A stretch of 64,000 nt of DNA. It comes from a virus. The translations under genes were made by a program, and so were the position numbers. The notes below the pieces were generated by a model that saw only the letters and a program-made list of their open reading frames with translations, was not told where the DNA came from and ran no database searches. The stretch is from the IMG/VR virus record IMGVR_UViG_3300045988_150584; one strand, 5' to 3'. Below, piece after piece: positions 1-64,000 of the stretch; position 1 is the first letter of the stretch, and every line of letters starts with the position of its first letter.

Positions 1-55
1 ACCCTTAAATTCCGCCGTGAAAGGGCGGTGACTCTACCAATTCGTCCAACGCACC
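1..55 (-). tRNA. tRNA-Glu(UUC), 3' part cut by window edge
   Basis: Reverse complement reads GGTGCGT..CCGCC-CTTTCAC-GGCGG-AATTT-AAGGGT. The anticodon arm matches classical bacterial tRNA-Glu. The T-arm runs off the window. Confidence 0.7.
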
Positions 56-78
56 ATATAAAAGCATAGTATTTCTGA

Positions 79-155
79 TGGTACTCCCAACGAGACTCGA
101 ACTCGTATTGCCGACTTGAGAGGCCGGCTTCCTATACCGATTAGAAGATGGGAGC
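79..155 (-). tRNA. tRNA-Glu(CUC)
   Basis: Manual cloverleaf on the reverse complement: acceptor GCTCCCA/TGGGAGT, anticodon arm CCGGC-CTCTCAA-GTCGG, T-arm ACGAG-TTCGAGT-CTCGT. CCA is encoded. Confidence 0.75.
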
Positions 156-162
156 ATATAAA

Positions 163-237
163 TGGCTGGGGTAGTTGGACTTGAACCAACGATACGAGAG
201 TCAAAGTCCCGTGCCTTAACCACTTGGCTATACCCCA
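163..237 (-). tRNA. tRNA-Gln(UUG)
   Basis: Reverse complement TGGGGTATAGCCAAGTGGTTAAGGC.. with anticodon arm CGGGA-CTTTGAC-TCTCG, T-arm GTTGG-TTCAAGT-CCAAC and acceptor TGGGGTA/TACCCCA. CCA is encoded. Confidence 0.9.
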
Positions 238-246
238 ATATTGATT

Positions 247-323
247 TGGTACGCCAGACAGGACTTGAACCCGTAGCCTAAAGATTAGAAATCTTTTGCT
301 CTATCCGATTGAGCTACTGGCGC
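247..323 (-). tRNA. tRNA-Arg(UCU)
   Basis: Reverse complement GCGCCAGTAGCTCAATCGGATAGAGC.. with anticodon arm AAAGA-TTTCTAA-TCTTT and T-loop GGGTTCAAGTCC. CCA is encoded. Confidence 0.9.
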
Positions 324-326
324 ATA

Positions 327-413
327 TGGTGCTGGCGGTGGGACTTGAACCCACACGGTATCTCTACCAACGGATTTTGAGTCCGTCGCGTCTGCCGATT
401 CCACCACGCCAGC
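327..413 (-). tRNA. tRNA-Leu(CAA)
   Basis: Acceptor GCTGGCG/CGCCAGC, anticodon arm ACGGA-CTCAAAA-TCCGT, long variable arm, T-loop GGGTTCAAGTCCC. CCA is encoded. Confidence 0.9.
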
Positions 414-427
414 ATATTTTAATTGCA

Positions 428-490
428 GAGCGCCTTGTTTGGCTGATCAGTTAAAAGTTGATTCCATAAATAAGGTTGCTGTATGCGCTC
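428..490 (-). repeat. ACAGCAAY hairpin element (copy S9) upstream of tRNA-Leu(CAA)
   Basis: Sense (minus) strand reads GAGCGC-at-ACAGCAAC-...-GCGCTC. The stem differs in sequence from other copies but stays complementary. Confidence 0.5.
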
Positions 491-494
491 TTCG

Positions 495-577
495 TGGTAC
501 GGGCAACAGGAATCGAACCTGCACGGTTGCCCACCAGATCCTAAATCTGGCGCGTCTGCCAGTTCCGCCATACCCGC
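495..577 (-). tRNA. tRNA-Leu(UAG)
   Basis: Acceptor GCGGGTA/TGCCCGT (two G-U pairs), anticodon arm CCAGA-TTTAGGA-TCTGG, long variable arm, T-loop AGGTTCGATTCCT. CCA is encoded. Confidence 0.9.
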
Positions 578-794
578 ATATTTCCCATCGCAATTATATA
601 GCCGTCGCCATATAACAAGAGATGCGACCATCCCATACGACAGGTTATATTCCACTCGGCTCTACATTCACTGACGGGCTGTGGACTACCGTGAGATTAC
701 CAACTCTCAAAAGGCTCGACGATTATTGAATGCCTGCGATCACAGCATTTCTCCAAACCAATTTGTCAAGTAGAGAAGTCACAAATGTTCGGAG

Positions 795-871
795 TGGAGT
801 GGATAGCGGGATTTGAACCCGCACAGTCTGCTTGGAAGGCAGAAATGCTTGCCATTAAACATCATACCCAC
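795..871 (-). tRNA. tRNA-Gly(UCC)
   Basis: Acceptor GTGGGTA/TATCCAC, anticodon arm TCTGC-CTTCCAA-GCAGA, T-arm GCGGG-TTCAAAT-CCCGC. CCA is encoded. Confidence 0.85.
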
Positions 872-922
872 ATAAAGAAGACAATCATTTTTTAGAGTCT
901 TAGTTGTCTTAATAATGACTCG

Positions 923-999
923 TGGTGTCCCGTGACGGAATCGAACCGCCGACCTCCTGCTTGTAAGGCAGATGCTCTAACCTGCTGAGCTAACCGGAC
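923..999 (-). tRNA. tRNA-Val(UAC)
   Basis: GTCCGGTTAGCTCAGCAGGTTAGAGC.., anticodon arm TCTGC-CTTACAA-GCAGG, T-arm GGCGG-TTCGATT-CCGTC. One G-G mismatch in the acceptor stem. CCA is encoded. Confidence 0.85.
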
Positions 1000-1160
1000 A
1001 AATAGGCCAATTCAAGGCATTGGCCTTGCCTCCAACTCTATGCTGTTGAGTCGCAGCAAGGTTTTACTCTAAAACCTTGCAAAAAAGTCATCACTGCCAG
1101 ACATGACGGTTTCATTCCCACTACGGTTTATAGAGTAACCACCTCTTATGTGGACGGGCA

Positions 1161-1235
1161 TGGGGGCGGAGGTTGGATTTGAACCAACGACCACCAGCTT
1201 ATGAGGCTGGTAAGCTACCTCTGCTACACTCCGCT
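1161..1235 (-). tRNA. tRNA with CAU anticodon (Met, fMet or Ile2 not resolved)
   Basis: Anticodon arm CCAGC-CTCATAA-GCTGG, T-arm GTTGG-TTCAAAT-CCAAC. Acceptor has an A1-C72 mismatch. CCA is encoded. Confidence 0.8.
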
Positions 1236-1301
1236 AAATAAAATTGGCGCTGTCATCCATTCAGACAGTCATTAAGTCGCAGTGACGTTGTGACACCAAT
1301 A

Positions 1302-1376
1302 TGGCTGGAACGATAGGACTCGAACCTACAACCCTCCGATTAACAGTCGGATGCTCTACCATTGAGCTACGAACCA
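1302..1376 (-). tRNA. tRNA-Asn(GUU) with two U-U mismatches in the acceptor stem
   Basis: TGGTTCG-TA-GCTC-AATGGTA-GAGC, anticodon arm TCCGA-CTGTTAA-TCGGA, T-arm GTAGG-TTCGAGT-CCTAT. The 3' acceptor strand CGTTCCA leaves positions 4-69 and 5-68 unpaired. Confidence 0.75.
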
Positions 1377-1387
1377 ATATTTTCAAC

Positions 1388-1470
1388 GAGACGCAACATC
1401 ATTTACACTTGATAGATAAAATCCAGCTCATCTTTTATGTATAGAAATTTGAAGTTGCTGTAAGCGTCTC
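1388..1470 (-). repeat. ACAGCAAY hairpin element (copy S10) upstream of tRNA-Asn
   Basis: Sense strand reads GAGACGC-tt-ACAGCAAC-(~60 nt)-GCGTCTC. Confidence 0.5.
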
Positions 1471-1482
1471 TAACAACGGCAA

Positions 1483-1540
1483 GGCACTTATGTACTTTCT
1501 ATTATCCGCAAGAAAATCCTCCAAAGTTGCTGTGTGTGCC
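1483..1540 (-). repeat. ACAGCAAY hairpin element (copy S11)
   Basis: Sense strand reads GGCAC-ac-ACAGCAAC-...-GTGCC, immediately downstream of tRNA-Pro. Confidence 0.45.
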
Positions 1541-1546
1541 TTTTTA

Positions 1547-1623
1547 TGGTCTGAGTAGCTGGTCTCGAACCAGCGGCCTCGTGATCCCAAATCACGCGCT
1601 CTACCTACTGAGCTATACCCAGA
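1547..1623 (-). tRNA. tRNA-Pro(UGG)
   Basis: Acceptor TCTGGGT/ACTCAGA, anticodon arm CGTGA-TTTGGGA-TCACG, T-arm GCTGG-TTCGAGA-CCAGC. CCA is encoded. Confidence 0.9.
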
Positions 1624-1685
1624 TTTACTTTTGAGAGAATCAGTAAAAGCAGCATCGCCACGAGCAGGCTTCTCTCCTGATGCCG

Positions 1686-2100
1686 TGGAGCAGAGGGGAA
1701 TTGAACCCCTGTCCGAAATTCCTACATGAACAAAACATTCTTACGCAATAGATAGCAATTTGCATTTTGTCATAAGACGAGCTGCTTGGTGCTATCAACC
1801 AACTCAGAGCCGCACCAGTCTTGCGACCTCCACCACCTTATTTCTTTTCACAGTAATAAGGAAAACTGCAATGTCAGCCTGATTCTTTATTACCGCAGAT
1901 GCTCACCCAGACTAAAAGTGCATCGTTTAGGCATCCATCAACTGCAATTAAGCAGCAATACCCTCCATAACAGCATACAGAGCGGGATGAATCATAACCA
2001 CAATAGAATCATTGTCATTTCATTTTTGTTTGAGCCTTAGGCGGTCTCCATGCCTGCGTATTTCGTCCTATCAAAACCCCGTCGAACCCATTACTGCCCC
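1686..2100 (-). ncRNA. ssrA: tmRNA (SsrA) embedded in the tRNA array
   Basis: - 5' end GGGGCAGTAATGGGTTCGACGGGG and 3' end GGGGTTCAATTCCCCTCTGCTCCA form a tRNA-like acceptor/T-arm.
- An internal A-rich region is followed by a tag-like ORF ending ..GAG GGT ATT GCT GCT TAA (..EGIAA*), with the stop at 1948-1950.
- The resume codon is not resolved. Confidence 0.85.
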
Positions 2101-2113
2101 ATATTTAATTTTG

Positions 2114-2190
2114 TGGTCGGAGTAGAAAGAGTCGAACTTTCGACCTCACGATTATCAGTCGTGCGCTCTACCTACTGAGCTATACTCCGA
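2114..2190 (-). tRNA. tRNA-Ile(GAU)
   Basis: TCGGAGTATAGCTCAGTAGGTAGAGC, anticodon arm CACGA-CTGATAA-TCGTG, T-loop AAGTTCGACTCTT. CCA is encoded. Confidence 0.9.
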
Positions 2191-2305
2191 GATAAAGCCA
2201 TGCGTCCGTAGAACCTCGTCTGCAGCCGATAGGTTTTTAGCTGGAATAGCAGTCAAGTAATGAGCTGAACCGCACAAACGCCAACATAACCAACATGGCA
2301 CGATC

Positions 2306-2381
2306 TGGTGGAAACAATGAGAATCGAACTCACGACCTCCTGCTTGCAAGGCAGGCGCTCTCCCAGCTGAGCTATGTCCCC
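2306..2381 (-). tRNA. tRNA-Ala(UGC)
   Basis: GGGGACATAGCTCAGCTGGGAGAGC, anticodon arm CCTGC-CTTGCAA-GCAGG. The G3-U70 identity pair is present. CCA is encoded. Confidence 0.9.
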
Positions 2382-2387
2382 ATGTAA

Positions 2388-2412
2388 CCGTCCTCTTTCG
2401 AGGACGGATTTT
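2388..2412. other. GC hairpin between CDS 2426-3232 and the tRNA array
   Basis: ccgtcctc-tttc-gaggacgg. The T-run lies on the plus-strand side only, so its role as terminator of the minus-strand gene is doubtful; it may be a processing site or a barrier. Confidence 0.4.
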
Positions 2413-2425
2413 ATTTGATTTGAGA

Positions 2426-3232
2426 TTAGGAGCTGAAAGCGGGGGCGAGGCCATAGGAATACCCGGCGTTGCCGGAGCCCGCGTAGCCGGTCGCGTACAC
2501 AAAGCAGAAGCCGGAGCTGTTGTTGTAGTACGGAGAACGCAACAGGTTACAGCGACGATTCCCGTCATCATCTTCCTTATAGTAAGGAACATCCTCCTGC
2601 TGATAGTATTCGTACCAATGTCCCTCGCCAGGCATCGAATAAAAACAGCGACCGTACAGTTCTTTCTCACTCTTGAGCCAAACCTTACAAATGCTCTTAA
2701 TAATTTCCTTGCTGCAATCGCCAGCGCTTGTAAGTTTAATAACCGGCTTAATAATTGCCTGCAATTCATCGGAACAAAGCGAGAAGAACTCCGTATCCAG
2801 CCTGCGTCTTACAACAGAAGCTTCATATCCGCCGCGATTCGTACTTTCGTCGTTCCACGACCAGTCCTCGTTATAAACTCTAACCATATCCCAAGAAAGA
2901 GGTGCTTTGCCAGTCCCATCTGCAAGATCATCATGATTAAATCCAATAATCTGCCATACAGCAACGAACCCATTCTTCATGTGGTCTTTCTTCTGTGCGC
3001 CAAGTGCAAACACATCACGCGCCTTACCAGACAATCCGATCTGATTGATTTCGTCCCAAGAAAGATGGTTCAAATCTTTCAAAGGCATCGCAAGCGGCGC
3101 TTTACAAACGGTCTCAACAATATGCTCACTCGTCGAACTATCATCGAAACTAAGAGTTACTGCATCGCCATCGCAAACGATATTCATTGCCGAAAACTTG
3201 CTAAGATCCTTTGTTGCAATTTTGAACTGCAT
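2426..3232 (-). CDS. hypothetical protein with a C-terminal ..LLRSPYY..G..YGLAPAF motif (DUF6273-like)
   Basis: ORF 2426..3241, with ATG (MQFKIATKD) preferred as start. The composition is protein-like, unlike the antisense 283-aa ORF. The C-terminal motif recalls Firmicutes surface and phage proteins. Confidence 0.6.
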   Translation of the reverse strand: MQFKIATKDLSKFSAMNIVCDGDAVTLSFDDSSTSEHIVETVCKAPLAMPLKDLNHLSWDEINQIGLSGKARDVFALGAQKKDHMKNGFVAVWQIIGFNHDDLADGTGKAPLSWDMVRVYNEDWSWNDESTNRGGYEASVVRRRLDTEFFSLCSDELQAIIKPVIKLTSAGDCSKEIIKSICKVWLKSEKELYGRCFYSMPGEGHWYEYYQQEDVPYYKEDDDGNRRCNLLRSPYYNNSSGFCFVYATGYAGSGNAGYSYGLAPAFSS

Positions 3233-3248
3233 AAAACACACCCCGTAA

Positions 3249-3270
3249 AAATTATTTTGCTAATTCCTTA
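3249..3270 (-). promoter_or_regulatory. class-B intercistronic motif copy
   Basis: Reads TAAGGAATTAGCAAAATAATTT on the minus strand, just upstream of CDS 2426-3232. Confidence 0.5.
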
Positions 3271-3913
3271 GAAAGAAAATTCAATACTTGAATCATACCT
3301 ATCATTGAGCCTTCGCTCTACCTCCATTACCTTCTCACAATGTTCAGCCACCAGGGAGATAAGTCTGAGCTTCAAGGAGCGACCTTTAACTTCTTACCCC
3401 AGCCTTACACAGCGAACTGTATTAGGCCAATTCCTGCGCGGGATTGTTTACCCGCAAATTTCACCGTTCGTTCAGAAAATTTGATAGTTTCATACAATTT
3501 CTTTTTCATCATATCGTATTAAAGATCAAACACCAAAACTGTCCTACGGCTACTTTAACCGGCGACTTTCGTTATAGTCGAGTTTCTTCGACATCAAGAC
3601 AGGAGCGCATTGTTGGCATTTCCTCCGGTTGTACTGGTTGCCACACCAGCATCCTTGAGGATTATTCTCCACAGGAGCGTCTATTGCTGCGCCCGAAAGT
3701 TCCGTGCTTTTTGTAGCGATAACTCTTGGCAACACACATTTTCGTTGGCGGTTTCTGCCTTCCAGCAATACATCGCTGCATTACTGCCGCCTGGACAATA
3801 AAAGGTATCCCTCGTAAATCCAGCGGGAACTACTGTGCGTCTCGGAGTGCTGACACACTTTATTCACCGAGTTAATCATAAGCATGATTCAAATATTGAA
3901 TTTTCAAAGATCA
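3271..3913 (-). ncRNA. candidate large structured non-coding RNA (~640 nt ORF-free, flanked by tRNA genes)
   Basis: - No credible ORF in any frame.
- Nested complementary segments on the minus strand, for example GGCGG..CAGC-gatgtatt-GCTG..CCGCC.
- Repeated GCTCCTGT and a GCAGCAAT core.
- Lies inside an RNA-gene cluster. The strand is assumed from context. Confidence 0.35.
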
Positions 3914-3989
3914 TGGAGCTGGCGACAGGACTTGAACCCGCAACCTGATGATTACAAATCACCTGCGCTACCAATTGTGCCACGCCAGC
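3914..3989 (-). tRNA. tRNA-Thr(UGU)
   Basis: Acceptor GCTGGCG/CGCCAGC, anticodon arm GGTGA-TTTGTAA-TCATC, T-arm GCGGG-TTCAAGT-CCTGT. CCA is encoded. Confidence 0.9.
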
Positions 3990-4051
3990 ATATTGTTTAG
4001 CTATGTCCTCTTGTCATTATTGAGTATAGCACATGGGCACATAGTTGTCAA

Positions 4052-4072
4052 TAGGAATTAGCAAAATAATTT
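4052..4072 (+). promoter_or_regulatory. class-B motif copy (no plus-strand gene downstream)
   Basis: TAGGAATTAGCAAAATAATTT, sharing a 20-nt identity with the copy at 61207-61228. Confidence 0.4.
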
Positions 4073-4081
4073 CAGATTTTT

Positions 4082-4157
4082 TGGTGGCTGAGGCTGGGCT
4101 TGAACCAGCGTCTCCGCTTTATGGGAGCGGCAAGAAAACCAGCTTCTCCACTCAGCC
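4082..4157 (-). tRNA. tRNA with CAU anticodon and C33 in the anticodon loop
   Basis: Acceptor GGCTGAG/CTCAGCC, D-arm GAGA..TCTT, anticodon arm CCGCT-CCCATAA-AGCGG (C where U33 is nearly universal), T-arm GCTGG-TTCAAGC-CCAGC. CCA is encoded. Confidence 0.75.
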
Positions 4158-4186
4158 AAATAGGGAGGGGCAAAAGCCCCGTCCCA
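4158..4186 (-). terminator. hairpin downstream of the HU gene
   Basis: Minus strand GGGACGGGGC-TTTT-GCCCCTCCC followed by TATTT. The T-tract is weak. Confidence 0.45.
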
Positions 4187-4189
4187 TAG

Positions 4190-4474
4190 TTACTCTCGAA
4201 TACTTCTTAAAAGTTCTGCTCCGGACTTAAATACGACATTCTGGAACTCTGGAACAACAATGCTTTCTTTCGTTACCGGATGAAGAGCAGGATGTGACTT
4301 GTACTTTTTCACATCAAATGTTCCAAACCCATAAATCGAAACGCGATCTCCATTTCTAAGAGCATTCGCAATTTCATCAAAAATATCGTCAACGATATCC
4401 TTGACCATGTACTTCTTATACGCCTTATTATTCTGAGCAAGCGTATTTACTAAATCTGCTTTATTGATATTCAT
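4190..4474 (-). CDS. HU/IHF-family DNA-binding protein
   Basis: 94 aa, MNINKADLV...SIYGFGTFDVKKYK..VVFKSG. The length is typical and the GFGxF arm motif is present. Confidence 0.9.
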   Translation of the reverse strand: MNINKADLVNTLAQNNKAYKKYMVKDIVDDIFDEIANALRNGDRVSIYGFGTFDVKKYKSHPALHPVTKESIVVPEFQNVVFKSGAELLRSIRE

Positions 4475-5709
4475 GCTAATTTATCGCTCCCTTGTGGGCG
4501 ATAACGAGTCGTATCAAAGTCAATATCGTAAAATGCTTTGACACCATTATAATCACAGACACAAACTAACTGCTGCTGCGCTCCGTAAATGCGCTTTCCA
4601 ACGCAGTAGTCATCCATACCAAGAAAGCTGCCGGCCATAATCGTTTTCACGCCTTGAACACTATCAGTCTTATTGTGATGTAAATGACCTGAAAGAATAG
4701 CGTACACCGGATCTTTTGCCATTGTCTGAAGCGATTGAACTTTCCCAGCAGATCCATCATAATCGCCATGCACACCAAGATAAGTCTTGCCGCGAATATC
4801 AAGCAGATACATCGTATCGTCGATCTTTCTATAATGATCAAACGATACATTCTCGAAAGCTTGTAAACGAGCTTTCAAATACCACTCAACTAAATCGTCA
4901 AGACGCTCATGGATTGAAGCAACATCTTTCTCTTCAAGCCGAGAATGATTTCCAGCAACAGAAGAAAAGTAAACATTCTTAAAGTGATGGCTTAATGTAG
5001 ACAAAAACTCCGCAAGAAGTTCAGATACTCCAACGACCTGTTGAATGACATTTTCTCTGTTCGACACGGCAATAGACTTATGGATATTTCCGCTAATCAA
5101 GTCTCCGTTTGCCCATACATAGCAATTCTCCGCTCCATGCAAAGCGGCAATTTCAAAGATGCGATCCAGATATTCATTAAGAAGCTGCACGCAAACATCA
5201 GAATTATAGTAATTCCAATAATTGTCTACACACGCTCCAAAATGCAAATCATTTAAGCTCACAAGCAAATCGTTTCCGCTTGGTTCAATTACACATGGCA
5301 CATAATCCAACCGTGGAATTACGCCAGAAGTAATTGCCCTCTCAAAAATATCAGAGTTTTCATCCTTGCGAGCCAAGTCGCGCACAACTTTATTAAGAGC
5401 GTTTCTCTGATCAAAAAACCGTTGGCGTTCTTTCTTAAATTCAAGCATCTTCTGCTCAATCTCATCAAGATATGCACTTCCGAGATCCTGCGTTGCCTTC
5501 TGCTTGAAGTATTTCATCACATGATAGCCAGAATACGGTGTTACATTCGCGGCTTTACGAAGACTATCGTAATGGACATCAAGCCCAAGCAGATCAACAA
5601 TATCTGACCATTCTAAGTCAGAAGGGTTCTGCTCAACCTTAATCTCAATCAGCCGTAGGCCATACTCATAATTGTCTTCATTTTCAAGCTGTTTATATTT
5701 TGGATTCAA
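4471..5709 (-). CDS. calcineurin-like metallophosphoesterase (SbcD/Mre11-like nuclease candidate)
   Basis: Motifs DLHFG, GDLISG, GNHS and GHLHH occur in the canonical order. Confidence 0.8.
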   Translation of the reverse strand: MNPKYKQLENEDNYEYGLRLIEIKVEQNPSDLEWSDIVDLLGLDVHYDSLRKAANVTPYSGYHVMKYFKQKATQDLGSAYLDEIEQKMLEFKKERQRFFDQRNALNKVVRDLARKDENSDIFERAITSGVIPRLDYVPCVIEPSGNDLLVSLNDLHFGACVDNYWNYYNSDVCVQLLNEYLDRIFEIAALHGAENCYVWANGDLISGNIHKSIAVSNRENVIQQVVGVSELLAEFLSTLSHHFKNVYFSSVAGNHSRLEEKDVASIHERLDDLVEWYLKARLQAFENVSFDHYRKIDDTMYLLDIRGKTYLGVHGDYDGSAGKVQSLQTMAKDPVYAILSGHLHHNKTDSVQGVKTIMAGSFLGMDDYCVGKRIYGAQQQLVCVCDYNGVKAFYDIDFDTTRYRPQGSDKLA

Positions 5710-5909
5710 TATTCATCCCTCCCATCATCGGGCGGCAACTGAATACTGCGGCGAATTGTCAGAGTAACGCCAACAACGCCGTCCCAGCGTTTTAACAGCT
5801 CTAAGAGGCTGTATGTTCTTACGGAATCAGTATCATATTCTGTGATTGTCATATCACTGGTGTCAATTATGGCATTTTCAAAGCTTTCGCTTTTAACCAC
5901 CATTGACAT
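5706..5909 (-). CDS. hypothetical protein
   Basis: Internal ATG (MSMVVKS..) is preceded by GAGGAAAG. It overlaps the stop of the upstream gene. Confidence 0.5.
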   Translation of the reverse strand: MSMVVKSESFENAIIDTSDMTITEYDTDSVRTYSLLELLKRWDGVVGVTLTIRRSIQLPPDDGRDEY

Positions 5910-6144
5910 TATGCTTTCCTCGCTGCTGAATGATTCGCTTGCGACGAATCTCACGCTCTCGATCAATCCGTGCAACAATTTCGGCGGCGAGATGGTTTGT
6001 ACTCGCAATCGCCCTCATGTTTCCTTCACTCTCTGTTGCGTAGTAATGATGCCGCTTTGAATCCTGCATCATTGTTCGCGTTACCTTGTACTCAGGATAC
6101 AATTCTCTGAGAATACGCGCTTCTTCCTTAGTTACTGGAATCAT
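5893..6144 (-). CDS. hypothetical protein
   Basis: 83-aa ORF, the first gene after the 6145-6436 control region. Confidence 0.5.
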   Translation of the reverse strand: MIPVTKEEARILRELYPEYKVTRTMMQDSKRHHYYATESEGNMRAIASTNHLAAEIVARIDREREIRRKRIIQQRGKHNVNGG

Positions 6145-6274
6145 ATAAAGTCTTCATTCCTTTTCAAAAAAGATGTCTGGGCTGCGGATATCGCACCGCA
6201 GCCATAGACAGGAGAATCCCGAATAGATTAGTAAATACGGTTTTCTTCCCTTAAAGGTCTTTTTCTTTTTGGTT

Positions 6275-6307
6275 GCAAATACTCCGTTGAACAACGGGTA
6301 TTTCGTT
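6275..6307. promoter_or_regulatory. 33-bp direct repeat copy 1 containing a CGTTG-AA-CAACG palindrome
   Basis: gcaaatactccgttgaacaacgggtatttcgtt, repeated at 6342-6374 with one mismatch. Confidence 0.6.
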
Positions 6308-6341
6308 ATATTTGCCAAGCATTATTTGGCATATTTGATAG

Positions 6342-6374
6342 GCAAATACTCCGTTGAACAACGGGTGTTTCGTT
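6342..6374. promoter_or_regulatory. 33-bp direct repeat copy 2 containing a CGTTG-AA-CAACG palindrome
   Basis: gcaaatactccgttgaacaacgggtgtttcgtt. Confidence 0.6.
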
Positions 6375-6411
6375 TTATCAGACTTCAAAATAAAACATGG
6401 GGACATTTTGT

Positions 6412-6431
6412 GCTGTTTAGCTAATTCCTAA
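6412..6431 (-). promoter_or_regulatory. class-B motif copy
   Basis: TTAGGAATTAGCTAAACAGC on the minus strand, directly after the stop of the 898-aa gene. Confidence 0.5.
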
Positions 6432-6436
6432 CAACA

Positions 6437-9133
6437 TCATGCGACGCTCCGCTGACGTCGTTTCTTCTCACGCTCATAATTGCGAATATGGATAGCCTGA
6501 CAGTCATTGCAGCGTTTCTTGTTCTTCACGATGCCGTCTACCTCAAACTCTTTTCCGCAATCAATACACCGCAATTTCTTTTTGCCGAGTGGATGATATC
6601 CAGAGCAATTCGTACACACTTTCTGCTGCGGGGAAAGCGGAACGAAACGCTCTCCGCATTTTTTGCACTGAATAGAGCCATCTGGAATATTTCGCTTGAG
6701 ATTCTCCAGAACGATATCGCCAAAGCACATCCAAAAAACATTTTTCCTACGACTATTCTTGCTATGAAATAGATATTTCACAAGAATGTCGCAAACATCC
6801 AAACGCTCAAGGCCAAGCTCATCGAATTGCTTCAAGATATTATCCCGAATATACGCAAAGTTCGAGTCATCGTCATAAAAGCTAATTGAATAACGATACT
6901 GTTTTTCCACATCATTATACAAATCCGTCACAGGTAATAAAAGTTCAATCTGTTTCATCGGATTACTAAGCATATACTGATATCTGAAGACACCAATATT
7001 CTTCGCGGCAAAAGACATCCGCTTATTAGGGACGATATGTTCAAGCTGGTTTACAACACTATTGTTCGTTCGCTGAACCTGAGATTTTGTTTTCTTTTTA
7101 GCGTGGATAAAAAAATGCGGTGCTTTCATGCTTGTAATTCTCGCAAGACGAGCATTGATTTCATCTGGTCGAGTTGGCTTATACAATGTCTTGGCATAGT
7201 CGATACAAAAGTTGTTCTCCATACAAAGGATTTTAATTGCTTCTATATCAACATCCGCACCGTTCCAAATCTTCGTAATATCATTACTAATAACACCGAT
7301 ATTACCGCCAGTCCATGCGGCGCGAAGCCCTTTGAAGATTTCCTCTGGTGTAATCGTAACAGCGCCGGCTTTTGCCATTTCGTAATATAAAGGAACAACC
7401 CCTTCCATATTGCGCTCAGCAATAGCCACGAGTAAGGAATCTGCGCATACAAGACTTTTATCTCCATCGCAATCAAATTGCAGGATCTTTGAAATTAAGT
7501 CATGGCAGCTCGTATAGATAGCATTTTGAGAAAACCACTTTTTCGTTGCGCTGGTAACAACATTTTTACGAATAGCATGTTCACGATATAGGTGCGGTGA
7601 GCGTAGACAGTCCAATTTACTTACCGTGCGATAAAGGTAACAAGATACCTCTCCATCTGCAAGCAGACCAACAGGACTGCGATTTCCAAGAAACAGCCAT
7701 TCACAAAAAGCATAGAGATCCGGAATCAAGAACATATACTTTGCGCTTAAATCAATCTTTGCCGCTCTCGCCTCAGTAACAAGATTCTTCTTGATTTGCC
7801 GTAGCATCTCTTTTGTGTACGGATCGGAAAGTAATTCCGGATAGATACTAAGACACTCCTGAAAAGCATTCTTATTGCGATACTGTGTAGAAGCTCCGAA
7901 CACATCAAGCATGGTATTCTTATCCGATGCAATTTTAGCAATTTTGTCAATCGTCTTTCCCGCGAGCTGTTCAAGTTCATCGGGACTCAAATCCGTAAGA
8001 GTCTGAAGCATTTGGTAGTTAAGCTTTGCGTCAGGGATAAAATCCTCTTCCTCATTACACTTACCGACAGTGCAGCCATTCGCCAAAAACAAATCAATGT
8101 ATTCCTGCCAACTCGTGTAATACTTGTACATCTTAAATTGACTTTTCGTAAAAATGACCTGAATATCCTCCGCGATTACATCATGTTCAAACCCATAGAT
8201 ATCTGTTACCAAACCATGATTTACAGACGGATCGCGTTCGTTTGCTTCCGAAATAAACTTATCAAACGGGAATACGGCAAGAAGCCCTTTTACCCAAGGA
8301 AGACGAACCATAGTATTCTTTGCATTACAAGAGGGAAGAACCATTCCACAACCATCCGTATGTGTAATCGGAATTTCCATGTCCCTACGCTCTACACTGT
8401 ATGTTTTGTGATCAATAAAATCAACAGTTCCACGAACCATTGTTTCCATATCATCCACAACGATGGTCTTTCTGATATCGAAATCTTCCCACAAATCAGT
8501 TGCGCTATTACACAGTGCAAGATACGCCAGGTACTTATTGATATTGATTCCGCCAAGCTCGTTGATTTTTTGAACGCTCAGTCCACACATAATGGTTTTT
8601 TGATACTTCTCCCAAACTCTTTCCTTAATGAAAACTGTTTTCTTTGTTCTGATCTGCCCAGCAGATGCCGTAAAACAAATATAACGCTCTCCGTTAAAGG
8701 TATATCCGTTTAGGATGAGATCTTCAATTACATCAAAATAATATGTGCGAATAACCATGAAATCGTCATACAGTTTTCCTGTTTCCATGCCGAGTGTTCT
8801 TGTAAGCATCGACTCAAAAACAGAAATCACATTCTTATCAACCACATATTCAGTTCGTAACTCGCGCTGCGAACGGTGTGCTTGAAGAAGCGATACAAGC
8901 TCAGACTTCTTAATCTTAATCATTTGGTTTGTACCACGAATTTCTTTCGCAATCTGTTTTACACGGGAATTATCCATCGCAACAGGAATCGGATCTGACT
9001 TTCCCATGCCATACAATTTACGAAACTGAGACTCAGCTTTCTCCCTGGCTATTTCTCCAGCACATAGCTGCTTAATAATTTCTCGCTCTGATTTTAATTT
9101 CGATTTTGAAGAACAATGCTTATTGATCTCCAC
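6437..9133 (-). CDS. YonO / RdRP-like two-barrel single-subunit RNA polymerase candidate with C-terminal Zn-ribbons
   Basis: - 898 aa, with motifs in the order seen in eukaryotic RdRPs and phage YonO-type enzymes.
- YICFTASAGQIRTKK (SxSQLR-like), THTDGCGMVLPS (DGxGxxS), VRLPWVKGLL (RxxxxKGxL), CLRSPHLYREH (RxPxxH) and QFDCDGDKS (DxDGD metal-binding loop).
- Four CxxC pairs at the C-terminus.
- The GTG start at 9133 is uncertain. The frame stays open and protein-like up to an AAGGAG-N9-ATT at 9211. Confidence 0.7.
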   Translation of the reverse strand: MEINKHCSSKSKLKSEREIIKQLCAGEIAREKAESQFRKLYGMGKSDPIPVAMDNSRVKQIAKEIRGTNQMIKIKKSELVSLLQAHRSQRELRTEYVVDKNVISVFESMLTRTLGMETGKLYDDFMVIRTYYFDVIEDLILNGYTFNGERYICFTASAGQIRTKKTVFIKERVWEKYQKTIMCGLSVQKINELGGININKYLAYLALCNSATDLWEDFDIRKTIVVDDMETMVRGTVDFIDHKTYSVERRDMEIPITHTDGCGMVLPSCNAKNTMVRLPWVKGLLAVFPFDKFISEANERDPSVNHGLVTDIYGFEHDVIAEDIQVIFTKSQFKMYKYYTSWQEYIDLFLANGCTVGKCNEEEDFIPDAKLNYQMLQTLTDLSPDELEQLAGKTIDKIAKIASDKNTMLDVFGASTQYRNKNAFQECLSIYPELLSDPYTKEMLRQIKKNLVTEARAAKIDLSAKYMFLIPDLYAFCEWLFLGNRSPVGLLADGEVSCYLYRTVSKLDCLRSPHLYREHAIRKNVVTSATKKWFSQNAIYTSCHDLISKILQFDCDGDKSLVCADSLLVAIAERNMEGVVPLYYEMAKAGAVTITPEEIFKGLRAAWTGGNIGVISNDITKIWNGADVDIEAIKILCMENNFCIDYAKTLYKPTRPDEINARLARITSMKAPHFFIHAKKKTKSQVQRTNNSVVNQLEHIVPNKRMSFAAKNIGVFRYQYMLSNPMKQIELLLPVTDLYNDVEKQYRYSISFYDDDSNFAYIRDNILKQFDELGLERLDVCDILVKYLFHSKNSRRKNVFWMCFGDIVLENLKRNIPDGSIQCKKCGERFVPLSPQQKVCTNCSGYHPLGKKKLRCIDCGKEFEVDGIVKNKKRCNDCQAIHIRNYEREKKRRQRSVA

Positions 9134-9230
9134 CTCAAGCGCCTTTTCTTCATCAGTATAAAATGCACTCGTATCAAAACTATAAATATGAATTTGCCGA
9201 TCAAGACTAATGGCTAATCACTCCTTGCCG

Positions 9231-9578
9231 TTATTCATTAACCCTTTGTAAATCGCCAGTCCAGAAAAGCCAGCCATCTGGATCTTCTTTCAAGGCAACA
9301 ACTGAGTTCAGCTTTTGAACCGAAGCAGATCTATCATACTGCACAGTAAAGATGTCTCCTGCATGAGTCTCTACAAAATCACGATAGCGCTTAGACAAAC
9401 GCAAATAATCCGGATGTTTCATGATCTGTTCAATATTCAATCGAACCAAATCACCCTCACGCAAATCCTGCGGAGCAGAACCGCGATTCCGCATAGAAAT
9501 GTACATCTCTGCCAAACTATGAGAAATACCCTTCTTCTTTGCCAGACTCCTAAACTTTCTTGTTTGTGATCTGTTCAT
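9231..9578 (-). CDS. hypothetical protein
   Basis: Start MNRSQTRKF follows AGAGG and overlaps the upstream stop (TGATATG). Confidence 0.55.
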   Translation of the reverse strand: MNRSQTRKFRSLAKKKGISHSLAEMYISMRNRGSAPQDLREGDLVRLNIEQIMKHPDYLRLSKRYRDFVETHAGDIFTVQYDRSASVQKLNSVVALKEDPDGWLFWTGDLQRVNE

Positions 9579-9579
9579 A

Positions 9580-10128
9580 TCAACCTCTTGCCGCGATATA
9601 GCTATCAAGCAAATCAAGAATCTCTTCTACAAGAGACACCCAATTCGGATCAATCTTAATTTCATCCTTGTGATTTCGGTAATACTCAGGAGCAGAATCG
9701 CCCTTAACATACCCCATGGCCTGCCAATCACAAATCATTTCCAAATACGCACAGATTTTTGTATCAACATCATAATAGGACATGAAGTCTCCATTACTGT
9801 CAATCCAATACTGCCAGTGATGGTCGTTGATATGATAGTGGCGCTCCCATGCCCGTTCAAAAGCAGCGTCATCAATCACTTCGCCAGCAACAGGATAAAA
9901 ATGCTGACGATATGGCAAAAATTCTTCCTCAGACATCTTACTATCATCGTGATTGCGGATACGCCATTCCATCTCATCAAGAATTTTAGGGCGTTGGAAT
10001 AAATCAATTCCATTTAAGGCATCACGCAATTCCAGCCATGCCTTCTTAATATTTTCCTTGTGCTGAGCAATGTAATTCATATACTCAGTTGTTTTTTCTA
10101 ATAACTCTGTCTTATTAAACTCGTTCAT
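9580..10128 (-). CDS. hypothetical protein with an HDDSK..E motif (DUF5662-like)
   Basis: 182 aa with RNHDDSKMSEEE and His-rich HYHINDHHWQYW. The family assignment is from memory only. Confidence 0.4.
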   Translation of the reverse strand: MNEFNKTELLEKTTEYMNYIAQHKENIKKAWLELRDALNGIDLFQRPKILDEMEWRIRNHDDSKMSEEEFLPYRQHFYPVAGEVIDDAAFERAWERHYHINDHHWQYWIDSNGDFMSYYDVDTKICAYLEMICDWQAMGYVKGDSAPEYYRNHKDEIKIDPNWVSLVEEILDLLDSYIAARG

Positions 10129-10136
10129 ATTTTCTC

Positions 10137-11303
10137 CTATGATCTGTACATCTTTCTAATTCTAATGATATTCTTTCCGAGCAATTCGGCAGCGCGAGTT
10201 ACTTCTTCGACCGTCGTATTCCATCCAAACGAAACTCTAATTGTAGATTTTGCCTGCGTATAATTCCGACCAATAGCTCTCAAAACATGACTCGGCTCTA
10301 AACTGCCAGCAGAGCAAGCAGAAGCAGCAGAAATACATACACCGTCCGAATTCATCAGATGAAGAATAGCCTCAGATTCAACATCATTTATGGTGATACT
10401 CAAAATACTGCTTAGCTGATACGATTTCTCATAATGCTCATTGATTCTAATTCCCTCATCGCATACAGAGTACAGCTCTTTCAAAAATGCTTCCCGTAGC
10501 ACTAATGCGTCACGAGAAAATTCGTTTGGCGTTGAAAACTTTGCTGCAGTACCAAGCGCCACAATACCCGCTACATTCTCTGTGCCAGCTCTCACACCAA
10601 ATTCTTGCCCACCACCATATATAATCGGTTCAATATGCTTTTTAAGGCCACCGCGAACATACAAAGCTCCAACACCAATTGGCGCACCGAACTTATGCCC
10701 ACTAATAGACAGCATATCAACGCCGCAAGAATTCACATTGACATCAATATGACCAACTGCCTGCACTGCATCCGTATGAAATACCGCGCCATAATAATTA
10801 CAAAGATCTGCAATGCTTTTTACATCCTGAATAACACCAATCTCGTTATTCACCCACATGACAGACACAAGACCCACATTGTCTTCTTTGAGATATTTTT
10901 CAAGCTCAAATAAATCAACCTGTCCATATGTATCAACAGAAAGCGGCTTTACAACTATTCCAAGGCGCGTCAGTAAATTGCGTTGGTTCAAAATGGCATG
11001 ATGCTCAATTTTACTAACAAGCATTACATTATGGTTCGTTGCATTTAGAGCAGATGCCATTCCGATAAGCGCCAGATTATCCGACTCAGATCCGCCAGAA
11101 GTAAAAATAATCTCATCTGGGCTATCCGCGCCAATTAGCTTAGACACATCATAACGAGCTTGATAAATGGCTTGATGTGCTTGCCGGCCAGCAGAATGAA
11201 GAGAACTTGGATTTCCGCATTTCCCAACACCATACCAATAGTCCAGAGCTTCACGCACAGGCGGTCGAACGCTCGTTGTCGCTGCATGATCTAAATAAAT
11301 CAT
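10137..11303 (-). CDS. cysteine desulfurase (NifS/IscS-type, class V aminotransferase)
   Basis: MIYLDHAATT.., SGGSESDNLAL, SISGHKFGAPIGVGALYV (PLP-binding lysine), and C-terminal ..SAASACSAGS (catalytic Cys loop). The start follows AAGGAG. Confidence 0.85.
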   Translation of the reverse strand: MIYLDHAATTSVRPPVREALDYWYGVGKCGNPSSLHSAGRQAHQAIYQARYDVSKLIGADSPDEIIFTSGGSESDNLALIGMASALNATNHNVMLVSKIEHHAILNQRNLLTRLGIVVKPLSVDTYGQVDLFELEKYLKEDNVGLVSVMWVNNEIGVIQDVKSIADLCNYYGAVFHTDAVQAVGHIDVNVNSCGVDMLSISGHKFGAPIGVGALYVRGGLKKHIEPIIYGGGQEFGVRAGTENVAGIVALGTAAKFSTPNEFSRDALVLREAFLKELYSVCDEGIRINEHYEKSYQLSSILSITINDVESEAILHLMNSDGVCISAASACSAGSLEPSHVLRAIGRNYTQAKSTIRVSFGWNTTVEEVTRAAELLGKNIIRIRKMYRS

Positions 11304-11383
11304 CTTTTTCTCCTTTATGGGTGGACGGGCTTTGCCCGTCCGCGCCATGCTATCATAAAAATTACACACTAACATTTGAATTG

Positions 11384-11560
11384 TTAGTATATGTCATTCA
11401 CACACTCCGAAAAATAAGCATGTTGATTTTCTTGTAAGATGCTTTCGTAATACGGAATATCTTCCGATTGCTCAATAGGAGTAAAATCATCACATCTTTT
11501 ATCACATAAACACTTGTCAGACCAATAGCATCCATGACAAGTCAAAGCATTGTCGTTCAT
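11384..11560 (-). CDS. small Cys-rich protein (58 aa)
   Basis: ATGA overlap with the upstream stop. Sequence MNDNALTCHGCYWSDKCLCDKRCDDF.. falls below the track's size cutoff. Confidence 0.45.
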   Translation of the reverse strand: MNDNALTCHGCYWSDKCLCDKRCDDFTPIEQSEDIPYYESILQENQHAYFSECVNDIY

Positions 11561-11889
11561 ATTTCATTGTTCCTTTCCTCTGTCACATGCGCATCATCTC
11601 CTAACATCTCCAATCTTTTTAACCTGCCCTTTTCAAGACGCGCTTTGGAGGCGGCAATCTGTGCCTCCGTCATAACTACTTTCTTTTTTGGTTTTACTTT
11701 GAACCATTCTGCTGGAATATGAGCAATCAAACTTCCATCCGGATTCACATGCCGAATCTCCACCTCATCTGGATACTGCTCTTTAAGCTTCCATATCTGA
11801 TTGATCCACTTCGTTTCACTACTAAAAAATGTTGCAATCTTTTCTCCAGCAACATGATCAATAGCTGTTTCTCTAATATCACCCGTCAT
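11557..11889 (-). CDS. hypothetical protein
   Basis: ORF 11557..11898. The ATG (MTGDIRE) after AGGTGA is preferred. Confidence 0.5.
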   Translation of the reverse strand: MTGDIRETAIDHVAGEKIATFFSSETKWINQIWKLKEQYPDEVEIRHVNPDGSLIAHIPAEWFKVKPKKKVVMTEAQIAASKARLEKGRLKRLEMLGDDAHVTEERNNEI

Positions 11890-12088
11890 GTGCTTCACCT
11901 ATATATTCCAGTAGAAATTCTTTGATTTTCCTTTGACACTGAACTTCTGGTTTGGCCGAAAAACTCTGAATCGCACAGCACTTTCCACCACAAACAACAT
12001 CGCACAATGTAAAAATCGGAATTGCAGCCAAAAGACAGGAAACATCGTCTATATCAACTAAATTCTTATTTTTGTTTTCCATTGTCAT
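11879..12088 (-). CDS. hypothetical protein (Cys-rich)
   Basis: 69-aa ORF packed between its neighbours with short overlaps. Confidence 0.45.
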   Translation of the reverse strand: MTMENKNKNLVDIDDVSCLLAAIPIFTLCDVVCGGKCCAIQSFSAKPEVQCQRKIKEFLLEYIGEAHDG

Positions 12089-12638
12089 CCTCTACATAAA
12101 CACATCGGTCAAAATCAAAAACCCAAACAAAAGGATTCTGTTCCCACCCGATCTTAGCTCGTTTCTTCTCTGATAAACCACTGTTCCATTTAGACGCAAA
12201 GGCAAGCTTAGGCGATAAAACACCTGGCAACCAAATACCCTCTCGTTCGATATCATCAAGTGAAATATCATGTAATCGTTCTACGCGAACATCTGTGATT
12301 CTTATAAAATTCCTTGCAGCATCATTTGGCATTTGAACAGACGGTTTCCAGTTGAACAAAAGGTAGCCTTGCGGCGGATCTCTGTCCAAACGATACACAT
12401 ACTTGCCATCAATCATTGCCCATGTTTCTTTTAGAGCAAGAATATCTCCCTTTTCGTATGGCGGCTTAATGACCTTGCGCTCTTCTTCTACATCTTTGGC
12501 ATCCAATAAAAATCCCGCTTCGGTCATTTCTCCACCTAAGATATCTTGCTTATTCATGGCAATGCGAAAACAATGCTTTTCATTTTCAACGATTTGTCTC
12601 AACGCATCGCCATTAAGCCTTATGTACTTCACACTCAT
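12066..12638 (-). CDS. hypothetical protein, ASCH/PUA-like fold suspected
   Basis: MSVKYIRL...WKPSVQMPNDAARNFIRITDVRVERLHDISLDDIEREG resembles phage ASCH-type proteins. This rests on sequence pattern only. Confidence 0.4.
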   Translation of the reverse strand: MSVKYIRLNGDALRQIVENEKHCFRIAMNKQDILGGEMTEAGFLLDAKDVEEERKVIKPPYEKGDILALKETWAMIDGKYVYRLDRDPPQGYLLFNWKPSVQMPNDAARNFIRITDVRVERLHDISLDDIEREGIWLPGVLSPKLAFASKWNSGLSEKKRAKIGWEQNPFVWVFDFDRCVYVEDDNGKQK

Positions 12639-12658
12639 ATTCGCACCCTGATTCCTCC

Positions 12659-13249
12659 TTATACATGAGTCCATATCTGACCACTGACTATTTTAGAAAT
12701 TAGATTCGCAGATACTCCGTATTGATTTGCTAATTCCTTTCTGTTGCACCTTACACCAGAACCTCTTGGCACATAGTTCATGCGAATTTCTCGCACATCG
12801 TCCTCGGTCAGCTTCGACATACCATTACAGCTTCCAGCATAAGCGCCAAGGTGTGACAGATATCCGAGTTGTGCCGGCACATCATAGTCAATCAATTCAA
12901 GATCAACAGCATGAAAATAATTTTCCTGCCTTGTACACCATTCAAGGTTATCCACCCAATTGTGCTGCTTGCAACCGTCAATATGATTGACAATCTCATA
13001 CCCGATGGGGTTCGGAATAAAAGTCTCAGCAACACACCGATGTATCCTCACATTAAGCCGATGTCCAAACACAGAAATGCAAACCTGCTGATATCCGCCA
13101 GCACCATAACCGCAAGAGTAGAGCTTTCCAGTAATGGCACTTCGTATTCTGCCGAAAGTAGACACCTCAAACCGCCATGAGTAGTCAACGCCCTGATATA
13201 TAGCACCGTGCCATACTTCGTTATCAAAATCCCGAAACACCACAATCAC
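12659..13249 (-). CDS. HNH homing endonuclease (NUMOD4 + HNH_3 type)
   Basis: FEVSTFGRIRS, HRCVAETFIPNP, VNHIDGCKQHNWVDNLEWCTRQEN, and a C-terminal HTH-like tail. Confidence 0.85.
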   Translation of the reverse strand: MIVVFRDFDNEVWHGAIYQGVDYSWRFEVSTFGRIRSAITGKLYSCGYGAGGYQQVCISVFGHRLNVRIHRCVAETFIPNPIGYEIVNHIDGCKQHNWVDNLEWCTRQENYFHAVDLELIDYDVPAQLGYLSHLGAYAGSCNGMSKLTEDDVREIRMNYVPRGSGVRCNRKELANQYGVSANLISKIVSGQIWTHV

Positions 13250-13258
13250 TCCCCAATA

Positions 13259-13501
13259 TTATTGCACCAGAATCTTATCCGCTACGGAGTCGTAATATCG
13301 CGTCCAAAGATGTTGAATGAGGGCTTTTCTATGCGGCTGTTCCAAACGATCAAGCACATCAAGTAGCTCTTTAATTGCCGTGTCATTCTTCTCAACGATA
13401 CTCAAAACACGCCACACTTCGATTCCAAATTCGTTTCCGTAATTCTTTTGCAGTTCAGCCGGCAAAGTCTGCTTAGCAACTCGTTCACTAATATTACCCA
13501 T
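13259..13501 (-). CDS. hypothetical protein
   Basis: ATG (MGNISERV) overlaps the upstream stop by 8 nt. Confidence 0.45.
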   Translation of the reverse strand: MGNISERVAKQTLPAELQKNYGNEFGIEVWRVLSIVEKNDTAIKELLDVLDRLEQPHRKALIQHLWTRYYDSVADKILVQ

Positions 13502-13763
13502 TGGTTTCACCAGAGTCTTTCGGAGTAAAACCATTGCAATTACGCAGCCATATAGGATCGAAATTGACAGGCCACATGAACCAGCCGCTCACAACACCAT
13601 GCTTCTCAGCACGAATGTCCAGCTTTGCAGCTTGAAGAAAATTTGCCGACTCAAACATTGAAAATAAATTTGTATCGTTTCCAGGATAGTGACAACAGCT
13701 ATGCGCGTCGCCTGGGACATCACCTCTGTATTTGCACTTATAACACATTCCTAATTCATACAT
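13494..13763 (-). CDS. hypothetical Cys-rich protein
   Basis: 89 aa, CYKCKYRGDVPGDAHSCCHYPG. Confidence 0.5.
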   Translation of the reverse strand: MYELGMCYKCKYRGDVPGDAHSCCHYPGNDTNLFSMFESANFLQAAKLDIRAEKHGVVSGWFMWPVNFDPIWLRNCNGFTPKDSGETNG

Positions 13764-14040
13764 GATCTTTCACCTCACGAGAAGATTGCCTAAGCCGCTC
13801 AATAGCCCTACGCAATCTTAAATTTTCTTTTTCAAGCTCGTGAAGCTGAACATCATAACTGACAACAGATCCCGCAAGCTCCATATTTTGCTCTATCAGG
13901 TCTTCAGCTCTGGTACGAACCAAAGCAACAAAGACACACGCATTACAATCTTCATCCCACCACGCACACTGTTCACCAATACACTTTGATCCAACGCCGC
14001 CCCTGATAGAAGCAAGTGGGCAATATTTCTCATTTTCCAC
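13756..14040 (-). CDS. hypothetical protein (Cys cluster plus coiled coil)
   Basis: ORF 13756..14058. The GTG after GGGAGG is preferred. Confidence 0.45.
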   Translation of the reverse strand: MENEKYCPLASIRGGVGSKCIGEQCAWWDEDCNACVFVALVRTRAEDLIEQNMELAGSVVSYDVQLHELEKENLRLRRAIERLRQSSREVKDHV

Positions 14041-14042
14041 GC

Positions 14043-14498
14043 TTAATAAACCTCCCACTTATAATCAAAACAGCGCCGATAGCCACCTTTGCCAGCACCA
14101 CCGACCTTTCCTCTCCGGATCAGACGATTTGAATAATTGCGGTAATACTTCTTAGCTTTTGAATTCTTAGGATAGACGATATAAGCACCTTTGCGATGCC
14201 AGATATCACGCACATAGCATCCTTCAATAGCCCGCATCAAATCATTGCGCTTTTTCACGCGCATTTTTCTTCGATACACCTTACCAGTCTTGCGCTTTCC
14301 GGTTCGTTCAAAATTATCTTTCTGGCAGAAAGCATCCCCACAATACCCACCAACAAAGAAAGGAAAATCAACCTTATCACACCCGCAATGGTCATACTGA
14401 AAAACACCAGCCTCATCAGCGTTGCGATATCTTCTTTCCACATCTTCTGAAATAGGGCATTCGTCACAGCAGAAATAGGCAGATCCAACATCAATCAT
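14043..14498 (-). CDS. hypothetical protein (Cys-rich N-terminus, basic C-terminus)
   Basis: 151-aa ORF, tightly packed. Confidence 0.5.
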   Translation of the reverse strand: MIDVGSAYFCCDECPISEDVERRYRNADEAGVFQYDHCGCDKVDFPFFVGGYCGDAFCQKDNFERTGKRKTGKVYRRKMRVKKRNDLMRAIEGCYVRDIWHRKGAYIVYPKNSKAKKYYRNYSNRLIRRGKVGGAGKGGYRRCFDYKWEVY

Positions 14499-14942
14499 TC
14501 AACTCACCTCAGCATCGTAATTGCTCCTACGGACTCTCTTTACCATAGCAAAACCATCATCAGTTAGCTTCTTCTCATAACCATAGCGTGTCAGCGCCCG
14601 CTCGTAAAAACGAAACCGACGATGATCCTCACCGTAAACAACGATCTTTGTCTCAAATGTCTCTGATAGAAAGACTTCATTCTCAAATTCGAGAAGTTTA
14701 TCTCTACACCAGATAAGAGCCTCAGCGCCGCAGCGTCCAGTGTACTTCAAAGAAATATTGTTATCCTTGGTCTGATCGAAATAGCCATTTAAGGCTTTCT
14801 TTTTGTCTGCCACCGCAAATACGACATGATACTCGACGGATCTTGACCGGTAGAAGCGATAGAACGCGACCATACAATACTGCCCGTTTGAGAGCCTATG
14901 TCGCTCGTAGTAGCACTCGTTTTCACTGTTCCATGTCATCAT
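14499..14942 (-). CDS. hypothetical protein
   Basis: Start MMTWNSENE overlaps the end of the small membrane ORF. Confidence 0.5.
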   Translation of the reverse strand: MMTWNSENECYYERHRLSNGQYCMVAFYRFYRSRSVEYHVVFAVADKKKALNGYFDQTKDNNISLKYTGRCGAEALIWCRDKLLEFENEVFLSETFETKIVVYGEDHRRFRFYERALTRYGYEKKLTDDGFAMVKRVRRSNYDAEVS

Positions 14943-15099
14943 CTTGATTCTGCGAATGGCAACGTGGGAACGGGCAATTATCACAATCAGTACCGTCGCA
15001 ACGCCCGCCGTCATTTCTAAGTGCGCGAACAATCACATAGCAAATAGCGAAAATAGCAAAAATCAGACCAATAAGAGTCAGTACGTCATCAATTTTCAT
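14923..15099 (-). CDS. small membrane protein with a Cys-rich tail (FeoB-associated Cys-rich-like)
   Basis: MKIDDVLTLIGLIFAIFAICYVIVRALRNDGGRCDGTDCDNCPFPRC.. (58 aa). The ATG directly follows a class-B motif with no SD. Confidence 0.45.
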   Translation of the reverse strand: MKIDDVLTLIGLIFAIFAICYVIVRALRNDGGRCDGTDCDNCPFPRCHSQNQDDDMEQ

Positions 15100-15119
15100 A
15101 TGGTTTAGCTAATTCCTTT
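15098..15119 (-). promoter_or_regulatory. class-B motif copy overlapping a stop codon
   Basis: AAAGGAATTAGCTAAACCATAT. It encodes the ..KGIS* end of the NTPase gene and abuts the next ATG. Confidence 0.5.
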
Positions 15120-16343
15120 ACTCGTTTTTTCAATCCACTCCGTAAGCAAATCCCTCATACGCTTACTTGGCAGATATAAGCTGATTTCTTCACCGTTTCT
15201 AATTGCAGAACGCCAGATCCACTGAATCATAGTTGACAACGCATAATGGTCGTTATCAAAAATTACACCCTTACTCGCGTAATAGTGAACGATATCGCCA
15301 TTCGCAAAAAGATTGATTGGGTAGGCCAACGCCCGACAGTGACTAAATTGGTTGGTTGCCTTTGCATTAAAGACTACCGATGAGTTCCAATAGCCTTTTC
15401 CTCTGATTCGTCCCCAATACTCCTTGTAAGTACCGCACATTCGCTCTTGTGCCGGAATATCACCGCTTCGCTTTTGAAAGTAGTTCATTAAATTGCGGCG
15501 AACCTGATTCACACCATCTGTTTTTGACTTGTACCAGTTCATAGAAAGCGCGTGTTTCATATCGCCAACGCTATTGATTCGCTGACCGTCATCAATATGA
15601 ATCATGTCTTTCAGACGATACACATAATCCGGAACATACTCCGGTTTGTCAGAAAAGATATATCCTCCGCCCTCAGTGCGACGAATGCCGATATTCACAT
15701 ACGGAATGTTGTTGATCTGCATAAACAGATCCATTTCTGAGTTTTTGAACAGATAGGTAAGCACAAACACATCTTCAACAGCTTCCAGCAGCTCTTTTGA
15801 GAAGAGCCAGTACCACACATTTCCGTTCTGCTTTGATTTGTTATAAACCAGTGGTCTTGATGCCATGAGTCGAAACATATGGGAAAATACGCCGCCCTCA
15901 TATGGCTTATCAGTTCTGCGGTATTCGTCCGGAGCAGCCTCATAAACATAGCCGGCATCAATGGCAAGCTGGATATCAGAATAAGCAATCTGCTTATCCG
16001 CCTGCAGCACGGTCACTTCTTCATCAATGATGATGCAGTATCCATTTTCTTTTAGGAGCTGGATCGTCTCTTGGGTATAGTACATAAGACACTGATGTGT
16101 CGATGTAATATTGCGCCCCTGTCGGATCAGCCCCAATGTGTGCATCGCCTTAGAAAAGAAATATTCGGGGAGTCTGTCACTCGGCTCAACAAAATCTGCT
16201 TGAGGGCAGTTGTTCTTAATTCTTTCCGCTTCTGGGAGGTACGGAGTGATATAGAGAAACTTCTTTTCCGGATGAGCATTGATATAGCCAATCGTCGCGC
16301 TGGTCTTTCCGCTGCCCATAATAGCATCACATACTCTGACCAT
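15105..16343 (-). CDS. P-loop NTPase, helicase-like
   Basis: Walker A AIMGSGKTS and Walker B/DExx IIIDEEVTV. 412 aa. Confidence 0.6.
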   Translation of the reverse strand: MVRVCDAIMGSGKTSATIGYINAHPEKKFLYITPYLPEAERIKNNCPQADFVEPSDRLPEYFFSKAMHTLGLIRQGRNITSTHQCLMYYTQETIQLLKENGYCIIIDEEVTVLQADKQIAYSDIQLAIDAGYVYEAAPDEYRRTDKPYEGGVFSHMFRLMASRPLVYNKSKQNGNVWYWLFSKELLEAVEDVFVLTYLFKNSEMDLFMQINNIPYVNIGIRRTEGGGYIFSDKPEYVPDYVYRLKDMIHIDDGQRINSVGDMKHALSMNWYKSKTDGVNQVRRNLMNYFQKRSGDIPAQERMCGTYKEYWGRIRGKGYWNSSVVFNAKATNQFSHCRALAYPINLFANGDIVHYYASKGVIFDNDHYALSTMIQWIWRSAIRNGEEISLYLPSKRMRDLLTEWIEKTSKGIS

Positions 16344-16674
16344 CTTCGTCTACCTCATCATCAAAGCCTTCTTCAAAATAGTCACAGTATGTTTCATCTG
16401 GAACGCAATACGAATACGGCTCCCAGAAACTCACACGATCTACGGAAATATAATCAACCGAAGCATCCTCTCCATAGCGGACTTTCAAACAAACCGGAAT
16501 ACCCAGACGATTTCTGATAATGGACTCTACAACGCCGGCCTGCTGCGAAGAAGCGGCTTCAACATAGCAGCCCTTATGAACATTGTCAATCAGATTCCGA
16601 TAAGAGTAGGTGGACATTTCGTGGCTTTCCAGCTTCATGACATCTTCGTATGCGGGTTGTGTTTTACGTCTCAT
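16327..16674 (-). CDS. hypothetical acidic protein
   Basis: 115-aa ORF, the first gene after the intergenic region that carries a CGTTGTTCAACG site. Confidence 0.5.
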   Translation of the reverse strand: MRRKTQPAYEDVMKLESHEMSTYSYRNLIDNVHKGCYVEAASSQQAGVVESIIRNRLGIPVCLKVRYGEDASVDYISVDRVSFWEPYSYCVPDETYCDYFEEGFDDEVDEDGQSM

Positions 16675-16745
16675 TTTCAGCCTCCAAAGTCATCCGATTT
16701 TCCGCGTTTTCGACCGAGTTGGTCGAAAATAAAGAAATTTACATG

Positions 16746-16778
16746 GCAAACATACCGTTGTTCAACGCATTTCTTGTG
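16746..16778. promoter_or_regulatory. third copy of the 33-bp operator-like element (CGTTG-TT-CAACG)
   Basis: ggcaaacataccgttgttcaacgcatttcttg aligns with the 6275 and 6342 repeats. Confidence 0.5.
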
Positions 16779-16833
16779 TCCGTACCCCTTAATACCGGAC
16801 AAATCTTTTTTGTTTGTAGCAATGGAATAATCA

Positions 16834-17580
16834 TCACCCTACGAAATCCTGGTCTGAGACCACATTGATGCACATGTTTTTGTAGAGAGCTTTGTCCTCT
16901 TCATCGGTAATGCCAAGGTAACGCAAAGTCACTTCTGGAGAACTATGCCCAAATGCTCTTTGTAACATGGTGATGTCCAAATTTGCTTTTTCGCTATTGT
17001 ACTTGTATTGATGCCATCCCCATGTCTTACGGCAGGTATGAGTCCCGATATTCTGCTTCAATCCGCAAGCTGCCGCTGCTTCTTTCAGAACCTTACGGAA
17101 AGTACCGACCTGAATAGCACCACCTTCTCTTGATGGAAAAAGATATCCTTCTGAGTGTAGATACGCACCTTTGATTGGAAATGCCCACTCAAGAGCATCC
17201 TTACAAGCAGCATTCAGAAAAACAGTTCTATGCTTCTTTGTTTTGCTCTGGTAGATGTCGATTCCGTCTGAGGTATCTTCTTCATCCTCAATCAGCCTTA
17301 CAGAACCATCAGGAGAGAATACCTGGTTCATCTTCAAATCCAAAAGTTCATTTGCTCTTAATCCGAGATTGATGCCTAAGGTGAATGCAAGTACATACTT
17401 GTTATTCTTATGCTCGTACAACCAATTCGCCATAGCAATAATATCCTTATGAGTCTTGATAGGATATACGGTTTGACGTTCACCAGTCTTGCAGTTGTTG
17501 GGTTTCTTCTTGCCAAGTAGCTTCTCAATCTCTGGGTGTAAGGTGATTTGTAGGATCGTACCTTCGGTAGACTGAGTCAT
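16834..17580 (-). CDS. tyrosine recombinase / phage integrase
   Basis: GINLGLRANELLDLK (box I Arg), HTCRKTWG (HxxR), GHSSPEVTLRYLG (catalytic Tyr region). The start MTQSTEG follows AAGGAG. Confidence 0.9.
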   Translation of the reverse strand: MTQSTEGTILQITLHPEIEKLLGKKKPNNCKTGERQTVYPIKTHKDIIAMANWLYEHKNNKYVLAFTLGINLGLRANELLDLKMNQVFSPDGSVRLIEDEEDTSDGIDIYQSKTKKHRTVFLNAACKDALEWAFPIKGAYLHSEGYLFPSREGGAIQVGTFRKVLKEAAAACGLKQNIGTHTCRKTWGWHQYKYNSEKANLDITMLQRAFGHSSPEVTLRYLGITDEEDKALYKNMCINVVSDQDFVG

Positions 17581-17596
17581 ATTCATCACTCCTTGC

Positions 17597-17617
17597 ATAT
17601 TGTTTAGCTAATTCTTT
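17597..17617 (-). promoter_or_regulatory. class-B motif copy immediately 5' of the integrase RBS
   Basis: AAAGAATTAGCTAAACAATAT followed by GCAAGGAG. Confidence 0.5.
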
Positions 17618-17623
17618 AGAAGC

Positions 17624-17645
17624 AGAAAAAGCGTTGTTCAACGAA
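17624..17645. promoter_or_regulatory. CGTTG-TT-CAACG palindrome upstream of the integrase
   Basis: aaaagcgttgttcaacgaacaa. Confidence 0.5.
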
Positions 17646-17706
17646 CAATCTTTACATAAGATATTATACCACAAATCGGTCTGAAGTCAATAAAAATCGG
17701 AAAGAA

Positions 17707-17727
17707 AATATTGTTTAGTCAATTCCG
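17707..17727 (-). promoter_or_regulatory. class-B motif copy (variant)
   Basis: CGGAATTGACTAAACAATATT. Confidence 0.4.
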
Positions 17728-17751
17728 TTCATTTGCAAATTCGATAGAAAT

Positions 17752-18050
17752 GCGTTGATTAAGGCATATTCCGTAGCATAAAATTATAAAAATGTATTTT
17801 TATGTGTTGATCTAAAGACGAAGATCCAGCGTTGATTAAGGCATTCTTCCGAAGACAAGTCTGTAGCAGAAGATATTTATATTTGTAAGGGAATATATCG
17901 TTGATGAACGGTGTGTTTGAGAGATGGTGTTTGGTGAAAAAGATAGAGGCGTGGAGAAGAGGGTACAAAGCCAAATTTTTGGCGTTGCTAAAGTCGTGAA
18001 AATGTAAACCCACCCCCCCTATGCAGATAGCAAAATAGGCGTTGATCTCC
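17752..18050. repeat. iteron array (five GCGTTGAT-type repeats), putative replication origin or regulator binding array
   Basis: gcgttgattaaggcat at 17752 and 17829, tcgttgatgaacgg at 17898, gcgttgcta at 17982, gcgttgatctcc at 39-50 of 18xxx (18039). Spacing is 55-85 bp in a non-coding region. Confidence 0.55.
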
Positions 18051-18120
18051 GTTAGTTCCGCATACTCCACAAAAGCGGAATCGAAAAAGGCGGTGTTTCT
18101 GCTGCCGTTCATGTCTGCCG

Positions 18121-18545
18121 GTGCGGGGCTGGCTCTGGCGGTTGATCTGCTGGGCGTTCGGTGAGACGGGGAGAAAAGCGGCGTTTTACTGTCGTTTTCT
18201 CTTCGTTCCCTCTCTTTTTCCGCTCTTCTTCTCTCTGTCTCTGCCCGTCTCCGCTCATGGTCTACAGTGCCGCGCTTCTGGCTCTTCTGGCTCTGGCTCG
18301 ATCTCTGCGGCTCTGGTGGGGCTGGTTGTCTGCTGGCGGTCTTGTCTCCGCTGCTGCCGTGCTGGCTCTGGTTCTTCTGGCGTGTCCGCTTCTGGGCTTG
18401 ATCTCTGGGCGGCTCTGCCGTTGGTGCTGTCTCCGTGTCTCTCTCCGTCTGTCTCCGCTTTGGGGCTGGTGCTTCGTCCGCTCTGGTGCTGTCTGGGCGT
18501 GTCCAGGCGTTCCCGTGTCCAGTGCTGCGGCTCTGGTGGGGCTGG
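18121..18545. other. strand-asymmetric, nearly A-free (plus strand) GT/C-rich tract
   Basis: By manual count there are only 8 A in 18181-18540 (360 nt). Motifs GGCTCTGG, CTGGTGGGGCTGG and TCTCCG recur. All six frames are open simply because stop codons cannot form. Confidence 0.8.
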
Positions 18546-18681
18546 CGCTGGGAGACGATGCAGGCCAAAAGGATATGGCATAATGCACAATTCTGTAAGG
18601 CTGTATTTGTATGATGTGCTAATAGCATATTGCACAAAAAGATGCTGTTTTTAGCTTGCTATTTTTACATTTTGTCAAGGT

Positions 18682-18701
18682 GTTATTTAGCTATTTCCTA
18701 T
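18682..18701 (-). promoter_or_regulatory. class-B-like element abutting a sigma70-type promoter
   Basis: Plus strand gttatttagctatttcctat. It pairs with the near-identical arrangement at 37789-37836. Confidence 0.45.
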
Positions 18702-18729
18702 TGCAAATTCCGCTTTTGTGTGGTATAAT
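18701..18729 (+). promoter_or_regulatory. sigma70-like promoter for the rightward block
   Basis: TTGCAA-17 nt-TATAAT with a TGg extended -10. Confidence 0.6.
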
Positions 18730-18790
18730 CCTTAATGTAAGGTAAAGGAAACGAGATCGACGGCGGCGGGTGCGCCGCTGCTGGACGATC

Positions 18791-18812
18791 TAAGGAAGTA
18801 GTTAAATAATAT
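18791..18812 (+). promoter_or_regulatory. class-B motif copy directly 5' of an RBS
   Basis: TAAGGAAGTAGTTAAATAATAT followed by GGAGG. Confidence 0.5.
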
Positions 18813-18825
18813 GGAGGTAAACATC

Positions 18826-19173
18826 ATGAATAAGCTGTCCGCCCTCGTCCCTCTGAAAAGCAAGATCACCGTCTACGTTCCCGCTACGGTATCCGTAGAT
18901 CAGGAGATCGACAACGCCGCATACATTGAGCGCGTCGCGCGTACTCTGTCCGCCTGTTTCGGTGGTGCTACGGCTTCGCCGGTTCGCGGTTATTGGGTCT
19001 CCGATTCTGGCGAGCTGGTGAAAGAATCTACAACGATGGTTTTTGCGTACTGCTCCACGGCTGACGCTGAAAAGTATATTGATGATGTCGTTTCCCTCTG
19101 CTACGAGCTGAAGCGCGAAATGGGGCAAGAAGCGATTGCCCTTGAATACAACGGCGAAATGTATTTCATCTGA
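18826..19173 (+). CDS. hypothetical protein
   Basis: MNKLSALVPLKS.., GGAGG 8 nt upstream. A GC-rich hairpin follows at 19186-19214. Confidence 0.6.
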   Translation: MNKLSALVPLKSKITVYVPATVSVDQEIDNAAYIERVARTLSACFGGATASPVRGYWVSDSGELVKESTTMVFAYCSTADAEKYIDDVVSLCYELKREMGQEAIALEYNGEMYFI

Positions 19174-19219
19174 TCGAGTATAACAGCGGCGGCGGGTTCA
19201 TTCCCGCCGCGCCGGTAAA

Positions 19220-19525
19220 ATGAAAGCGGGGTTTGAAATGAAAGCAACGAGAAAGCAAATCAAGGCAGCAAACGAGATCGCGGCACGGTTTAGCGGATGG
19301 CACGAGCCGCACGAGATCGCGGCGATGTATGACGAGCTGGAGAAGATCGGCGTTTCTACTGGCTGCATCACAAACCGGCAGGACTTCCCGAATCTTGGAT
19401 GCTGGCAAGGCCATTGCGAGTGGTATATAAACGGCGAGGAAGTGGAAAACAGCGTTTTTGTGTACTCCGTCTATGAAGGGAATCCGAATATCACGCGCAA
19501 CGATTACAACATTTACTTTTCTTGA
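19220..19525 (+). CDS. hypothetical protein
   Basis: 101-aa ORF. The start could be 19238. Confidence 0.5.
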   Translation: MKAGFEMKATRKQIKAANEIAARFSGWHEPHEIAAMYDELEKIGVSTGCITNRQDFPNLGCWQGHCEWYINGEEVENSVFVYSVYEGNPNITRNDYNIYFS

Positions 19526-19640
19526 AATCCCGCCTGATGATGGTTAGATGGTGACTAACCGAAACGGCCACGGCTGGCCGTCGTGGGAAACCGAAATTAA
19601 AACGCGCTGCGGCGCTGGTCAATGAAATGAGGTAAACGAA

Positions 19641-20423
19641 ATGAAAAAGTACAATGTCAAGTCGATCATGTCCCGCGCCTGGGCTATCTATCACGAAACC
19701 GACAAAGGCGATGGCCTGCGCCCTGTGTTCTCTCTCTGTCTGGCTATGGCGTGGGAGGACGCAAAGAACACGCCGGAAAACATCCTGCACCAGTGGGCGG
19801 CGATGGATACCAAAGCGCAGATCAACATGCTGACGGCTAACATCAAGAAGGCAGCAAAGAACGAGATCGGATACAGCACGGAAGATCACTATGCAGAGTT
19901 TAACGAGACTGTTGCATGGTTCTTGAATCATCACGGGATCGACGGTCTTGTAAATGAGGCTTGGGTAAAGCTGGCGGAACGGCTGGATGCTGACTATCTG
20001 GACAAGCTCAACGCAAAACGCGCCGCATCTGGTAAGGTCAATATTTCTCTGGTGGCTCTGGTGTATCGTAGCGCAAAGGATGCAATCCGCGCCGTATATC
20101 GTGACGATATCAAGCACGGACGCGCTCGCGTTCACGAGATCACCGACAAGAACGGCGAAAGCCGCGACTATCTGGACACGATGGCAAGCACCGGCAAGGA
20201 TGAGACGGCAAGCACCGCAACGCTGCGCGTAGCGCTGGAACAGTTTGTAAACAGCCGCGACGAGATCGACCGCATGATTATTGAATGCAAGTGCGACAAT
20301 TACACGGAACGCGAGATCGCGGAAGTTGTCGGAATCAATCGCGCCGCCGTCCATAAGCGCATTGACAAGATGCGCGAGGCTCTGCGGAATATCGGCCTTA
20401 CACCTGCGGAAGCTGTGGCGTAA
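19641..20423 (+). CDS. sigma-factor-like protein (region 4 HTH at the C-terminus)
   Basis: C-terminal NYTEREIAEVVGINRAAVHKRIDKMREAL is a typical sigma70 region 4.2 HTH. The upstream segment VALVYRSAKDAIRAVYRDDIKH is region-2-like. The N-terminal ~100 aa are unrelated. Confidence 0.6.
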   Translation: MKKYNVKSIMSRAWAIYHETDKGDGLRPVFSLCLAMAWEDAKNTPENILHQWAAMDTKAQINMLTANIKKAAKNEIGYSTEDHYAEFNETVAWFLNHHGIDGLVNEAWVKLAERLDADYLDKLNAKRAASGKVNISLVALVYRSAKDAIRAVYRDDIKHGRARVHEITDKNGESRDYLDTMASTGKDETASTATLRVALEQFVNSRDEIDRMIIECKCDNYTEREIAEVVGINRAAVHKRIDKMREALRNIGLTPAEAVA

Positions 20424-20442
20424 GGAAGTAGTTAAACAGTAT
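20421..20442 (+). promoter_or_regulatory. class-B motif copy overlapping the sigma-like gene's stop
   Basis: TAAGGAAGTAGTTAAACAGTAT. The first 16 nt are identical to the copy at 18791. Confidence 0.45.
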
Positions 20443-20534
20443 GAGCGCCGCTCCGGTAGGAGCTGGGGAGGCTGCTCTGAAAAAATCTTGAACGACGGTA
20501 AGCAAACGGCGGGAACGCTTGGAGGGTGTAGCGG

Positions 20535-20822
20535 ATGGATGCAAACAAAGCTTTTCAGATGGTTGAAAAAGCCTTTTCAGATAAGCGGCTTGTATTGGTA
20601 ACGGATGGAACGGTAACGCGCCGCGTGGTATCTGTTGGACTGGCGGAAAAGCTCTACATTCACACGGAGGCGGGCGGATGGGTGGAGATCAAGCGGAGCT
20701 TTTGCGGTCTGACTTTGGACGGCTGGGGCTTGCTGGATACGGCGGAAGGCTTGCTTATTGCGCCTGAATGGTGGATTGAAAACGGAACGGATGACGGGAA
20801 CGGAGGAAAAGAAAATGTATGA
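20535..20822 (+). CDS. hypothetical protein
   Basis: GGAGGG RBS. 95 aa. Confidence 0.55.
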   Translation: MDANKAFQMVEKAFSDKRLVLVTDGTVTRRVVSVGLAEKLYIHTEAGGWVEIKRSFCGLTLDGWGLLDTAEGLLIAPEWWIENGTDDGNGGKENV

Positions 20823-21030
20823 GCGGAGACGGAGAAGATCAAAGACGCGCTCGCAAGTGATGCTGCAGCAGCGTTTGATGGGGCTTTTGCTGGTGGTGCT
20901 GTCCGTGGTGATGCTGATTGTTTGCGCACATGGAACGACGATAGAAGATCGTGACGGAACGGGCGCTCTTATGGTGCTGCCGATGGGCTTGTATCTCATC
21001 TTTACAAAAAATATCTGCATCTACTGGTAA
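20815..21030 (+). CDS. small membrane protein
   Basis: MYERRRRRSKTRSQ.. followed by a hydrophobic segment LLLVVLSVVMLIV. GGAGG RBS. Confidence 0.55.
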   Translation: MYERRRRRSKTRSQVMLQQRLMGLLLVVLSVVMLIVCAHGTTIEDRDGTGALMVLPMGLYLIFTKNICIYW

Positions 21031-21074
21031 GCAAGCGGAAAATCTGGCGGGTAGATATAACAGGAGGATGAAAC

Positions 21075-21299
21075 ATGCAAAGCTTTACACAAACGGAAAT
21101 CAAATGGATGATCGGAGCGCTTCAAGAAAAAGCGCGAGCGTATCATGAAGCCGCTCGCATGGCGGATAACGCGGACAATAGCAATAATTCTTTGGATGGT
21201 TCGTTGTACCGTCTGCGGGAGGAACAGTTTGACGCGATGGCCTGCAAGCTCCAGAAGGTGCTGGACGGCAAGAGCAGGCGCGTAGAAATCACATTGTAA
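21075..21299 (+). CDS. hypothetical protein
   Basis: AGGAGG RBS. 74 aa. Confidence 0.55.
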   Translation: MQSFTQTEIKWMIGALQEKARAYHEAARMADNADNSNNSLDGSLYRLREEQFDAMACKLQKVLDGKSRRVEITL

Positions 21300-21317
21300 A
21301 TAAATGGAGGTAACATT

Positions 21318-21734
21318 ATGCCGAGCGTAACTCGTGAGCAGGTCAACAAGTGGAGCGCGAAACTTCAAAACGGTTTTCGGTTCGATATCCAGCGCTATGT
21401 TATTTGGGGTGAGAAGCAGATCAAGAAGTCTATCGAGCTGGCGGATGGTCGGATTCTGACTGCTGAAATTCACTTCCGCGACGCGCGGGACGGATACAAG
21501 TACATCGGAAACGAGGCTTGTATCTCTCTGGCAATCTGGACGCGCTGCGAAAACAGCGACATGATGAAATCGGAGGGCATGGGATATCACGAGGTTCTGG
21601 GCGCGGTTCAGCCGAAAAAGAGCTATGCGGATCTCGTCAAGCTGTCCGCCGTCATGGATGAGCCGAAGATCATGGAGATGATGAACGCGCACATGAACGC
21701 CTTAAATAATCCGTGGGTTCTCGGAGGTCGATAA
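21318..21734 (+). CDS. hypothetical protein
   Basis: GGAGG RBS. 138 aa. Confidence 0.6.
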   Translation: MPSVTREQVNKWSAKLQNGFRFDIQRYVIWGEKQIKKSIELADGRILTAEIHFRDARDGYKYIGNEACISLAIWTRCENSDMMKSEGMGYHEVLGAVQPKKSYADLVKLSAVMDEPKIMEMMNAHMNALNNPWVLGGR

Positions 21735-21737
21735 CTC

Positions 21738-22136
21738 ATGCAGCGGAAAGAGTTTGAAAACAGAATCAAAAATCTTTTGCCGAAAGCGGCGGATGATGTC
21801 GTGGAGTCCTGGGCGGCATATGCGACGGAGTTAGACCATTACGGAACGGAAGTAACGGCGGATTTTTACGACAAGAATTATATAGCGCTGCTGCTTGTCA
21901 AACAGCGCCACGGCGAAGAGATCGCAACGCAGCTTTTCAATTTTGGCAAGTGCTTTACATTCAACTATTTTGAGCTACAAGGCGCGGCGGAAAAGCTGGA
22001 AGCCGGCTGGTCGTTGGATGAAACCGTGAAATATACGGTTGAAAATGGCTGCGATGCTGTACCGGAGGAACAGAAAGCATTCTGGGATGCGCTGACGGCA
22101 TTTTGGGAGGAAGAAAACAAAGAAAATCTTTCGTGA
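21738..22136 (+). CDS. hypothetical protein
   Basis: GGAGG RBS. 132 aa. Confidence 0.6.
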   Translation: MQRKEFENRIKNLLPKAADDVVESWAAYATELDHYGTEVTADFYDKNYIALLLVKQRHGEEIATQLFNFGKCFTFNYFELQGAAEKLEAGWSLDETVKYTVENGCDAVPEEQKAFWDALTAFWEEENKENLS

Positions 22137-22138
22137 AA

Positions 22139-22173
22139 GTAAGCAAATCCATTTTTCCACTGGTAGATACAAT
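22139..22173 (+). promoter_or_regulatory. class-A bipartite motif (copy 1)
   Basis: GTAAGCAAA-N14-GGTAGATACAAT. The offset between blocks is 23 nt, as in all other copies. Confidence 0.7.
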
Positions 22174-22210
22174 AGGAACGCTAAAAATAAAATGGAGGTT
22201 GAAGCGTCGG

Positions 22211-22387
22211 ATGAAACGGAACAGAAAAGCAACGCATATCCAGTGGGATGTTGACGAGCTGGAAGATTTGGAACTGCTGCCAACGGAAATTGATATTCCG
22301 GACGATATGACGGATATGGAGGAAATTTCCGACTATATCACAGATCAAACAGGTTTTTGTCATAACGGATTCATTGTGGAGGATTGA
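22211..22387 (+). CDS. small acidic protein
   Basis: MKRNRKATHIQWDVDELEDLE.. GGAGG is upstream. Confidence 0.5.
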   Translation: MKRNRKATHIQWDVDELEDLELLPTEIDIPDDMTDMEEISDYITDQTGFCHNGFIVED

Positions 22388-22390
22388 ATC

Positions 22391-22984
22391 ATGTCGATCA
22401 TGAAAATGTATGTCGAGGAATATCTTGCTGCCGAGCAGGTTGCAGAAAACCGCTATATCATTCATCTATCTAACGGAAAAGAGATCGAGGTTACAGAGCA
22501 TCCCGTGCATAACGGAAACATGTGGGACTGGAAAATTGATTCTCAGGTGTTTGACACGGATGACTACGCGCTGAATTATCTGAAAAAGCTTGTAGCAGAG
22601 AAGCAACGAGCGAAGCGCGAGGCGGAACGGACGCAGCGTGAGGCGGAAGAAGCTGCTTATGTAAAAGAGCGGAACGAAGCGGCACAAAAGAAAGTCGCGC
22701 AGGCCATCGAAACTTTGAAAAGCGGCGGATGTTTGGTTAATTTTGATGTTGAAATCTTCAAAAGCCGCTATCATAGTAGCTCGTACAGCATTTTCAATTA
22801 TCTGGCGCGTCAATATGGTGTAAAAATCCCAATTAAAACGCAAGGCTGGATCAATAGCAGTCTGCTGGATATCACGGTCAAAGATGGAAAGATGAGCGGC
22901 GGACATATGAGCGGGAAAAATCAATCGACCGTCATTTACAAGTATATGAATCAGTTGATCGAAGCAGTTGGAAAGGATGTGTGA
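22391..22984 (+). CDS. hypothetical protein
   Basis: GGAGG RBS. 197 aa with a central charged coiled-coil segment. Confidence 0.6.
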   Translation: MSIMKMYVEEYLAAEQVAENRYIIHLSNGKEIEVTEHPVHNGNMWDWKIDSQVFDTDDYALNYLKKLVAEKQRAKREAERTQREAEEAAYVKERNEAAQKKVAQAIETLKSGGCLVNFDVEIFKSRYHSSSYSIFNYLARQYGVKIPIKTQGWINSSLLDITVKDGKMSGGHMSGKNQSTVIYKYMNQLIEAVGKDV

Positions 22985-22988
22985 CTAA

Positions 22989-23261
22989 ATGGAAAGTCGC
23001 ATTAAAATCAAAGCTACAGTATCAGAAATGAGAGAGTTTTTTGAGAAAGATAGCGGTGTGCGTTATTATGAGATTAAAGATAAGCGCTACACGCAGGCGG
23101 AATTGGACGCCATGTCTAATGAAAAATACAATAGCGAGGTGTTTACATTTTCCGTTATCTATCGGTACATGGAGTTAGAAAAACCGCTGACCGGCGCATT
23201 TACCATTGAAGGGCTGACGAAAAAGATGGATGCGCTCAGAAAAGCCCATCATCTGCTATGA
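22989..23261 (+). CDS. hypothetical protein
   Basis: 90-aa ORF. Confidence 0.5.
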   Translation: MESRIKIKATVSEMREFFEKDSGVRYYEIKDKRYTQAELDAMSNEKYNSEVFTFSVIYRYMELEKPLTGAFTIEGLTKKMDALRKAHHLL

Positions 23262-23470
23262 AAAATTATATTGTATCACAAGATAGAAAGACTGGTTTAT
23301 GGTACGCACATATGAGAGGATACCAGCATGTCCCCGTCTCTGGCAGCTTTTCTGAAAAGCGCCGCGATGCAGCCGAATATGCGAAAATGTATAACGGACT
23401 TCCGCATAAGGTGGATGAGATCGAGCGGAAAAGAAGAGAAGCGTTTGAGAAAGAAATGGAAAAAGCCTGA
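23258..23470 (+). CDS. hypothetical protein
   Basis: 70-aa ORF overlapping the upstream stop. Confidence 0.5.
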   Translation: MKNYIVSQDRKTGLWYAHMRGYQHVPVSGSFSEKRRDAAEYAKMYNGLPHKVDEIERKRREAFEKEMEKA

Positions 23471-23491
23471 GATATTCTCAGGCTTTTTTTT
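23464..23491 (+). terminator. rho-independent terminator
   Basis: agcctgag-atatt-ctcaggct followed by T8. Confidence 0.8.
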
Positions 23492-23499
23492 GTTGCTCG

Positions 23500-23534
23500 G
23501 TAAGCAAAATCAAGTTTTTATCGGTAGTTATAGT
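23500..23534 (+). promoter_or_regulatory. class-A bipartite motif (copy 2), pointing into a minus-strand gene
   Basis: GTAAGCAAA-N14-GGTAGTTATAGT. The only downstream plus-strand ORF is a 23-codon one. Confidence 0.65.
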
Positions 23535-24025
23535 GTGGAGGCAAAGCGCCGCTTGAAATCGACATGCTGGCGTTCAAAGCAAGAGCAGATATCAGATCGC
23601 AGGCCGGTTTTCTTTCGATTGAAAAATCGGTTTAGTGTGTTTGTGATTTGCTTTTGGCTTGCCTCTGCAACGAAAAACTGTTCGGACTCATAGCCGCTTT
23701 TCGTTATATAGTTGATCTGGAAAACGATGATCGGCTTGCTGCGCGATGTTTTCAGACCGATATATGTATGGCAGTCGGAAATGATGTTTCCAAATGTGTC
23801 CGAATGAGTTGCTTGCATTTTCTGCATCTCTTTAACGGTGTAGCAGGTCTCCAGTGCGTCGTTGATGATGTATTGCTGGATGACCTGCGGAAGATCGCCG
23901 GTATACGGAAGCAGAATTTTGTCGTGGTATGCGCTGATAAACTGGATATCACGGAAAGAGATTTGCAAGGCTGCTTTTAACGGGCGAATGCGGAGAGCGA
24001 GATCGCATTTTGTATTGTTATTCAT
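23528..24025 (-). CDS. hypothetical protein on the opposite strand to its neighbours
   Basis: MNNNTKCDLALRIRPL.. after AAGGAG. 165 aa. Confidence 0.6.
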   Translation of the reverse strand: MNNNTKCDLALRIRPLKAALQISFRDIQFISAYHDKILLPYTGDLPQVIQQYIINDALETCYTVKEMQKMQATHSDTFGNIISDCHTYIGLKTSRSKPIIVFQINYITKSGYESEQFFVAEASQKQITNTLNRFFNRKKTGLRSDICSCFERQHVDFKRRFASTL

Positions 24026-24215
24026 TTGTTGTACGCTCCTTTCATGCTCTAATAATAGCACAAAAACGGCGAAAACTCAAGCAAAATGCACATTTTTATG
24101 ATGATTTTGTACGATTTATTGTATATTTTGCACAATGAATATTAGTGGATAAAATTCGGTGTTTTATCCATGAACAGCAGCTACAAATGTTGAAAGGTCT
24201 GGAGGAAGATACTGA

Positions 24216-24665
24216 ATGACTTCGTTTGATGGAGATAAAAAGATCGAAACGAAATATACTGCGGAATTTGTCACGGATAAAAAGGACTATGCCTATATTA
24301 TCGGTGGTCGTTATAACGATGGTGAGCCGTGGGAGAAATATCAGAAAAAAGAGTTTGATGACCTGGACAAAGCGCTGGAGTTTTATATGCGCGGTCTTGT
24401 GGACGATTCCTTTTTAGATATCAAGCTTTTTGAGCAGATTTTTGTAGATGGTGTTTGTCAAAGAGAGTCGTTTATCGAGCCGCCGAATACACTGCGCTTT
24501 TATCTCCGTACTACGGTCAATAAAGAGCTGGAGAAAGAAATCCGCTCTTTGCGTGAGAAAAATGAGCGATTGAATGAGGTCGGAGAGCTGATGCGCGAGT
24601 TTGTTCGCATGTATCATATGGAAGATCGTCTCAATGAGTTTATCAAAGAAAAATCAAAAATTTAG
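24216..24665 (+). CDS. hypothetical protein
   Basis: GGAGG RBS. 149 aa. Confidence 0.6.
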   Translation: MTSFDGDKKIETKYTAEFVTDKKDYAYIIGGRYNDGEPWEKYQKKEFDDLDKALEFYMRGLVDDSFLDIKLFEQIFVDGVCQRESFIEPPNTLRFYLRTTVNKELEKEIRSLREKNERLNEVGELMREFVRMYHMEDRLNEFIKEKSKI

Positions 24666-24699
24666 TAAGCAACCGCTCCGTTTGGAGGGTAGTTGTAAT
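24665..24699 (+). promoter_or_regulatory. class-A bipartite motif (copy 3)
   Basis: GTAAGCAAC-N14-GGTAGTTGTAAT. Confidence 0.65.
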
Positions 24700-24732
24700 A
24701 GGGAAACCTAAAAATTAAAGGAGGATTCAAAA

Positions 24733-24978
24733 ATGTCTGTCAATCTCAACAAGTCTGGTCTCGGTAAGTTTGCTGGTATGCGCGGTACAATTTTCAAGTC
24801 GGAGATCGCCGCTGCCAAGCCCAGTAAGCAGATCGTCGGTAAGGGTATCGGCAAGGGCTGTAACTATCCGATGGATTCCGATGCGGAGTTTGAGAAGCGC
24901 CTGCGCCGCTATGAGCGTAAGAAGCAGGCCGAGGAAGCTGCTGCCGCTGCTGCGGCGGCTGGTACGATGGAGGCGTGA
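24733..24978 (+). CDS. hypothetical protein (Ala-rich C-terminus)
   Basis: The leader AAGGAGGATTCAAAAATG is identical to that of the gene at 26689. Confidence 0.55.
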   Translation: MSVNLNKSGLGKFAGMRGTIFKSEIAAAKPSKQIVGKGIGKGCNYPMDSDAEFEKRLRRYERKKQAEEAAAAAAAAGTMEA

Positions 24979-24981
24979 GAT

Positions 24982-25293
24982 ATGTTTAATGGCAAGCCTG
25001 TCTGGAAGCAGGACGATTTCACATATGAAGCTGTAAAGGTTGGTGACTATGTGGAGCAGGCAATCGTAGATGCTGTAATGGATTGTGTGCCGCCCGCTTG
25101 TATGCGGGCAGACTGCTCCCAGATGGGCGAGCCTTATTCTACCAGGATGGATGAAAAGACCGGCAGATGGAGAGACACTTACGAAACTTTCCGTAAGGTC
25201 GGTGGCGAGTGGCCTAATGGCATTTGGGAGTATTGCGGTCACTGTTTCAGAGGTGAAACGGTTGAGCGTGGAATCGAGCCGTATCATATCTGA
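24982..25293 (+). CDS. hypothetical protein
   Basis: GGAGG RBS. 103 aa. Confidence 0.55.
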   Translation: MFNGKPVWKQDDFTYEAVKVGDYVEQAIVDAVMDCVPPACMRADCSQMGEPYSTRMDEKTGRWRDTYETFRKVGGEWPNGIWEYCGHCFRGETVERGIEPYHI

Positions 25294-25309
25294 GATGAGA
25301 GGTGTATGT

Positions 25310-25525
25310 ATGAATGATATCGAAAAGATCAATGTAGCTCCCGATAGTTATTTCCAGCATATTGTAAAGCCGTGTTTGCTGGATTTGCGCAATCGCAAGG
25401 ACGATGCAAAGACGGATATGGAGCGCGGATATTACGAAGATCGCTATGCTGCACAAGCGAAAGACTTCGCGGAGGCGCTACATATTTCTGCGGAGGCGCT
25501 GGATGAATTGATCGGAGGTGTTTGA
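25310..25525 (+). CDS. hypothetical protein
   Basis: MNDIEKINVAPDSY.. after GAGAGG. Confidence 0.5.
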   Translation: MNDIEKINVAPDSYFQHIVKPCLLDLRNRKDDAKTDMERGYYEDRYAAQAKDFAEALHISAEALDELIGGV

Positions 25526-25610
25526 AATGAAGAAGATCATCGGCTAAAAGCAGCGCAGTTTTGGAATGGTGTCTGCGAAATCAAAAACCATACCCCATTT
25601 TTTTCGTTTT

Positions 25611-26117
25611 ATGAGTAAGCAAAACTCAGCTTTTGAGGGTAGATATAATAGGAGGTGTTTTATACATAAAACTTGTAAGATTTGTGGTCGTTCTTTTGAC
25701 GATGAGAACTGTGAGGGCGTTGTTGTCAACGAAGGTACGGATAACGAATATTTTGTTTGCGAGGATTGTGTTCCGGATGAATGCAACAATGGGCATATTA
25801 TTTCCTGCGAAAATTGTGGTTCGTATTTTACTCCTGATAGGCTGCACGATGAGCATATCGGGGGCTTTACTTTTACCGAATGTCCGGCCTGTGGGAAAGA
25901 TGTAGTGGAATGCGTATCACGAGAAGAGTTTGAGGAAGAGCATTTTCTTTCTAAATACTCTGTCATTGTCAGAATGGGCAATTATTCCCGTGGATATGTA
26001 ATTTCTGCGCAGAATCCCGCTGACATGATAAAAAAGTTGATGCGCCGTGCTGAGCTTTGCTCCGCCGCTGAGATCTCATATTCCGAAATTCTTATGGATG
26101 AGGATGTGATAAAATGA
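25611..26117 (+). CDS. Zn-ribbon protein, start codon unresolved
   Basis: CKICG..CEDC..CENCG..CPACG. The ATG at 25611 has no RBS and would read through the class-A motif. A perfect AGGAGG at 25650-25655 is followed 6 nt later by an in-frame ATA at 25662. Confidence 0.55.
   Translation: MSKQNSAFEGRYNRRCFIHKTCKICGRSFDDENCEGVVVNEGTDNEYFVCEDCVPDECNNGHIISCENCGSYFTPDRLHDEHIGGFTFTECPACGKDVVECVSREEFEEEHFLSKYSVIVRMGNYSRGYVISAQNPADMIKKLMRRAELCSAAEISYSEILMDEDVIK
25615..25649 (+). promoter_or_regulatory. class-A bipartite motif (copy 4)
   Basis: GTAAGCAAA-N14-GGTAGATATAAT, directly followed by AGGAGG. Confidence 0.7.
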
Positions 26118-26350
26118 GCGCTTTTACACTGAGAAATAAAATCGAAGAGTCAAAATCAATGTATTTAGAGCGTCGCGGAAAGCTTGATTGGCAGTGGACG
26201 GACGAGGGACTTCCTTATGCAATCATGGACTATCATAGCTGCGTCGGTTCGGTTTTGGATTTTACGGAAGATGACTGGCAGGCCGCTGAGGAAAATGGAT
26301 TTTCTCGTGATGAAGTCATTGCTTTATGCGAAGATCGTGAGGATGAATAA
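26114..26350 (+). CDS. hypothetical acidic protein
   Basis: 78 aa, overlapping the upstream stop. Confidence 0.5.
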   Translation: MSAFTLRNKIEESKSMYLERRGKLDWQWTDEGLPYAIMDYHSCVGSVLDFTEDDWQAAEENGFSRDEVIALCEDREDE

Positions 26351-26587
26351 ATGACAGAAAAAGATATTGTGAATGTGCTGTATCGTGACGGATATCACGC
26401 TGCGGCAAAGCTGATCGAAAAGAAGTCTGAGACCATCGAAAGCAGAAAATCTCTGATGCTGTGGAAAGATGATTTTACCAGTGAAAACAAGTGGAAATCC
26501 CTTTGTGCGGCTCTTGATGTTCCGGAAGATACAGTCACGCTGGAGCTGAAATGCAATGTTGTTGCAGCATTTCCATATAAAAAATAA
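26351..26587 (+). CDS. hypothetical protein
   Basis: 78 aa. Confidence 0.5.
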   Translation: MTEKDIVNVLYRDGYHAAAKLIEKKSETIESRKSLMLWKDDFTSENKWKSLCAALDVPEDTVTLELKCNVVAAFPYKK

Positions 26588-26599
26588 TTTCAACGGCTG

Positions 26600-26634
26600 G
26601 TGTGCAAAGACGAAATTTTAGGGGTAGATATAAT
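26600..26634 (+). promoter_or_regulatory. class-A bipartite motif (copy 5, weaker first block)
   Basis: GTGTGCAAA-N14-GGTAGATATAAT. Confidence 0.6.
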
Positions 26635-26688
26635 AGAAAGCCCAAAACAATCATCACAACTACTTTCTACTTTAAGGAGGATTCAAAA

Positions 26689-27615
26689 ATGGCAGCAAAT
26701 GTCGAAACTATGTTTTATGTGCGTGAAAAGCCCTGGCACGGTCTGGGGGTTGAGGTTCAGGAGGCGTTGAATAGCGCTGATGCGCTGAAAATGGCTGGTC
26801 TTGATTGGGAGGTCAAGCAGAGAAACATTCAGGTCTGCGGCGGTGCGAAGATCGAGAATTATAAGGCGAATGTCCGTAGCACAGATGGTCGTGTGCTTGG
26901 AGTTGTCTCTGACCGCTATCAGATCGTGCAGAATAGGGACGCTTTTAGCTTTACCGATGAGCTGATCGGCGGCGATGTCCGCTATGAAACTGCTGGCAGC
27001 TTGCAGAATGGCAAGAAGATTTGGCTGCTGGCAAAGATGCCTGAGCGCGAGGTCGTTGGTGATAAAGTCGAGCCGTACCTTTGTTTCTCGAATACGCACG
27101 ACGGAAGCGGTTCTATCCGTGTCTGCATGACCCCGATTCGTGTTGTCTGCAATAACACTTTGAATCTTGCGCTGAATAGCGCGAAGCGTCAGTGGGCAAC
27201 AAAGCATGTCGGCAATATCGACGAGAAGATGCAGGAAGCGCGTATGTGTCTCCAGCTTGCGGATGCCTACATGGATGAGCTTGCTGTTTGCGCAGATCGT
27301 CTTGCAAATACGACAATCACCGATGAACAGCTTGATAAGCTGCTTGACGAGATGTTCCCTGTTGACGATGACGATACCGAGCGCAAGAAGAACAGCGTGA
27401 AAAAGGCAAAGGACGAGTTCATGATCTGCTATTTCCGTCCGGATATTATGAAGTTCCTTAATACCGGCTGGGGCGTTGTGAATGCTATGAGCGATATGAT
27501 TTCGCATTCTGCACCGCGCCGTCAGACTGGCAGTTACCGTGAAAACAACTGGAACAGAATCATGGATGGTCACAAGATGCTCGACCGCATGACAGAGCTT
27601 GTTTGCGCACGATAA
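26689..27615 (+). CDS. DUF932-family protein (phage/plasmid-like, TIGR03299 type)
   Basis: MAANVETMFYVREKPWHGLG.., DRYQIVQNRDAFSFTDELIG, CMTPIRVVCNNTL. Confidence 0.75.
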   Translation: MAANVETMFYVREKPWHGLGVEVQEALNSADALKMAGLDWEVKQRNIQVCGGAKIENYKANVRSTDGRVLGVVSDRYQIVQNRDAFSFTDELIGGDVRYETAGSLQNGKKIWLLAKMPEREVVGDKVEPYLCFSNTHDGSGSIRVCMTPIRVVCNNTLNLALNSAKRQWATKHVGNIDEKMQEARMCLQLADAYMDELAVCADRLANTTITDEQLDKLLDEMFPVDDDDTERKKNSVKKAKDEFMICYFRPDIMKFLNTGWGVVNAMSDMISHSAPRRQTGSYRENNWNRIMDGHKMLDRMTELVCAR

Positions 27616-27625
27616 ACAGTGATTG

Positions 27626-27653
27626 AGAGCCGCCCGTTCGGGCGGCTCTTTTC
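27626..27653 (+). terminator. rho-independent terminator
   Basis: agagccgccc-gttc-gggcggctct followed by tttcg. Confidence 0.7.
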
Positions 27654-27668
27654 GTAAAGGGGTGTAAT

Positions 27669-27860
27669 ATGGAAGAAAATCGCGTTGTCTGGTTCAAAAC
27701 ATGTTTAGATGCAATTCCGGATAGCTGCAAAAATTGCGCCTGTCACTGGTGCTATCTTCCGTTGAAAAAGCGGAAGTGGGGTTATTCTGATGAGTTGAAA
27801 AAGAAATACTTGACTCAGCGGCACGAAGATTGTCCGCTGCATTTGGAGGTTATGAAATGA
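27669..27860 (+). CDS. small Cys-rich protein
   Basis: 63 aa, CKNCACHWC. Confidence 0.5.
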   Translation: MEENRVVWFKTCLDAIPDSCKNCACHWCYLPLKKRKWGYSDELKKKYLTQRHEDCPLHLEVMK

Positions 27861-28294
27861 AACTTTTCCTTTTGATTCACGAACAGGATACAGATGCCGC
27901 TTGGGGTTCGTCTGTCGATCTTTTTTCGACGCTGGAAGCAGCGCAGGCCAAGATGAAAACGGTTTATGAGAAGACCGTCGAAAGTTGGGATTTCGATATT
28001 GAAAATCAAACGGACGATTATTGCTGCGAGTTTTCCGATATGGATGCCTCTATTCGAGACGGTTCTGATGTTGAGACGTGGCGTATTGAAGAAAAAGAGC
28101 TTGATATCAATATCGCTGTCAAGGTTCATGGCGGGATGGTGCAAGCGGTGTATTCCGATGCTGATGTCGGTGTCGAGGTTTATGATCTTGACTCTTCTGA
28201 TTTTGCGGAGGAAAGCGAGCTGACCGAAACGGAGTGGCGTGAGCGCGAGCTTGACGAGCAGATTGCTCAGCCTGGTTGGAGAGCTGTATGGTAA
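27857..28294 (+). CDS. acidic hypothetical protein
   Basis: MKLFLLIHEQDTDAAWG.., strongly acidic. ATGAAATGA overlap with the upstream gene. Confidence 0.55.
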   Translation: MKLFLLIHEQDTDAAWGSSVDLFSTLEAAQAKMKTVYEKTVESWDFDIENQTDDYCCEFSDMDASIRDGSDVETWRIEEKELDINIAVKVHGGMVQAVYSDADVGVEVYDLDSSDFAEESELTETEWRERELDEQIAQPGWRAVW

Positions 28295-28369
28295 AACTGT
28301 CCTGATGAGTCTTTGGAAAGTAAGACGAAACTGCCCTATTGGGCAGTCGGCAGAAAAAATTATATTCTG

Positions 28370-28404
28370 GTGGGCAAAAGCCCATTTGAATGGGTAGATA
28401 TAAT
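28370..28404 (+). promoter_or_regulatory. class-A bipartite motif (copy 6, weaker first block)
   Basis: GTGGGCAAA-N14-GGTAGATATAAT followed by AGGAGG. Confidence 0.6.
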
Positions 28405-28417
28405 AGGAGGCGATAAT

Positions 28418-28951
28418 GTGTCGATGCCAAATTTTAATACGATGAGAAATTTTCCTCTCTATGTGAGAGATTTCATTTCTGAGGTTGATTATTGTCCAGC
28501 TTGCAATACATATGGAGAAGATGGTGTGTGTCCGATTTGCGGCGCAGCTACGGAGCGAAAAGCATATCTGGACGAGGTGGCAGCGTTTGAGTTTGAGGAA
28601 GAGATGGAGACACGGTTAAATGACGCAAATGCAAAGCTTGAATTTCATTCTATTTCAACTATTGGTGGAAAATATTATGGGGTTCAGTTTTATGTGGAGG
28701 AAAAGCATGACCCGAATGAGTATGATAATGACGATTGCCATTACTATTTTGATGTGTGCCGTAGCGTAGCGATTCGCCGGTATAACAGTGAGATCAATAA
28801 GATCAATCGAATTTTGAAAATGCTTGCGAAAGAATATGGGTTCGATGAGGTCTATTGTTCTGCTGTATTTGGAAACGGTGAAGCTATTTACACAAAGGTG
28901 GAAAACACACAGCGAGCGCGTATTGTTCGCGCCATAAAAGAAATTGCGTAA
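28418..28951 (+). CDS. hypothetical protein with an N-terminal Zn-ribbon
   Basis: GTG 8 nt after AGGAGG (the ATG at 28424 is an alternative). CPACN..CPICG. Confidence 0.55.
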   Translation: MSMPNFNTMRNFPLYVRDFISEVDYCPACNTYGEDGVCPICGAATERKAYLDEVAAFEFEEEMETRLNDANAKLEFHSISTIGGKYYGVQFYVEEKHDPNEYDNDDCHYYFDVCRSVAIRRYNSEINKINRILKMLAKEYGFDEVYCSAVFGNGEAIYTKVENTQRARIVRAIKEIA

Positions 28952-28964
28952 TGGAGGAGTTACG

Positions 28965-29186
28965 ATGAAATCAAAATGTCTGACTTATACCGTGGAGCTT
29001 ACACGAGAAGAAATAGACACTGTAACGACAGCGTTAAATAGCGAGTACAAATTCCTGAAAGAAAAATATGCAAATGCGCGTCAGCAGAATGCTGCGGAGG
29101 TATATGAACGAATGGATGAGGCGCGTACCTTGCGGAACGATTTTGCAAGGCTCATCGGTGTGACTTTTATGGGCGAAGATGCCTAA
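28965..29186 (+). CDS. hypothetical protein
   Basis: MKSKCLTY.. after GGAGG. Confidence 0.5.
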   Translation: MKSKCLTYTVELTREEIDTVTTALNSEYKFLKEKYANARQQNAAEVYERMDEARTLRNDFARLIGVTFMGEDA

Positions 29187-29233
29187 ACGATTCTTGAAGA
29201 AAAACGGAAATGATGATATAATGCGGAGGTAAC

Positions 29234-29701
29234 ATGAACGGAAACAAGGTGATTCGAGTGACTTTTGGTGAACGGATTGAACAGGCTAAGAAAAAAGCTG
29301 AGGAAGAATATCAGGAGAAGCTGGAGCGTTCAAAGCAGTCTGATGTCGATGTAAGAGATTTTTTTGATGACGAAGAGCTTGACCGTATTCTTTCAGATAA
29401 TGAGTTCTTCAATGGAAGAGTTGCCGATTTGCCGAAGATGCAGCGATATGAAAAGTTAAAGCTTGCGGCTCAGTGGATGAACGATCATAGCATGGAGGTC
29501 GTTTGTGTTGACATTGACAAGCCGTCTCAGTCCAGACCGAATGTGGTCGTTTCGATGGAGTTGCGACGTCTCTCTTCCCTTCGTGGACGCGAGTTAAAAA
29601 TCTTTTCTGCAATGAACGTACTGGCAGACACCGTATTTTTGAGCGGCCTGAAAGATGAAGCTATTCGTTTCAGCTTTGGGATTGAGAGCCTCTGGCAGTA
29701 A
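29234..29701 (+). CDS. hypothetical protein
   Basis: GGAGG RBS. 155 aa. Confidence 0.55.
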   Translation: MNGNKVIRVTFGERIEQAKKKAEEEYQEKLERSKQSDVDVRDFFDDEELDRILSDNEFFNGRVADLPKMQRYEKLKLAAQWMNDHSMEVVCVDIDKPSQSRPNVVVSMELRRLSSLRGRELKIFSAMNVLADTVFLSGLKDEAIRFSFGIESLWQ

Positions 29702-29711
29702 GGAGAAGTAT

Positions 29712-29918
29712 ATGAAAGTCCTATATCCGTGGAAAATGGTTGGCAGATATGCTGATGGTGAAGAGATCGAGGTCGGCGGCTTTGACGAAGAAGATTGCAT
29801 GACACGTCTGATTTCCATGATAGATAAGCATGGCGATTTAGTCTGGTATTCCGGTGTTTCCGATGAGGACTATGTGGCTGGTGAGTATATCGGACGAGAA
29901 AACTTTATCTACGATTAA
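29712..29918 (+). CDS. hypothetical protein
   Basis: MKVLYPWKMVG.. after AGGAG. Confidence 0.5.
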   Translation: MKVLYPWKMVGRYADGEEIEVGGFDEEDCMTRLISMIDKHGDLVWYSGVSDEDYVAGEYIGRENFIYD

Positions 29919-29935
29919 CTGAATATAACGACGAA

Positions 29936-29967
29936 AGACGCTGGAAAAACCAGCGTCTTTTTTTTTG
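29936..29967 (+). terminator. rho-independent terminator
   Basis: aagacgctgg-aaaaa-ccagcgtctt followed by a T-run. Confidence 0.8.
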
Positions 29968-29974
29968 TGCCTTA

Positions 29975-30009
29975 GTGAGCAAATGGAATTTTTACAAGGT
30001 GGTTGTAGT
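29975..30009 (+). promoter_or_regulatory. class-A bipartite motif (copy 7, degenerate)
   Basis: GTGAGCAAA-N14-GGTGGTTGTAGT. Confidence 0.5.
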
Positions 30010-30046
30010 GAAGAGATTATTTGAAATACGAAAGGGTGTTTTTTTT

Positions 30047-30697
30047 ATGACTATCAGACATGATCGTTCTTATCTGCCGGCTGATATTGATTGGCTGATT
30101 GAAAACGGATATGCCGAAGAGGATCTTCATAGCCTGCGTTTTCAGATTAGCGTTGCCGATATGAGCATCGAAGATGCTAATACTTTCATGCACGGCGTTA
30201 TGGACGCTATTGCAAAGGAGTTTGTTTGTTTCCAGTATGATAAGGAGCTGGAAAAGAAATATCGTTTTGACAGCACCGATTGGGATTTGTTCTTTTGGTG
30301 CAATTCTCTCTATATGACGCGGCGTATCCATTCTGATGACGATAGAGACCTTACTTACTTTACGCTTATATTTAACAAGTGTCATACGCCGAAGAAACGG
30401 GCTGAGATTGGCAGCGGCGTTCTTGCTCTGATGATAAAGCGCTTTATGGACTATGACGCGCTGGATATTGCAGTCCAGTTTGCCGTTGCGTGGAATAAGG
30501 ATAAGCTGGAATCCGACGCAAAGACCATCGCAGAAAAGCTTGATGGAAAGCGACTGACCTATAACGGATTTGACGGACGGATTGTGCGGCGTGGCGGAAA
30601 GGCGTACTTCATGAAGAAGTATGCGAAAAACATCGGATATTCGATTGATGCGGTTGAGCTGGTTCGGTTTGCGAAAAAGGATGGAGGTCTGGAATGA
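30047..30697 (+). CDS. hypothetical protein
   Basis: MTIRHDRSYL.., 216 aa. Confidence 0.55.
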   Translation: MTIRHDRSYLPADIDWLIENGYAEEDLHSLRFQISVADMSIEDANTFMHGVMDAIAKEFVCFQYDKELEKKYRFDSTDWDLFFWCNSLYMTRRIHSDDDRDLTYFTLIFNKCHTPKKRAEIGSGVLALMIKRFMDYDALDIAVQFAVAWNKDKLESDAKTIAEKLDGKRLTYNGFDGRIVRRGGKAYFMKKYAKNIGYSIDAVELVRFAKKDGGLE

Positions 30698-31056
30698 GAT
30701 ATTTTAGTACGCAGCGCCCGCTTACTCCTGGCGCTTTTCCAAAGCCGTCCGATAACAGGGTAATTGCGGTTGAAAACTTCGACACATACGATGGGCGGAT
30801 GTTTTGTCCTGCGGTCAGTCGGCTGGCGTATGGATATGTTGACTATGAAAAACCTCTGACGGAAGAACAGTCATCTGATTATGAGCTGATTCCACAGAAG
30901 TTCCCGCAGTATGTCAAAACATACGATGGCTATATCGGTGTTCTGATCGGTTTGGAATACGGCGAATTTCCAATCTATCGTTTTCCAGGCGGCGAGCGGG
31001 TTGCAGATCAGTACGAGATTGAGACTGGCAGTAATGCCCGCTCCGATCTTGAATGA
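30694..31056 (+). CDS. hypothetical protein
   Basis: GGAGG RBS. 120 aa. Confidence 0.55.
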   Translation: MRYFSTQRPLTPGAFPKPSDNRVIAVENFDTYDGRMFCPAVSRLAYGYVDYEKPLTEEQSSDYELIPQKFPQYVKTYDGYIGVLIGLEYGEFPIYRFPGGERVADQYEIETGSNARSDLE

Positions 31057-31076
31057 AAACATAGGAGGTATGAACA

Positions 31077-31211
31077 TTGGCTGTACTGTGTTTTGTTTTT
31101 TTGGTAGTCAAGCTGACTTATGATGGTTGTAAAACGGCGTATGCAAAATGGTACGCGGAAAACTGTAACCCGTACCGTGCATATCGTCAGGCAGTGAATG
31201 AGAACAGATGA
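31077..31211 (+). CDS. possible small membrane-anchored protein (44 aa, TTG start)
   Basis: AGGAGG-N9-TTG, then AVLCFVFLVVKL hydrophobic N-terminus. Below the track's size cutoff. Confidence 0.3.
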   Translation: MAVLCFVFLVVKLTYDGCKTAYAKWYAENCNPYRAYRQAVNENR

Positions 31212-31223
31212 TGGAGGTCATAT

Positions 31224-32138
31224 ATGAGCTTACTTGATAAGTTTAACAGTATTGAGGTAAAGGCGGATACTCGTATTTCGGAGCGTGATCGTGAGTTTTG
31301 CATGGCCTATCATGAGGCTTATGTCAAGGGTCGTGCTGCGTTGAAGTCCTTGCGTCAGTTAGTTGAGGAATATTTGAATGATCAGCAGTCGATCATTTCT
31401 CGCGTTGTCCCAAAAGATGAGATGTACGATAGGTCGTTTTTCCTTGGGGACAGCGTACATGTCCATGATATCACAAGTTGTTTGCGTAACGCACACCATG
31501 TCCTCATTAGCGCCCTTGTTTCCTATTTCGAGAGAACATATAAGGTTTCGTTGGAGGCAAGCGAAATTGAAGAAGTCCTTCTTCCGAAAGAGCCAGATCG
31601 TTATGCGTCGTATAACAGCGCTGAATACAAAGAATATTACGAAGCGGTGGAAAGCACGGAGCTGAAGTACGAAGACATTCTCGACCAAATTTTCATTCAG
31701 CTTGGCGGTTTCTCGTTCCAGGAAAAGGCGCTGAACGAGCTGAAGCAGAAAGCTCACGATGCTGCATGGAACAGATATTACGGGAACAAGTGTTATGAAC
31801 AGAAAAAGGCTGTCATTTCCTTTGCTCACTATGCTTGCAGCTTTGATAGCTGGCATGAAGAGTATTATCACGGCGAGCATAAGATTCAGCTTACTGACGG
31901 AATGAAAAATGTCATTCGCGCCCTTGCATATTTTGAGTGCGGCACTGCGGACAACATTCCTTGGACGCTCAATACTCTGCTTGGATACCAGTGGAGAACT
32001 TACAACACGGAAATGCAGCTTGGCTTGGAAAAGCTGAAGAGTATCAAGTGTTTCAAAAACGGTCGCGTGGATGTTCGCTTTACCAGCGAGGCATTCGCCC
32101 GTGAGTTTGCAGAGATGTTTCTTGGAAATGAACTTTAA
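31224..32138 (+). CDS. hypothetical protein
   Basis: GGAGG RBS. 304 aa. Confidence 0.6.
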   Translation: MSLLDKFNSIEVKADTRISERDREFCMAYHEAYVKGRAALKSLRQLVEEYLNDQQSIISRVVPKDEMYDRSFFLGDSVHVHDITSCLRNAHHVLISALVSYFERTYKVSLEASEIEEVLLPKEPDRYASYNSAEYKEYYEAVESTELKYEDILDQIFIQLGGFSFQEKALNELKQKAHDAAWNRYYGNKCYEQKKAVISFAHYACSFDSWHEEYYHGEHKIQLTDGMKNVIRALAYFECGTADNIPWTLNTLLGYQWRTYNTEMQLGLEKLKSIKCFKNGRVDVRFTSEAFAREFAEMFLGNEL

Positions 32139-32150
32139 TGGAGGTGCGTT

Positions 32151-32345
32151 ATGACAAAGCAAGAACGGCTTATTGTATCGGCTTATACCGGTGTGTTGAT
32201 GTGTGACTTTTCGGAGTTTCAGATTTATGTGGAACAGCTTTTACAGCGACCGGTTTTCACACATGAGCTTGCAATGGCAGATGTGTGGCAAGAGATCAAG
32301 GAAAAATCTAAACCGGCGTTTCTGGCGCTATGTCAGGATGAATAG
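32151..32345 (+). CDS. hypothetical protein
   Basis: GGAGG RBS. 64 aa. Confidence 0.5.
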   Translation: MTKQERLIVSAYTGVLMCDFSEFQIYVEQLLQRPVFTHELAMADVWQEIKEKSKPAFLALCQDE

Positions 32346-32354
32346 GAGGCATAT

Positions 32355-32630
32355 ATGGGAAAGTGCATTACAAGTTGTGGGAAGGACAAAGCTCGTTGCT
32401 GTACAGATGATTGTTTTCTCCGTGTTGCAGAAGGTAGCCGCCTGAGAGATTTGAAGTACAACAATATTGCGTGTTTCTGTAGCGGATTGTCCGTCTATGA
32501 TGACGGAAAAGAGGTTGCCTGCGGTTTTATCGGAGAGGTTCTTCGTTCCGTTGCACATCTGGCGGATCGTGAGATTGAGAGCTGCAACACATTTTTCGAT
32601 ATGTTTGTGATTCGTCTTAAAAAGAAGTAA
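32355..32630 (+). CDS. hypothetical Cys-rich protein
   Basis: AGGAGG RBS. 91 aa. Confidence 0.5.
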   Translation: MGKCITSCGKDKARCCTDDCFLRVAEGSRLRDLKYNNIACFCSGLSVYDDGKEVACGFIGEVLRSVAHLADREIESCNTFFDMFVIRLKKK

Positions 32631-32661
32631 GCAAATCAATATACCAGTTGGTAGTTATAGT
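32627..32661 (+). promoter_or_regulatory. class-A bipartite motif (copy 8)
   Basis: GTAAGCAAA-N14-GGTAGTTATAGT. The first block extends to GAAGTAAGCAAATCAATAT, which resembles class B. Confidence 0.7.
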
Positions 32662-32677
32662 GTATTGGAGGTGTAGC

Positions 32678-35600
32678 ATGAAATACAAATATTTAGGTCA
32701 GTCGATTCCGCAAGATAGCCGTCGTGAATTAAATAATAAGATCCTTTATCTTGTAGATAACGATTTGGCTGAGTCTTCTGGTATTACCTGCGAGGATATC
32801 TATAACGCTTACACTGGTGATGGTGGATTGCACGGTCTGCACTATTCTGATTACAACAGCTATTCCGAATACTCCAGCGCAAAGAAAGAAATTGAAAACG
32901 GTCAATTTTTCACACTGGATAGCGTATGCAAGTTTATCATGGATTGTCTCTCGTTGAGCAATCAGGATGTCTTTGCAGATCTGACATGTGGGATGGGCAA
33001 TTTTTTCAATTACGCGCCGATGGAGACAAACGCTTATGGTTGCGAATTGGATGCGAAAGCTTATAAGGTTGCACATTATCTATATCCAAAAGCAAATTTG
33101 ACCTGTGGAGATATTCGCAGTTATGAACCTGGTATCAAGCTGGACTATGTTGTTGGGAATCCGCCTTTCAATCTTCGTTGGTGGGTGGATGGCGCACAGA
33201 TTCTTTCTCAGCTTTACTATTGCCAGAAAGCCGCAGCTTTGCTAAAGCCTATGGGCATTATGGCGCTTGTTGTGCCGAAATCATTTCTGGCAGATGATTT
33301 TAGTGACGGCGGATTGGTTAAGGAGATGGAAAATCATTTTAGTTTCCTTGGTCAGTTTATGCTTCGCGCAGATACCTTTGCATCAACGGGCGTTGCCGAT
33401 TATGAGACAAAGGTACAGTTTTGGCAGCGAAATAGCGATATGGATAGCTGGAAACGGAATCCATACTCCACAGAGATGACGATGCAAGTGGATTGTATGA
33501 ACGCAACTATGGTCAGAAAAGTTCGTGAACAGATCGTAGCGGATGCTCAGGCAGTATTCGTGAAAAATCGTTCGCATATTTTACTGGAACTCGCAAGAGA
33601 TCACGATTCATCTGCTGAGTTTTTGTACAAAGTGAAGAAATACCTATATACAATTAAAACGCACCCAAATCTCAAAGAAAAATACACGAAATGCTGTGAA
33701 TATCTTAACCGTTATTATACGGAGAAGCAGCCTGAAAGTATGTCTTATGAAGAGTGGTGTCGCGTCCGCTTGACGGAGGCAAAAGTATTAGCTTATTTGC
33801 GGAATGTCGTAAAGCATCAGCATCCCGCTCAGTACGAAGATAAGATTTGTCTTGTAAAGCGGGACTATGATCTTGTGTATAAGGCATATAGCCCCAAAAT
33901 GGCGCGTCAATTATCGGATGGGATGAAAACGCCTACTCCGATTTATGATATTGCCATCAGCGAAGAAGATACGGAGCGGTATGGAAGATACGCTCGGCTT
34001 CTGCGTCGTAAACAGCACGAATACGGTGTTGAACAGCAAAAGTTTTCTGAAATGATTGAAGATACCGACATTAAGTCGTGGTTGGATGGTTTTGTTCTGC
34101 ATGACGAAGAAAATGAAGAAGATATTATGCTGAACGATTTGCAAAAACACGACATCAATCTTGTTCTACAAAAGCGATATGCTCTTTTGCAGTGGGAACA
34201 GGGCTGCGGTAAGACACTTGCCGGTATTGCTATCGGTCGTTATAGGATGGAACAGCAGAATGCGTTTTGCACATTTGTTGTCTCTTCTGCAATCTCAATA
34301 AAGAATACCTGGGATGTTATGCTCCCTAATTTCGGAGTCAGATATGTCATGGTGAACAGGCTCGTTGATCTTGACAAGGTGCAGCGTGGAGATTTTGTCC
34401 TCATTACACTGAACAAGCTTGGCAAATATCGTAAGCAAGTAAAGCGCTGGGTAAGGATTCATAATCAAAATATCGCACTTTGCTTTGATGAGAGCGACGA
34501 GATGACGAATCCATCCAGTTTACGCACGAAGTCTGTGCTGGACTGCTTTCGCCGCTGCCGTTTTAAGCTTGAGATGACTGGTACAAGTACACGGAATAAT
34601 ATCAGCGAGTTTGCACCGCAGTTGGAATTGGCCTATAACAATTCGTTCAACATGATTTCCTGGTGCAATACGATTTATCATTATGATCGAGCCAGCAAGA
34701 AAGACGGCGTTGAAGAAGGTCTCCATGTATACGGGAATCCGTATTATGGACAGCCTATCCCCGCATATCACAAGGGGTATAACCTTTTTGCAGATTCTCA
34801 CCTTCCGGAAAAGATCACGGTCTTTGGCGTTGGACAGAGAACGCAGGATATTTATAATGCGGACGAACTGGATAACATTCTTTCCAGATTTGTGATTACA
34901 CGGACGCTGGAAGAAATCTCTGGCAGAGATATCAAGCGTATCCACCAAGTCCCCGTTCGTTTTACGGAAAGCGAACGCGCGGTTTATACCAAAGCGATTG
35001 AAGAGTTTCATGTCATGCGTAGCAATTATTTTGCTTCGACTGGAAATTCTCGCAAGGATTCCATGATGCGACTTATTCAGCAAATTACGCTATTGCTCAG
35101 GATCAGCGCAGCTCCTAATACAATTCGTGAGTATGACGGAGGTTTGCCGACGAAAATTGCAAAAGTGATTGAGATGCTGCAGAGCATGGACGGCGAGATC
35201 GTAGCTGTCGGTGTACGGCACAAGGTTGTTGTTGATGCTTATGCAAAGGCAATTCGAGAAATCATGCCAGACAGACCTTTGTTTGTCGTTACTGGATCTA
35301 CTACTACGCTTGCAAAGCGTAGAGCATTGCGTAAGATCTTAAAAGAAAGCAAGAATGGAATCTTACTTTGTACGCAGCAAAGCTTGCCAAGTTCTGTGAG
35401 CTTTGAATATGTGGATAAGGTAATAATTCCTGAGCTGCACTACAACAATTCTCGGATGAGCCAGTTTTATATGCGCTTTATTCGTTTTACTTCTGAGCGG
35501 ATGAAAGATATCTATTTTGTTACCTATCTTGGAAGCATTGAGTCGAACCAGATGCAGATGGTGCTTGCCAAGGAAAAGATCAATATGTTCATGCGAGGGA

Positions 35601-35731
35601 AAGATACCGACTTGGATGAAATCTATAATCGGTTTGGTGTGGACTATAATCTTCTGTCTGCTCTGATGTCACGCGAGATGGATGAGAACGGGAAGTTCCA
35701 TATCCGGTGGGGTGAACAAGAAATTGCATGA
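32678..35731 (+). CDS. N6-adenine DNA methyltransferase fused to an SNF2/DEAD-like helicase
   Basis: N-terminus: DLTCGMGNFF (SAM motif I) and VVGNPPFNLRW (NPPF motif IV). Centre and C-terminus: LLQWEQGCGKTLAGIAI (Walker A), CFDESDEM (DExx) and a helicase C-like region. 1017 aa. Confidence 0.85.
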   Translation: MKYKYLGQSIPQDSRRELNNKILYLVDNDLAESSGITCEDIYNAYTGDGGLHGLHYSDYNSYSEYSSAKKEIENGQFFTLDSVCKFIMDCLSLSNQDVFADLTCGMGNFFNYAPMETNAYGCELDAKAYKVAHYLYPKANLTCGDIRSYEPGIKLDYVVGNPPFNLRWWVDGAQILSQLYYCQKAAALLKPMGIMALVVPKSFLADDFSDGGLVKEMENHFSFLGQFMLRADTFASTGVADYETKVQFWQRNSDMDSWKRNPYSTEMTMQVDCMNATMVRKVREQIVADAQAVFVKNRSHILLELARDHDSSAEFLYKVKKYLYTIKTHPNLKEKYTKCCEYLNRYYTEKQPESMSYEEWCRVRLTEAKVLAYLRNVVKHQHPAQYEDKICLVKRDYDLVYKAYSPKMARQLSDGMKTPTPIYDIAISEEDTERYGRYARLLRRKQHEYGVEQQKFSEMIEDTDIKSWLDGFVLHDEENEEDIMLNDLQKHDINLVLQKRYALLQWEQGCGKTLAGIAIGRYRMEQQNAFCTFVVSSAISIKNTWDVMLPNFGVRYVMVNRLVDLDKVQRGDFVLITLNKLGKYRKQVKRWVRIHNQNIALCFDESDEMTNPSSLRTKSVLDCFRRCRFKLEMTGTSTRNNISEFAPQLELAYNNSFNMISWCNTIYHYDRASKKDGVEEGLHVYGNPYYGQPIPAYHKGYNLFADSHLPEKITVFGVGQRTQDIYNADELDNILSRFVITRTLEEISGRDIKRIHQVPVRFTESERAVYTKAIEEFHVMRSNYFASTGNSRKDSMMRLIQQITLLLRISAAPNTIREYDGGLPTKIAKVIEMLQSMDGEIVAVGVRHKVVVDAYAKAIREIMPDRPLFVVTGSTTTLAKRRALRKILKESKNGILLCTQQSLPSSVSFEYVDKVIIPELHYNNSRMSQFYMRFIRFTSERMKDIYFVTYLGSIESNQMQMVLAKEKINMFMRGKDTDLDEIYNRFGVDYNLLSALMSREMDENGKFHIRWGEQEIA

Positions 35732-35735
35732 TGCG

Positions 35736-35770
35736 GTAAGCAAACGCAATATCTTGTGGGTAAATATATC
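35736..35770 (+). promoter_or_regulatory. class-A bipartite motif (copy 9, variant second block)
   Basis: GTAAGCAAA-N14-GGTAAATATATC. Confidence 0.55.
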
Positions 35771-35799
35771 AGAGGACACAAAAAGTCTTTTATCTTAGC

Positions 35800-35821
35800 A
35801 AAGGAGTTAGCAAATCAATAT
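35800..35821 (+). promoter_or_regulatory. class-B motif copy
   Basis: AAAGGAGTTAGCAAATCAATAT followed by TGGAGG. Confidence 0.45.
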
Positions 35822-35969
35822 TGGAGGTGTCATATGGGCTACTCTTTTATCCATCGTCGGCAGATACAATAGCGGAAGCGCATAAGGAATTGGCAAAAGA
35901 GCTGGAAGCGTCAAGAAAGATCGAATAAAATAAGCCTCCCCAAAACGGGGAGGCGGAAAGAGAGCATAT

Positions 35970-36173
35970 ATGGAAGAGACTTTCGTAAGAATGTGCAAGG
36001 TAAATGGTGTAACGCAGCGATTGAAAGATTTCTGGACGGTTTCTGTGAAGGATGGAAAATATGTGATATCAGCTAATGGGCAACCGATTTGTCATGGCGC
36101 TGTTCAACTCGGACAGACATGCGAAGCTATACTTCGTGAGTGCTGCGGCGGAGTATTCAGTAAAGTTAGTTAG
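35970..36173 (+). CDS. hypothetical protein
   Basis: 67 aa. Converges on the ImmA-like gene with an 8-nt overlap. Confidence 0.45.
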   Translation: MEETFVRMCKVNGVTQRLKDFWTVSVKDGKYVISANGQPICHGAVQLGQTCEAILRECCGGVFSKVS

Positions 36174-36780
36174 TAACTCTTTTCTGAAGGTATACACGAC
36201 GCATATCATTCTCCCAGGCGGTTTTTCGATGATATCTTGTCCATTTCACATATTCAGACCAGCGGTGTTCAGATGCTTCTTTGGATAGGCCAAATACGCG
36301 CTTGATATCTGATGGAGATTCAATTCTGAGTACCTCATACAGTGGCATAGGGCAAAGTAATGTGGCTGCAAATTGATCTGCTTCTGCTTCAAATTCCGGA
36401 GCAGTGAGGTTGTTAAAACCGTTTTCTGCAAGCATCGGTTCTGCGACCAGCGGAAGATGTTTTAGGATGACATGTCCAAGCTCATGTGCTTTTGTCCATA
36501 ATCTTCTCCCATCAACATTGTTATCGGCACAATCTTCATTCCACAGGATAAGATAACGGTCGTTTGCAATGTCATAGTGCGTACAGCCAGACTTGCTTTC
36601 ACACAGAATGATTACATCCCGAACGGTACACTGGTTGATTGCAGCAAACTCCTGATAGGTCAGCGCTCTACAGTTTGGTAACTGCGCAAGGATATCGCAG
36701 GTACAGATCGGGAATGAGATGCTGCCCATTCCCCTGTACACTTGCAATACTTGATTGTATATGTAAGGATATCTAATCAC
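36166..36780 (-). CDS. ImmA/IrrE-family zinc metallopeptidase
   Basis: HELGHVILKH (HEXXH). Sits immediately downstream of an XRE repressor. GTG start after GGAGG. Confidence 0.85.
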   Translation of the reverse strand: MIRYPYIYNQVLQVYRGMGSISFPICTCDILAQLPNCRALTYQEFAAINQCTVRDVIILCESKSGCTHYDIANDRYLILWNEDCADNNVDGRRLWTKAHELGHVILKHLPLVAEPMLAENGFNNLTAPEFEAEADQFAATLLCPMPLYEVLRIESPSDIKRVFGLSKEASEHRWSEYVKWTRYHRKTAWENDMRRVYLQKRVTN

Positions 36781-36836
36781 GGATATATACCTCCAGTGGG
36801 ATGTAGTATATCATATTCGGTGTCCAATAAAGCGGA

Positions 36837-37184
36837 CTAATTCTCGTCCTTAAAGGCATATTCAAAGCCCAGTCGGATCATTTTCATCATTTTTTCACGA
36901 TCTTGTGCTGACATTTTTGATTTTGCCCGCTGCAAGGAGACAAAATCATCATCCGATAGCAGTTCTTCCGCAGATGACGGAATGTCTGATAGTCCGATCA
37001 AGTAATCAGATGAAACGCCAAAGTATTTTGCGATGATCTTAACCTTATCAATAGACGGTGAAGTGTTTGTTTTCCATTTGCGGATTAAGGATGTCCCGAT
37101 TCCGAGATCTTCTTCCAATTTTGCCATAGTGATCCCGCGCTCAGCGCAAAGCTCCTTTATTCTAAGATACAAAATTGATTCCAT
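36837..37184 (-). CDS. XRE/Cro-CI family HTH repressor (ImmR-like)
   Basis: LRIKELCAERGITMAKLEEDLGIGTSLIRKWKTNTSPSIDKVKIIAKYFGVSSDYLIG. The start MESILYL follows GGAGG. Confidence 0.9.
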   Translation of the reverse strand: MESILYLRIKELCAERGITMAKLEEDLGIGTSLIRKWKTNTSPSIDKVKIIAKYFGVSSDYLIGLSDIPSSAEELLSDDDFVSLQRAKSKMSAQDREKMMKMIRLGFEYAFKDEN

Positions 37185-37226
37185 GTGGTTGTCCTCCAAT
37201 GCAGATAATATTTTCACGCTTTTCTA

Positions 37227-37255
37227 TTGACAGCGATAAGATATTCTGCTATACT
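37227..37255 (+). promoter_or_regulatory. sigma70-type rightward promoter of the switch
   Basis: TTGACA-17 nt-TATACT. It overlaps operator CGATAAGATATT (37234-37245). Confidence 0.7.
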
Positions 37256-37264
37256 GCGTAGTGT

Positions 37265-37280
37265 CGATAAGATATTATCG
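37265..37280. promoter_or_regulatory. palindromic operator
   Basis: CGATAA-GATA-TTATCG, located between the two predicted transcription start sites. Confidence 0.6.
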
Positions 37281-37291
37281 CTATGGTTGAA

Positions 37292-37320
37292 ATTATAGAC
37301 CATATTTTCACGGTTGTCAA
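37292..37320 (-). promoter_or_regulatory. sigma70-type leftward promoter for the repressor operon
   Basis: Minus strand TTGACA-17 nt-TATAAT, facing the rightward promoter. Confidence 0.7.
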
Positions 37321-37353
37321 CATGATAATCAATATTGGAGGGTGTGTATCAGG

Positions 37354-37797
37354 ATGAATGTATTAAACGGTTCAGAGCAGTATGAGATGAGAGCAGAGGA
37401 TTTTGGTATGGAGAGCGCACAGCCCGATAAGATCGTCCTCCCGTATCTTGGGATGTTATGGGGAGATTTTCTTTTGGATATTATGAACGCTGTATCTCGA
37501 AAGATGGCGCTTCCTCATGACGCATTATATGAGCAGCTTGTAAAACAAGTTTCTGCTGTATTCTCTTTTAATATTCAGCCGGCGCAAATTCGTATTATTG
37601 CCTATGTTGATGTATTCCCGTTTGACGGAACATCGTTTCGTGATCGAGTTTTTGTTCAGGCCAGTAATGATGAAATCGCCTCTGTGTTGGACAGGTTTTT
37701 TCAATGTGGTTGTTGTGGATTAGAAGATGACTATTCTACATATTATCACGAAAAATATATGGCGTGGCGCGAAGCAAAAAAAATAAAACTTATTTAG
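37354..37797 (+). CDS. hypothetical protein (first rightward gene of the switch)
   Basis: MNVLNGSEQYEM.. after GGAGGG. 147 aa. Confidence 0.55.
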   Translation: MNVLNGSEQYEMRAEDFGMESAQPDKIVLPYLGMLWGDFLLDIMNAVSRKMALPHDALYEQLVKQVSAVFSFNIQPAQIRIIAYVDVFPFDGTSFRDRVFVQASNDEIASVLDRFFQCGCCGLEDDYSTYYHEKYMAWREAKKIKLI

Positions 37798-37836
37798 CAA
37801 TTTCCTATTGACAAACGGCTTCCGCTGCGCTATACT
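37789..37836 (+). promoter_or_regulatory. class-B-like element plus sigma70-type promoter
   Basis: cttatttagcaatttcctaTTGACA-17 nt-TATACT. The architecture is near-identical to 18682-18729. Confidence 0.65.
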
Positions 37837-37890
37837 ATCACTTGTAAGGAGCAAGTTAAACAACTTATAATTTGAATAGGAGGGTGGCGC

Positions 37891-38850
37891 GTGGATAACA
37901 GTAGTTACCGTAGCCAGTATATCGCCTCTGATACTGCAAAGGTATCTGAACAATCCGCAAATGCGGTAATTGCATTTTGGAGGCGTGTTGCAAAGGCAGA
38001 GGGTGAAATCGGAAAGAGTCTGGAAGATGGGTATTCAAGAGCAGAATACATCGAACTGATCTCAAAGTTGAATATCACAAGCCCCAATGTCCTGCTTCCT
38101 ACAAAAAGCCGAATCGGAAAGTATTTGAAGTGGCTGCGAGAAAAAGGCGTTCTTGAAAAAGAGTATGTCGATAATCTTTATGCCGTTCGATACAATGCGA
38201 TTAACGCAAATCATGTTTACGACAGCAAGTATTTCAAAGATTTTGAGTCGTTACAATCTGCGATTGAATCTACCTTGTGGGCTGCTGAGAAAGTTGATGA
38301 TAGTGTCTTTGCTCTTCAAATCTCCGCAATTTACTTTGCGTGGCTTGGTTTACACATCGAAGAGGCACTTCAAATCAAGAAAGATGATATTAAAGATGAT
38401 TGTGTAAAAATTGGAGATCGAACCATCATTCCAAACAGTACGATTATGGCGTATCTTTGTGATTACCGTGATGCGGTTGACTACGAGTCTCAGGCAAAGG
38501 GTGTCATTCGTTTGAAGTATATAAACTCCGAATGGCTGTTTCGCACCGCCCGCTCGACGCATGTGGATGTACCTAAGGTAATGAGGATCTTCATTCGTAA
38601 CTTCGGTTTGGCCGGCAATGAAGAAGCAAATATCTTTAATTATGATAAGGTGTACTGGTCTGGCATATTCAGCCGTGCGCATGAATACGAGCAGGAAAAC
38701 GGTGAGATTGAGGCTGGTAACATCCCACTTCTTGAAAAACTATTTAATGAAAAGTATCCGTCTGTTTCTGTAGCGCATAAGCGTTTGCACGAATATCAAG
38801 GTTTCAAGCAGCATTTCTTTTCTGATAGCGCCTCCAACGAGGAAGCTTAA
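37891..38850 (+). CDS. integrase-like protein lacking the canonical catalytic Arg/His/Tyr pattern
   Basis: GTG start after AGGAGGG. AWLGLHIEEALQIKKDDI resembles recombinase box I but has His in place of Arg. No HxxR motif was seen. Confidence 0.4.
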   Translation: MDNSSYRSQYIASDTAKVSEQSANAVIAFWRRVAKAEGEIGKSLEDGYSRAEYIELISKLNITSPNVLLPTKSRIGKYLKWLREKGVLEKEYVDNLYAVRYNAINANHVYDSKYFKDFESLQSAIESTLWAAEKVDDSVFALQISAIYFAWLGLHIEEALQIKKDDIKDDCVKIGDRTIIPNSTIMAYLCDYRDAVDYESQAKGVIRLKYINSEWLFRTARSTHVDVPKVMRIFIRNFGLAGNEEANIFNYDKVYWSGIFSRAHEYEQENGEIEAGNIPLLEKLFNEKYPSVSVAHKRLHEYQGFKQHFFSDSASNEEA

Positions 38851-38875
38851 AAGGCGAAAAGCCTTTTAGGTTTTA
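38851..38875 (+). terminator. weak hairpin terminator
   Basis: aaggc-gaaaa-gcctt followed by tt..tttt. Confidence 0.4.
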
Positions 38876-38876
38876 C

Positions 38877-38898
38877 ATAGGAATTAGCTAAACAAGAT
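38877..38898 (+). promoter_or_regulatory. class-B motif copy
   Basis: ATAGGAATTAGCTAAACAAGAT. Confidence 0.45.
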
Positions 38899-38970
38899 AT
38901 GTCCGAATAGTTTCCGGTGAAACGCAGTTGAGAGCAGGTTCAACTCCTGAGCGGATACAAAGCTAATCTT

Positions 38971-39249
38971 ATGAACGAGAGAGGGGTGATGCGATTGGTT
39001 GGGTGTCAGTATTGCAAGAAAGCTCGTGCTTTCTGGGCTTACGATAGCCACGGAAGTCCTCACGGAAGCTATCAGAACGCACATATTGAGGTTGGAACGA
39101 ATATCTTCCACGATACCGCTGGGCGGCAAATGCGCATTCGTTACTGTCCTATGTGCGGAAGATCTCTGCTGGATACCTCAGATGCGGGGGGGGTAACACA
39201 AGTGTTGTTTCCATTTTTGCAGCCCCGAAATCGTCTCGCCGTATCCTAA
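38971..39249 (+). CDS. Zn-ribbon protein whose C-terminus depends on a G8 tract
   Basis: CQYCKK...CPMCG. G8 lies at 39186-39193; with G7 the protein would stop right after the tract. The start may be 38989. Confidence 0.5.
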   Translation: MNERGVMRLVGCQYCKKARAFWAYDSHGSPHGSYQNAHIEVGTNIFHDTAGRQMRIRYCPMCGRSLLDTSDAGGVTQVLFPFLQPRNRLAVS

Positions 39250-39262
39250 CTTAAATTAAGGA

Positions 39263-39511
39263 GTGTATGAAATGGCTAACAAGCGAAACGACAGCGGTTA
39301 CTTCTGGGTTGATAAGGCTTTGACCTGTAACGGCTGTAAGTTCCTCAACTTTTACAAGTGCGGTTGCCGACGCAACCAAGAGCCTGGAAAGGTTCGTCCG
39401 CTTTCGTCCTATACCAATGGCGATGATTATGTCGCGGTTCTCAAGCCGACGGACTGCGATTATCAGAAAGAGCAGAAGCCGCAGGTCAAGGATGATAAGG
39501 AGAACGAGTAA
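39263..39511 (+). CDS. hypothetical protein
   Basis: AAGGAG RBS. 82 aa. Confidence 0.55.
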   Translation: MYEMANKRNDSGYFWVDKALTCNGCKFLNFYKCGCRRNQEPGKVRPLSSYTNGDDYVAVLKPTDCDYQKEQKPQVKDDKENE

Positions 39512-39681
39512 TGCCCATATTTGTTCTTCTCGTGTTTGTGGGCGCAGCTCTTTTGTGGCTGCTACTATCCTTTGGGTTTATCCCTATCGGTAAGTTATCC
39601 AACAGACTTCTGAAAGATGCTTCCGATGCAATGTCAAAGGATGAAAAAGATGAAAAAATTGAAGATAAGGAAGAAAAATAA
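39511..39681 (+). CDS. small membrane protein (56 aa)
   Basis: TAATG overlap. MPIFVLLVFVGAALLWLLLSFGFIPIG.. with an acidic tail. Below the track's size cutoff. Confidence 0.5.
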   Translation: MPIFVLLVFVGAALLWLLLSFGFIPIGKLSNRLLKDASDAMSKDEKDEKIEDKEEK

Positions 39682-39684
39682 CCT

Positions 39685-40584
39685 ATGAGAAAGAATGGTT
39701 TTGTTGGTGCTATCGTTTTGGCGATCATCATTTTTGGCGGCGTGATTCTCGGTTTTAGCTGCACATCGCGTGTCCCTACCGGTTATGTTGGAGTCGTTTA
39801 TAATATGAACGGCGGCGTTGATGGTGAGGTTCTGAGTCAGGGCTGGCATCTTGTAGCGCCTACAAAGAAAGTAACCACCTATTCTATCGGTTTGGAGCAG
39901 TCCTACCTTACAAGCGAAGAAAAGGGCGATTCTCCGAACGATGAGAGCTTTTCCATTCCGACGTCCGATGGCAAGACTGTCCGTGTAAATCTTGAGTTCT
40001 CTTACAGATTTGACGAAGAGCGTGTTGCTGAAACATTTACGACTTTCAAGGGCAAGTCTGGCGAACAGATCAAGGATACATTTATCAAGCCTAAGATTAT
40101 CGCTTGGACACAGGAAGTCTCCGCCAATTACCCAGTCACGGATATCTTCGGTGACAAGCGCACGGAGATCAACGCCGAGTTGGACACCTATTTGCGCGAC
40201 AAGTTTGATAAGTATGGCATTATTATCGACACGGTAAACTTCACCGATATCAGCGTAGACGATGAAACCGCCGCCGCGATTCAGAAGAAGGTCACTGCGC
40301 AGCAGGAACTTGAACTGGCTAATATCGAAGCTCAGACTGCCAAGGTTCAGGCCGAAAAGGATCGTCAGGTTGCTGAGATCAACGCTGAGAAGCAGATCAT
40401 TGATGCAAATGCAAAGGCTGAGGTAACGCGCATCGAAGCGGAGGCAGAAGCTCAGGCGAACCGTGAGATTGCAGCATCCCTTACCCCGAATCTGATTGAG
40501 AAGATCAAGTACGAGCGCTGGGACGGTGAGCTTCCTACCGTATCTGGTTCTGGAGCAATCGTCAGCATTGACGGCGTTGACTGA
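39685..40584 (+). CDS. SPFH/band-7 (stomatin-prohibitin-like) membrane protein
   Basis: N-terminal TM segment, then GYVGVVYNMNGGVDGEVLSQGWHLVAP.., followed by an Ala/Glu-rich coiled coil. Confidence 0.8.
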   Translation: MRKNGFVGAIVLAIIIFGGVILGFSCTSRVPTGYVGVVYNMNGGVDGEVLSQGWHLVAPTKKVTTYSIGLEQSYLTSEEKGDSPNDESFSIPTSDGKTVRVNLEFSYRFDEERVAETFTTFKGKSGEQIKDTFIKPKIIAWTQEVSANYPVTDIFGDKRTEINAELDTYLRDKFDKYGIIIDTVNFTDISVDDETAAAIQKKVTAQQELELANIEAQTAKVQAEKDRQVAEINAEKQIIDANAKAEVTRIEAEAEAQANREIAASLTPNLIEKIKYERWDGELPTVSGSGAIVSIDGVD

Positions 40585-40597
40585 TCGGAGGCCGTGA

Positions 40598-40882
40598 ATG
40601 AAGAATAAGGTTCGTGATATCCTTGCGGATAAGAAAGTGAAGCTACAAGAATTGACTGCACAGGCAGAAGCGGCGGTTGATCTTGTAACGAGAACAATTT
40701 CTGGTTTGGAGCTTGTCAACCAAGAAATTGATGATACGGTTGCAGAAATTGACAAGTATTCTGCTGAGCTTGCGTGTACGCGACAGGCGCTCAGCAAGAA
40801 TCGTACACACAATACTGCACTCATTGCAAATTTTGCAAAACTTCTGGAAGTTCCGGAAACAGAAAGTCAGCCAGTAGCCTAA
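40598..40882 (+). CDS. coiled-coil protein
   Basis: 94 aa. Confidence 0.5.
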   Translation: MKNKVRDILADKKVKLQELTAQAEAAVDLVTRTISGLELVNQEIDDTVAEIDKYSAELACTRQALSKNRTHNTALIANFAKLLEVPETESQPVA

Positions 40883-40894
40883 TAGCTACTTGTA

Positions 40895-40950
40895 ACGACG
40901 CGAACAGCAATTTTCTTACATATATTTGGGTTATATCGTACATGCGTCGT
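40895..40950 (+). repeat. ACAGCAAT hairpin element (copy S1)
   Basis: ACGACGC-ga-ACAGCAAT-(32 nt)-GCGTCGT. Confidence 0.5.
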
Positions 40951-40978
40951 GTGAAATAAAACTTGGAGGAATGATGTC

Positions 40979-41158
40979 GTGAAGCTGAAGTTCAATGTTG
41001 GTGATCGTGTTTTTGATAAGAAGTACGGTCATGGTGTGGTTCAGAGAGTTGATGCTGGAAACAGCGAGTTCCCGTATCTTATCTTCTATGAAGATGGTAC
41101 GAAGATCTGGTATAAGGCAAAGGGTGTAACTCTTGCCCCTGCGGAACAGCAGGATTAA
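40979..41158 (+). CDS. small protein (59 aa, GTG start)
   Basis: GGAGG-N9-GTG. VKLKFNVGDRVFDKKYGHGVVQRV.. is SH3/Tudor-like. Below the track's size cutoff. Confidence 0.45.
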   Translation: MKLKFNVGDRVFDKKYGHGVVQRVDAGNSEFPYLIFYEDGTKIWYKAKGVTLAPAEQQD

Positions 41159-41170
41159 GTAAGTTAAAAA

Positions 41171-41223
41171 GACGCAAACAGCAATCTAATAAAATCAAAC
41201 TTGAAATTTGACAGGTAAGCGTC
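41171..41223 (+). repeat. ACAGCAAT hairpin element (copy S2) upstream of tRNA-Ser
   Basis: GACGC-aa-ACAGCAAT-(33 nt)-GCGTC. Confidence 0.5.
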
Positions 41224-41237
41224 TTGTGGTGTGATAT

Positions 41238-41328
41238 GGAGTAGTAATCCTAATTGGTAAGGAAGTAGTTTGCTAAACTACCAGTAATCGGGAACGATGT
41301 GCAGGTTCGAGTCCTGTCTACTCTGCCA
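41238..41328 (+). tRNA. tRNA-Ser(GCU)
   Basis: Acceptor GGAGTAG/CTACTCT, anticodon arm GTAGT-TTGCTAA-ACTAC, long variable arm, T-arm GCAGG-TTCGAGT-CCTGT. CCA is encoded. Confidence 0.85.
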
Positions 41329-41490
41329 ACAAAAGCAAGTAGACAAAGAGAAAGTCTGTTCGCAATCGAAGCCGGCAATCATTGATTATTTTGTCCGCTT
41401 TCTTCACGGTAACTGCATGGCAGTAGTGCGAATACAAAACAGATTGGGTTCTGTTGTATGGGAGTGTGGCCTATACCTTGCTTGATATAT

Positions 41491-41577
41491 GCTGATGTGA
41501 TGGAACTGGCATACATGGGGGACTTAAAATCCCCCGCCGATTGTGGATTATGGGTTCGACTCCCATCATCAGCACCA
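41491..41577 (+). tRNA. tRNA-Leu(UAA)
   Basis: Acceptor GCTGATG/CATCAGC, anticodon arm GGGGA-CTTAAAA-TCCCC, long variable arm, T-loop GGGTTCGACTCCC. CCA is encoded. Confidence 0.85.
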
Positions 41578-41659
41578 GCCGTTGTGATGATCGGCTTTCA
41601 TCTCCTTCTTTGTGTGACGGTGGGACAGACCACTACTGCCGTGTAAGTGCGGCATAAAT

Positions 41660-41771
41660 GAGAGCGTCTGGATGACAGCTTTAAGGTGTATCGAACGGCG
41701 GACACCTACAGCAATGTTCTTTAAGAAAACTGGAATTTTTCTGCTTACGGGTTCGATTCCCGTAGCTCTCA
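41660..41771 (+). ncRNA. tRNA-like RNA P3 (good acceptor and T-arm, no canonical D or anticodon arms)
   Basis: Acceptor GAGAGCG/AGCTCTC and T-arm ACGGG-TTCGATT-CCCGT. The interior contains hairpin AGGTGT..ACACCT followed by ACAGCAATGTT, plus two CTTTAAG heptamers. Confidence 0.45.
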
Positions 41772-41841
41772 AGAGCCGTTAAATAATCTTCTCGAACTGG
41801 TGAGCAATTCACAACTTCTCTGGGAAGATGTAATAAGAAAT

Positions 41842-41952
41842 GCAGAGGTAGCTCAGTCGGTAGAGCATCAGACAAAAAATGTGCTAAGCATTAGCGCTAA
41901 CAGCAATGTTAAAGGAATCCGAGTGTCGGAGGTTCAAGTCCTCCCCTCTGCG
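41842..41952 (+). ncRNA. tRNA gene P4 with a ~38-nt insertion in the anticodon loop (body Phe/Lys-like)
   Basis: - Perfect acceptor GCAGAGG/CCTCTGC.
- Canonical D-arm TAGCTCAGTCGGTAGAGC and T-arm GGAGG-TTCAAGT-CCTCC.
- Anticodon stem TCAGA/TCCGA encloses CAAAAAATGTGCTAAGCATTAGCGCTAACAGCAATGTTAAAGGAA. Confidence 0.6.
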
Positions 41953-41959
41953 TCTATAT

Positions 41960-42031
41960 TCGTGCGTAACATCTGCGAAAGTACACCGTGGATGCGATTG
42001 GTATATGTCAGTTCGATTCTGACCGCACGAG
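41960..42031 (+). ncRNA. tRNA-like RNA P7 (normal length, non-canonical core)
   Basis: Acceptor TCGTGCG/CGCACGA and T-arm GTCAG-TTCGATT-CTGAC. I could not fold the 40-nt interior into D and anticodon arms. Confidence 0.4.
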
Positions 42032-42110
42032 CCTATGCGGTGTCTCACTGAAATAAATGTGGTGTGGGTGAGTAAAATCAGGGCTGTTGAAGAACTTGTA
42101 TCGTAGCGCT

Positions 42111-42180
42111 GCGGTGCATGGAACGTCTGGCAGAAGCAGTTTTACAATACAGAGCTGTTCGAGTCAGCTCCACCGCCCCA
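42111..42180 (+). ncRNA. tRNA-like RNA P8 (short, non-canonical core)
   Basis: Acceptor GCGGTGC/CCACCGC (6 of 7 paired), T-arm AGCTG-TTCGAGT-CAGCT, CCA encoded. No 5-7-5 anticodon arm was found. Confidence 0.4.
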
Positions 42181-42183
42181 AAT

Positions 42184-42298
42184 GCCAGGGTAGCTCAATC
42201 GGTAGAGCGCGTAATAACGCGACTTGTTAAGCCGCTTGCAGCAAATTTCTTTTGGTCTGTTAAACCCGTGGTTGCAGGTTCGATTCCTGCCCCTGGCT
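42184..42298 (+). ncRNA. tRNA gene P5 (Asn-like CTGTTAA loop) with a ~44-nt insertion between the D-arm and the anticodon region
   Basis: Acceptor GCCAGGG/CCCTGGC, D-arm TAGCTCAATCGGTAGAGC, T-arm GCAGG-TTCGATT-CCTGC. The insertion carries GCAGCAAAT, and only a 3-bp GGT/ACC stem flanks CTGTTAA. Confidence 0.5.
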
Positions 42299-42384
42299 CA
42301 ACGTGAATGACTGCTTAAACCATTCTAAACCGACACGACAAAAGGGCAGAAATGGTGACAGCTCGGAGAGACGAGCATCTATAT

Positions 42385-42502
42385 ACGGCAGTGGTGAAGC
42401 GGTAACACAGCAGCCATACAAATGCGAAAAGTGGATTTTCGCTAACAGCTATTTCACAATCCAAGCTGCCAATCGTAGGTTCGATTCCTACCTGCCGTTC
42501 CA
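42385..42502 (+). ncRNA. tRNA gene P6 with a ~43-nt insertion in the anticodon loop
   Basis: Perfect acceptor ACGGCAG/CTGCCGT. Anticodon stem GCAGC/GCTGC encloses CATACAAATGCGAAAAGTGGATTTTCGCTAACAGCTATTTCACAATCCAA. T-arm GTAGG-TTCGATT-CCTAC. CCA is encoded. Confidence 0.6.
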
Positions 42503-42562
42503 CGGGTATAGAGTTGACTTTTCCGTTCAAACAGCCCCTTATAAAGTTGGTAGTAACGGTAT

Positions 42563-42626
42563 GAGACGCACACAGCAATTTGTAAGTAAAGTATTTAGCC
42601 TGATAAGCGGATTTCTTTTGCGTCTC
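42563..42626 (+). repeat. ACAGCAAT hairpin element (copy S8) closing the RNA cluster
   Basis: GAGACGC-ac-ACAGCAAT-(40 nt)-GCGTCTC. Confidence 0.5.
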
Positions 42627-42691
42627 GCCCCTCCTTTAAGACACAGACAGCATCGAATGTGAAATGGTGTCTTGAAGGCTATTTCAAACAA

Positions 42692-42712
42692 AAAGAAATT
42701 AGTTAAACAATT
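42692..42712 (+). promoter_or_regulatory. class-B motif copy directly 5' of an RBS
   Basis: AAAGAAATTAGTTAAACAATT followed by CAAGGAGG. Confidence 0.5.
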
Positions 42713-42728
42713 CAAGGAGGAAGAAAGT

Positions 42729-44273
42729 ATGAATGGTTTTATGTCTGCTATGAAAAGCACTTTGAACGATGAGTTCAATGTTTCTGTTACCGAAAACGGT
42801 GCTGTTGGCTATCGTACTACCGGCAAGGAACTATTGGATCTCAACTTTGCCGTTGCATCTCTTCGTAAGGCATCTCCGAGCGATATTGCAAACCGCTTCG
42901 TCAGAGCGTTTTTCGAGGATAAGATTACGGCAATGAAATGGCTGTTCTTTGCGCGTGATGTTCGTGGTGGTCTTGGCGAGCGTCGTTTGTTCCGCATCGT
43001 GTTTCAGCGTATGGCGGAGGAAAATCCGGAATACATCATTCCGCTGATTTCCCTTGTGCCTGAGTATGGACGCTATGACGATTTGTGGTGTTTGCTCGAT
43101 ACAAAGCTTGCACCTAATGTGCTGAACATCATTGCGCAGCAGCTCCGCGATGACATTCAGAATTTGAGCGATGGCAATAGTATTTCTCTTCTCGCAAAGT
43201 GGCTTCCGTCTGCGAATGCTCATTCCGCTGACGCAAAGCGTTATGCTAAGCAGATCTACAAGTTTATGGGCATTTCTGAGCGCGACTACCGTAAGGTGCT
43301 GTCCAAGCTGCGTTCTAAGCTGGATATCGTGGAGAAGAAAATGTCCGAAAAGCGTTGGGATGAGATTGCGTATGAAGCTGTCCCGTCTCGTGCAAATCTG
43401 ATTTACAACTCCGCATTCCTTCGTAACGACGAAGATCGCCGCCGCGATTTCCTGTCCCGTTTGGAAAAGGGCGAAACGAAAATCAATGCGTCTACGCTTT
43501 TCCCGCATGACATTGTTGCAAAGTATAGCGATGGCTGGCGTGGCCTGAAGCCTACGGATAAAACACTGGAAGCTCTTTGGAACGCACTTCCCGATACCGT
43601 AAACGGATGCGGCAATACCATCGTCGTTGCGGATGGCAGCGGCAGTATGACCGTGAATGTCGGTGGCAGCAATGTTACCGCACTGGCTGTTGCAAATGCA
43701 CTTGCGATTTATTTCGCAGAGCGTTCCTCTGGTCAGTTCAAGGACAATTACATTACATTTTCTGAGCATCCTCAGCTCGTCGATTTGAGTAAGGGCAAGA
43801 ATCTCCGCGAGAAGATTCAGATTGCGCTTAAACACAGCGAGGTAGCAAACACAAATATCGAAGCGGTGTTTGACCTTATCTTGACTACGGCAAAGAAAAA
43901 CAACATGGGACAGAGCGATCTTCCTGCAAATATCCTTATTATCTCCGATATGGAGTTTGACTACTGCGCAACATCGAATGGTGGAAGCAGATATAATCGT
44001 GGTCGCGTTGATTCTCGTCTGTTTGACAAGATTGCAAAGCGCTATGAGGATGCTGGGTATAAACTGCCAAGGCTCGTGTTCTGGAACGTGAATAGCCGCA
44101 CGAATACCATCCCTATTAAGGAAAACGAGATGGGAGTTGCGCTTGTAAGCGGTTTTAGTCCGAACATCGCAAAGATGGTGATGAGTGGTCAAACTGATCC
44201 GTATGAGTGTCTGCTTGAAACGCTGAACTCTGATCGCTATAAGCCTATCGGTGACGCTCTGGAAAATCAGTAA
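42729..44273 (+). CDS. DUF2828-family protein with a vWA/MIDAS-like domain
   Basis: N-terminus VTENGAVGYRTTGKELLDLNF.., GRYDDLW, and VVADGSGSM (DxSxS MIDAS-like). 514 aa. Family recalled from memory of plant and phage DUF2828 proteins. Confidence 0.65.
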   Translation: MNGFMSAMKSTLNDEFNVSVTENGAVGYRTTGKELLDLNFAVASLRKASPSDIANRFVRAFFEDKITAMKWLFFARDVRGGLGERRLFRIVFQRMAEENPEYIIPLISLVPEYGRYDDLWCLLDTKLAPNVLNIIAQQLRDDIQNLSDGNSISLLAKWLPSANAHSADAKRYAKQIYKFMGISERDYRKVLSKLRSKLDIVEKKMSEKRWDEIAYEAVPSRANLIYNSAFLRNDEDRRRDFLSRLEKGETKINASTLFPHDIVAKYSDGWRGLKPTDKTLEALWNALPDTVNGCGNTIVVADGSGSMTVNVGGSNVTALAVANALAIYFAERSSGQFKDNYITFSEHPQLVDLSKGKNLREKIQIALKHSEVANTNIEAVFDLILTTAKKNNMGQSDLPANILIISDMEFDYCATSNGGSRYNRGRVDSRLFDKIAKRYEDAGYKLPRLVFWNVNSRTNTIPIKENEMGVALVSGFSPNIAKMVMSGQTDPYECLLETLNSDRYKPIGDALENQ

Positions 44274-44288
44274 AACTCCAACCCAAAA

Positions 44289-44323
44289 GTAAGCAAACCA
44301 CGAAATAAGTGGGTAGTTAAAGT
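44289..44323 (+). promoter_or_regulatory. class-A bipartite motif (copy 10)
   Basis: GTAAGCAAA-N14-GGTAGTTAAAGT, followed immediately by GC hairpin gggcggcgg-acac-ccgccgccc (44325-44346). Confidence 0.65.
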
Positions 44324-44371
44324 AGGGCGGCGGACACCCGCCGCCCTATCATTATATCCGGAGGTTCGTTT

Positions 44372-44656
44372 ATGGACTTGGTTACAAAATATATTATGAC
44401 GCATTCTGATGGTCGCCGTCATCCTATTTGCGGCTCTGCTATTGCTGCTGCATTTTGTGTGTCGAGCGTTGAAGTGAGACGGCTTGTAAACGCCGCCCGT
44501 ACAAATGGTGATCCGATTTGTTCCAGTGGGCGTGGATACTACATTGCAAAGGACAAAGATGAAATCCAGAAAACAATCGAGTCTCTACAAGGTCGCATCG
44601 CTGGCATGAGTAATGCTGTGTCCGGACTGCAGCAGTATATGGAAGGAGCATTCTGA
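44372..44656 (+). CDS. winged-helix-like DNA-binding protein (putative)
   Basis: 94 aa, ..GSAIAAAFCVSSVEVRRLVNAARTNGDPICSSGRGYYIA.. The assignment rests on pattern only. Confidence 0.4.
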   Translation: MDLVTKYIMTHSDGRRHPICGSAIAAAFCVSSVEVRRLVNAARTNGDPICSSGRGYYIAKDKDEIQKTIESLQGRIAGMSNAVSGLQQYMEGAF

Positions 44657-44967
44657 TGCCAGATGTTGTTATGACGAATCATAGTGTGAAGCGAACAAAA
44701 GAAAGAATTGGACTAAGCAAGAAAATCGCAGATAAGAACGCGCAGAGAGCGCTTGAATACGGTGTTACGCACTCTGAGGCAAAAGGTGGCTTATGTCGGT
44801 ATCTTGATAAACTGTATCTGTCGAATGGTAATGCAAATAATGTTCGCGTTTATCACAGATATGTATATCTCTTTCGTGGGAACACGCTTTTGACAATCAT
44901 TCCATTACCAAACAAATTCTATGCTCTGGCGGACAAACTTCAAAAGCAGAAAGGCGAAATAGAATGA
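44656..44967 (+). CDS. hypothetical protein
   Basis: 103 aa, with a start/stop overlap. Confidence 0.5.
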   Translation: MPDVVMTNHSVKRTKERIGLSKKIADKNAQRALEYGVTHSEAKGGLCRYLDKLYLSNGNANNVRVYHRYVYLFRGNTLLTIIPLPNKFYALADKLQKQKGEIE

Positions 44968-45920
44968 GAATTGTAAAAACACATACTGGAAAAATTTATG
45001 TTGATAAGGATAAGAAACTGGAATTTTTAACGGTTGGCGACTATGGCAAGGAAAACAATATTAAAGCAAGTTTTCTTGGTTTGAACAAAGAAATCAACGG
45101 TGTTCAACATCATACGGTTGACCTGGCGGATAAGTGGGTTGCTACTATCAGCACTCAGAAAGGTTGTCCGATGAATTGCCAGTTTTGTGATTGCCCGAAG
45201 TATGGATTTCACGGAAATGTATCTCGTGAGGAACTGGCTTATGAAATTGAGACAATTCTTGCAAACGAACGAGTAACACATACTAATCGTTTCAATGTTC
45301 ACTTTGCTCGCATGGGTGAGCCTACATTCAACGATGCCGTTCTTCCGTTTGCTGAATTTGATTTGAAGCCGCTGGTTAAGCGGTTTATTACGGCAGATAC
45401 AATTCATCCTGTTGTTTCAACTATGCTTCCGAAAGCAAATGCCAATTTGAAGTCATTCATCATGGAATGGTGTCGCATTAAGAACAGTGTGTACAGTGGA
45501 GAAGCTGGTCTGCAATTTAGCATCAATTCGACGAATCAGGCGCAGCGTAATGAACAGTTTAACGGAAAGAGCTTATCCTTATCAGAAATTTCAAGTCTCG
45601 CATCTAAGCTTCCTACGCCGGTCGGTAGAAAATACACATTGAATTTTGCGGTAACGGCTGACACGATTTTGGATGCGGTGGAGCTTGGGAAGCTGTTCGA
45701 TAAGGAAAAGTTTATCGTAAAAATTACGCCGATTCACCAGACAAATGCAGCCATTAAGAATGGATTTGATGTGACCACGGAATATACTGACTACGATGTT
45801 TACCGCAAGTTTGAAGATCCACTTGTTGCTGCTGGATGGGATGTCATTGTGTTCGTACCGAGCGAGGAAGAAGATAGCGACCGTATTACTTGCGGGAATG
45901 CCTTAATTTCAGATAAGTGA
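44964..45920 (+). CDS. RlmN/Cfr-like radical SAM RNA methyltransferase
   Basis: STQKGCPMNCQFCDCP (CxxxCxxC), FARMGEPTFN (MGMGEP-like), and C-terminal DRITCGNAL (second catalytic Cys, CGQL-like). Confidence 0.65.
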   Translation: MRIVKTHTGKIYVDKDKKLEFLTVGDYGKENNIKASFLGLNKEINGVQHHTVDLADKWVATISTQKGCPMNCQFCDCPKYGFHGNVSREELAYEIETILANERVTHTNRFNVHFARMGEPTFNDAVLPFAEFDLKPLVKRFITADTIHPVVSTMLPKANANLKSFIMEWCRIKNSVYSGEAGLQFSINSTNQAQRNEQFNGKSLSLSEISSLASKLPTPVGRKYTLNFAVTADTILDAVELGKLFDKEKFIVKITPIHQTNAAIKNGFDVTTEYTDYDVYRKFEDPLVAAGWDVIVFVPSEEEDSDRITCGNALISDK

Positions 45921-45928
45921 GGTGCAGG

Positions 45929-46336
45929 ATGTACAAGCACTACGAAAACATTACAAGAGAAGTTTTGGATACAATAAAGGTTGGAGATTTGGTCAGAGTA
46001 AACGATTGGACGAGTCCAATGCTTGTGAAAGCGGTATCTAAGAATTTCTTTGTGATGACTTGTAAGAAAGGCGAAGATACATATTACTCTGTGTGTTCAA
46101 AACTGCCGTGGGACGGTATTCGTCACAATGCTATGGTTGGCGGCATGTTCCATTGTGGATGTGATGATTGGATTTTCGGGACGCCGCTTGGAATTAGAGA
46201 CGAAAACATCTACCAGTTTAATGATCCGGAGTTAAATAGGTTGTATCTACAAGAGTTTGAGGATGGTAAAACGCACATTTCTGAACGAAATGGAGCTGCT
46301 ATCTATGATTTGTATGTAGAGCGCTGTGATGACTAA
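45929..46336 (+). CDS. hypothetical protein
   Basis: MYKHYENITREV.. after GAGGTG. Confidence 0.5.
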   Translation: MYKHYENITREVLDTIKVGDLVRVNDWTSPMLVKAVSKNFFVMTCKKGEDTYYSVCSKLPWDGIRHNAMVGGMFHCGCDDWIFGTPLGIRDENIYQFNDPELNRLYLQEFEDGKTHISERNGAAIYDLYVERCDD

Positions 46337-46350
46337 GGAGGTTATGCAAG

Positions 46351-46626
46351 ATGGTTGTAAGTCTACGCGAAATAGTGATGTCGCATGAAAAGATTTATTC
46401 GCTGCTCTATTCTCCGTGTAGAATCGAGAGTGACCCGATTGAAAAGCAGATTGTAGAAATTAGTACGAAGTCTCTGCGTTGGTCGGATGATGGGACGATG
46501 TTTGTCTATGTCTGGGGTTGGCCTGGGCCGGACTTTAACAGATATTCTGCAAAGACATACGGAAAAGGCTGGGCATTTACAAAACAGGAAATCATTGATG
46601 CCTGGGAGAGCGAGAATAGGAAGTAG
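46351..46626 (+). CDS. hypothetical protein
   Basis: AAGGAGG RBS. 91 aa. The stop TAG lies inside a class-B motif. Confidence 0.5.
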   Translation: MVVSLREIVMSHEKIYSLLYSPCRIESDPIEKQIVEISTKSLRWSDDGTMFVYVWGWPGPDFNRYSAKTYGKGWAFTKQEIIDAWESENRK

Positions 46627-46637
46627 CAAATCAATCC
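46616..46637 (+). promoter_or_regulatory. class-B motif copy overlapping a stop codon
   Basis: ATAGGAAGTAGCAAATCAATCC. Confidence 0.4.
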
Positions 46638-46729
46638 TATGTACAGTTCATTTCTTAAAATAATTCACTGAAAAACACAGAGTTTTTCGTTGCAAGCAAG
46701 CGCAACTAATGATTGGAGTGTAATTTGCC

Positions 46730-47110
46730 ATGCCCCTTAAAACACCTGAATCACAGCGACGAATGGCTGAAATGCAGCACATGAGAGACTGTGGATTTAC
46801 TTTGCAGCAAATCGGAGATCAATATGGAATAAGCCGAGAGCGAGTTCGTCAGATTGTAAATAACATTCACAAGAAAAAGCGTACTTGTGGTGTGAAAAAT
46901 ATCTGCTATCCAAATTTCAAAAAATGGGCGCTTGATAATGGGTATTCCACTTTAACAAAGCTTGCTAATGATATGGATATGTGTTCATCTCTTGTTAGAA
47001 GTCTTCTGATCAAGGGTGAACCCCCTACAAAGCGCTCCATTAGGAAGATAACTGAATTCACTGGAATGTCTGCGGATGAAGTATTTTATCTACCGGATGT
47101 TGCAGCGTAA
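46730..47110 (+). CDS. sigma70 region-4-type HTH protein
   Basis: GFTLQQIGDQYGISRERVRQIVNNI. Confidence 0.6.
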   Translation: MPLKTPESQRRMAEMQHMRDCGFTLQQIGDQYGISRERVRQIVNNIHKKKRTCGVKNICYPNFKKWALDNGYSTLTKLANDMDMCSSLVRSLLIKGEPPTKRSIRKITEFTGMSADEVFYLPDVAA

Positions 47111-47116
47111 AGATTG

Positions 47117-47151
47117 GTAAGCAAATTGTTATTACGATGGGTAGTTATAAC
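47117..47151 (+). promoter_or_regulatory. class-A bipartite motif (copy 11)
   Basis: GTAAGCAAA-N14-GGTAGTTATAAC. Confidence 0.65.
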
Positions 47152-47168
47152 GAAAGGGGTGTGGTTGC

Positions 47169-47480
47169 ATGAATGGTCTTGGTGAGGCTGTGATGATAAC
47201 ATGGGCTGAATATGGTCTAAAAATCGAAAATACGAGTGAAACAGCAGAATCACTTGTGATTTATGTTTCTGTCCCAGAGCATAGTTACAAAAGAAATGCC
47301 AGAGGCTCTGAAATGGCTGCTATGGATCTTGCAAAACGATTTAAGACCGTAATGACGGAGATGGGCGTTAAGCGTTTGACCGTTAAAGCCCGCGTTCGTG
47401 CTGGTGAATACTGGACGAAAGAAATGGCTGATAGCGCCAATATCGAGATGCGAAAAAACATCTTTGGAAGTCAATATTAA
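47169..47480 (+). CDS. hypothetical protein
   Basis: 103 aa. Confidence 0.5.
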   Translation: MNGLGEAVMITWAEYGLKIENTSETAESLVIYVSVPEHSYKRNARGSEMAAMDLAKRFKTVMTEMGVKRLTVKARVRAGEYWTKEMADSANIEMRKNIFGSQY

Positions 47481-47494
47481 GGAGGGTGTAATAG

Positions 47495-48574
47495 GTGATT
47501 AAGAAGGTTGATCGGAAAAATCGGTTTGTAGCAATGTTTAATCCTACAACTGGCTTCTATGCTCGTAGTGGTGTGATTGATGAGAATGGGCATGACACCG
47601 GCGTAGATCCGTTTATGACAGCATTCCCAGAGCTGATTGATGTCGGTGTGATGGGTCATTGTGTCCACGGAGCAAGCGGTCTTTGCTTTAAGTCTGGCGT
47701 TCAGTGTTATCAGAACGGACTAAAGACAAAAGAACCAAATATGACGCTTGAAAATTTCAAACGCATTGTTGATGAATGTAGGGGTAAAACATTCCAGCTC
47801 GCGCTTGGTGGTCGTGGTGATGTTGACCAGCACGAAAATTTTGCTGAGATTTTGCAGTATTGCAGGGAAAACAATATCGTGCCGAATTTCACTTCTTCAG
47901 GGCTTGGCTTTACAGATGAGATTGTAGATCTGTGTAAAAGATACTGTGGTGCAGTAGCAATCTCCTGGTATCGCCAGAAGCATACATACCGTGCGATTCA
48001 GATGCTTTTGGATGCTGGCGTAAAAACGAACATTCATTATGTTCTTGGAAACAATTCCATTGAAGAAGCAATTATGCGGCTAAAAAATAATGGTTTTCCT
48101 GCTGGCATTAACGCAGTGATTTTCCTTCTTCACAAACCCGTTGGACTCGGCAGCGAAGAGAATGTTTTGCAGATGGATAACCCGCTCGTAAGACAGTTCT
48201 TTGAGATTGTGGATATGCAGAAATTCAATTTCAAAATTGGCTTCGATTCATGTTCTATTCCAGCCGTTTTGAATCTGACTCACAATATCGACCACGATAG
48301 TATTGATACTTGCGAGGGCGGCAGATGGAGCATGTATATCACAAGCGACATGAAAGCTTTGCCCTGTAGTTTCGATAATCAAGAGCTGCGTTGGGCATTT
48401 GATATTAGCAATTCCAGTATCGAAGAAGCTTGGAATAGTCCGCAGTTTGAAAGATTTAGAAGTCATTTCAGAAATTCTTGCCCGAATTGTCAGTGCCAAC
48501 ACGCTTGTATGGGCGGTTGTCCGATTCGTCCGCAAGTAGTTTTGTGCGATAGGGCGGAAAAGGAGCTGTATTAA
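47495..48574 (+). CDS. radical SAM/SPASM-like protein with an atypical N-terminal Cys pattern
   Basis: C-terminal CPNCQCQHACMGGCP is SPASM-like. The N-terminal GHCVHGASGLCFKSGVQCY is not the canonical CxxxCxxC. GTG start after AAGGAGGG. Confidence 0.5.
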   Translation: MIKKVDRKNRFVAMFNPTTGFYARSGVIDENGHDTGVDPFMTAFPELIDVGVMGHCVHGASGLCFKSGVQCYQNGLKTKEPNMTLENFKRIVDECRGKTFQLALGGRGDVDQHENFAEILQYCRENNIVPNFTSSGLGFTDEIVDLCKRYCGAVAISWYRQKHTYRAIQMLLDAGVKTNIHYVLGNNSIEEAIMRLKNNGFPAGINAVIFLLHKPVGLGSEENVLQMDNPLVRQFFEIVDMQKFNFKIGFDSCSIPAVLNLTHNIDHDSIDTCEGGRWSMYITSDMKALPCSFDNQELRWAFDISNSSIEEAWNSPQFERFRSHFRNSCPNCQCQHACMGGCPIRPQVVLCDRAEKELY

Positions 48575-48763
48575 ATGAGAGATCCGAAGCGAATCCGAAA
48601 ATTCTGCAATGAGCTTGCAGATTTATGGGAGAGCAAATGTCCAGATTTGAGATTTGGTCAAATAATGGCTTATGTTTCAAGCAAATGTGGAGATTCATTT
48701 TATACGGAAGATGAAGAACTGATGAATCAACTAAAGAAAATATTTGAACGAGGTACAGTATGA
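48575..48763 (+). CDS. hypothetical protein
   Basis: 62 aa. Confidence 0.45.
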   Translation: MRDPKRIRKFCNELADLWESKCPDLRFGQIMAYVSSKCGDSFYTEDEELMNQLKKIFERGTV

Positions 48764-49311
48764 AAAATAAAACTACATGGATTATCGTTGGCATTGTTTT
48801 TGCCGTTATCATTCTGATTGTTGGCGTTTTTGCCGGTGCAAACAACAAAGCGGTATTTTTGGAAGAGCAGATTAACGGCGCTCAGGCCAATATCAATATT
48901 GCTGAAAAGCGTCGTGTTGATTTGGTTTATAACCTTGTGGATGCGGTACGGGCATATCAGGATTATGAGGGCAAAACGCTTGAGGCTATCACTGCTGCCA
49001 GATCCAGTGTAAGCAATGGTGATATTGATGAAGCAAAGGTGTCTATCAACGCTGTGGCAGAAGCGTATCCGGAGCTGAAAGCAAATGAAAACTATCAGCA
49101 GCTTATGAATGAGCTTGCTATGACAGAAAACCAGATCGCACAGTATCGCAATAATTATAATGAGCAGGTTCGAGCATATAACAAGATGATCCGGTCGTTC
49201 CCAAACAATGTCATTCTGAGCATTCTTGGATATGAGCGAATTGAAACGACCTATACTGACTATGGTGCGCCGGTCGATGCACCGCAGAATCTCTTTGATA
49301 ATGGTAATTAA
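48760..49311 (+). CDS. lemA: LemA-family membrane protein
   Basis: N-terminal TM segment, then ..RRVDLVYNLVDAVRAYQDYEGKTLEAITAARS.., ELKANENYQQLMNEL.., RNNYNEQVRAYN. Confidence 0.85.
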   Translation: MKNKTTWIIVGIVFAVIILIVGVFAGANNKAVFLEEQINGAQANINIAEKRRVDLVYNLVDAVRAYQDYEGKTLEAITAARSSVSNGDIDEAKVSINAVAEAYPELKANENYQQLMNELAMTENQIAQYRNNYNEQVRAYNKMIRSFPNNVILSILGYERIETTYTDYGAPVDAPQNLFDNGN

Positions 49312-50056
49312 AAAACGAGAACTGCTTTTCAGCATAATTATTGTCTGTGTCCTACTTTGCCTTGGCTTATTTATAAGCGGAAAGATTTCGTATGGAGCGG
49401 CGCAAACAGCGGAGAAGTATGCAACCGCAACGATTATTGAGGATCATTCGCAATTCCGGTACGGTATGAATACTGACTTCGGCAATGTGTTGCTGTATGG
49501 AGAGCTGAGTACGGATTCACCTGTGACTTTCGATGAGATTGGCAATGGTTATATTTACATTGAGAAAGTTCGTGAGGATTACACAAGACATACCAGAACC
49601 GTTACAAAGAAAGACAGCAATGGCAATACATACACAGAAACAGAGGTCTACTACTCATGGGACTATGTTTCCAGTGAACATCTTGCTACGGATACGATTG
49701 TGTTTTTGGATGAACCATTTTCATATGGCACAATTACTTTGCCAGTGCGACGTCTGAACTTGGCTGATGCAGGTGTTGAAAAGCAGCGATGGAACTATAT
49801 CTATAAGAACAGCGATACAAGATACTATTACAATGTAACAGATGTATCTCTTGTCGGGACTGTCTTTGCAACATTGAGTGACGGGACAATAAAGAACGCT
49901 TCTTCTTTATACGAAAACGATACTCCAACGGAAGTAATTGAATCCGTACAACAGTCGGAAACGCTTTATTTGATTTTCTTTTGGCTGGCTTGGGTGGTTT
50001 TTATGGTCGGCTGTGTTTATGGATTTTTGTATTTAGAAAATCGTTGGCTCGATTGA
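49301..50056 (+). CDS. membrane protein partner of LemA
   Basis: N- and C-terminal hydrophobic segments. Overlaps the lemA stop. Confidence 0.55.
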   Translation: MVIKKRELLFSIIIVCVLLCLGLFISGKISYGAAQTAEKYATATIIEDHSQFRYGMNTDFGNVLLYGELSTDSPVTFDEIGNGYIYIEKVREDYTRHTRTVTKKDSNGNTYTETEVYYSWDYVSSEHLATDTIVFLDEPFSYGTITLPVRRLNLADAGVEKQRWNYIYKNSDTRYYYNVTDVSLVGTVFATLSDGTIKNASSLYENDTPTEVIESVQQSETLYLIFFWLAWVVFMVGCVYGFLYLENRWLD

Positions 50057-50075
50057 ATATCAGAAAGGCAATGAC

Positions 50076-50282
50076 ATGAACCTATATGCTGTTTTTGCAG
50101 ATTATAGAAAGAACAATGAGCATAGATATCCGTATTATGTTTGTGCAAATTCTATTCGTGAGGCTCGAACAAAATTTCAAGATAAAATATCTTGGCTTAC
50201 GATATTAAAGATCGAGCCTGTAACGGATAAAGAGCTGTGTCATAGAATTTTCAGCAATCCATTGGGGTACATTTTCTTTTGA
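50076..50282 (+). CDS. hypothetical protein
   Basis: 68 aa. Confidence 0.45.
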   Translation: MNLYAVFADYRKNNEHRYPYYVCANSIREARTKFQDKISWLTILKIEPVTDKELCHRIFSNPLGYIFF

Positions 50283-50301
50283 TTTGTTTTGGAGGGGCAA
50301 A

Positions 50302-50913
50302 ATGATTATTGAAGACAAGCGATATGAGATTGATGAAGTTTTTCATATGATCGGAGAAGAGTATTTATCTCTTGACACGGATAAAGGGAAGAAAAACTCG
50401 GATATCGTAGTGGACGGGTTTCGCGTTCATCCGATTTCGCTCCGTTATATGACTTTCTATCAGAAAGGTACTGCATGTGCATATTGCGGAAAAGTCGGAA
50501 CGCATTTTAAGCTTTGTGGCGATCCAGATTCGCATCGTAGACATTTCAACTTGTTTGCAGATGACGGCTCTCTGATTACGAAGGATCATATTGTTCCTAA
50601 AAGCAAAAGCGGAAAAGATTGCGTTTCTAACATGCAGCCGATGTGCAAAGCGTGTAATACAGAGAAAGGTAACTATCATCCTGAAATTAAAGTTGATTAC
50701 ATCGCAGCATTAAATCAGAGAACGGGTAACACTTCCCTTTTTAGAACAATTAACAAAGCGGCATATCATGTTATTTCGGCGCATTTGCGTCCACCCAAGA
50801 AAGACAAGGATCTTATCATTAACACCTCGATCAATGCGGTACTTGCAATTCAGAATGCCATCAAAACTGGCTGTTCGTATTGCGGATACACATGGTCGAT
50901 TGAGCAGCGATAA
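50302..50913 (+). CDS. HNH endonuclease
   Basis: CAYCG.., ITKDHIVPKSKSGKDCVSNMQPMCKACNTEKGN. Confidence 0.85.
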   Translation: MIIEDKRYEIDEVFHMIGEEYLSLDTDKGKKNSDIVVDGFRVHPISLRYMTFYQKGTACAYCGKVGTHFKLCGDPDSHRRHFNLFADDGSLITKDHIVPKSKSGKDCVSNMQPMCKACNTEKGNYHPEIKVDYIAALNQRTGNTSLFRTINKAAYHVISAHLRPPKKDKDLIINTSINAVLAIQNAIKTGCSYCGYTWSIEQR

Positions 50914-50932
50914 GGAGCTTGTTAAATAATAT
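50911..50932 (+). promoter_or_regulatory. class-B motif copy overlapping a stop codon, 5' of an RBS
   Basis: TAAGGAGCTTGTTAAATAATAT followed by CAAGGAG. Confidence 0.45.
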
Positions 50933-50946
50933 CAAGGAGTGAAAAT

Positions 50947-51462
50947 ATGAAAGTTAGACGCGATTTTGTAACGAACAGTAGCTCCAGCAGTTTTATTATC
51001 GCTTTTGCGGATAAGGCTGATGGTCTACAACAGATTGACGATCTCAGACACAGATACGGCTCTGATTATGTCGATCAGCTCTTGAAGGATTTCTCAAACA
51101 GCGAACCGATCTCTCATGACAAAATCAGAGAGCGCTTTGAGGATGAGTTTGAGTGTGAGGCAAGCTACGTTCTCAGTTATGGCGATGATGGTTGGTGGTC
51201 TGATGATAAACCGACCTTTAGAAAAAAGTGGGAGGAAGCTCATCCTGGCGCAACTGGTGCTGACTTCTATAATTCTCCGGAGCGGAAAGCCGCTATCAAA
51301 GAGTATGTAGAAAATGCTTTCAAGAAGTTGTTTAACGACATTGGTTCTGCTCCATATCTGGTTGAGCTTGAATATGAAGACCATACGGATATTGGCAGTG
51401 CGTTAGAACACGATATTCTTCCAAACTGTGATTTTACGGTACGTGGTTTTAGTCATCATTAA
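50947..51462 (+). CDS. paralog 1 of the DFVTNSSSSS[FY]-motif family
   Basis: MKVRRDFVTNSSSSSFIIAF.. 171 aa. Confidence 0.6.
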   Translation: MKVRRDFVTNSSSSSFIIAFADKADGLQQIDDLRHRYGSDYVDQLLKDFSNSEPISHDKIRERFEDEFECEASYVLSYGDDGWWSDDKPTFRKKWEEAHPGATGADFYNSPERKAAIKEYVENAFKKLFNDIGSAPYLVELEYEDHTDIGSALEHDILPNCDFTVRGFSHH

Positions 51463-51476
51463 AAGGAGGACACGAT

Positions 51477-52037
51477 TTGAAATTTCGCAAAGATTTTGTG
51501 ACCAATTCCAGTAGCTCCAGCTATACATGTGATATTTGTGGCGCAACGGAATCTGGCTGGGATATTAGTTTAGAAGAGGCCGGCATGGTTGAATGCGTAA
51601 ATGGGCATACGATCTGCAATGATGAGCTGCTTGAGATTCCGCGCAAAGAGCTGATTAAAAAGATTCTGGAATCTGGTTACGAGACTGAAAGTGAAGAAGA
51701 GCTGAATAGTCAGCACGACGATGATTCACTTCTCGATATCTTCTGGGATCAGGCAGACAATCGTTATGCTGCTCCGGAAGAGTTTTGTCCGATTTGCCAG
51801 TTTATCGAGTATTCGCAGCACGATCTTGGAAAGTATCTTGAAAAAGAGTACAAGGTTTCCCGCAGTGATGTGTTCGCAAAGGTGAAAGCGGTGAATAAGC
51901 GCCGCAAGAAGCTATACGACAGCGAATATGTGACAGAGGTATGTAAGCAGTTCGATCTTAATCCTGTCGATATTGTAGCTGGTCTGAAGAAGAGATTCGT
52001 TACCTACCGTGCATTCAGCGACTATATTCGGAGGTAA
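51477..52037 (+). CDS. paralog 2 of the DFVTNSSSSS[FY]-motif family (with a Zn-ribbon insertion)
   Basis: TTG start after AGGAGG. KFRKDFVTNSSSSSYTCDICG..CPICQ. Confidence 0.6.
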   Translation: MKFRKDFVTNSSSSSYTCDICGATESGWDISLEEAGMVECVNGHTICNDELLEIPRKELIKKILESGYETESEEELNSQHDDDSLLDIFWDQADNRYAAPEEFCPICQFIEYSQHDLGKYLEKEYKVSRSDVFAKVKAVNKRRKKLYDSEYVTEVCKQFDLNPVDIVAGLKKRFVTYRAFSDYIRR

Positions 52038-52042
52038 TTGAA

Positions 52043-52477
52043 ATGAAAATTAGAGAAGATTTTGTAACGAATAGTAGTAGCTCAAGCTATGTTATCGCCT
52101 ATAAAGCGTCTCCAAACTTCGATGAAGAGACTATTCAGCGCTATCCGATTCTGAAAGGGTTTACCACTGTTTTAGAAAGCGTTTTGCTTGCCGCAAATGA
52201 TTATGGTGACACGACAGAGGGCGAGCAGATTAAAACCATTGAGGAACTGGATAAGTATTTTGTTGGATGCTATGGATATGGGGAGATCAATACGCTTCCA
52301 CGCATCTTGGATGATGACCATTATCTAAAAGAACATTATGATAAGTGTTCTAAGCTGTTAAACGATGGTTATAACATCGTTTTCAAGCAGGTCGATTATA
52401 ACGATAGCACTTTTGATTCTATCATTCGCAACCTGGCAAACACAGATGGCATTGTCCAGATTATTGCTGATGAATAA
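52043..52477 (+). CDS. paralog 3 of the DFVTNSSSSS[FY]-motif family
   Basis: MKIREDFVTNSSSSSYVIAY.. 144 aa. Confidence 0.6.
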   Translation: MKIREDFVTNSSSSSYVIAYKASPNFDEETIQRYPILKGFTTVLESVLLAANDYGDTTEGEQIKTIEELDKYFVGCYGYGEINTLPRILDDDHYLKEHYDKCSKLLNDGYNIVFKQVDYNDSTFDSIIRNLANTDGIVQIIADE

Positions 52478-52490
52478 TTGGAGGTAAACC

Positions 52491-53930
52491 ATGTACGCAG
52501 CATATGTAACTCGTATTAAGAATTTGCGCAAACATTCAAACGCGGATCGACTTCTCTGCGGTGAATGTTTTGGCAATACGGTAATTGTGGGCTTGGATAC
52601 AAAGCCAGAAGAGCTGGGTGTCTATTTCCCCGTAGATGGCAAGCTTGGCACTGAGTATGCGGTGAAGAACGACCTGCTTCGCCGTAAGGATGAGAACGGT
52701 AAGCCTGCTGGTGGTTATCTCGATCCTGAAAAGCGTAATATTAAGGCGTTGAAGCTTCGTGGCGAAAAGAGCGATGGCTTGTTTATGCCATTGTCCAGTT
52801 TGAGTGGGTTCACAGATATTGCAAAGCTCCGTGATGGCGATGTAATTACCATTTTGAATGGTGTTACAATTTGTGAGAAGTATATCCCCCATCGTAAGAA
52901 GAGTACCATTATGGTTGGGGGGGGTAGGACTCGTAAGCATCACGATCCTGTTGCTCCGCTCTTTGCGGAACATGCTGACACGGAACAGCTCGCATATAAC
53001 CTCAGCGCATTTCACCCAGGCGATCTTGTTGAGATTACTTTGAAAATGCACGGCACATCTCAGCGAACCGGATATCTACCAATGCTTAAAGGATATAAGA
53101 AGACATTGCTTGATAAGCTCCTACATCGCATTGGTTCTCCGATTTATAATTGGGGATATGTAACTGGTACTCGTCGTGTTGTCTTGGATGATTTTGACGG
53201 TGGCTTTTATGGTAGCAATGCTTTCCGTGAACAGCATAGCAAGGTTTTTGAAGGTAAGCTGCATAAGGGCGAAACCGTGTACTATGAAGTCGTTGGCTTT
53301 ACGCAAGACAAGCAGCCTATTATGGCATCTTGCGACAATAAAAAAGTCGGTGATAAGGAATTTGTTAAACAATACGGCGAAAAGACAGTGTTTAGCTATG
53401 GTTGCTATCCAGACGGTGTAAAGGAAGTAACAAATCCGAAAATTACACACGCAACAGTAATGATTGGCGATACCTCTTTTACAGCAAATGAGATTACGGA
53501 ATATGAATCTGCTCCGCAGTCTGATTTCTATGTGTATCGAATGACAATGACAAATGAGGATGGCGATGTTGTTGAATACACACCAGACTTTATGCGTTAT
53601 CGTTGTGAACAGATGGGCGTTAAGTGTGTTCCGCTATTTGCTCGATTCATTATTCCGGATTACATTCAGCTTCCTGATGCTGTTGGGTCTCCGATGGCTG
53701 TCAATGCTGGCGAATATGTCAAGGAAATTGCTGAAAACTTCTATGATGGTGCAGACCCGATTGGTAAGTCGCATGTCCGCGAGGGCGTTGTTTGCCGTAT
53801 CGTAAACCGCCCAAAGTTTACAGCATATAAGCACAAGAATTTTGCATTCAAGGTGCTTGAGGGAATTGTAAAGGATGTTGCGTCTGCTCCGGACATGGAA
53901 GAAGCGCAAGATGATGTAAGCGTTGCATAA
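52491..53930 (+). CDS. ATP-dependent RNA ligase (Rnl2/Rnl5-like, N-terminal OB module)
   Basis: N-terminus YVTRIKNLRKHSNADRLLCGECFGNTVIVG (DRB0094-type OB). Nucleotidyl-lysine motif EITLKMHGTS (KxHGT). An in-frame G8 tract at 52917-52924 encodes GGG. Confidence 0.8.
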   Translation: MYAAYVTRIKNLRKHSNADRLLCGECFGNTVIVGLDTKPEELGVYFPVDGKLGTEYAVKNDLLRRKDENGKPAGGYLDPEKRNIKALKLRGEKSDGLFMPLSSLSGFTDIAKLRDGDVITILNGVTICEKYIPHRKKSTIMVGGGRTRKHHDPVAPLFAEHADTEQLAYNLSAFHPGDLVEITLKMHGTSQRTGYLPMLKGYKKTLLDKLLHRIGSPIYNWGYVTGTRRVVLDDFDGGFYGSNAFREQHSKVFEGKLHKGETVYYEVVGFTQDKQPIMASCDNKKVGDKEFVKQYGEKTVFSYGCYPDGVKEVTNPKITHATVMIGDTSFTANEITEYESAPQSDFYVYRMTMTNEDGDVVEYTPDFMRYRCEQMGVKCVPLFARFIIPDYIQLPDAVGSPMAVNAGEYVKEIAENFYDGADPIGKSHVREGVVCRIVNRPKFTAYKHKNFAFKVLEGIVKDVASAPDMEEAQDDVSVA

Positions 53931-54050
53931 CGACATTACGCATCTTATCCATCAATGTCGAACGGTGTGCTGGAATATATACGGATTTGGTAGCTCCAGC
54001 ACACTGCCGACATATTGTCAGAGATTGTATTTTGAAAGAGAGGTGCTGTG

Positions 54051-54872
54051 ATGAGTGACAGAGAAAAGATTATGAAGCGGCTTTCTGAACACCTCGAAGC
54101 AGTAAGAGACAAACACCCTGAGTGGGTTGGTATTTTTCTTCAAGGTTCACAAAACTACAACTTAGATTATGAGGGCAGCGATATTGATTCCAAGCTGATC
54201 GTCCTCCCTTCGTTTGAAGATTTTGTTTTGAACAAGAGACCGTATAGCTACACACACATCATGGAAAACGATGAACATGTAGATGTTAAGGATATTCGTC
54301 TGATGCTCGATTGCTTCAAAAAGCAGAATGTAAATTTTGTTGAGATTCTTTTTACCCCGTACCGTATCTTGAATCCAAAGTACGAAGCTTTGTTTCAGCC
54401 GATTCTTGATATTGCAGAGAGAGTCGGTCGATATAACAACTATGCTGCATTGAACTGCATGGTCGGAATGGCGCTTGAAAAGCAAAAGGCATTGTGCCAC
54501 CCATATCCTGCAACAAAAGACAAGATTGATAAGTACGGTTTCGACAGCAAACAGTATCATCATATCGAGCGTCTTTATGAGTTCATGCAGCGTTGGCTTA
54601 ATGGCGAGCCATATCGTGATTGCCTCATTTCTAAGCAGAGAGAACGTCTTAGAGAAATCAAGCTTTATATTAACTGCGATCTTACAACGGCGCAGGCCAA
54701 TTCGGACAGAATTGTATCTGAGATGAAGTCAATCAAGGACACTTATATGCAGCAGAATCCTGTCGTGATAGATCGTGAGGTTGATTCAGTTTTCAATAAG
54801 GTTTTGCTTGATTTATTTAAGTTTAATTTCCAGTGTGAGATTGGTAACGGCTCGCCTAATAAAAAGGAGTAA
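54051..54872 (+). CDS. Pol-beta-superfamily nucleotidyltransferase
   Basis: GIFLQGSQNYNLDYEGSDIDSKLIV (GS..x..DxD). Confidence 0.6.
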   Translation: MSDREKIMKRLSEHLEAVRDKHPEWVGIFLQGSQNYNLDYEGSDIDSKLIVLPSFEDFVLNKRPYSYTHIMENDEHVDVKDIRLMLDCFKKQNVNFVEILFTPYRILNPKYEALFQPILDIAERVGRYNNYAALNCMVGMALEKQKALCHPYPATKDKIDKYGFDSKQYHHIERLYEFMQRWLNGEPYRDCLISKQRERLREIKLYINCDLTTAQANSDRIVSEMKSIKDTYMQQNPVVIDREVDSVFNKVLLDLFKFNFQCEIGNGSPNKKE

Positions 54873-54876
54873 GAAT

Positions 54877-55791
54877 ATGTCTATCTTTTTTATGATGGTA
54901 GGTCTTCCGTACAGCGGAAAATCTGTTTATGCGGAGGGGCTGCGAGAGAAGTTCGGTGCAGAGATTCATTCCAGCGATGCAATTCGAGCAGAGATCCTTG
55001 GAGATGTACAGGATCAGACAAACAATCAGATTGTTTTTGATACTCTGCACAAGCGAGTAATTTCTGATTTGTCTGCTGGTAAAAATGTAATTTACGATGC
55101 GACGAATATCAATTACAAGCGGCGTATTGATATGCTGAATCGCTTGTCGAAGGTGAAGTGTCAGAAAGTCTGTATCGTTATGGCGACACCTTTTCACGAA
55201 TGTGAAGAGCGTAGCAAGCATCGTGAGCGGGTTGTCCCACACGAGGTTCTTGTGCGTATGTATAAGAATTTCTGGCTTCCGTATTGGTATGAGGGGTGGG
55301 ACGCAATCGAGCTTGTTTATCCAGATAATTTTGAGCCGTACAGTGTAAGTGATTTATTTAATCGTGATGGAGGGCTGAATAGCTTTGAGCAGGACAATCC
55401 ACATCATACTTTCACGGTTGGGCATCATTGTATCGCTACATATGGGCTTGTTTCTGATGGAAGCACAGAGCTTCAGGAGGCTGCTCTTCTTCATGATATC
55501 GGAAAGCCTTTCACAAAAAGCTTTGTGAATAGCAAGGGCGAAACAACAGAGATTGCTCATTATTATGAACATCAGCATGTTTCCGCCTATGATAGCTTAT
55601 TCTACTCAAATCCGAGTTTGAATCGGCTGTATATCGCAAATATCATCCAGTGGCATATGCGTCCGTTTGAGCTTGAACGAGACCCCCATTCTGGCAAAGC
55701 GCAGAAGCGGTTCAAAAAGCTTGTCGGCAATAAGCTTTATTCAGATGTGATGAAGCTTCATGCCGCTGATATCGAAGCAAAAGGAACTTGA
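54877..55791 (+). CDS. polynucleotide kinase (P-loop) fused to an HD phosphohydrolase
   Basis: MMVGLPYSGKS (Walker A), YDATNINYKRR, and C-terminal HH..LLHDIGKP (HD). Confidence 0.75.
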   Translation: MSIFFMMVGLPYSGKSVYAEGLREKFGAEIHSSDAIRAEILGDVQDQTNNQIVFDTLHKRVISDLSAGKNVIYDATNINYKRRIDMLNRLSKVKCQKVCIVMATPFHECEERSKHRERVVPHEVLVRMYKNFWLPYWYEGWDAIELVYPDNFEPYSVSDLFNRDGGLNSFEQDNPHHTFTVGHHCIATYGLVSDGSTELQEAALLHDIGKPFTKSFVNSKGETTEIAHYYEHQHVSAYDSLFYSNPSLNRLYIANIIQWHMRPFELERDPHSGKAQKRFKKLVGNKLYSDVMKLHAADIEAKGT

Positions 55792-56752
55792 TAAACAATA
55801 CAAAGTGGGTGTTTGGCATTTACAGTAAAGAAGACTTAGATGTAATGCAGTCATGGGATTTGCAGCGAAAAATTCAAGTGACTACAACTCGTATCATTGA
55901 GTGGTATGAGCATTTCGGCGGAAGCGTTTATGTTGCTTTTTCTGGTGGTAAAGATAGTACGGTTTTGCTTGATATCGTTCGCCGTATTTACCCAGATGTG
56001 CCGGCTGTATTTTGTGACACTGGCTTGGAATTTCCGGAAATCCGAGAGTTTGTTAAGCAGCATGATAATGTTGTGATTCTGCGACCTGAGATGAATTTCA
56101 GAAAGGTCATCGAAACATACGGATATCCAGTTGTCTCAAAAAGAGTTGCCGACACTGTAGAATATGGCAGTAAGCCAGGTTCTTATCGGTGGAAAGAGCT
56201 TCACGGAGAGATTATCCGTAGCAATGGTACTCCGTCGGAGTTTAACTGCGAAAAGTGGCGCTATCTTCTGGACGCCCCATTTAAGGTTTCTTCTCGTTGC
56301 TGCAATATTATGAAGAAGAAGCCGCTGAAGAAGTATTTCAAAGAAACTGGTCGCGTTCCCATTATTGCAACTATGGCAGACGAGAGCCGATCTCGTCGAT
56401 CTACATGGATGAGACAGGGTTGTAATGCTTTTAGTAAGAAATCTCCAAGTTCTCAGCCGATGTCTTTCTGGACAGAAAATGATGTTCTTGAGTATTTGCA
56501 CACCTACAATATTCCCTACGCCTCCGTTTACGGTGAGATCATACCTTGTGGGGGGGGTGGACAACGACAGGTGAAAGAAGAACTGGTTGTGTCTTTTGCG
56601 CATTTGGCGCTCATCTGGAGAAGTCCCCGAACCGTTTCCAGCGATTAAAGGAAACGCATCCTAAGCTATGGGAATATTGTATGAAGCCTTGGAGTGAACA
56701 TGGCTTAGGTATGCGAACAGTATTAGAGTACATTGGTATTCCGTGTGAATAG
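55788..56752 (+). pseudogene. PP-loop 'PAPS reductase'-family gene #1, reading frame broken at a G8 tract
   Basis: VAFSGGKDSTVLLD (PP-loop). After G8 at 56550-56557 the conserved C-terminus (..TGERRTGCVFCAFG..) continues in another frame. G9 or G6 would restore it. Confidence 0.75.
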
Positions 56753-56768
56753 AAAGTGAGTTTTTGTA

Positions 56769-58078
56769 ATGCAACCAATTTTCAAAGAATACGCTCATTT
56801 CTTACATGATAATGGGTGTGATATATCTTGGTTTCAAGAAAGAACATATTGGTTGGATCACAACATTGTAAAAGCGTTCACGAGGGGGGGGGCAGCGGTT
56901 AGTTTCGCTATATAAGATTGTTGTTTCTGACGATCTTACCGTTGCTCTTACAAAACACAAACAAAATGTTGATGGTCTGCAATTTGAATCTTGGGACGAA
57001 ACTATCGCGCGTTTCAGACCGCATCTTGAAAGTATTGAGCATGATAGCATCGCTCTTCTTCGACAGTATGGAATTGGGACAGAGCGGAAAATAGTCAATA
57101 CAAATTCTACTGGCAAAGACAGTATGGTTGTTACACATCTTGCAAAAAAAGCAGGATTAAATTTTGAAACATATTTCAATGTTACAACCTTGGATGTTGC
57201 TGAAAGTAATTGTATGGCAAAACGGAATGGATTCAAACACATTCTGCCCAATCCGGAGTATGGTGGATTTTATAAGTACATCCAACGCTATGATGGGGGG
57301 GGGCAACCAAATGATACCAAGTAGATTGAATCGCTTCTGCTGCAATTATTTTAAGGAAAGTCCGACAATTGGCTATTTTCCTGATGATGAGCCTCTGATT
57401 TTCTTATTTGGAATGCGGAATCAAGAATCAGTTCGCCGGTCTGGTTATAAGGACATATGGAAAAACGAAAAGTGGGGCGAACGCGACTGGATCGCTCTTC
57501 TTCCAATTCGTCAATGGTCTGAGTTTGATGTCTGGCTTTATATTTTGTCGGAAGATATTGAGATCAACGACAAGTATAGATACGGATATGATCGCGTTGG
57601 ATGTGGTATTGCTTGTCCGAATTATACAAAGTATACATGGGTTCTTGATAAATACTGGTATCCATATTTGTTTAATCGGTGGAGAAATATCTTACGGAAC
57701 GACTTTATCAACAATAACAAGTGGCTCATTATGAATTGCACCGTCGATGAGTATGTGACAAAAGCATGGACTGGCGGTGTATATCGTGACGAGCCGACAG
57801 AAGATGTTATTTCTGAATTTTCTCAGTATTCTGGGCTGGATATATCAATTGCAAGAAAGTATTTTAATCGCTATTGCGCAAATGGATGTATTAACAAGCG
57901 CCGTCAGCCTCTTCGGATCAAAGATAGAAATGCTCTTGCCATGAATATGAAAATGTTTGGAAGAAATATAAATCATTTTTTGTGCAAGAAATGCCTTATG
58001 AAAGAATTTGGTTGGAACAAATCTCAATGGGACGAAAAAGTCAGCGAATTCAAAGCGCAAGGCTGTCAATTATTTTGA
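56769..58078 (+). pseudogene. PP-loop 'PAPS reductase'-family gene #2, frame broken at two G9 tracts
   Basis: NSTGKDSMVV (PP-loop variant), ..RLNRFCCNYFKESP.., ..GCGIACPNY.. G9 tracts lie at 56884-56892 and 57295-57303. G8 at each would give one continuous ORF. Confidence 0.7.
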
Positions 58079-58099
58079 AAAGAAATTAGTTAAATAACT
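58079..58099 (+). promoter_or_regulatory. class-B motif copy 5' of an RBS
   Basis: AAAGAAATTAGTTAAATAACT followed by CAAAGGAG. Confidence 0.45.
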
Positions 58100-58117
58100 C
58101 AAAGGAGAACACAGTAT

Positions 58118-58639
58118 ATGAAGATGGACAAAGTTGCTGGCAGTGGGAATGACGAATTCTACACGCCAGAGTATGCAATTACACCTATTGCAAAGTATCT
58201 TGCACCCCCCCCCGCCGTAATTTGGTGTCCGTTTGATACGGAAGACAGTTTGTTTGTGAAGCATTTTAGAGCTGCTGGGTATACAGTTTTGGCAACACAT
58301 ATTTGTAATGGTCAGGACTTTTTTACTATGGAGACTCCAAACTGTGACTACATCATTAGTAATCCTCCATATTCACTTAAAGGTGATGTTATTGACCGCC
58401 TGTTTGAAATCGGAAAACCGTTTGCAATGCTTGTTGGCGTTGTTGGATTGTTTGAAAGCCAACATCGGTTTAACCTTTTCAAGTCACATGAATTTGAAAT
58501 TATGTATTTGAATAAGCGCGTTTCATACTTTAAGGACTATGCAGAGCAAAAACCGTCGCTTAATCCTCCGTTTAGTAGCGTCTATATTTGTAGCAAAATG
58601 CTTCCAAGAACCATTGTATTTGAAGAAATCGACAAATAA
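58118..58639 (+). CDS. N6-adenine DNA methyltransferase (small Dam-like, NPPY)
   Basis: DEFYTPEYA.., IISNPPYSLKG. An in-frame C9 tract at 58205-58213 encodes PPP. Confidence 0.75.
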   Translation: MKMDKVAGSGNDEFYTPEYAITPIAKYLAPPPAVIWCPFDTEDSLFVKHFRAAGYTVLATHICNGQDFFTMETPNCDYIISNPPYSLKGDVIDRLFEIGKPFAMLVGVVGLFESQHRFNLFKSHEFEIMYLNKRVSYFKDYAEQKPSLNPPFSSVYICSKMLPRTIVFEEIDK

Positions 58640-58651
58640 TAGGAGTTTTCA

Positions 58652-59533
58652 ATGAGATATACTACTTCCCTTTTCTGCGAGTTCGATAAGTACGCAGCAG
58701 AAAGCTATTGTGCGGTTCATGACACAGCTCCGGAGCTAAATATTGGTGATATTACAAAGGCAGATGAGAAGTCTGTACCTGATTTCAACACCATGTTTGG
58801 CGGATCTCCGTGTCAGGACTTCTCTATCGCAGGGAAACAGGGGGGGGCTGCATGGACATGTAAAAACTGCGGTCATACATATAACCCCCTTGAAGCCCAT
58901 TACACAGAGCGAGATAAATGCCCGAATTGCGGTTCGACTAAGATTGAGAAAACACGCTCGTCTCTTTTGGTTGAATGGCTGCGCTTCCTTCGGGAGAAAA
59001 AGCCTCGTTTTGCTATCTATGAAAATGTCAAGAACATTGTAGGCGCTCGTTTTAGACCGACATTCGATCTGTTTGTTAAAGAGCTTGAGGACTACGGTTA
59101 CAATGTTCACTGGCAAGTATTAAATGCGAAAAATTATGGTATTCCTCAGAATCGAGAGCGTGTCTATTGTGTTATCATTCGTAAAGATTTGGATAACGGA
59201 AAGTTCAAATTCCCAGAGCCTATTCCGCTTAAACATACGCTTGCCGATATGTTAGAAACCGATGTCGATGAAAAATACTATCTCAGTGACGAGAAAGTAG
59301 CTGCAATGATTACCCCCCCCCGCAGCGAATCAGTAAAACAATCCGAGTTGGAGGAAGAAATTCAGCCGACAGACAACATCAATGGGACTTGGTTGCAGAA
59401 AACACATGGAGTCCGATTGAGTAACAAAGGCAACAAGTTTGATGGATATAGTGATATTGCTCTAACTCTTCTTGCGAGAGACTATAAGGGTTTTGGCAAT
59501 CAGCAAATGACAGGAGTAATGGAAATTGACTGA
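58652..59533 (+). CDS. C5-cytosine DNA methyltransferase, N-terminal catalytic part plus first TRD
   Basis: GGSPCQDFSIAGK (motif IV), YENVKNIV (VI), QNRERVY (VIII), TLLARDYKG. A Zn-ribbon insertion is present. In-frame G8 (58840-58847) and C9 (59313-59321) tracts. Confidence 0.8.
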   Translation: MRYTTSLFCEFDKYAAESYCAVHDTAPELNIGDITKADEKSVPDFNTMFGGSPCQDFSIAGKQGGAAWTCKNCGHTYNPLEAHYTERDKCPNCGSTKIEKTRSSLLVEWLRFLREKKPRFAIYENVKNIVGARFRPTFDLFVKELEDYGYNVHWQVLNAKNYGIPQNRERVYCVIIRKDLDNGKFKFPEPIPLKHTLADMLETDVDEKYYLSDEKVAAMITPPRSESVKQSELEEEIQPTDNINGTWLQKTHGVRLSNKGNKFDGYSDIALTLLARDYKGFGNQQMTGVMEID

Positions 59534-59648
59534 TAAAATTATTCAAGTTGGGAACTGGACGCAAGGTGCAAAACGCGAGAATCCGCAAAGAGGTCGAGTA
59601 TACGATCCGTCAGGAATTGCACCATCCCTCACCTGTATGGGGGGGTAA
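59526..59648 (+). pseudogene. TRD fragment of the C5-methyltransferase locus ending at a G7 tract
   Basis: ..QRGRVYDPSGIAPSLTCMGGG*. G7 lies at 59639-59645, and one G fewer continues as GGNLQPFIIV.. Confidence 0.5.
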
Positions 59649-59698
59649 TCTTCAGCCGTTTATAATCGTCCGTAATGAACATGTTGAGTTAGAAAGTA

Positions 59699-60775
59699 GT
59701 GCTGATGAAGAGTAGCGTTTTAATTCCCGCAGCAATTCACGGTCGTTATTCTGACAATGGTAGTATTGTGCAGCGATTAGAGCTTAGGCCAGATAAATGC
59801 ACGAATACGCTTACCTCTGTACAGAAGGACAATATTATAGTGGAATGCTGCATTGATATCCGTTTCTCCACTGAACGGAGTGAAGATGTGAAAGAAAACA
59901 ATATGCCAGTCAATGTTGGAAATGTAAATCCGTCTGGGCATGGAATGAACGGTACGGTCTACGACGCAGATGGCGTTTCTCCGACATTAACGACGAATAA
60001 AGGAGAGGGCGTAAAAATCCGCATTAAATCACCTACGCCCTTACACCAGACAATTATCTATGATGACTACAATAGGAGGATCAAGTCGGATCAGACTTGT
60101 ATAGGAACAGTTATGCCAAATTTCAAAAATGACGCTCCTGGCAATGGAACTAAGCTGATTGAAGTAAGTCCTACACCAGAGGATAAAATCACAATGCTTG
60201 GCGGCTTGCAAAAGCACCAGACTCCGAGAGACGATGGTATCTGCCCATGCGTAAATAGCGCTGCCGGTATGGGTGGTGGGCAAACGCCTATTGCAATGCG
60301 CCCAGGTTTTCGGGTAAGAAAACTCACGCCGAAAGAGTGTTGGCGTTTGATGGGTTTTGACGATGAGGATTTTGAAAAAGCACGCGATGCTATGAACGAG
60401 AATATTTATAATGGTAACGACCGTTCCAGTTCGCAGCTCTATAAGCAGGCCGGTAATAGTATTGTCGTAGATGTCCTTCAGCATATTATGGAGAATCTAT
60501 ATGACGCTATGCCATATCTGTTTGACGATATGTCTGTTGGATCGTTCTTCAGCGGTATTGGCGCTTTTGAAAAAGCTCTATCGCGGCTTGATACAAGGCT
60601 GAGCGAGAATACTCAGAATGGTTCTTCCGCCGAACTTACACAGATTGGATATATCAACGATTATAATGGAGACGCAAATCGTGTATATGATGGCGCTGCC
60701 ATTGCCCGTGCCTTGAAAGCCGAGGCGGGGGGGGCGGAGCAAAGACCGGATGGTACAGTGTCAATGCTTCGTTAA
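59699..60775 (+). CDS. C5-methyltransferase continuation: further TRDs plus motifs IX/X
   Basis: RLELRPDKCTNTLTSVQKDN, NGTVYDADGVSPTLTT, RKLTPKECWRLMGF, QLYKQAGNSIVV (motif X), then FFSGIGAFEKAL (motif I-like). The frame ends 41 nt after G8 at 60727-60734. Confidence 0.65.
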   Translation: MLMKSSVLIPAAIHGRYSDNGSIVQRLELRPDKCTNTLTSVQKDNIIVECCIDIRFSTERSEDVKENNMPVNVGNVNPSGHGMNGTVYDADGVSPTLTTNKGEGVKIRIKSPTPLHQTIIYDDYNRRIKSDQTCIGTVMPNFKNDAPGNGTKLIEVSPTPEDKITMLGGLQKHQTPRDDGICPCVNSAAGMGGGQTPIAMRPGFRVRKLTPKECWRLMGFDDEDFEKARDAMNENIYNGNDRSSSQLYKQAGNSIVVDVLQHIMENLYDAMPYLFDDMSVGSFFSGIGAFEKALSRLDTRLSENTQNGSSAELTQIGYINDYNGDANRVYDGAAIARALKAEAGGAEQRPDGTVSMLR

Positions 60776-60776
60776 A

Positions 60777-60920
60777 GTGATTGGAAGAATAATTCCAGAT
60801 AGCAAGAAGCTTCACCAAAATCAGGAAGTGTATGATACGGATTCGTGTAGCGGCGGAGGGCTTTCGCCTACGATTAAAGCCACGCACTACAAAGATCCAC
60901 CCAAAATTGAGGTGCAGTAG
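60777..60920 (+). pseudogene. TRD-like fragment
   Basis: ..QEVYDTDSCSGGGLSPTIKATHYKDPPKI.., in a different frame from the preceding ORF. Confidence 0.45.
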
Positions 60921-61123
60921 TGGAAACAGTCAGAATTAAGCAAGCCACAAAACAGGGTTTTATTGAGTGCGTCGTGGGGGGGGCTGTCGATCTCTCCTAT
61001 CCAAACTCAAAAACAAGGCGTGGTCGAGTACAAGAGGGCGGAACGATCTGCCCGACAATTACAGCACAGAATACCGGCATCTGCCTTATTGAAAAAGCAG
61101 ATTATTCCCGCAAATCCACTTGA
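60920..61123 (+). CDS. TRD-like ORF (GTG start)
   Basis: KQATKQGFIE..SKTRRGRVQEGGTICPTITAQ. An in-frame G8 tract lies at 60976-60983. Confidence 0.45.
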   Translation: METVRIKQATKQGFIECVVGGAVDLSYPNSKTRRGRVQEGGTICPTITAQNTGICLIEKADYSRKST

Positions 61124-61150
61124 CAGATAGCGTCAAGCGTGTTATTATAT

Positions 61151-61172
61151 AGAGGAAATAGCTAAACAATAT
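61151..61172 (+). promoter_or_regulatory. class-B motif copy
   Basis: AGAGGAAATAGCTAAACAATAT. Confidence 0.45.
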
Positions 61173-61206
61173 CGGAATGGCATGTAGCCATCCGTTTGGT
61201 TCTTTC

Positions 61207-61228
61207 AAAGGAATTAGCAAAATAATTT
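61207..61228 (+). promoter_or_regulatory. class-B motif copy 5' of an RBS
   Basis: AAAGGAATTAGCAAAATAATTT followed by ATTAAAGGAG. Confidence 0.5.
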
Positions 61229-61246
61229 ATTAAAGGAGTTCAGTTT

Positions 61247-61708
61247 ATGGAAAAGCGAATGGTTTCTTATCCGTATCCGAGTCAGAACATTGTTAGTAGC
61301 ATTTTGGATGATGTATTGCGTTCTGTCAGCGCTGCGAGCGTTCCCGCAAATCGTCCTACTGCTATGACGGCGGTTCACCAGCCGGCGCAGGTCATCTTTA
61401 ATCCTCCTGCCACGATTGTGTATTGGAGAGATGGTACTAAGACGGTCGTGCGCTGCGACAACGACGAGTTCTCTGAGGAATTCGGCTTTGCGATGGCCTG
61501 TATGCGCAAGATCTTCGGTACTCGAAATGCGTTTAAGGCGCAGTTCAAGAACGCATACCGCCCTTATCTGAAAAAGAAAAAGGAAAAGCATACCGATAGC
61601 TGTGAGGTCAAGCATTCCGATGCTCCCATCTCTTTGGATAAGATGCTGCGTGATTTTGCTGGAGATGACAGCGTTGGTGTCGCTATTGGATTTAAGCCCA
61701 AGGAGTAA
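61247..61708 (+). CDS. hypothetical protein
   Basis: AAGGAG RBS. 153 aa. ATIVYWRDGTKTVVRCDNDEF is a recurrent phage motif. Confidence 0.55.
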   Translation: MEKRMVSYPYPSQNIVSSILDDVLRSVSAASVPANRPTAMTAVHQPAQVIFNPPATIVYWRDGTKTVVRCDNDEFSEEFGFAMACMRKIFGTRNAFKAQFKNAYRPYLKKKKEKHTDSCEVKHSDAPISLDKMLRDFAGDDSVGVAIGFKPKE

Positions 61709-61739
61709 TCCTTATTTCGTATGTGTTGAGTGCGGCTGT

Positions 61740-61964
61740 GTGTTTCAAGAGCCAAAGCATTATATCGAAACGCATGGTCTCGACACTCCACCATATGAGC
61801 ATTTTACAGTTTGTCCTCATTGCGGCGGAGCGTTTGTAGAAGCACATCGTTGTGATTGCTGCGGTGAATTTATTACCGCCGATTACATTGTGGTTCAAGA
61901 TGGAAAACGCTATTGCGAAGAGTGCTATTCTATTCGGAACATTGAGGATGATTTAGCTGCATAA
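61740..61964 (+). CDS. Zn-ribbon protein, start unresolved
   Basis: CVECG..CPHCG..CDCCG..CEEC. There is no in-frame ATG near the AAGGAG at 61700. The GTG at 61740 is the first canonical start. Confidence 0.45.
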   Translation: MFQEPKHYIETHGLDTPPYEHFTVCPHCGGAFVEAHRCDCCGEFITADYIVVQDGKRYCEECYSIRNIEDDLAA

Positions 61965-61978
61965 ACGGAGGTTTTAAT

Positions 61979-62578
61979 TTGATTAGCGATAAGTTGGGAC
62001 AATCATTGAAAGAGGAATTTCTTTTGATTTGCAAGAGAGATATTTGTCGAGATGGAATCGAAGAACTGTTAGGATGGGTAGAAGAAAGTGATTTCTTTTA
62101 TGCTCCAGCAAGTACAAGATTTCACGGCAATTACAAATATGGTCTGTTAGAGCATTCTTTGAATGTTTACAAAGCCTTAAAGGAACTTGTTAAGCAACAC
62201 GAAGAGGTTGAGGTATCCGATGAGACGCTTGCAATTTCTGCACTATTTCACGATATTTGCAAGGCAAACTTATATGTCGTAGGGAGCAGAAATGTTAAGG
62301 ATGAGCAGACGGGCCAATGGCACAAGGAAGCAATTTATAAGCATGATGACCAGTTTCCTATTGGTCATGGCGAAAAGTCTGTGATTATTTTGCTTCGGCA
62401 TATGGCTCTCACAGACGATGAAATTTATGCGATTCGCTTCCATATGGGCGGATTTGATTCCGCCGTCAAAGGCGGAGATGGAAGTATCAGCAAAGCTTAC
62501 GAACTTTGCCCGCTTGCGGTGTTACTCCATCTTGCAGATATGACCGCAAGTTATCTTATGGAGGATCGTAATGCCTGA
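61979..62578 (+). CDS. HD-domain phosphohydrolase
   Basis: TTG start after GGAGG. FHGNY.., LFHDICKAN, IGHGEKS. Confidence 0.7.
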   Translation: MISDKLGQSLKEEFLLICKRDICRDGIEELLGWVEESDFFYAPASTRFHGNYKYGLLEHSLNVYKALKELVKQHEEVEVSDETLAISALFHDICKANLYVVGSRNVKDEQTGQWHKEAIYKHDDQFPIGHGEKSVIILLRHMALTDDEIYAIRFHMGGFDSAVKGGDGSISKAYELCPLAVLLHLADMTASYLMEDRNA

Positions 62579-63335
62579 TGAAGCAAATTTGAATCTGGTA
62601 CAGAAACTTGCGAAGATCCGCGAAATGGTGGAGGTTCTTCGCAAGAATAAATCCGGATTTAACTACAAGTATGTTACGGAAGATGAGATTCTGGCGCGTG
62701 TGGCTGCCGGCATGAAGAAATACGGTGTGTCGCTGCAGCCAAGTATTGTTCCTGGCACACTTTCTGTAACGCCTGTCAGTTACACAAAAACAAAGAATAC
62801 AAAGTCTGGCGATCAGCTCAAAGAGGAAATCAACGAAACGCTTGTTCATGCAGAACTTACTTTTACTTGGGTAAACTGCGATGATGTAAATGATACTCTC
62901 GTTGTTCCGTGGGCATTGGTTGGACAGCAGGGCGACGCAAGCCAAGCTTTTGGTAGCGGCCTGACATATGCAAATCGTTATTTTATGCTGAAATTCTTCC
63001 AAATCGCAACACCGGACGATGATCCGGACAATTGGCGGAGCAAGAAGGAAGAGGCGGAACAGGAAGCTGAAATGGCTATTGTTCGTCCAATCATCACAAA
63101 GATTGACGATCATGTCAAAACATATCTGAATGCAAATGAAAATGAAGCCGGTGCGAGAAAGGCGCTTATTGAGGTTGTTAAAAAGTATGTCAAAGATGGC
63201 AATAAGCCAACTGCCGACTACATGAATTACCTCACAGATCCCACGGTCGCAGGAGAGCTTCTTGAAGAGCTTCAAAAGCAATTTCCAGTTGGAACAAAGA
63301 AAAAGTCAGTAGCAAAGAAAGAAGGTAATGCGTAA
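62571..63335 (+). CDS. erf: ERF-family single-strand annealing protein
   Basis: LVQKLAKIREMVEVLRKNKSGFNYKYVTEDEILARV.., SQAFGSGLTYANRYFMLKFFQI. Confidence 0.85.
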   Translation: MPDEANLNLVQKLAKIREMVEVLRKNKSGFNYKYVTEDEILARVAAGMKKYGVSLQPSIVPGTLSVTPVSYTKTKNTKSGDQLKEEINETLVHAELTFTWVNCDDVNDTLVVPWALVGQQGDASQAFGSGLTYANRYFMLKFFQIATPDDDPDNWRSKKEEAEQEAEMAIVRPIITKIDDHVKTYLNANENEAGARKALIEVVKKYVKDGNKPTADYMNYLTDPTVAGELLEELQKQFPVGTKKKSVAKKEGNA

Positions 63336-63769
63336 TGGGATTTCGTGAAGGTGCATTTGCTACGGTTTGGGAGATCACAAATCAGGGAGATACCTTCTCT
63401 AAGGTAAGAGTGTCCACAAGCCGTAAAGATAAGAAGACGGATGAATATGTAACCGACTTTAACGGATTCGTCAGTCTGATTGGCGAGGCGAACAAAAAGT
63501 TAGGTCTCATTGAGCGTTCTTTGGATGAAGATGGTCGGTGCAGAATCAAGCTTGGTGCTTGTGATGTCTCTAATCGCTACGATAAGGACGCAGGCCGCGA
63601 GTTTGTAAACTATACGCTGTTCGATTTCGAGATGCCTGATGGGAGCGGAGCTGATGCCGCAGAAGCTCCTAAGGAAAAGAAAACTCCAAAGGGCGGGAAA
63701 AAGCAGAAAGCAAAGCCGTCTGCTCTGACCGAAGAAGAGTCTGATGAAGACGAAGAACTCCCGTTTTAA
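63335..63769 (+). CDS. ssb: single-stranded DNA-binding protein (OB fold with an acidic tail)
   Basis: The N-terminus is OB-like. The C-terminal tail EEESDEDEELPF is SSB-type. Confidence 0.75.
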   Translation: MGFREGAFATVWEITNQGDTFSKVRVSTSRKDKKTDEYVTDFNGFVSLIGEANKKLGLIERSLDEDGRCRIKLGACDVSNRYDKDAGREFVNYTLFDFEMPDGSGADAAEAPKEKKTPKGGKKQKAKPSALTEEESDEDEELPF

Positions 63770-63824
63770 GTCGCTTCGATGAATGCGGTGATGCACTATT
63801 CGATACGATTTAATCATCGAAGAT

Positions 63825-64000
63825 ATGACTTGGAGTTATTCAAGAGTAGCATCATTTGATGATTGCCCGTATAAGTGGTTTCTTTCCTATTTATATCGGG
63901 ATGAAAATGGACATTCTCTGAAAAAGAAAAGTGGCTTTTTTGCAGAATTCGGAAGCTACATGCACAAGATTTTGCAGATGTACTTGAGTGGTCTACTGGA
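63825..64000 (+). CDS. PD-(D/E)XK (Cas4/RecB-like) nuclease, 3' end beyond the window
   Basis: MTWSYSRVASFDDCPYKWFLSYLY.. is typical of the N-terminus of phage RecB-family exonucleases. Confidence 0.6.
   Translation, partial: MTWSYSRVASFDDCPYKWFLSYLYRDENGHSLKKKSGFFAEFGSYMHKILQMYLSGLL

Follow-up and report, generated by a model that had tools for sequence, protein, structure and literature searches.

All characterized phosphorothioation systems need an NTPase of the DndD/SspC/BrxC type in addition, and in the minimal set, brxP and brxC, it is BrxP plus BrxC that write the phosphorothioate (PMC12914056). In Vibrio phages, Dnd was shown to be countered by swapping in a region of two genes, among them a PAPS-domain/Dam fusion (Piel et al., 10.1101/2021.05.05.442762). 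Phages are also known to carry contingency loci: polyG tracts in Campylobacter phages, mainly in receptor-binding genes (Sorensen et al. 2021 Cell Rep, as cited in PMC12823448), and homopolymers in T2 agt and T4 rIIA (Gomez, Barrick & Waters, bioRxiv 2025, PMC12633550).

Here we describe two genes, P1 and P2, that lie between RNA-repair and DNA-methyltransferase genes in a 64,000-nucleotide stretch of viral DNA (the window). Judged from sequence, P1 and P2 probably encode two distantly related PP-loop enzymes in an accessory, counter-defense island of an SPbeta-like temperate phage whose hosts are gut Oscillospiraceae, with their expression governed by G-tract contingency loci (probability roughly 0.6).

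Results

Reading frames and neighborhood of P1 and P2

An earlier note had placed two PAPS-reductase-domain genes at 55788-58078 and had treated both as intact. The domain assignment was confirmed: once their frames were repaired, the proteins scored 79 and 67 bits against PF01507, for which the gathering score is 22.5 bits. The frame breaks had been overlooked, and neither gene has an intact open reading frame (ORF) in the window, P1 being split by a G8 tract and P2 by two G9 tracts (Table 1). All three breaks coincide exactly with the tracts, and the repairs are opposite in sign, +1 in P1 and -1 twice in P2. The SGGKDS loop that had been ascribed to both proteins is found in P1 (aa 52-57), where it is invariant across the family alignment, but P2 carries STGKDS (aa 113-118), which is likewise invariant in its own family. 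The C-terminal cysteine motifs, CVFC in P1 and CGIAC in P2, are present as claimed, but motifs from different reading frames had been joined; SGGKDS and RTGCVFCAFG of P1 lie in separate frames because the frame changes at the G8 tract. The CxxC motif follows about 10 codons after this tract, which falls inside a beta-hairpin loop. Since a reading of P1 from its TTG codon meets a stop at codon 7 in five relatives, translation probably begins at GTG 55809 or ATG 55845.

The surrounding genes were as the earlier note had described them, with an RNA ligase, a nucleotidyltransferase (NTase)-like ORF and a polynucleotide kinase (PNK)-HD protein upstream and N6-type and C5 methyltransferases downstream. 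The cysteine desulfurase that it had listed at 10137-11303 was also borne out; the start given there corresponds to translation from Met25. This gene lies 45 kb from P1 and P2 on the opposite strand, and its product is a possible donor of sulfur or Fe-S clusters.

Table 1. Coordinates of P1, P2, their tracts and associated genes in the window
Feature	Position	Strand	Remarks
NifS/IscS-type cysteine desulfurase	10137-11375	-	Aminotran_5 3e-78; PADLOC SspA/DndA about 1e-118; start 11303 if from Met25
RNA ligase	52491-53930	+	In-frame G8 tract 52917-52924, hardly variable
NTase-like ORF	54048-54872	+	Weak RlaP and NTP_transf_2 matches only
PNK-like P-loop and HD phosphohydrolase domains	54877-55791	+	RNA end healing
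P1, frame-repaired	55788-56752	+	321 aa; PF01507 (PAPS_reduct) E 5e-22, 79.1 bits
P1 5' part	55788-56549	+	PP-loop SGGKDS, DTG motif, CC dyad
P1 G8 tract	56550-56557	+	G9 in-frame; G8 or G10 out-of-frame
P1 3' part	56558-56752	+	-1 frame; RTGCVFCAFG and invariant Cys of YCMKPW
P2, frame-repaired	56769-58078	+	435 aa; PF01507 (PAPS_reduct) E 3e-18, 66.9 bits
P2 segment 1	56769-56883	+	N-terminal beta-rich domain
P2 G9 tract 1	56884-56892	+	In-frame length G8
P2 segment 2	56893-57294	+	PP-loop NSTGKDS
P2 G9 tract 2	57295-57303	+	In-frame length G8; clade-specific loop insertion DGGGN
P2 segment 3	57304-58078	+	CC dyad, CGIAC, Cys-rich helical C-terminal domain
Small N6-type methyltransferase (NPPY)	58118-58639	+	Tract C9 58205-58213
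C5-methyltransferase N half	58652-59533	+	Variable tracts G8 58840-58847, C9 59313-59321
G7 tract	59639-59645	+	Between TRD-like modules in different frames
C5-methyltransferase C half	59699-60775	+	TRD-like modules, motifs IX and X; variable tract G8 60727-60734
G8 tract	60976-60983	+	Within TRD-like ORF 60920-61123

Matches of P1 and P2 to PAPS reductases and to BrxP

In the repaired proteins, the matches to PAPS_reduct and phrog_424 ran through the former breaks, and the PP-loop, the CC dyad and the CxxC (P1) or CxxxC (P2) motif were invariant in the two families. AlphaFold2 (AF2) models (pLDDT 86 and 87.5) had the adenine-nucleotide alpha-hydrolase fold, with CysH, APS reductase and CysD as the top Foldseek matches at a TM score (target) of about 0.6. 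In agreement with the earlier assignment, motifs and family matches support placing both proteins among [4Fe-4S]-type PP-loop enzymes of the PAPS-reductase family. The proteins had been called paralogs, and they do share the domain; their identity is 24% over 87 aa by blastp, and the hhalign probability is 56%. By these comparisons P1 and P2 are distant relatives, and a recent duplication is ruled out. The terminal domains of P2 had no match in a Pfam search.

Among nucleic-acid-modifying families, BrxP was the best match and SspD the next, which for the P1 family held for all 21 members. PADLOC profiles, applied without curated cutoffs, gave E values of 2e-26 for P2 against BrxP (profile positions 43-359 of 779) and, for P1, of 1e-18 against BrxP and 5e-11 against SspD; curated family cutoffs were reached by neither protein. 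DndC, which the earlier note had named within the same enzyme family, was matched only negligibly: in PADLOC the E value for P1 was 0.003-0.006 (9e-6 for the best member of the P1 family) and P2 gave no match, and the NCBIfam DndC model matched neither. TtcA, also suggested for comparison, fell below its cutoff (NCBIfam, 18 bits versus 272), as did Pfam ATP_bind_3 (16 bits versus 27). The combination that the earlier note had named as needed for phosphorothioation or tRNA thiolation is also incomplete with regard to phosphorothioation, since no NTPase partner turned up in the window's ten largest ORFs without an assignment. DndD/SspC/BrxC, DndE and an SspB/DUF4007 partner were likewise absent from the flanking genes, and these ten further ORFs gave no match to PADLOC Dnd, Ssp or Brx profiles.

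Because RNA-repair and desulfurase genes are syntenic with P1 and the window carries 17 tRNAs, along with a tmRNA, an RNA substrate is possible. P1 (and P2) would then thiolate tRNA with the desulfurase, for example the phage tRNAs, or restore a thiolated wobble base in a tRNA-repair cassette, and tRNA thiolases are indeed among the PP-loop Fe-S enzymes. In 33 related loci, a desulfurase homologue lies 4-5 kb 5' of P1 on the same strand, in the order DUF2828-desulfurase-RNA ligase-NTase-PNK/HD-x-P1. These loci belong to sister clades; in the clade of the window, P1 is syntenic with the RNA-repair cassette. A 59%-identical P1 homologue also lies near an Aminotran_5 gene and a non-orthologous Pnkp-Rnl1 fusion. 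Nevertheless, we consider action on RNA unlikely. CysH, BrxP and SspD are much better matches than the TtcA, TtuA and Ncs6 families (Foldseek for P1, 1e-3 for TtuA versus 4e-8 for CysH), and the P1-family genes of small Firmicutes phages are found within DNA-packaging/head modules (TerS-P1-TerL; portal-P1-protease) with RNA-repair genes absent nearby. Common descent of an accessory island, which carries NAD-salvage and methylase genes as well, may account for the synteny. A DNA-directed counter-defense modification would be the most likely role for P1 and P2.

G/C tracts are enriched, conserved and variable in length

The window contains 12 G/C runs of at least 7 bases, versus 1.0 expected (maximum of 5 in 200 simulations), while runs of 4, 5 and 6 are depleted (80, 10 and 0 observed versus 125, 23 and 4.5 expected). 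The tracts are thus uninterrupted repeats inside reading frames that are more frequent than chance, and they use the rarest glycine and proline codons, GGG and CCC (9% each). Ten of the 12 fall between 52.9 and 61.0 kb, where they occur in the RNA-repair and DNA-methyltransferase genes as well as in P1 and P2; since RNA-repair genes bear them too, a tract alone does not signal a DNA modifier. The tracts map to surface loops and are derived: homologues that lack them have a single non-GGG glycine, or no insertion, at the positions in question.

Related SPbeta-like prophages from gut Oscillospiraceae share these tract sites, which recur in dozens of loci from IMG/VR, metagenomes and isolate genomes whose GC content spans 42 to 50%. 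Run lengths varied between genomes that were 93-97% identical, as pure length changes with conserved flanks, and 16 genomes had 16 different combinations of tract lengths. P1 was frame-intact in 16 of 49 loci, and in eleven further metagenome contigs its tract was G9 in 3 and G8 in 8. P2 was frame-intact throughout in 3 of 14 genomes (L116, L125 and L127), although setting both tracts to G8 yielded an intact 435-codon ORF in 13 of the 14. Thus, length polymorphism among close relatives alters the frame, and in-frame and out-of-frame alleles coexist. Full-length (P0001, P0121) and truncated (P0014, P0015, P0157) proteins are likewise both present among protein database entries. The ORF of the small N6-type methyltransferase is intact in this window only.

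Recoding at the tracts would explain the breaks in another way: slippage of the ribosome or of RNA polymerase would yield the full-length protein, so that expression would be set by dose and not by an on/off switch. Slippage at long homopolymers is well known, the phage has a single-chain RNA polymerase of its own, of the YonO type, and P1, P2 and the small methyltransferase are out-of-frame more often than not. Such recoding is improbable as the explanation, since tract length varies freely at the DNA level between close relatives (7-10, once 20), which a fixed signal would not tolerate, and since +1 and -1 corrections alike would be required. Recoding is compatible with DNA-level switching.

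Switching within a population, and its rate, are read from differences between assemblies, most of the loci compared are metagenome assemblies, and homopolymers are error-prone on several sequencing platforms. Even so, it is very improbable that the genes are intact everywhere and that sequencing or assembly errors caused the breaks and length differences. The RNA-ligase run, an equally long internal control, was steady at G8 (20 of 22 close loci, 29 of 30 overall), the PNK/HD tract was C8 in 17 of 20 loci, and A/T runs of 6 varied little, partly by substitution. In addition, the repairs go in opposite directions, the tracts are present and differ in length among cultured-isolate genomes, one of them complete, and errors would not account for conserved 8-9-mers of the rarest codons alongside depleted 5-6-mers.

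The earlier note had held that its proposal would fall if the genes proved to be inactive pseudogenes, and in the window alone, where both are out-of-frame, they look the part; comparison with relatives instead points to switchable genes. Decay, with the G runs as mere break points, is suggested by the out-of-frame copies of P1 (33 of 49 loci) and P2 (11 of 14 genomes) and by the L004 genome, in which extra lesions, a nonsense mutation and an indel, affect P1 and P2; gene decay therefore does occur. As a general account it is highly unlikely, because the coding sequences on either side of the breaks are under purifying selection. For P1, where this selection is strong in both halves, dN/dS was 0.04 5' of the tract and 0.07 3' of it at saturated synonymous distance, values that remained low between out-of-frame genomes, and pN/pS for P2 was 0.077. 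Outside the tracts, 13 of 14 P2 copies and the P1 copies other than that of L004 were free of lesions, in-frame alleles were common, and the tracts stayed uninterrupted, when neutral drift would have broken them. Read across genomes, P1 and P2 appear to be switchable, not dead.

Discussion

The tracts of this island are conserved yet polymorphic in length; alleles occur both in and out of frame, and the sequences flanking the breaks on either side are under purifying selection. Like the adjoining DNA-methylase genes, P1 and P2 appear to be switchable on and off, which sets them apart from a fixed pathway of sulfur modification. Replication slippage would alter a tract by one base and thereby shift the reading frame. 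P1 would be on with a G9 tract; with the G8 of the window, translation would stop short of the CxxC cluster ligands. P2 would be on only with G8 at both tracts, and here both are G9. Since the neighboring N6 and C5 methyltransferase genes bear similar tracts, each phage lineage would have its own on/off combination. The small N6-type methyltransferase is out-of-frame, at C8, in 21 of 23 related loci, an observation that speaks against simple balanced switching.

We propose tentatively, at somewhat less than even odds, that P1 and P2 place a counter-defense mark on phage DNA, by adenylation followed by thiolation or by some other modification, with sulfur or Fe-S clusters supplied by the NifS-like desulfurase of the phage. 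Switching would then be a hedge against two kinds of host, those that restrict DNA lacking the mark and those that restrict the mark or sense it. A narrower and rather doubtful version is that the mark is a phosphorothioate or a thiolated base, written by stand-alone enzymes that work without DndD/SspC/BrxC, are fed by the desulfurase and are toggled together with the methyltransferases by polyG/C tracts. If so, a single burst would contain many epigenetic "phasotypes," some mimicking phosphorothioate (PT)-defended hosts and others evading PT- or methyl-dependent nucleases.

That P1 and P2 are auxiliary metabolic genes for assimilatory APS/PAPS reductases (CysH) is scarcely credible: CysH and APS reductase do come closest, in solved structure as in sequence, the CC...CxxC pattern is the APS reductase Fe-S motif and PHROG and source annotations read "PAPS reductase," but CysH and APS-reductase models scored below threshold (53.8 bits versus a cutoff of 154; 49.7 versus 165), both proteins are without the ECGLH-type C-terminal catalytic motif, the penultimate Cys of P1 is unconserved (relatives have IGIPVE instead), and the genes are two divergent, apparently phase-variable copies amid methylases, with family members inside packaging modules.

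If switching is real, these abundant Oscillospiraceae prophages possess a built-in generator of epigenetic diversity, with tracts in six genes or more and many possible combinations. Such a generator would go some way toward explaining how temperate phages of the gut withstand the patchwork of restriction, BREX, Dnd, Ssp and modification-dependent defenses that their hosts present. "Frameshifted" or "truncated" genes in such phages should not be dismissed as pseudogenes or assembly errors. Phage "PAPS reductase" genes are widespread and are usually labeled sulfur-metabolism auxiliary genes; putative phase variation, linkage to methylases and, elsewhere, sites in packaging modules argue for counter-defense.

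Comparison with known systems

CysH (PDB 2goy, 1sur, 6vpu) has the same fold, the PP-loop and DTG motifs and the CC...CxxC cluster motif, and P1 and P2 differ from it in their subthreshold scores, the missing ECGLH tail and the extra domains of P2. The likeness to DndC consists of an Fe-S PP-loop ATP pyrophosphatase with a cysteine dyad and a NifS-like desulfurase partner; with such a marginal match and no DndD/DndE pair, P1 and P2 are not members of that family. BrxP of BREX type 4 and SspD of Ssp, which insert the sulfur in phosphorothioation (PMC12914056, PMC12839542), share the PAPS_reduct PP-loop and conserved cysteines with P1 and P2. For P2, the alignment with BrxP spans about 320 residues and takes in the stretch that precedes the PP-loop domain, and a cysteine desulfurase in the phage genome adds to the likeness. 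Unlike BrxP and SspD, the phage proteins have no DUF4007/SspB domain, and no BrxC/SspC NTPase, BrxZ or BrxL is encoded nearby; they are under half the length of the BrxP profile, with a predicted function, and the Cys-rich helical C-terminal domain of P2 is different. The Vibrio phage protein, likened here by description, fuses a PAPS-reductase domain to a DNA methyltransferase and has experimental support for its role in counter-defense; at this locus the genes are separate, and no tracts are reported for the Vibrio phages.

Switching at this locus is deduced by comparison of genomes, with the known phage loci as the likeness. As proposed here, the Campylobacter phage and T2 loci undergo reversible frameshifts by homopolymer slippage. 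The T2 runs are A-runs, and the survey that described them counted all runs of at least 6 bases as candidates (PMC12633550), whereas the tracts described here are G/C 8-9-mers made of the rarest codons in a temperate Firmicutes phage of 43% GC. They differ further in being conserved over saturated synonymous divergence and in their density, with ten tracts in 8 kb of one island, in at least six genes. Phasevarions and phase-variable restriction-modification systems (PMC4889913) also place simple-sequence repeats in DNA-modification genes and thereby produce on/off epigenetic states. Unlike phasevarions, the island is phage-borne and sets several independent modification genes side by side, PAPS-reductase-like enzymes included. 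In T2 agt, it is a DNA-modification gene that is switched, trading off two restriction systems (PMC12633550), and the same logic is proposed for P1 and P2.

P1 and P2 are probable tract-controlled genes

The segment 55788-58078 was found to hold two genes with a PAPS-reductase domain (PF01507), the upstream P1 and the downstream P2, neither of which is one continuous open reading frame (ORF) in the window. Our main result is that both genes are probably switchable and under tract control, as part of an island for modification and counter-defence in the phage, a tract being an uninterrupted run of G or C. P1 stays in one frame up to a G8 run and then reaches its stop in the -1 frame, and P2 changes frame at each of two G9 runs. 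Since a stop is present at codon 7 of the TTG-started P1 reading in five relatives, the start of P1 was placed further downstream than this TTG. In silico addition of one G to the P1 run resulted in a protein of 321 aa, and removal of one G from each P2 run in a protein of 435 aa. Repaired P1 matched PAPS_reduct at 5e-22 and phrog_424 at 6e-53, and repaired P2 matched them at 3e-18 and 2e-24, with alignments that continue unbroken over the repaired positions. Likeness between the two proteins is confined to the domain (24% identity over 87 aa; hhalign probability, 56%). Locked tract alleles of P1 and P2, in frame or out of frame, would have GGGGGGGG(G) recoded as GGAGGTGG(C).

An earlier note had described these genes as two PP-loop paralogs with SGGKDS-type loops and C-terminal cysteine motifs. 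This description is partly confirmed. The PAPS-reductase-domain genes and the motifs are real, but neither gene is an intact ORF: as the sequence stands, the SGGKDS and RTGCVFCAFG motifs of P1 do not share a frame, and the loop of P2 reads STGKDS.

All three run sites fall in loops or hairpin turns of the AF2 models (pLDDT 86 and 87.5). The P1 site corresponds in tract-less homologues to a variable loop ('..EDDKG') with one Gly encoded as GGC, GGT or GGA, and the second P2 run lies inside a 'DGGGN' insertion absent from most homologues. The P1 run is located about ten codons ahead of the CxxC motif, and an out-of-frame product would therefore lack two presumed cluster ligands.

G/C runs are enriched and vary in length among relatives

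The window contains 12 G/C runs of 7-9 bases, no 6-base runs and ten 5-base runs. A first-order Markov model (200 simulations) predicted 1.0 run of at least 7 bases (maximum 5), 4.5 of length 6 and 23 of length 5; thus, long runs are enriched and intermediate runs depleted. The runs are built from GGG and CCC, which in the long ORFs of the phage are the least used codons for Gly and Pro (9% each). The G runs are a designed feature rather than an accident. Ten of the 12 lie within 52.9-61.0 kb. In relatives with as little as ~67% protein identity, and at 42-50% GC, the runs fall at identical points of the genes, isolate genomes included; homologues more distant than these are without runs.

Coordinates of features in the window, with run lengths in the close clade and numbers of runs of at least 7 bases in 116 related loci
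Feature	Coordinates (strand)	Run in window	Close clade	Runs in 116 loci
RNA ligase	52491-53930 (+)	G8 52917-52924	G8 ×20, G7 ×2	30
PNK/HD				20
P1	start 55788 (more likely GTG 55809 or ATG 55845), stop 56752	G8 56550-56557	G8 ×16, G9 ×10	74
P2	ATG 56769 to 58078	site 1, G9 56884-56892; site 2, G9 57295-57303	site 1, G9 ×12, G8 ×8, G6 ×2; site 2, G9 ×11, G8 ×7, G7 ×5	15
Small N6-type methyltransferase	58118-58639 (+)	C9 58205-58213		34
C5 methyltransferase region	58652-61123 (+)			161 (all parts)
C5 methyltransferase, N half		G8; C9 (59313)		
TRD-like stretch		G7 (59639)		
C5 methyltransferase, C half		G8 (60727)		
Further TRD-like ORF		G8 (60976)		
92-aa ORF, weak DUF6980 match (outside island)	38971-39249	G8 39186-39193, close to ORF end		
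292-aa ORF (outside island)	17759-18637 (-)	C7 18013-18019		
tRNA array, one end of element	79-4157 (-)			
tmRNA	1685-2100			
ROOL RNA	3288-3895			
898-aa YonO-type RNA polymerase	6437-9133 (-)			
1027-aa N6-methylase and SNF2 helicase fusion	32648-35731 (+)			
tRNA-like RNAs and DUF2828/DUF7788 ORF	41238-42499 (+), 42672-44273 (+)			
Radical-SAM/SPASM-type ORFs	44964-45920, 47495-48574 (+)			

In an alignment of eight genomes that share 93-97% identity with the window, all G/C runs except that of the RNA ligase varied in length, with unchanged flanks; 6-base A/T runs in the same genomes varied little, and partly through substitution. The RNA-ligase run, equally long yet near-invariant, provides an internal control against sequencing error. 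Sixteen distinct close genomes displayed 16 different run-length combinations, and 405 runs of at least 7 bases were counted across the 116 loci. When metagenome contigs were scanned separately for the P1 site with a degenerate pattern, 11 more were recovered, with 9 bases (three) or 8 bases (eight); an exact-flank DNA search of IMG/VR with the window's own flanks recovered nothing, since the flanks of the relatives differ by one base. Strong comparative evidence supports the proposed switching of P1 and P2 by run length. In one IMG/VR contig (L040 6736), the P1 tract had grown to G20.

Two further patterns were observed. Only in the window does the small N6-type methyltransferase have an unbroken ORF (C9); among 23 related loci, C8 in 21 and C7 in one both split the ORF, a near-universal 'off' state. 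The tracts of the RNA-repair genes are almost invariant, with G8 in 29 of 30 RNA-ligase runs and C8 in 17 of 20 runs of PNK/HD homologues (loci L007-L037). A slippery run is kept there in genes that seem always needed.

P1 and P2 are under selection as proteins

Of 49 tract-bearing loci, 16 have P1 uninterrupted in one frame and 33 have it split. Its dN/dS was 0.04 upstream of the run and 0.07 over the 64 downstream codons and did not change when the analysis was restricted to out-of-frame genomes, indicating that selection still acts on the downstream part at the protein level. Many of the pairs compared are at saturated synonymous distance, and the run has thus been retained while synonymous sites were randomised. 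With both runs set to G8, P2 reads through as an unbroken ORF of 435 codons in 13 of 14 genomes (pN/pS, 0.077), and three genomes (L116, L125 and L127) carry it fully in frame. Full-length forms of 321 aa (cluster P0001, 275 members) and 435 aa (P0121, 431 members) are present in the protein database, as are truncated forms of 286, 262, 317 and 255 aa. Judged from these sequence comparisons, P1 and P2 are alive as genes. One genome (L004, on a contig shared with L136) has a P1 nonsense codon, R203*, despite an in-frame tract, as well as an additional P2 indel, an example of true decay of both genes.

The C5 methyltransferase may be a split enzyme

In the C5 methyltransferase, motifs II-VIII fall in the N half, which has a Zn-ribbon insert; the C half contains a TRD and motifs IX and X, followed by a motif-I-like FFSGIGAFE. 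No single ORF joining the halves was found in any tract-bearing locus of the 116; just two tract-less distant loci (L100 and L101) have one. The proposal that all tracts in the on state give one long methylase was therefore rejected in favour of a putative split enzyme. Between the tracts at 59313, 59639, 60727 and 60976 there are several TRD-like 'VYDxxGxxPTLT..GG' modules that do not share a frame, and the region could be a split, multispecific methylase with specificity modules chosen by tract length.

P1 and P2 resemble Fe-S-type PAPS reductases

In both families the PP-loop and a CC dyad are invariant, as is a CxxC motif in P1 and a CxxxC motif in P2; P2 has six further invariant cysteines in a helical C-terminal domain. 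CC...CxxC aligns with the [4Fe-4S] ligands of APS reductase. By Foldseek against the PDB, the nearest solved folds were APS/PAPS reductases and CysD; together with PDB sequence and profile searches, only CysH, CysD and FAD synthase were returned, plus weaker TtuA and LarE. The comparison set held no DndC, SspD or BrxP structure, and the fold therefore leaves the substrate unsettled. Curated NCBIfam cut-offs were reached by neither protein, and the N- and C-terminal domains of P2 had no Pfam match even at relaxed thresholds. The best defence-system profile was BrxP (P2, 2e-26 over ~320 residues; P1, 1e-18), then SspD (5e-11), with DndC marginal.

Phosphorothioate is written by BrxP, BrxC and a desulfurase, and all known phosphorothioate systems combine a PAPS-reductase-domain protein with a DndD/SspC/BrxC NTPase (PMC12914056; PMC10853773; PMC12839542). 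No DndD/SspC/BrxC NTPase, DUF4007/SspB or DndE was found beside P1 and P2, nor in a further ten large ORFs examined in the window. The earlier proposal of sulfur-based nucleic-acid modification, drawn from the paralogs and a NifS-like desulfurase, is partly supported: it gains from the Fe-S-type motifs and the BrxP and SspD matches and is weakened by the marginal DndC match and by an NTPase partner not being found in the ORFs examined. The sulfur chemistry and the substrate of P1 and P2 are inferred. Two radical-SAM/SPASM-type ORFs would add to the Fe-S clients of the phage desulfurase, and the phage also encodes an N6-methylase fused to an SNF2 helicase.

DNA is favoured over RNA as the putative substrate

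We give DNA-directed modification or counter-defence a probability of about 0.4. This reading is favoured by the profile ranking, by the methylases directly downstream of P1 and P2, and by the location of P1-family genes in cultured small phages, between the small and large terminase subunits of Clo-PEP-1 and between the portal and head protease of Ruminococcus phage NatCom_29429. There is a precedent in a two-gene Vibrio-phage region with a PAPS-domain/Dam fusion, which counters Dnd when swapped in (10.1101/2021.05.05.442762). The Clo-PEP-1 gene (L137, KY206887.1 13960-14940) is named 'aminotransferase V' in GenBank; by tblastn it is a PAPS-reductase-family homologue, 38% identical over 96% of P1, and the label looks like a mis-annotation.

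Action on RNA, as tRNA thiolation, is rated unlikely; three observations speak for it. In 33 related loci, a desulfurase homologue (40-43% identity) precedes P1 by 4-5 kb and is encoded on the same strand, in the order DUF2828, desulfurase, RNA ligase, NTase-like, PNK/HD, small ORF, P1. A P1 homologue of 59% identity, from a phage of 32% GC, likewise has an Aminotran_5 gene close by, together with an RNA-repair enzyme of another type, and the window has 17 tRNAs and a tmRNA. Tract variability was rejected as decisive evidence for DNA over RNA, since the RNA-repair genes carry tracts too, theirs nearly fixed. Beside the DNA and RNA readings, the remaining probability falls to other chemistry.

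The array at one end of the element comprises 15 tRNA genes, the tmRNA and a full-length ROOL RNA (400 bits). Elsewhere, tRNA-Ser, tRNA-Leu and three unusually long (111-115 nt) tRNA-like Rfam matches lie directly upstream of a DUF2828/DUF7788 ORF, and together these may form a Ro60/Y-RNA-like (YrlA-type) module. The DUF2828/DUF7788 ORF is the first gene of the desulfurase/RNA-repair/P1 block in sister clades, and P1 there either precedes NAD-salvage-type genes (isochorismatase, phosphoribosyltransferase, NAMPT/NAPRTase and NAD synthase; L117 10999-15437) or lies near Macro and NAD synthase (L112 1-1079). The P1 island looks like a general counter-defence island. The idea that P1 is the missing adenylyltransferase of the NAD-salvage cluster adjoining it in a sister clade was dropped, because such chemistry gives no reason to expect invariant Fe-S cysteines and the window lacks the cluster.

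The element belongs with SPbeta-like phages of gut Oscillospiraceae

Repaired P1 as query retrieved 79 IMG/VR loci and 30 genome loci, the latter prophages of gut Oscillospiraceae that include cultured isolates: Clostridiales bacterium CCNA10 (complete genome), Dysosmobacter segnis, Hominicoprocola fusiformis and Oscillospiraceae 50-58. A blastn search of the region against GenBank phages gave just three short, weak matches. On the strength of its YonO-type single-chain RNA polymerase (Pfam RdRP match, 6.6e-15), the element is placed among the SPbeta-like phages; its relatives encode YonB, YonD and YonG domains and a DnaE-type polymerase.

Comparison with known phage switching

In Campylobacter phages, polyG tracts have been shown to switch by slippage, and more recent work has shown the same for T2 and T4 homopolymers, with T2 agt (DNA glucosylation) toggling between TgvAB and McrBC sensitivity (PMC12633550). 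The literature searched contained no description of polyG/C switching in gut phages of Firmicutes, nor of any phage PAPS reductase that is phase-variable. The switching proposed here shares the logic of these systems, in a different host group and in a temperate phage. It differs further in that the tracts are clearly selected, as seen in their rare codons, their conservation past synonymous saturation and the depletion of shorter runs; in that they are clustered in one island of modification and RNA-repair genes; and in that PAPS-reductase-like enzymes are among the switched genes.
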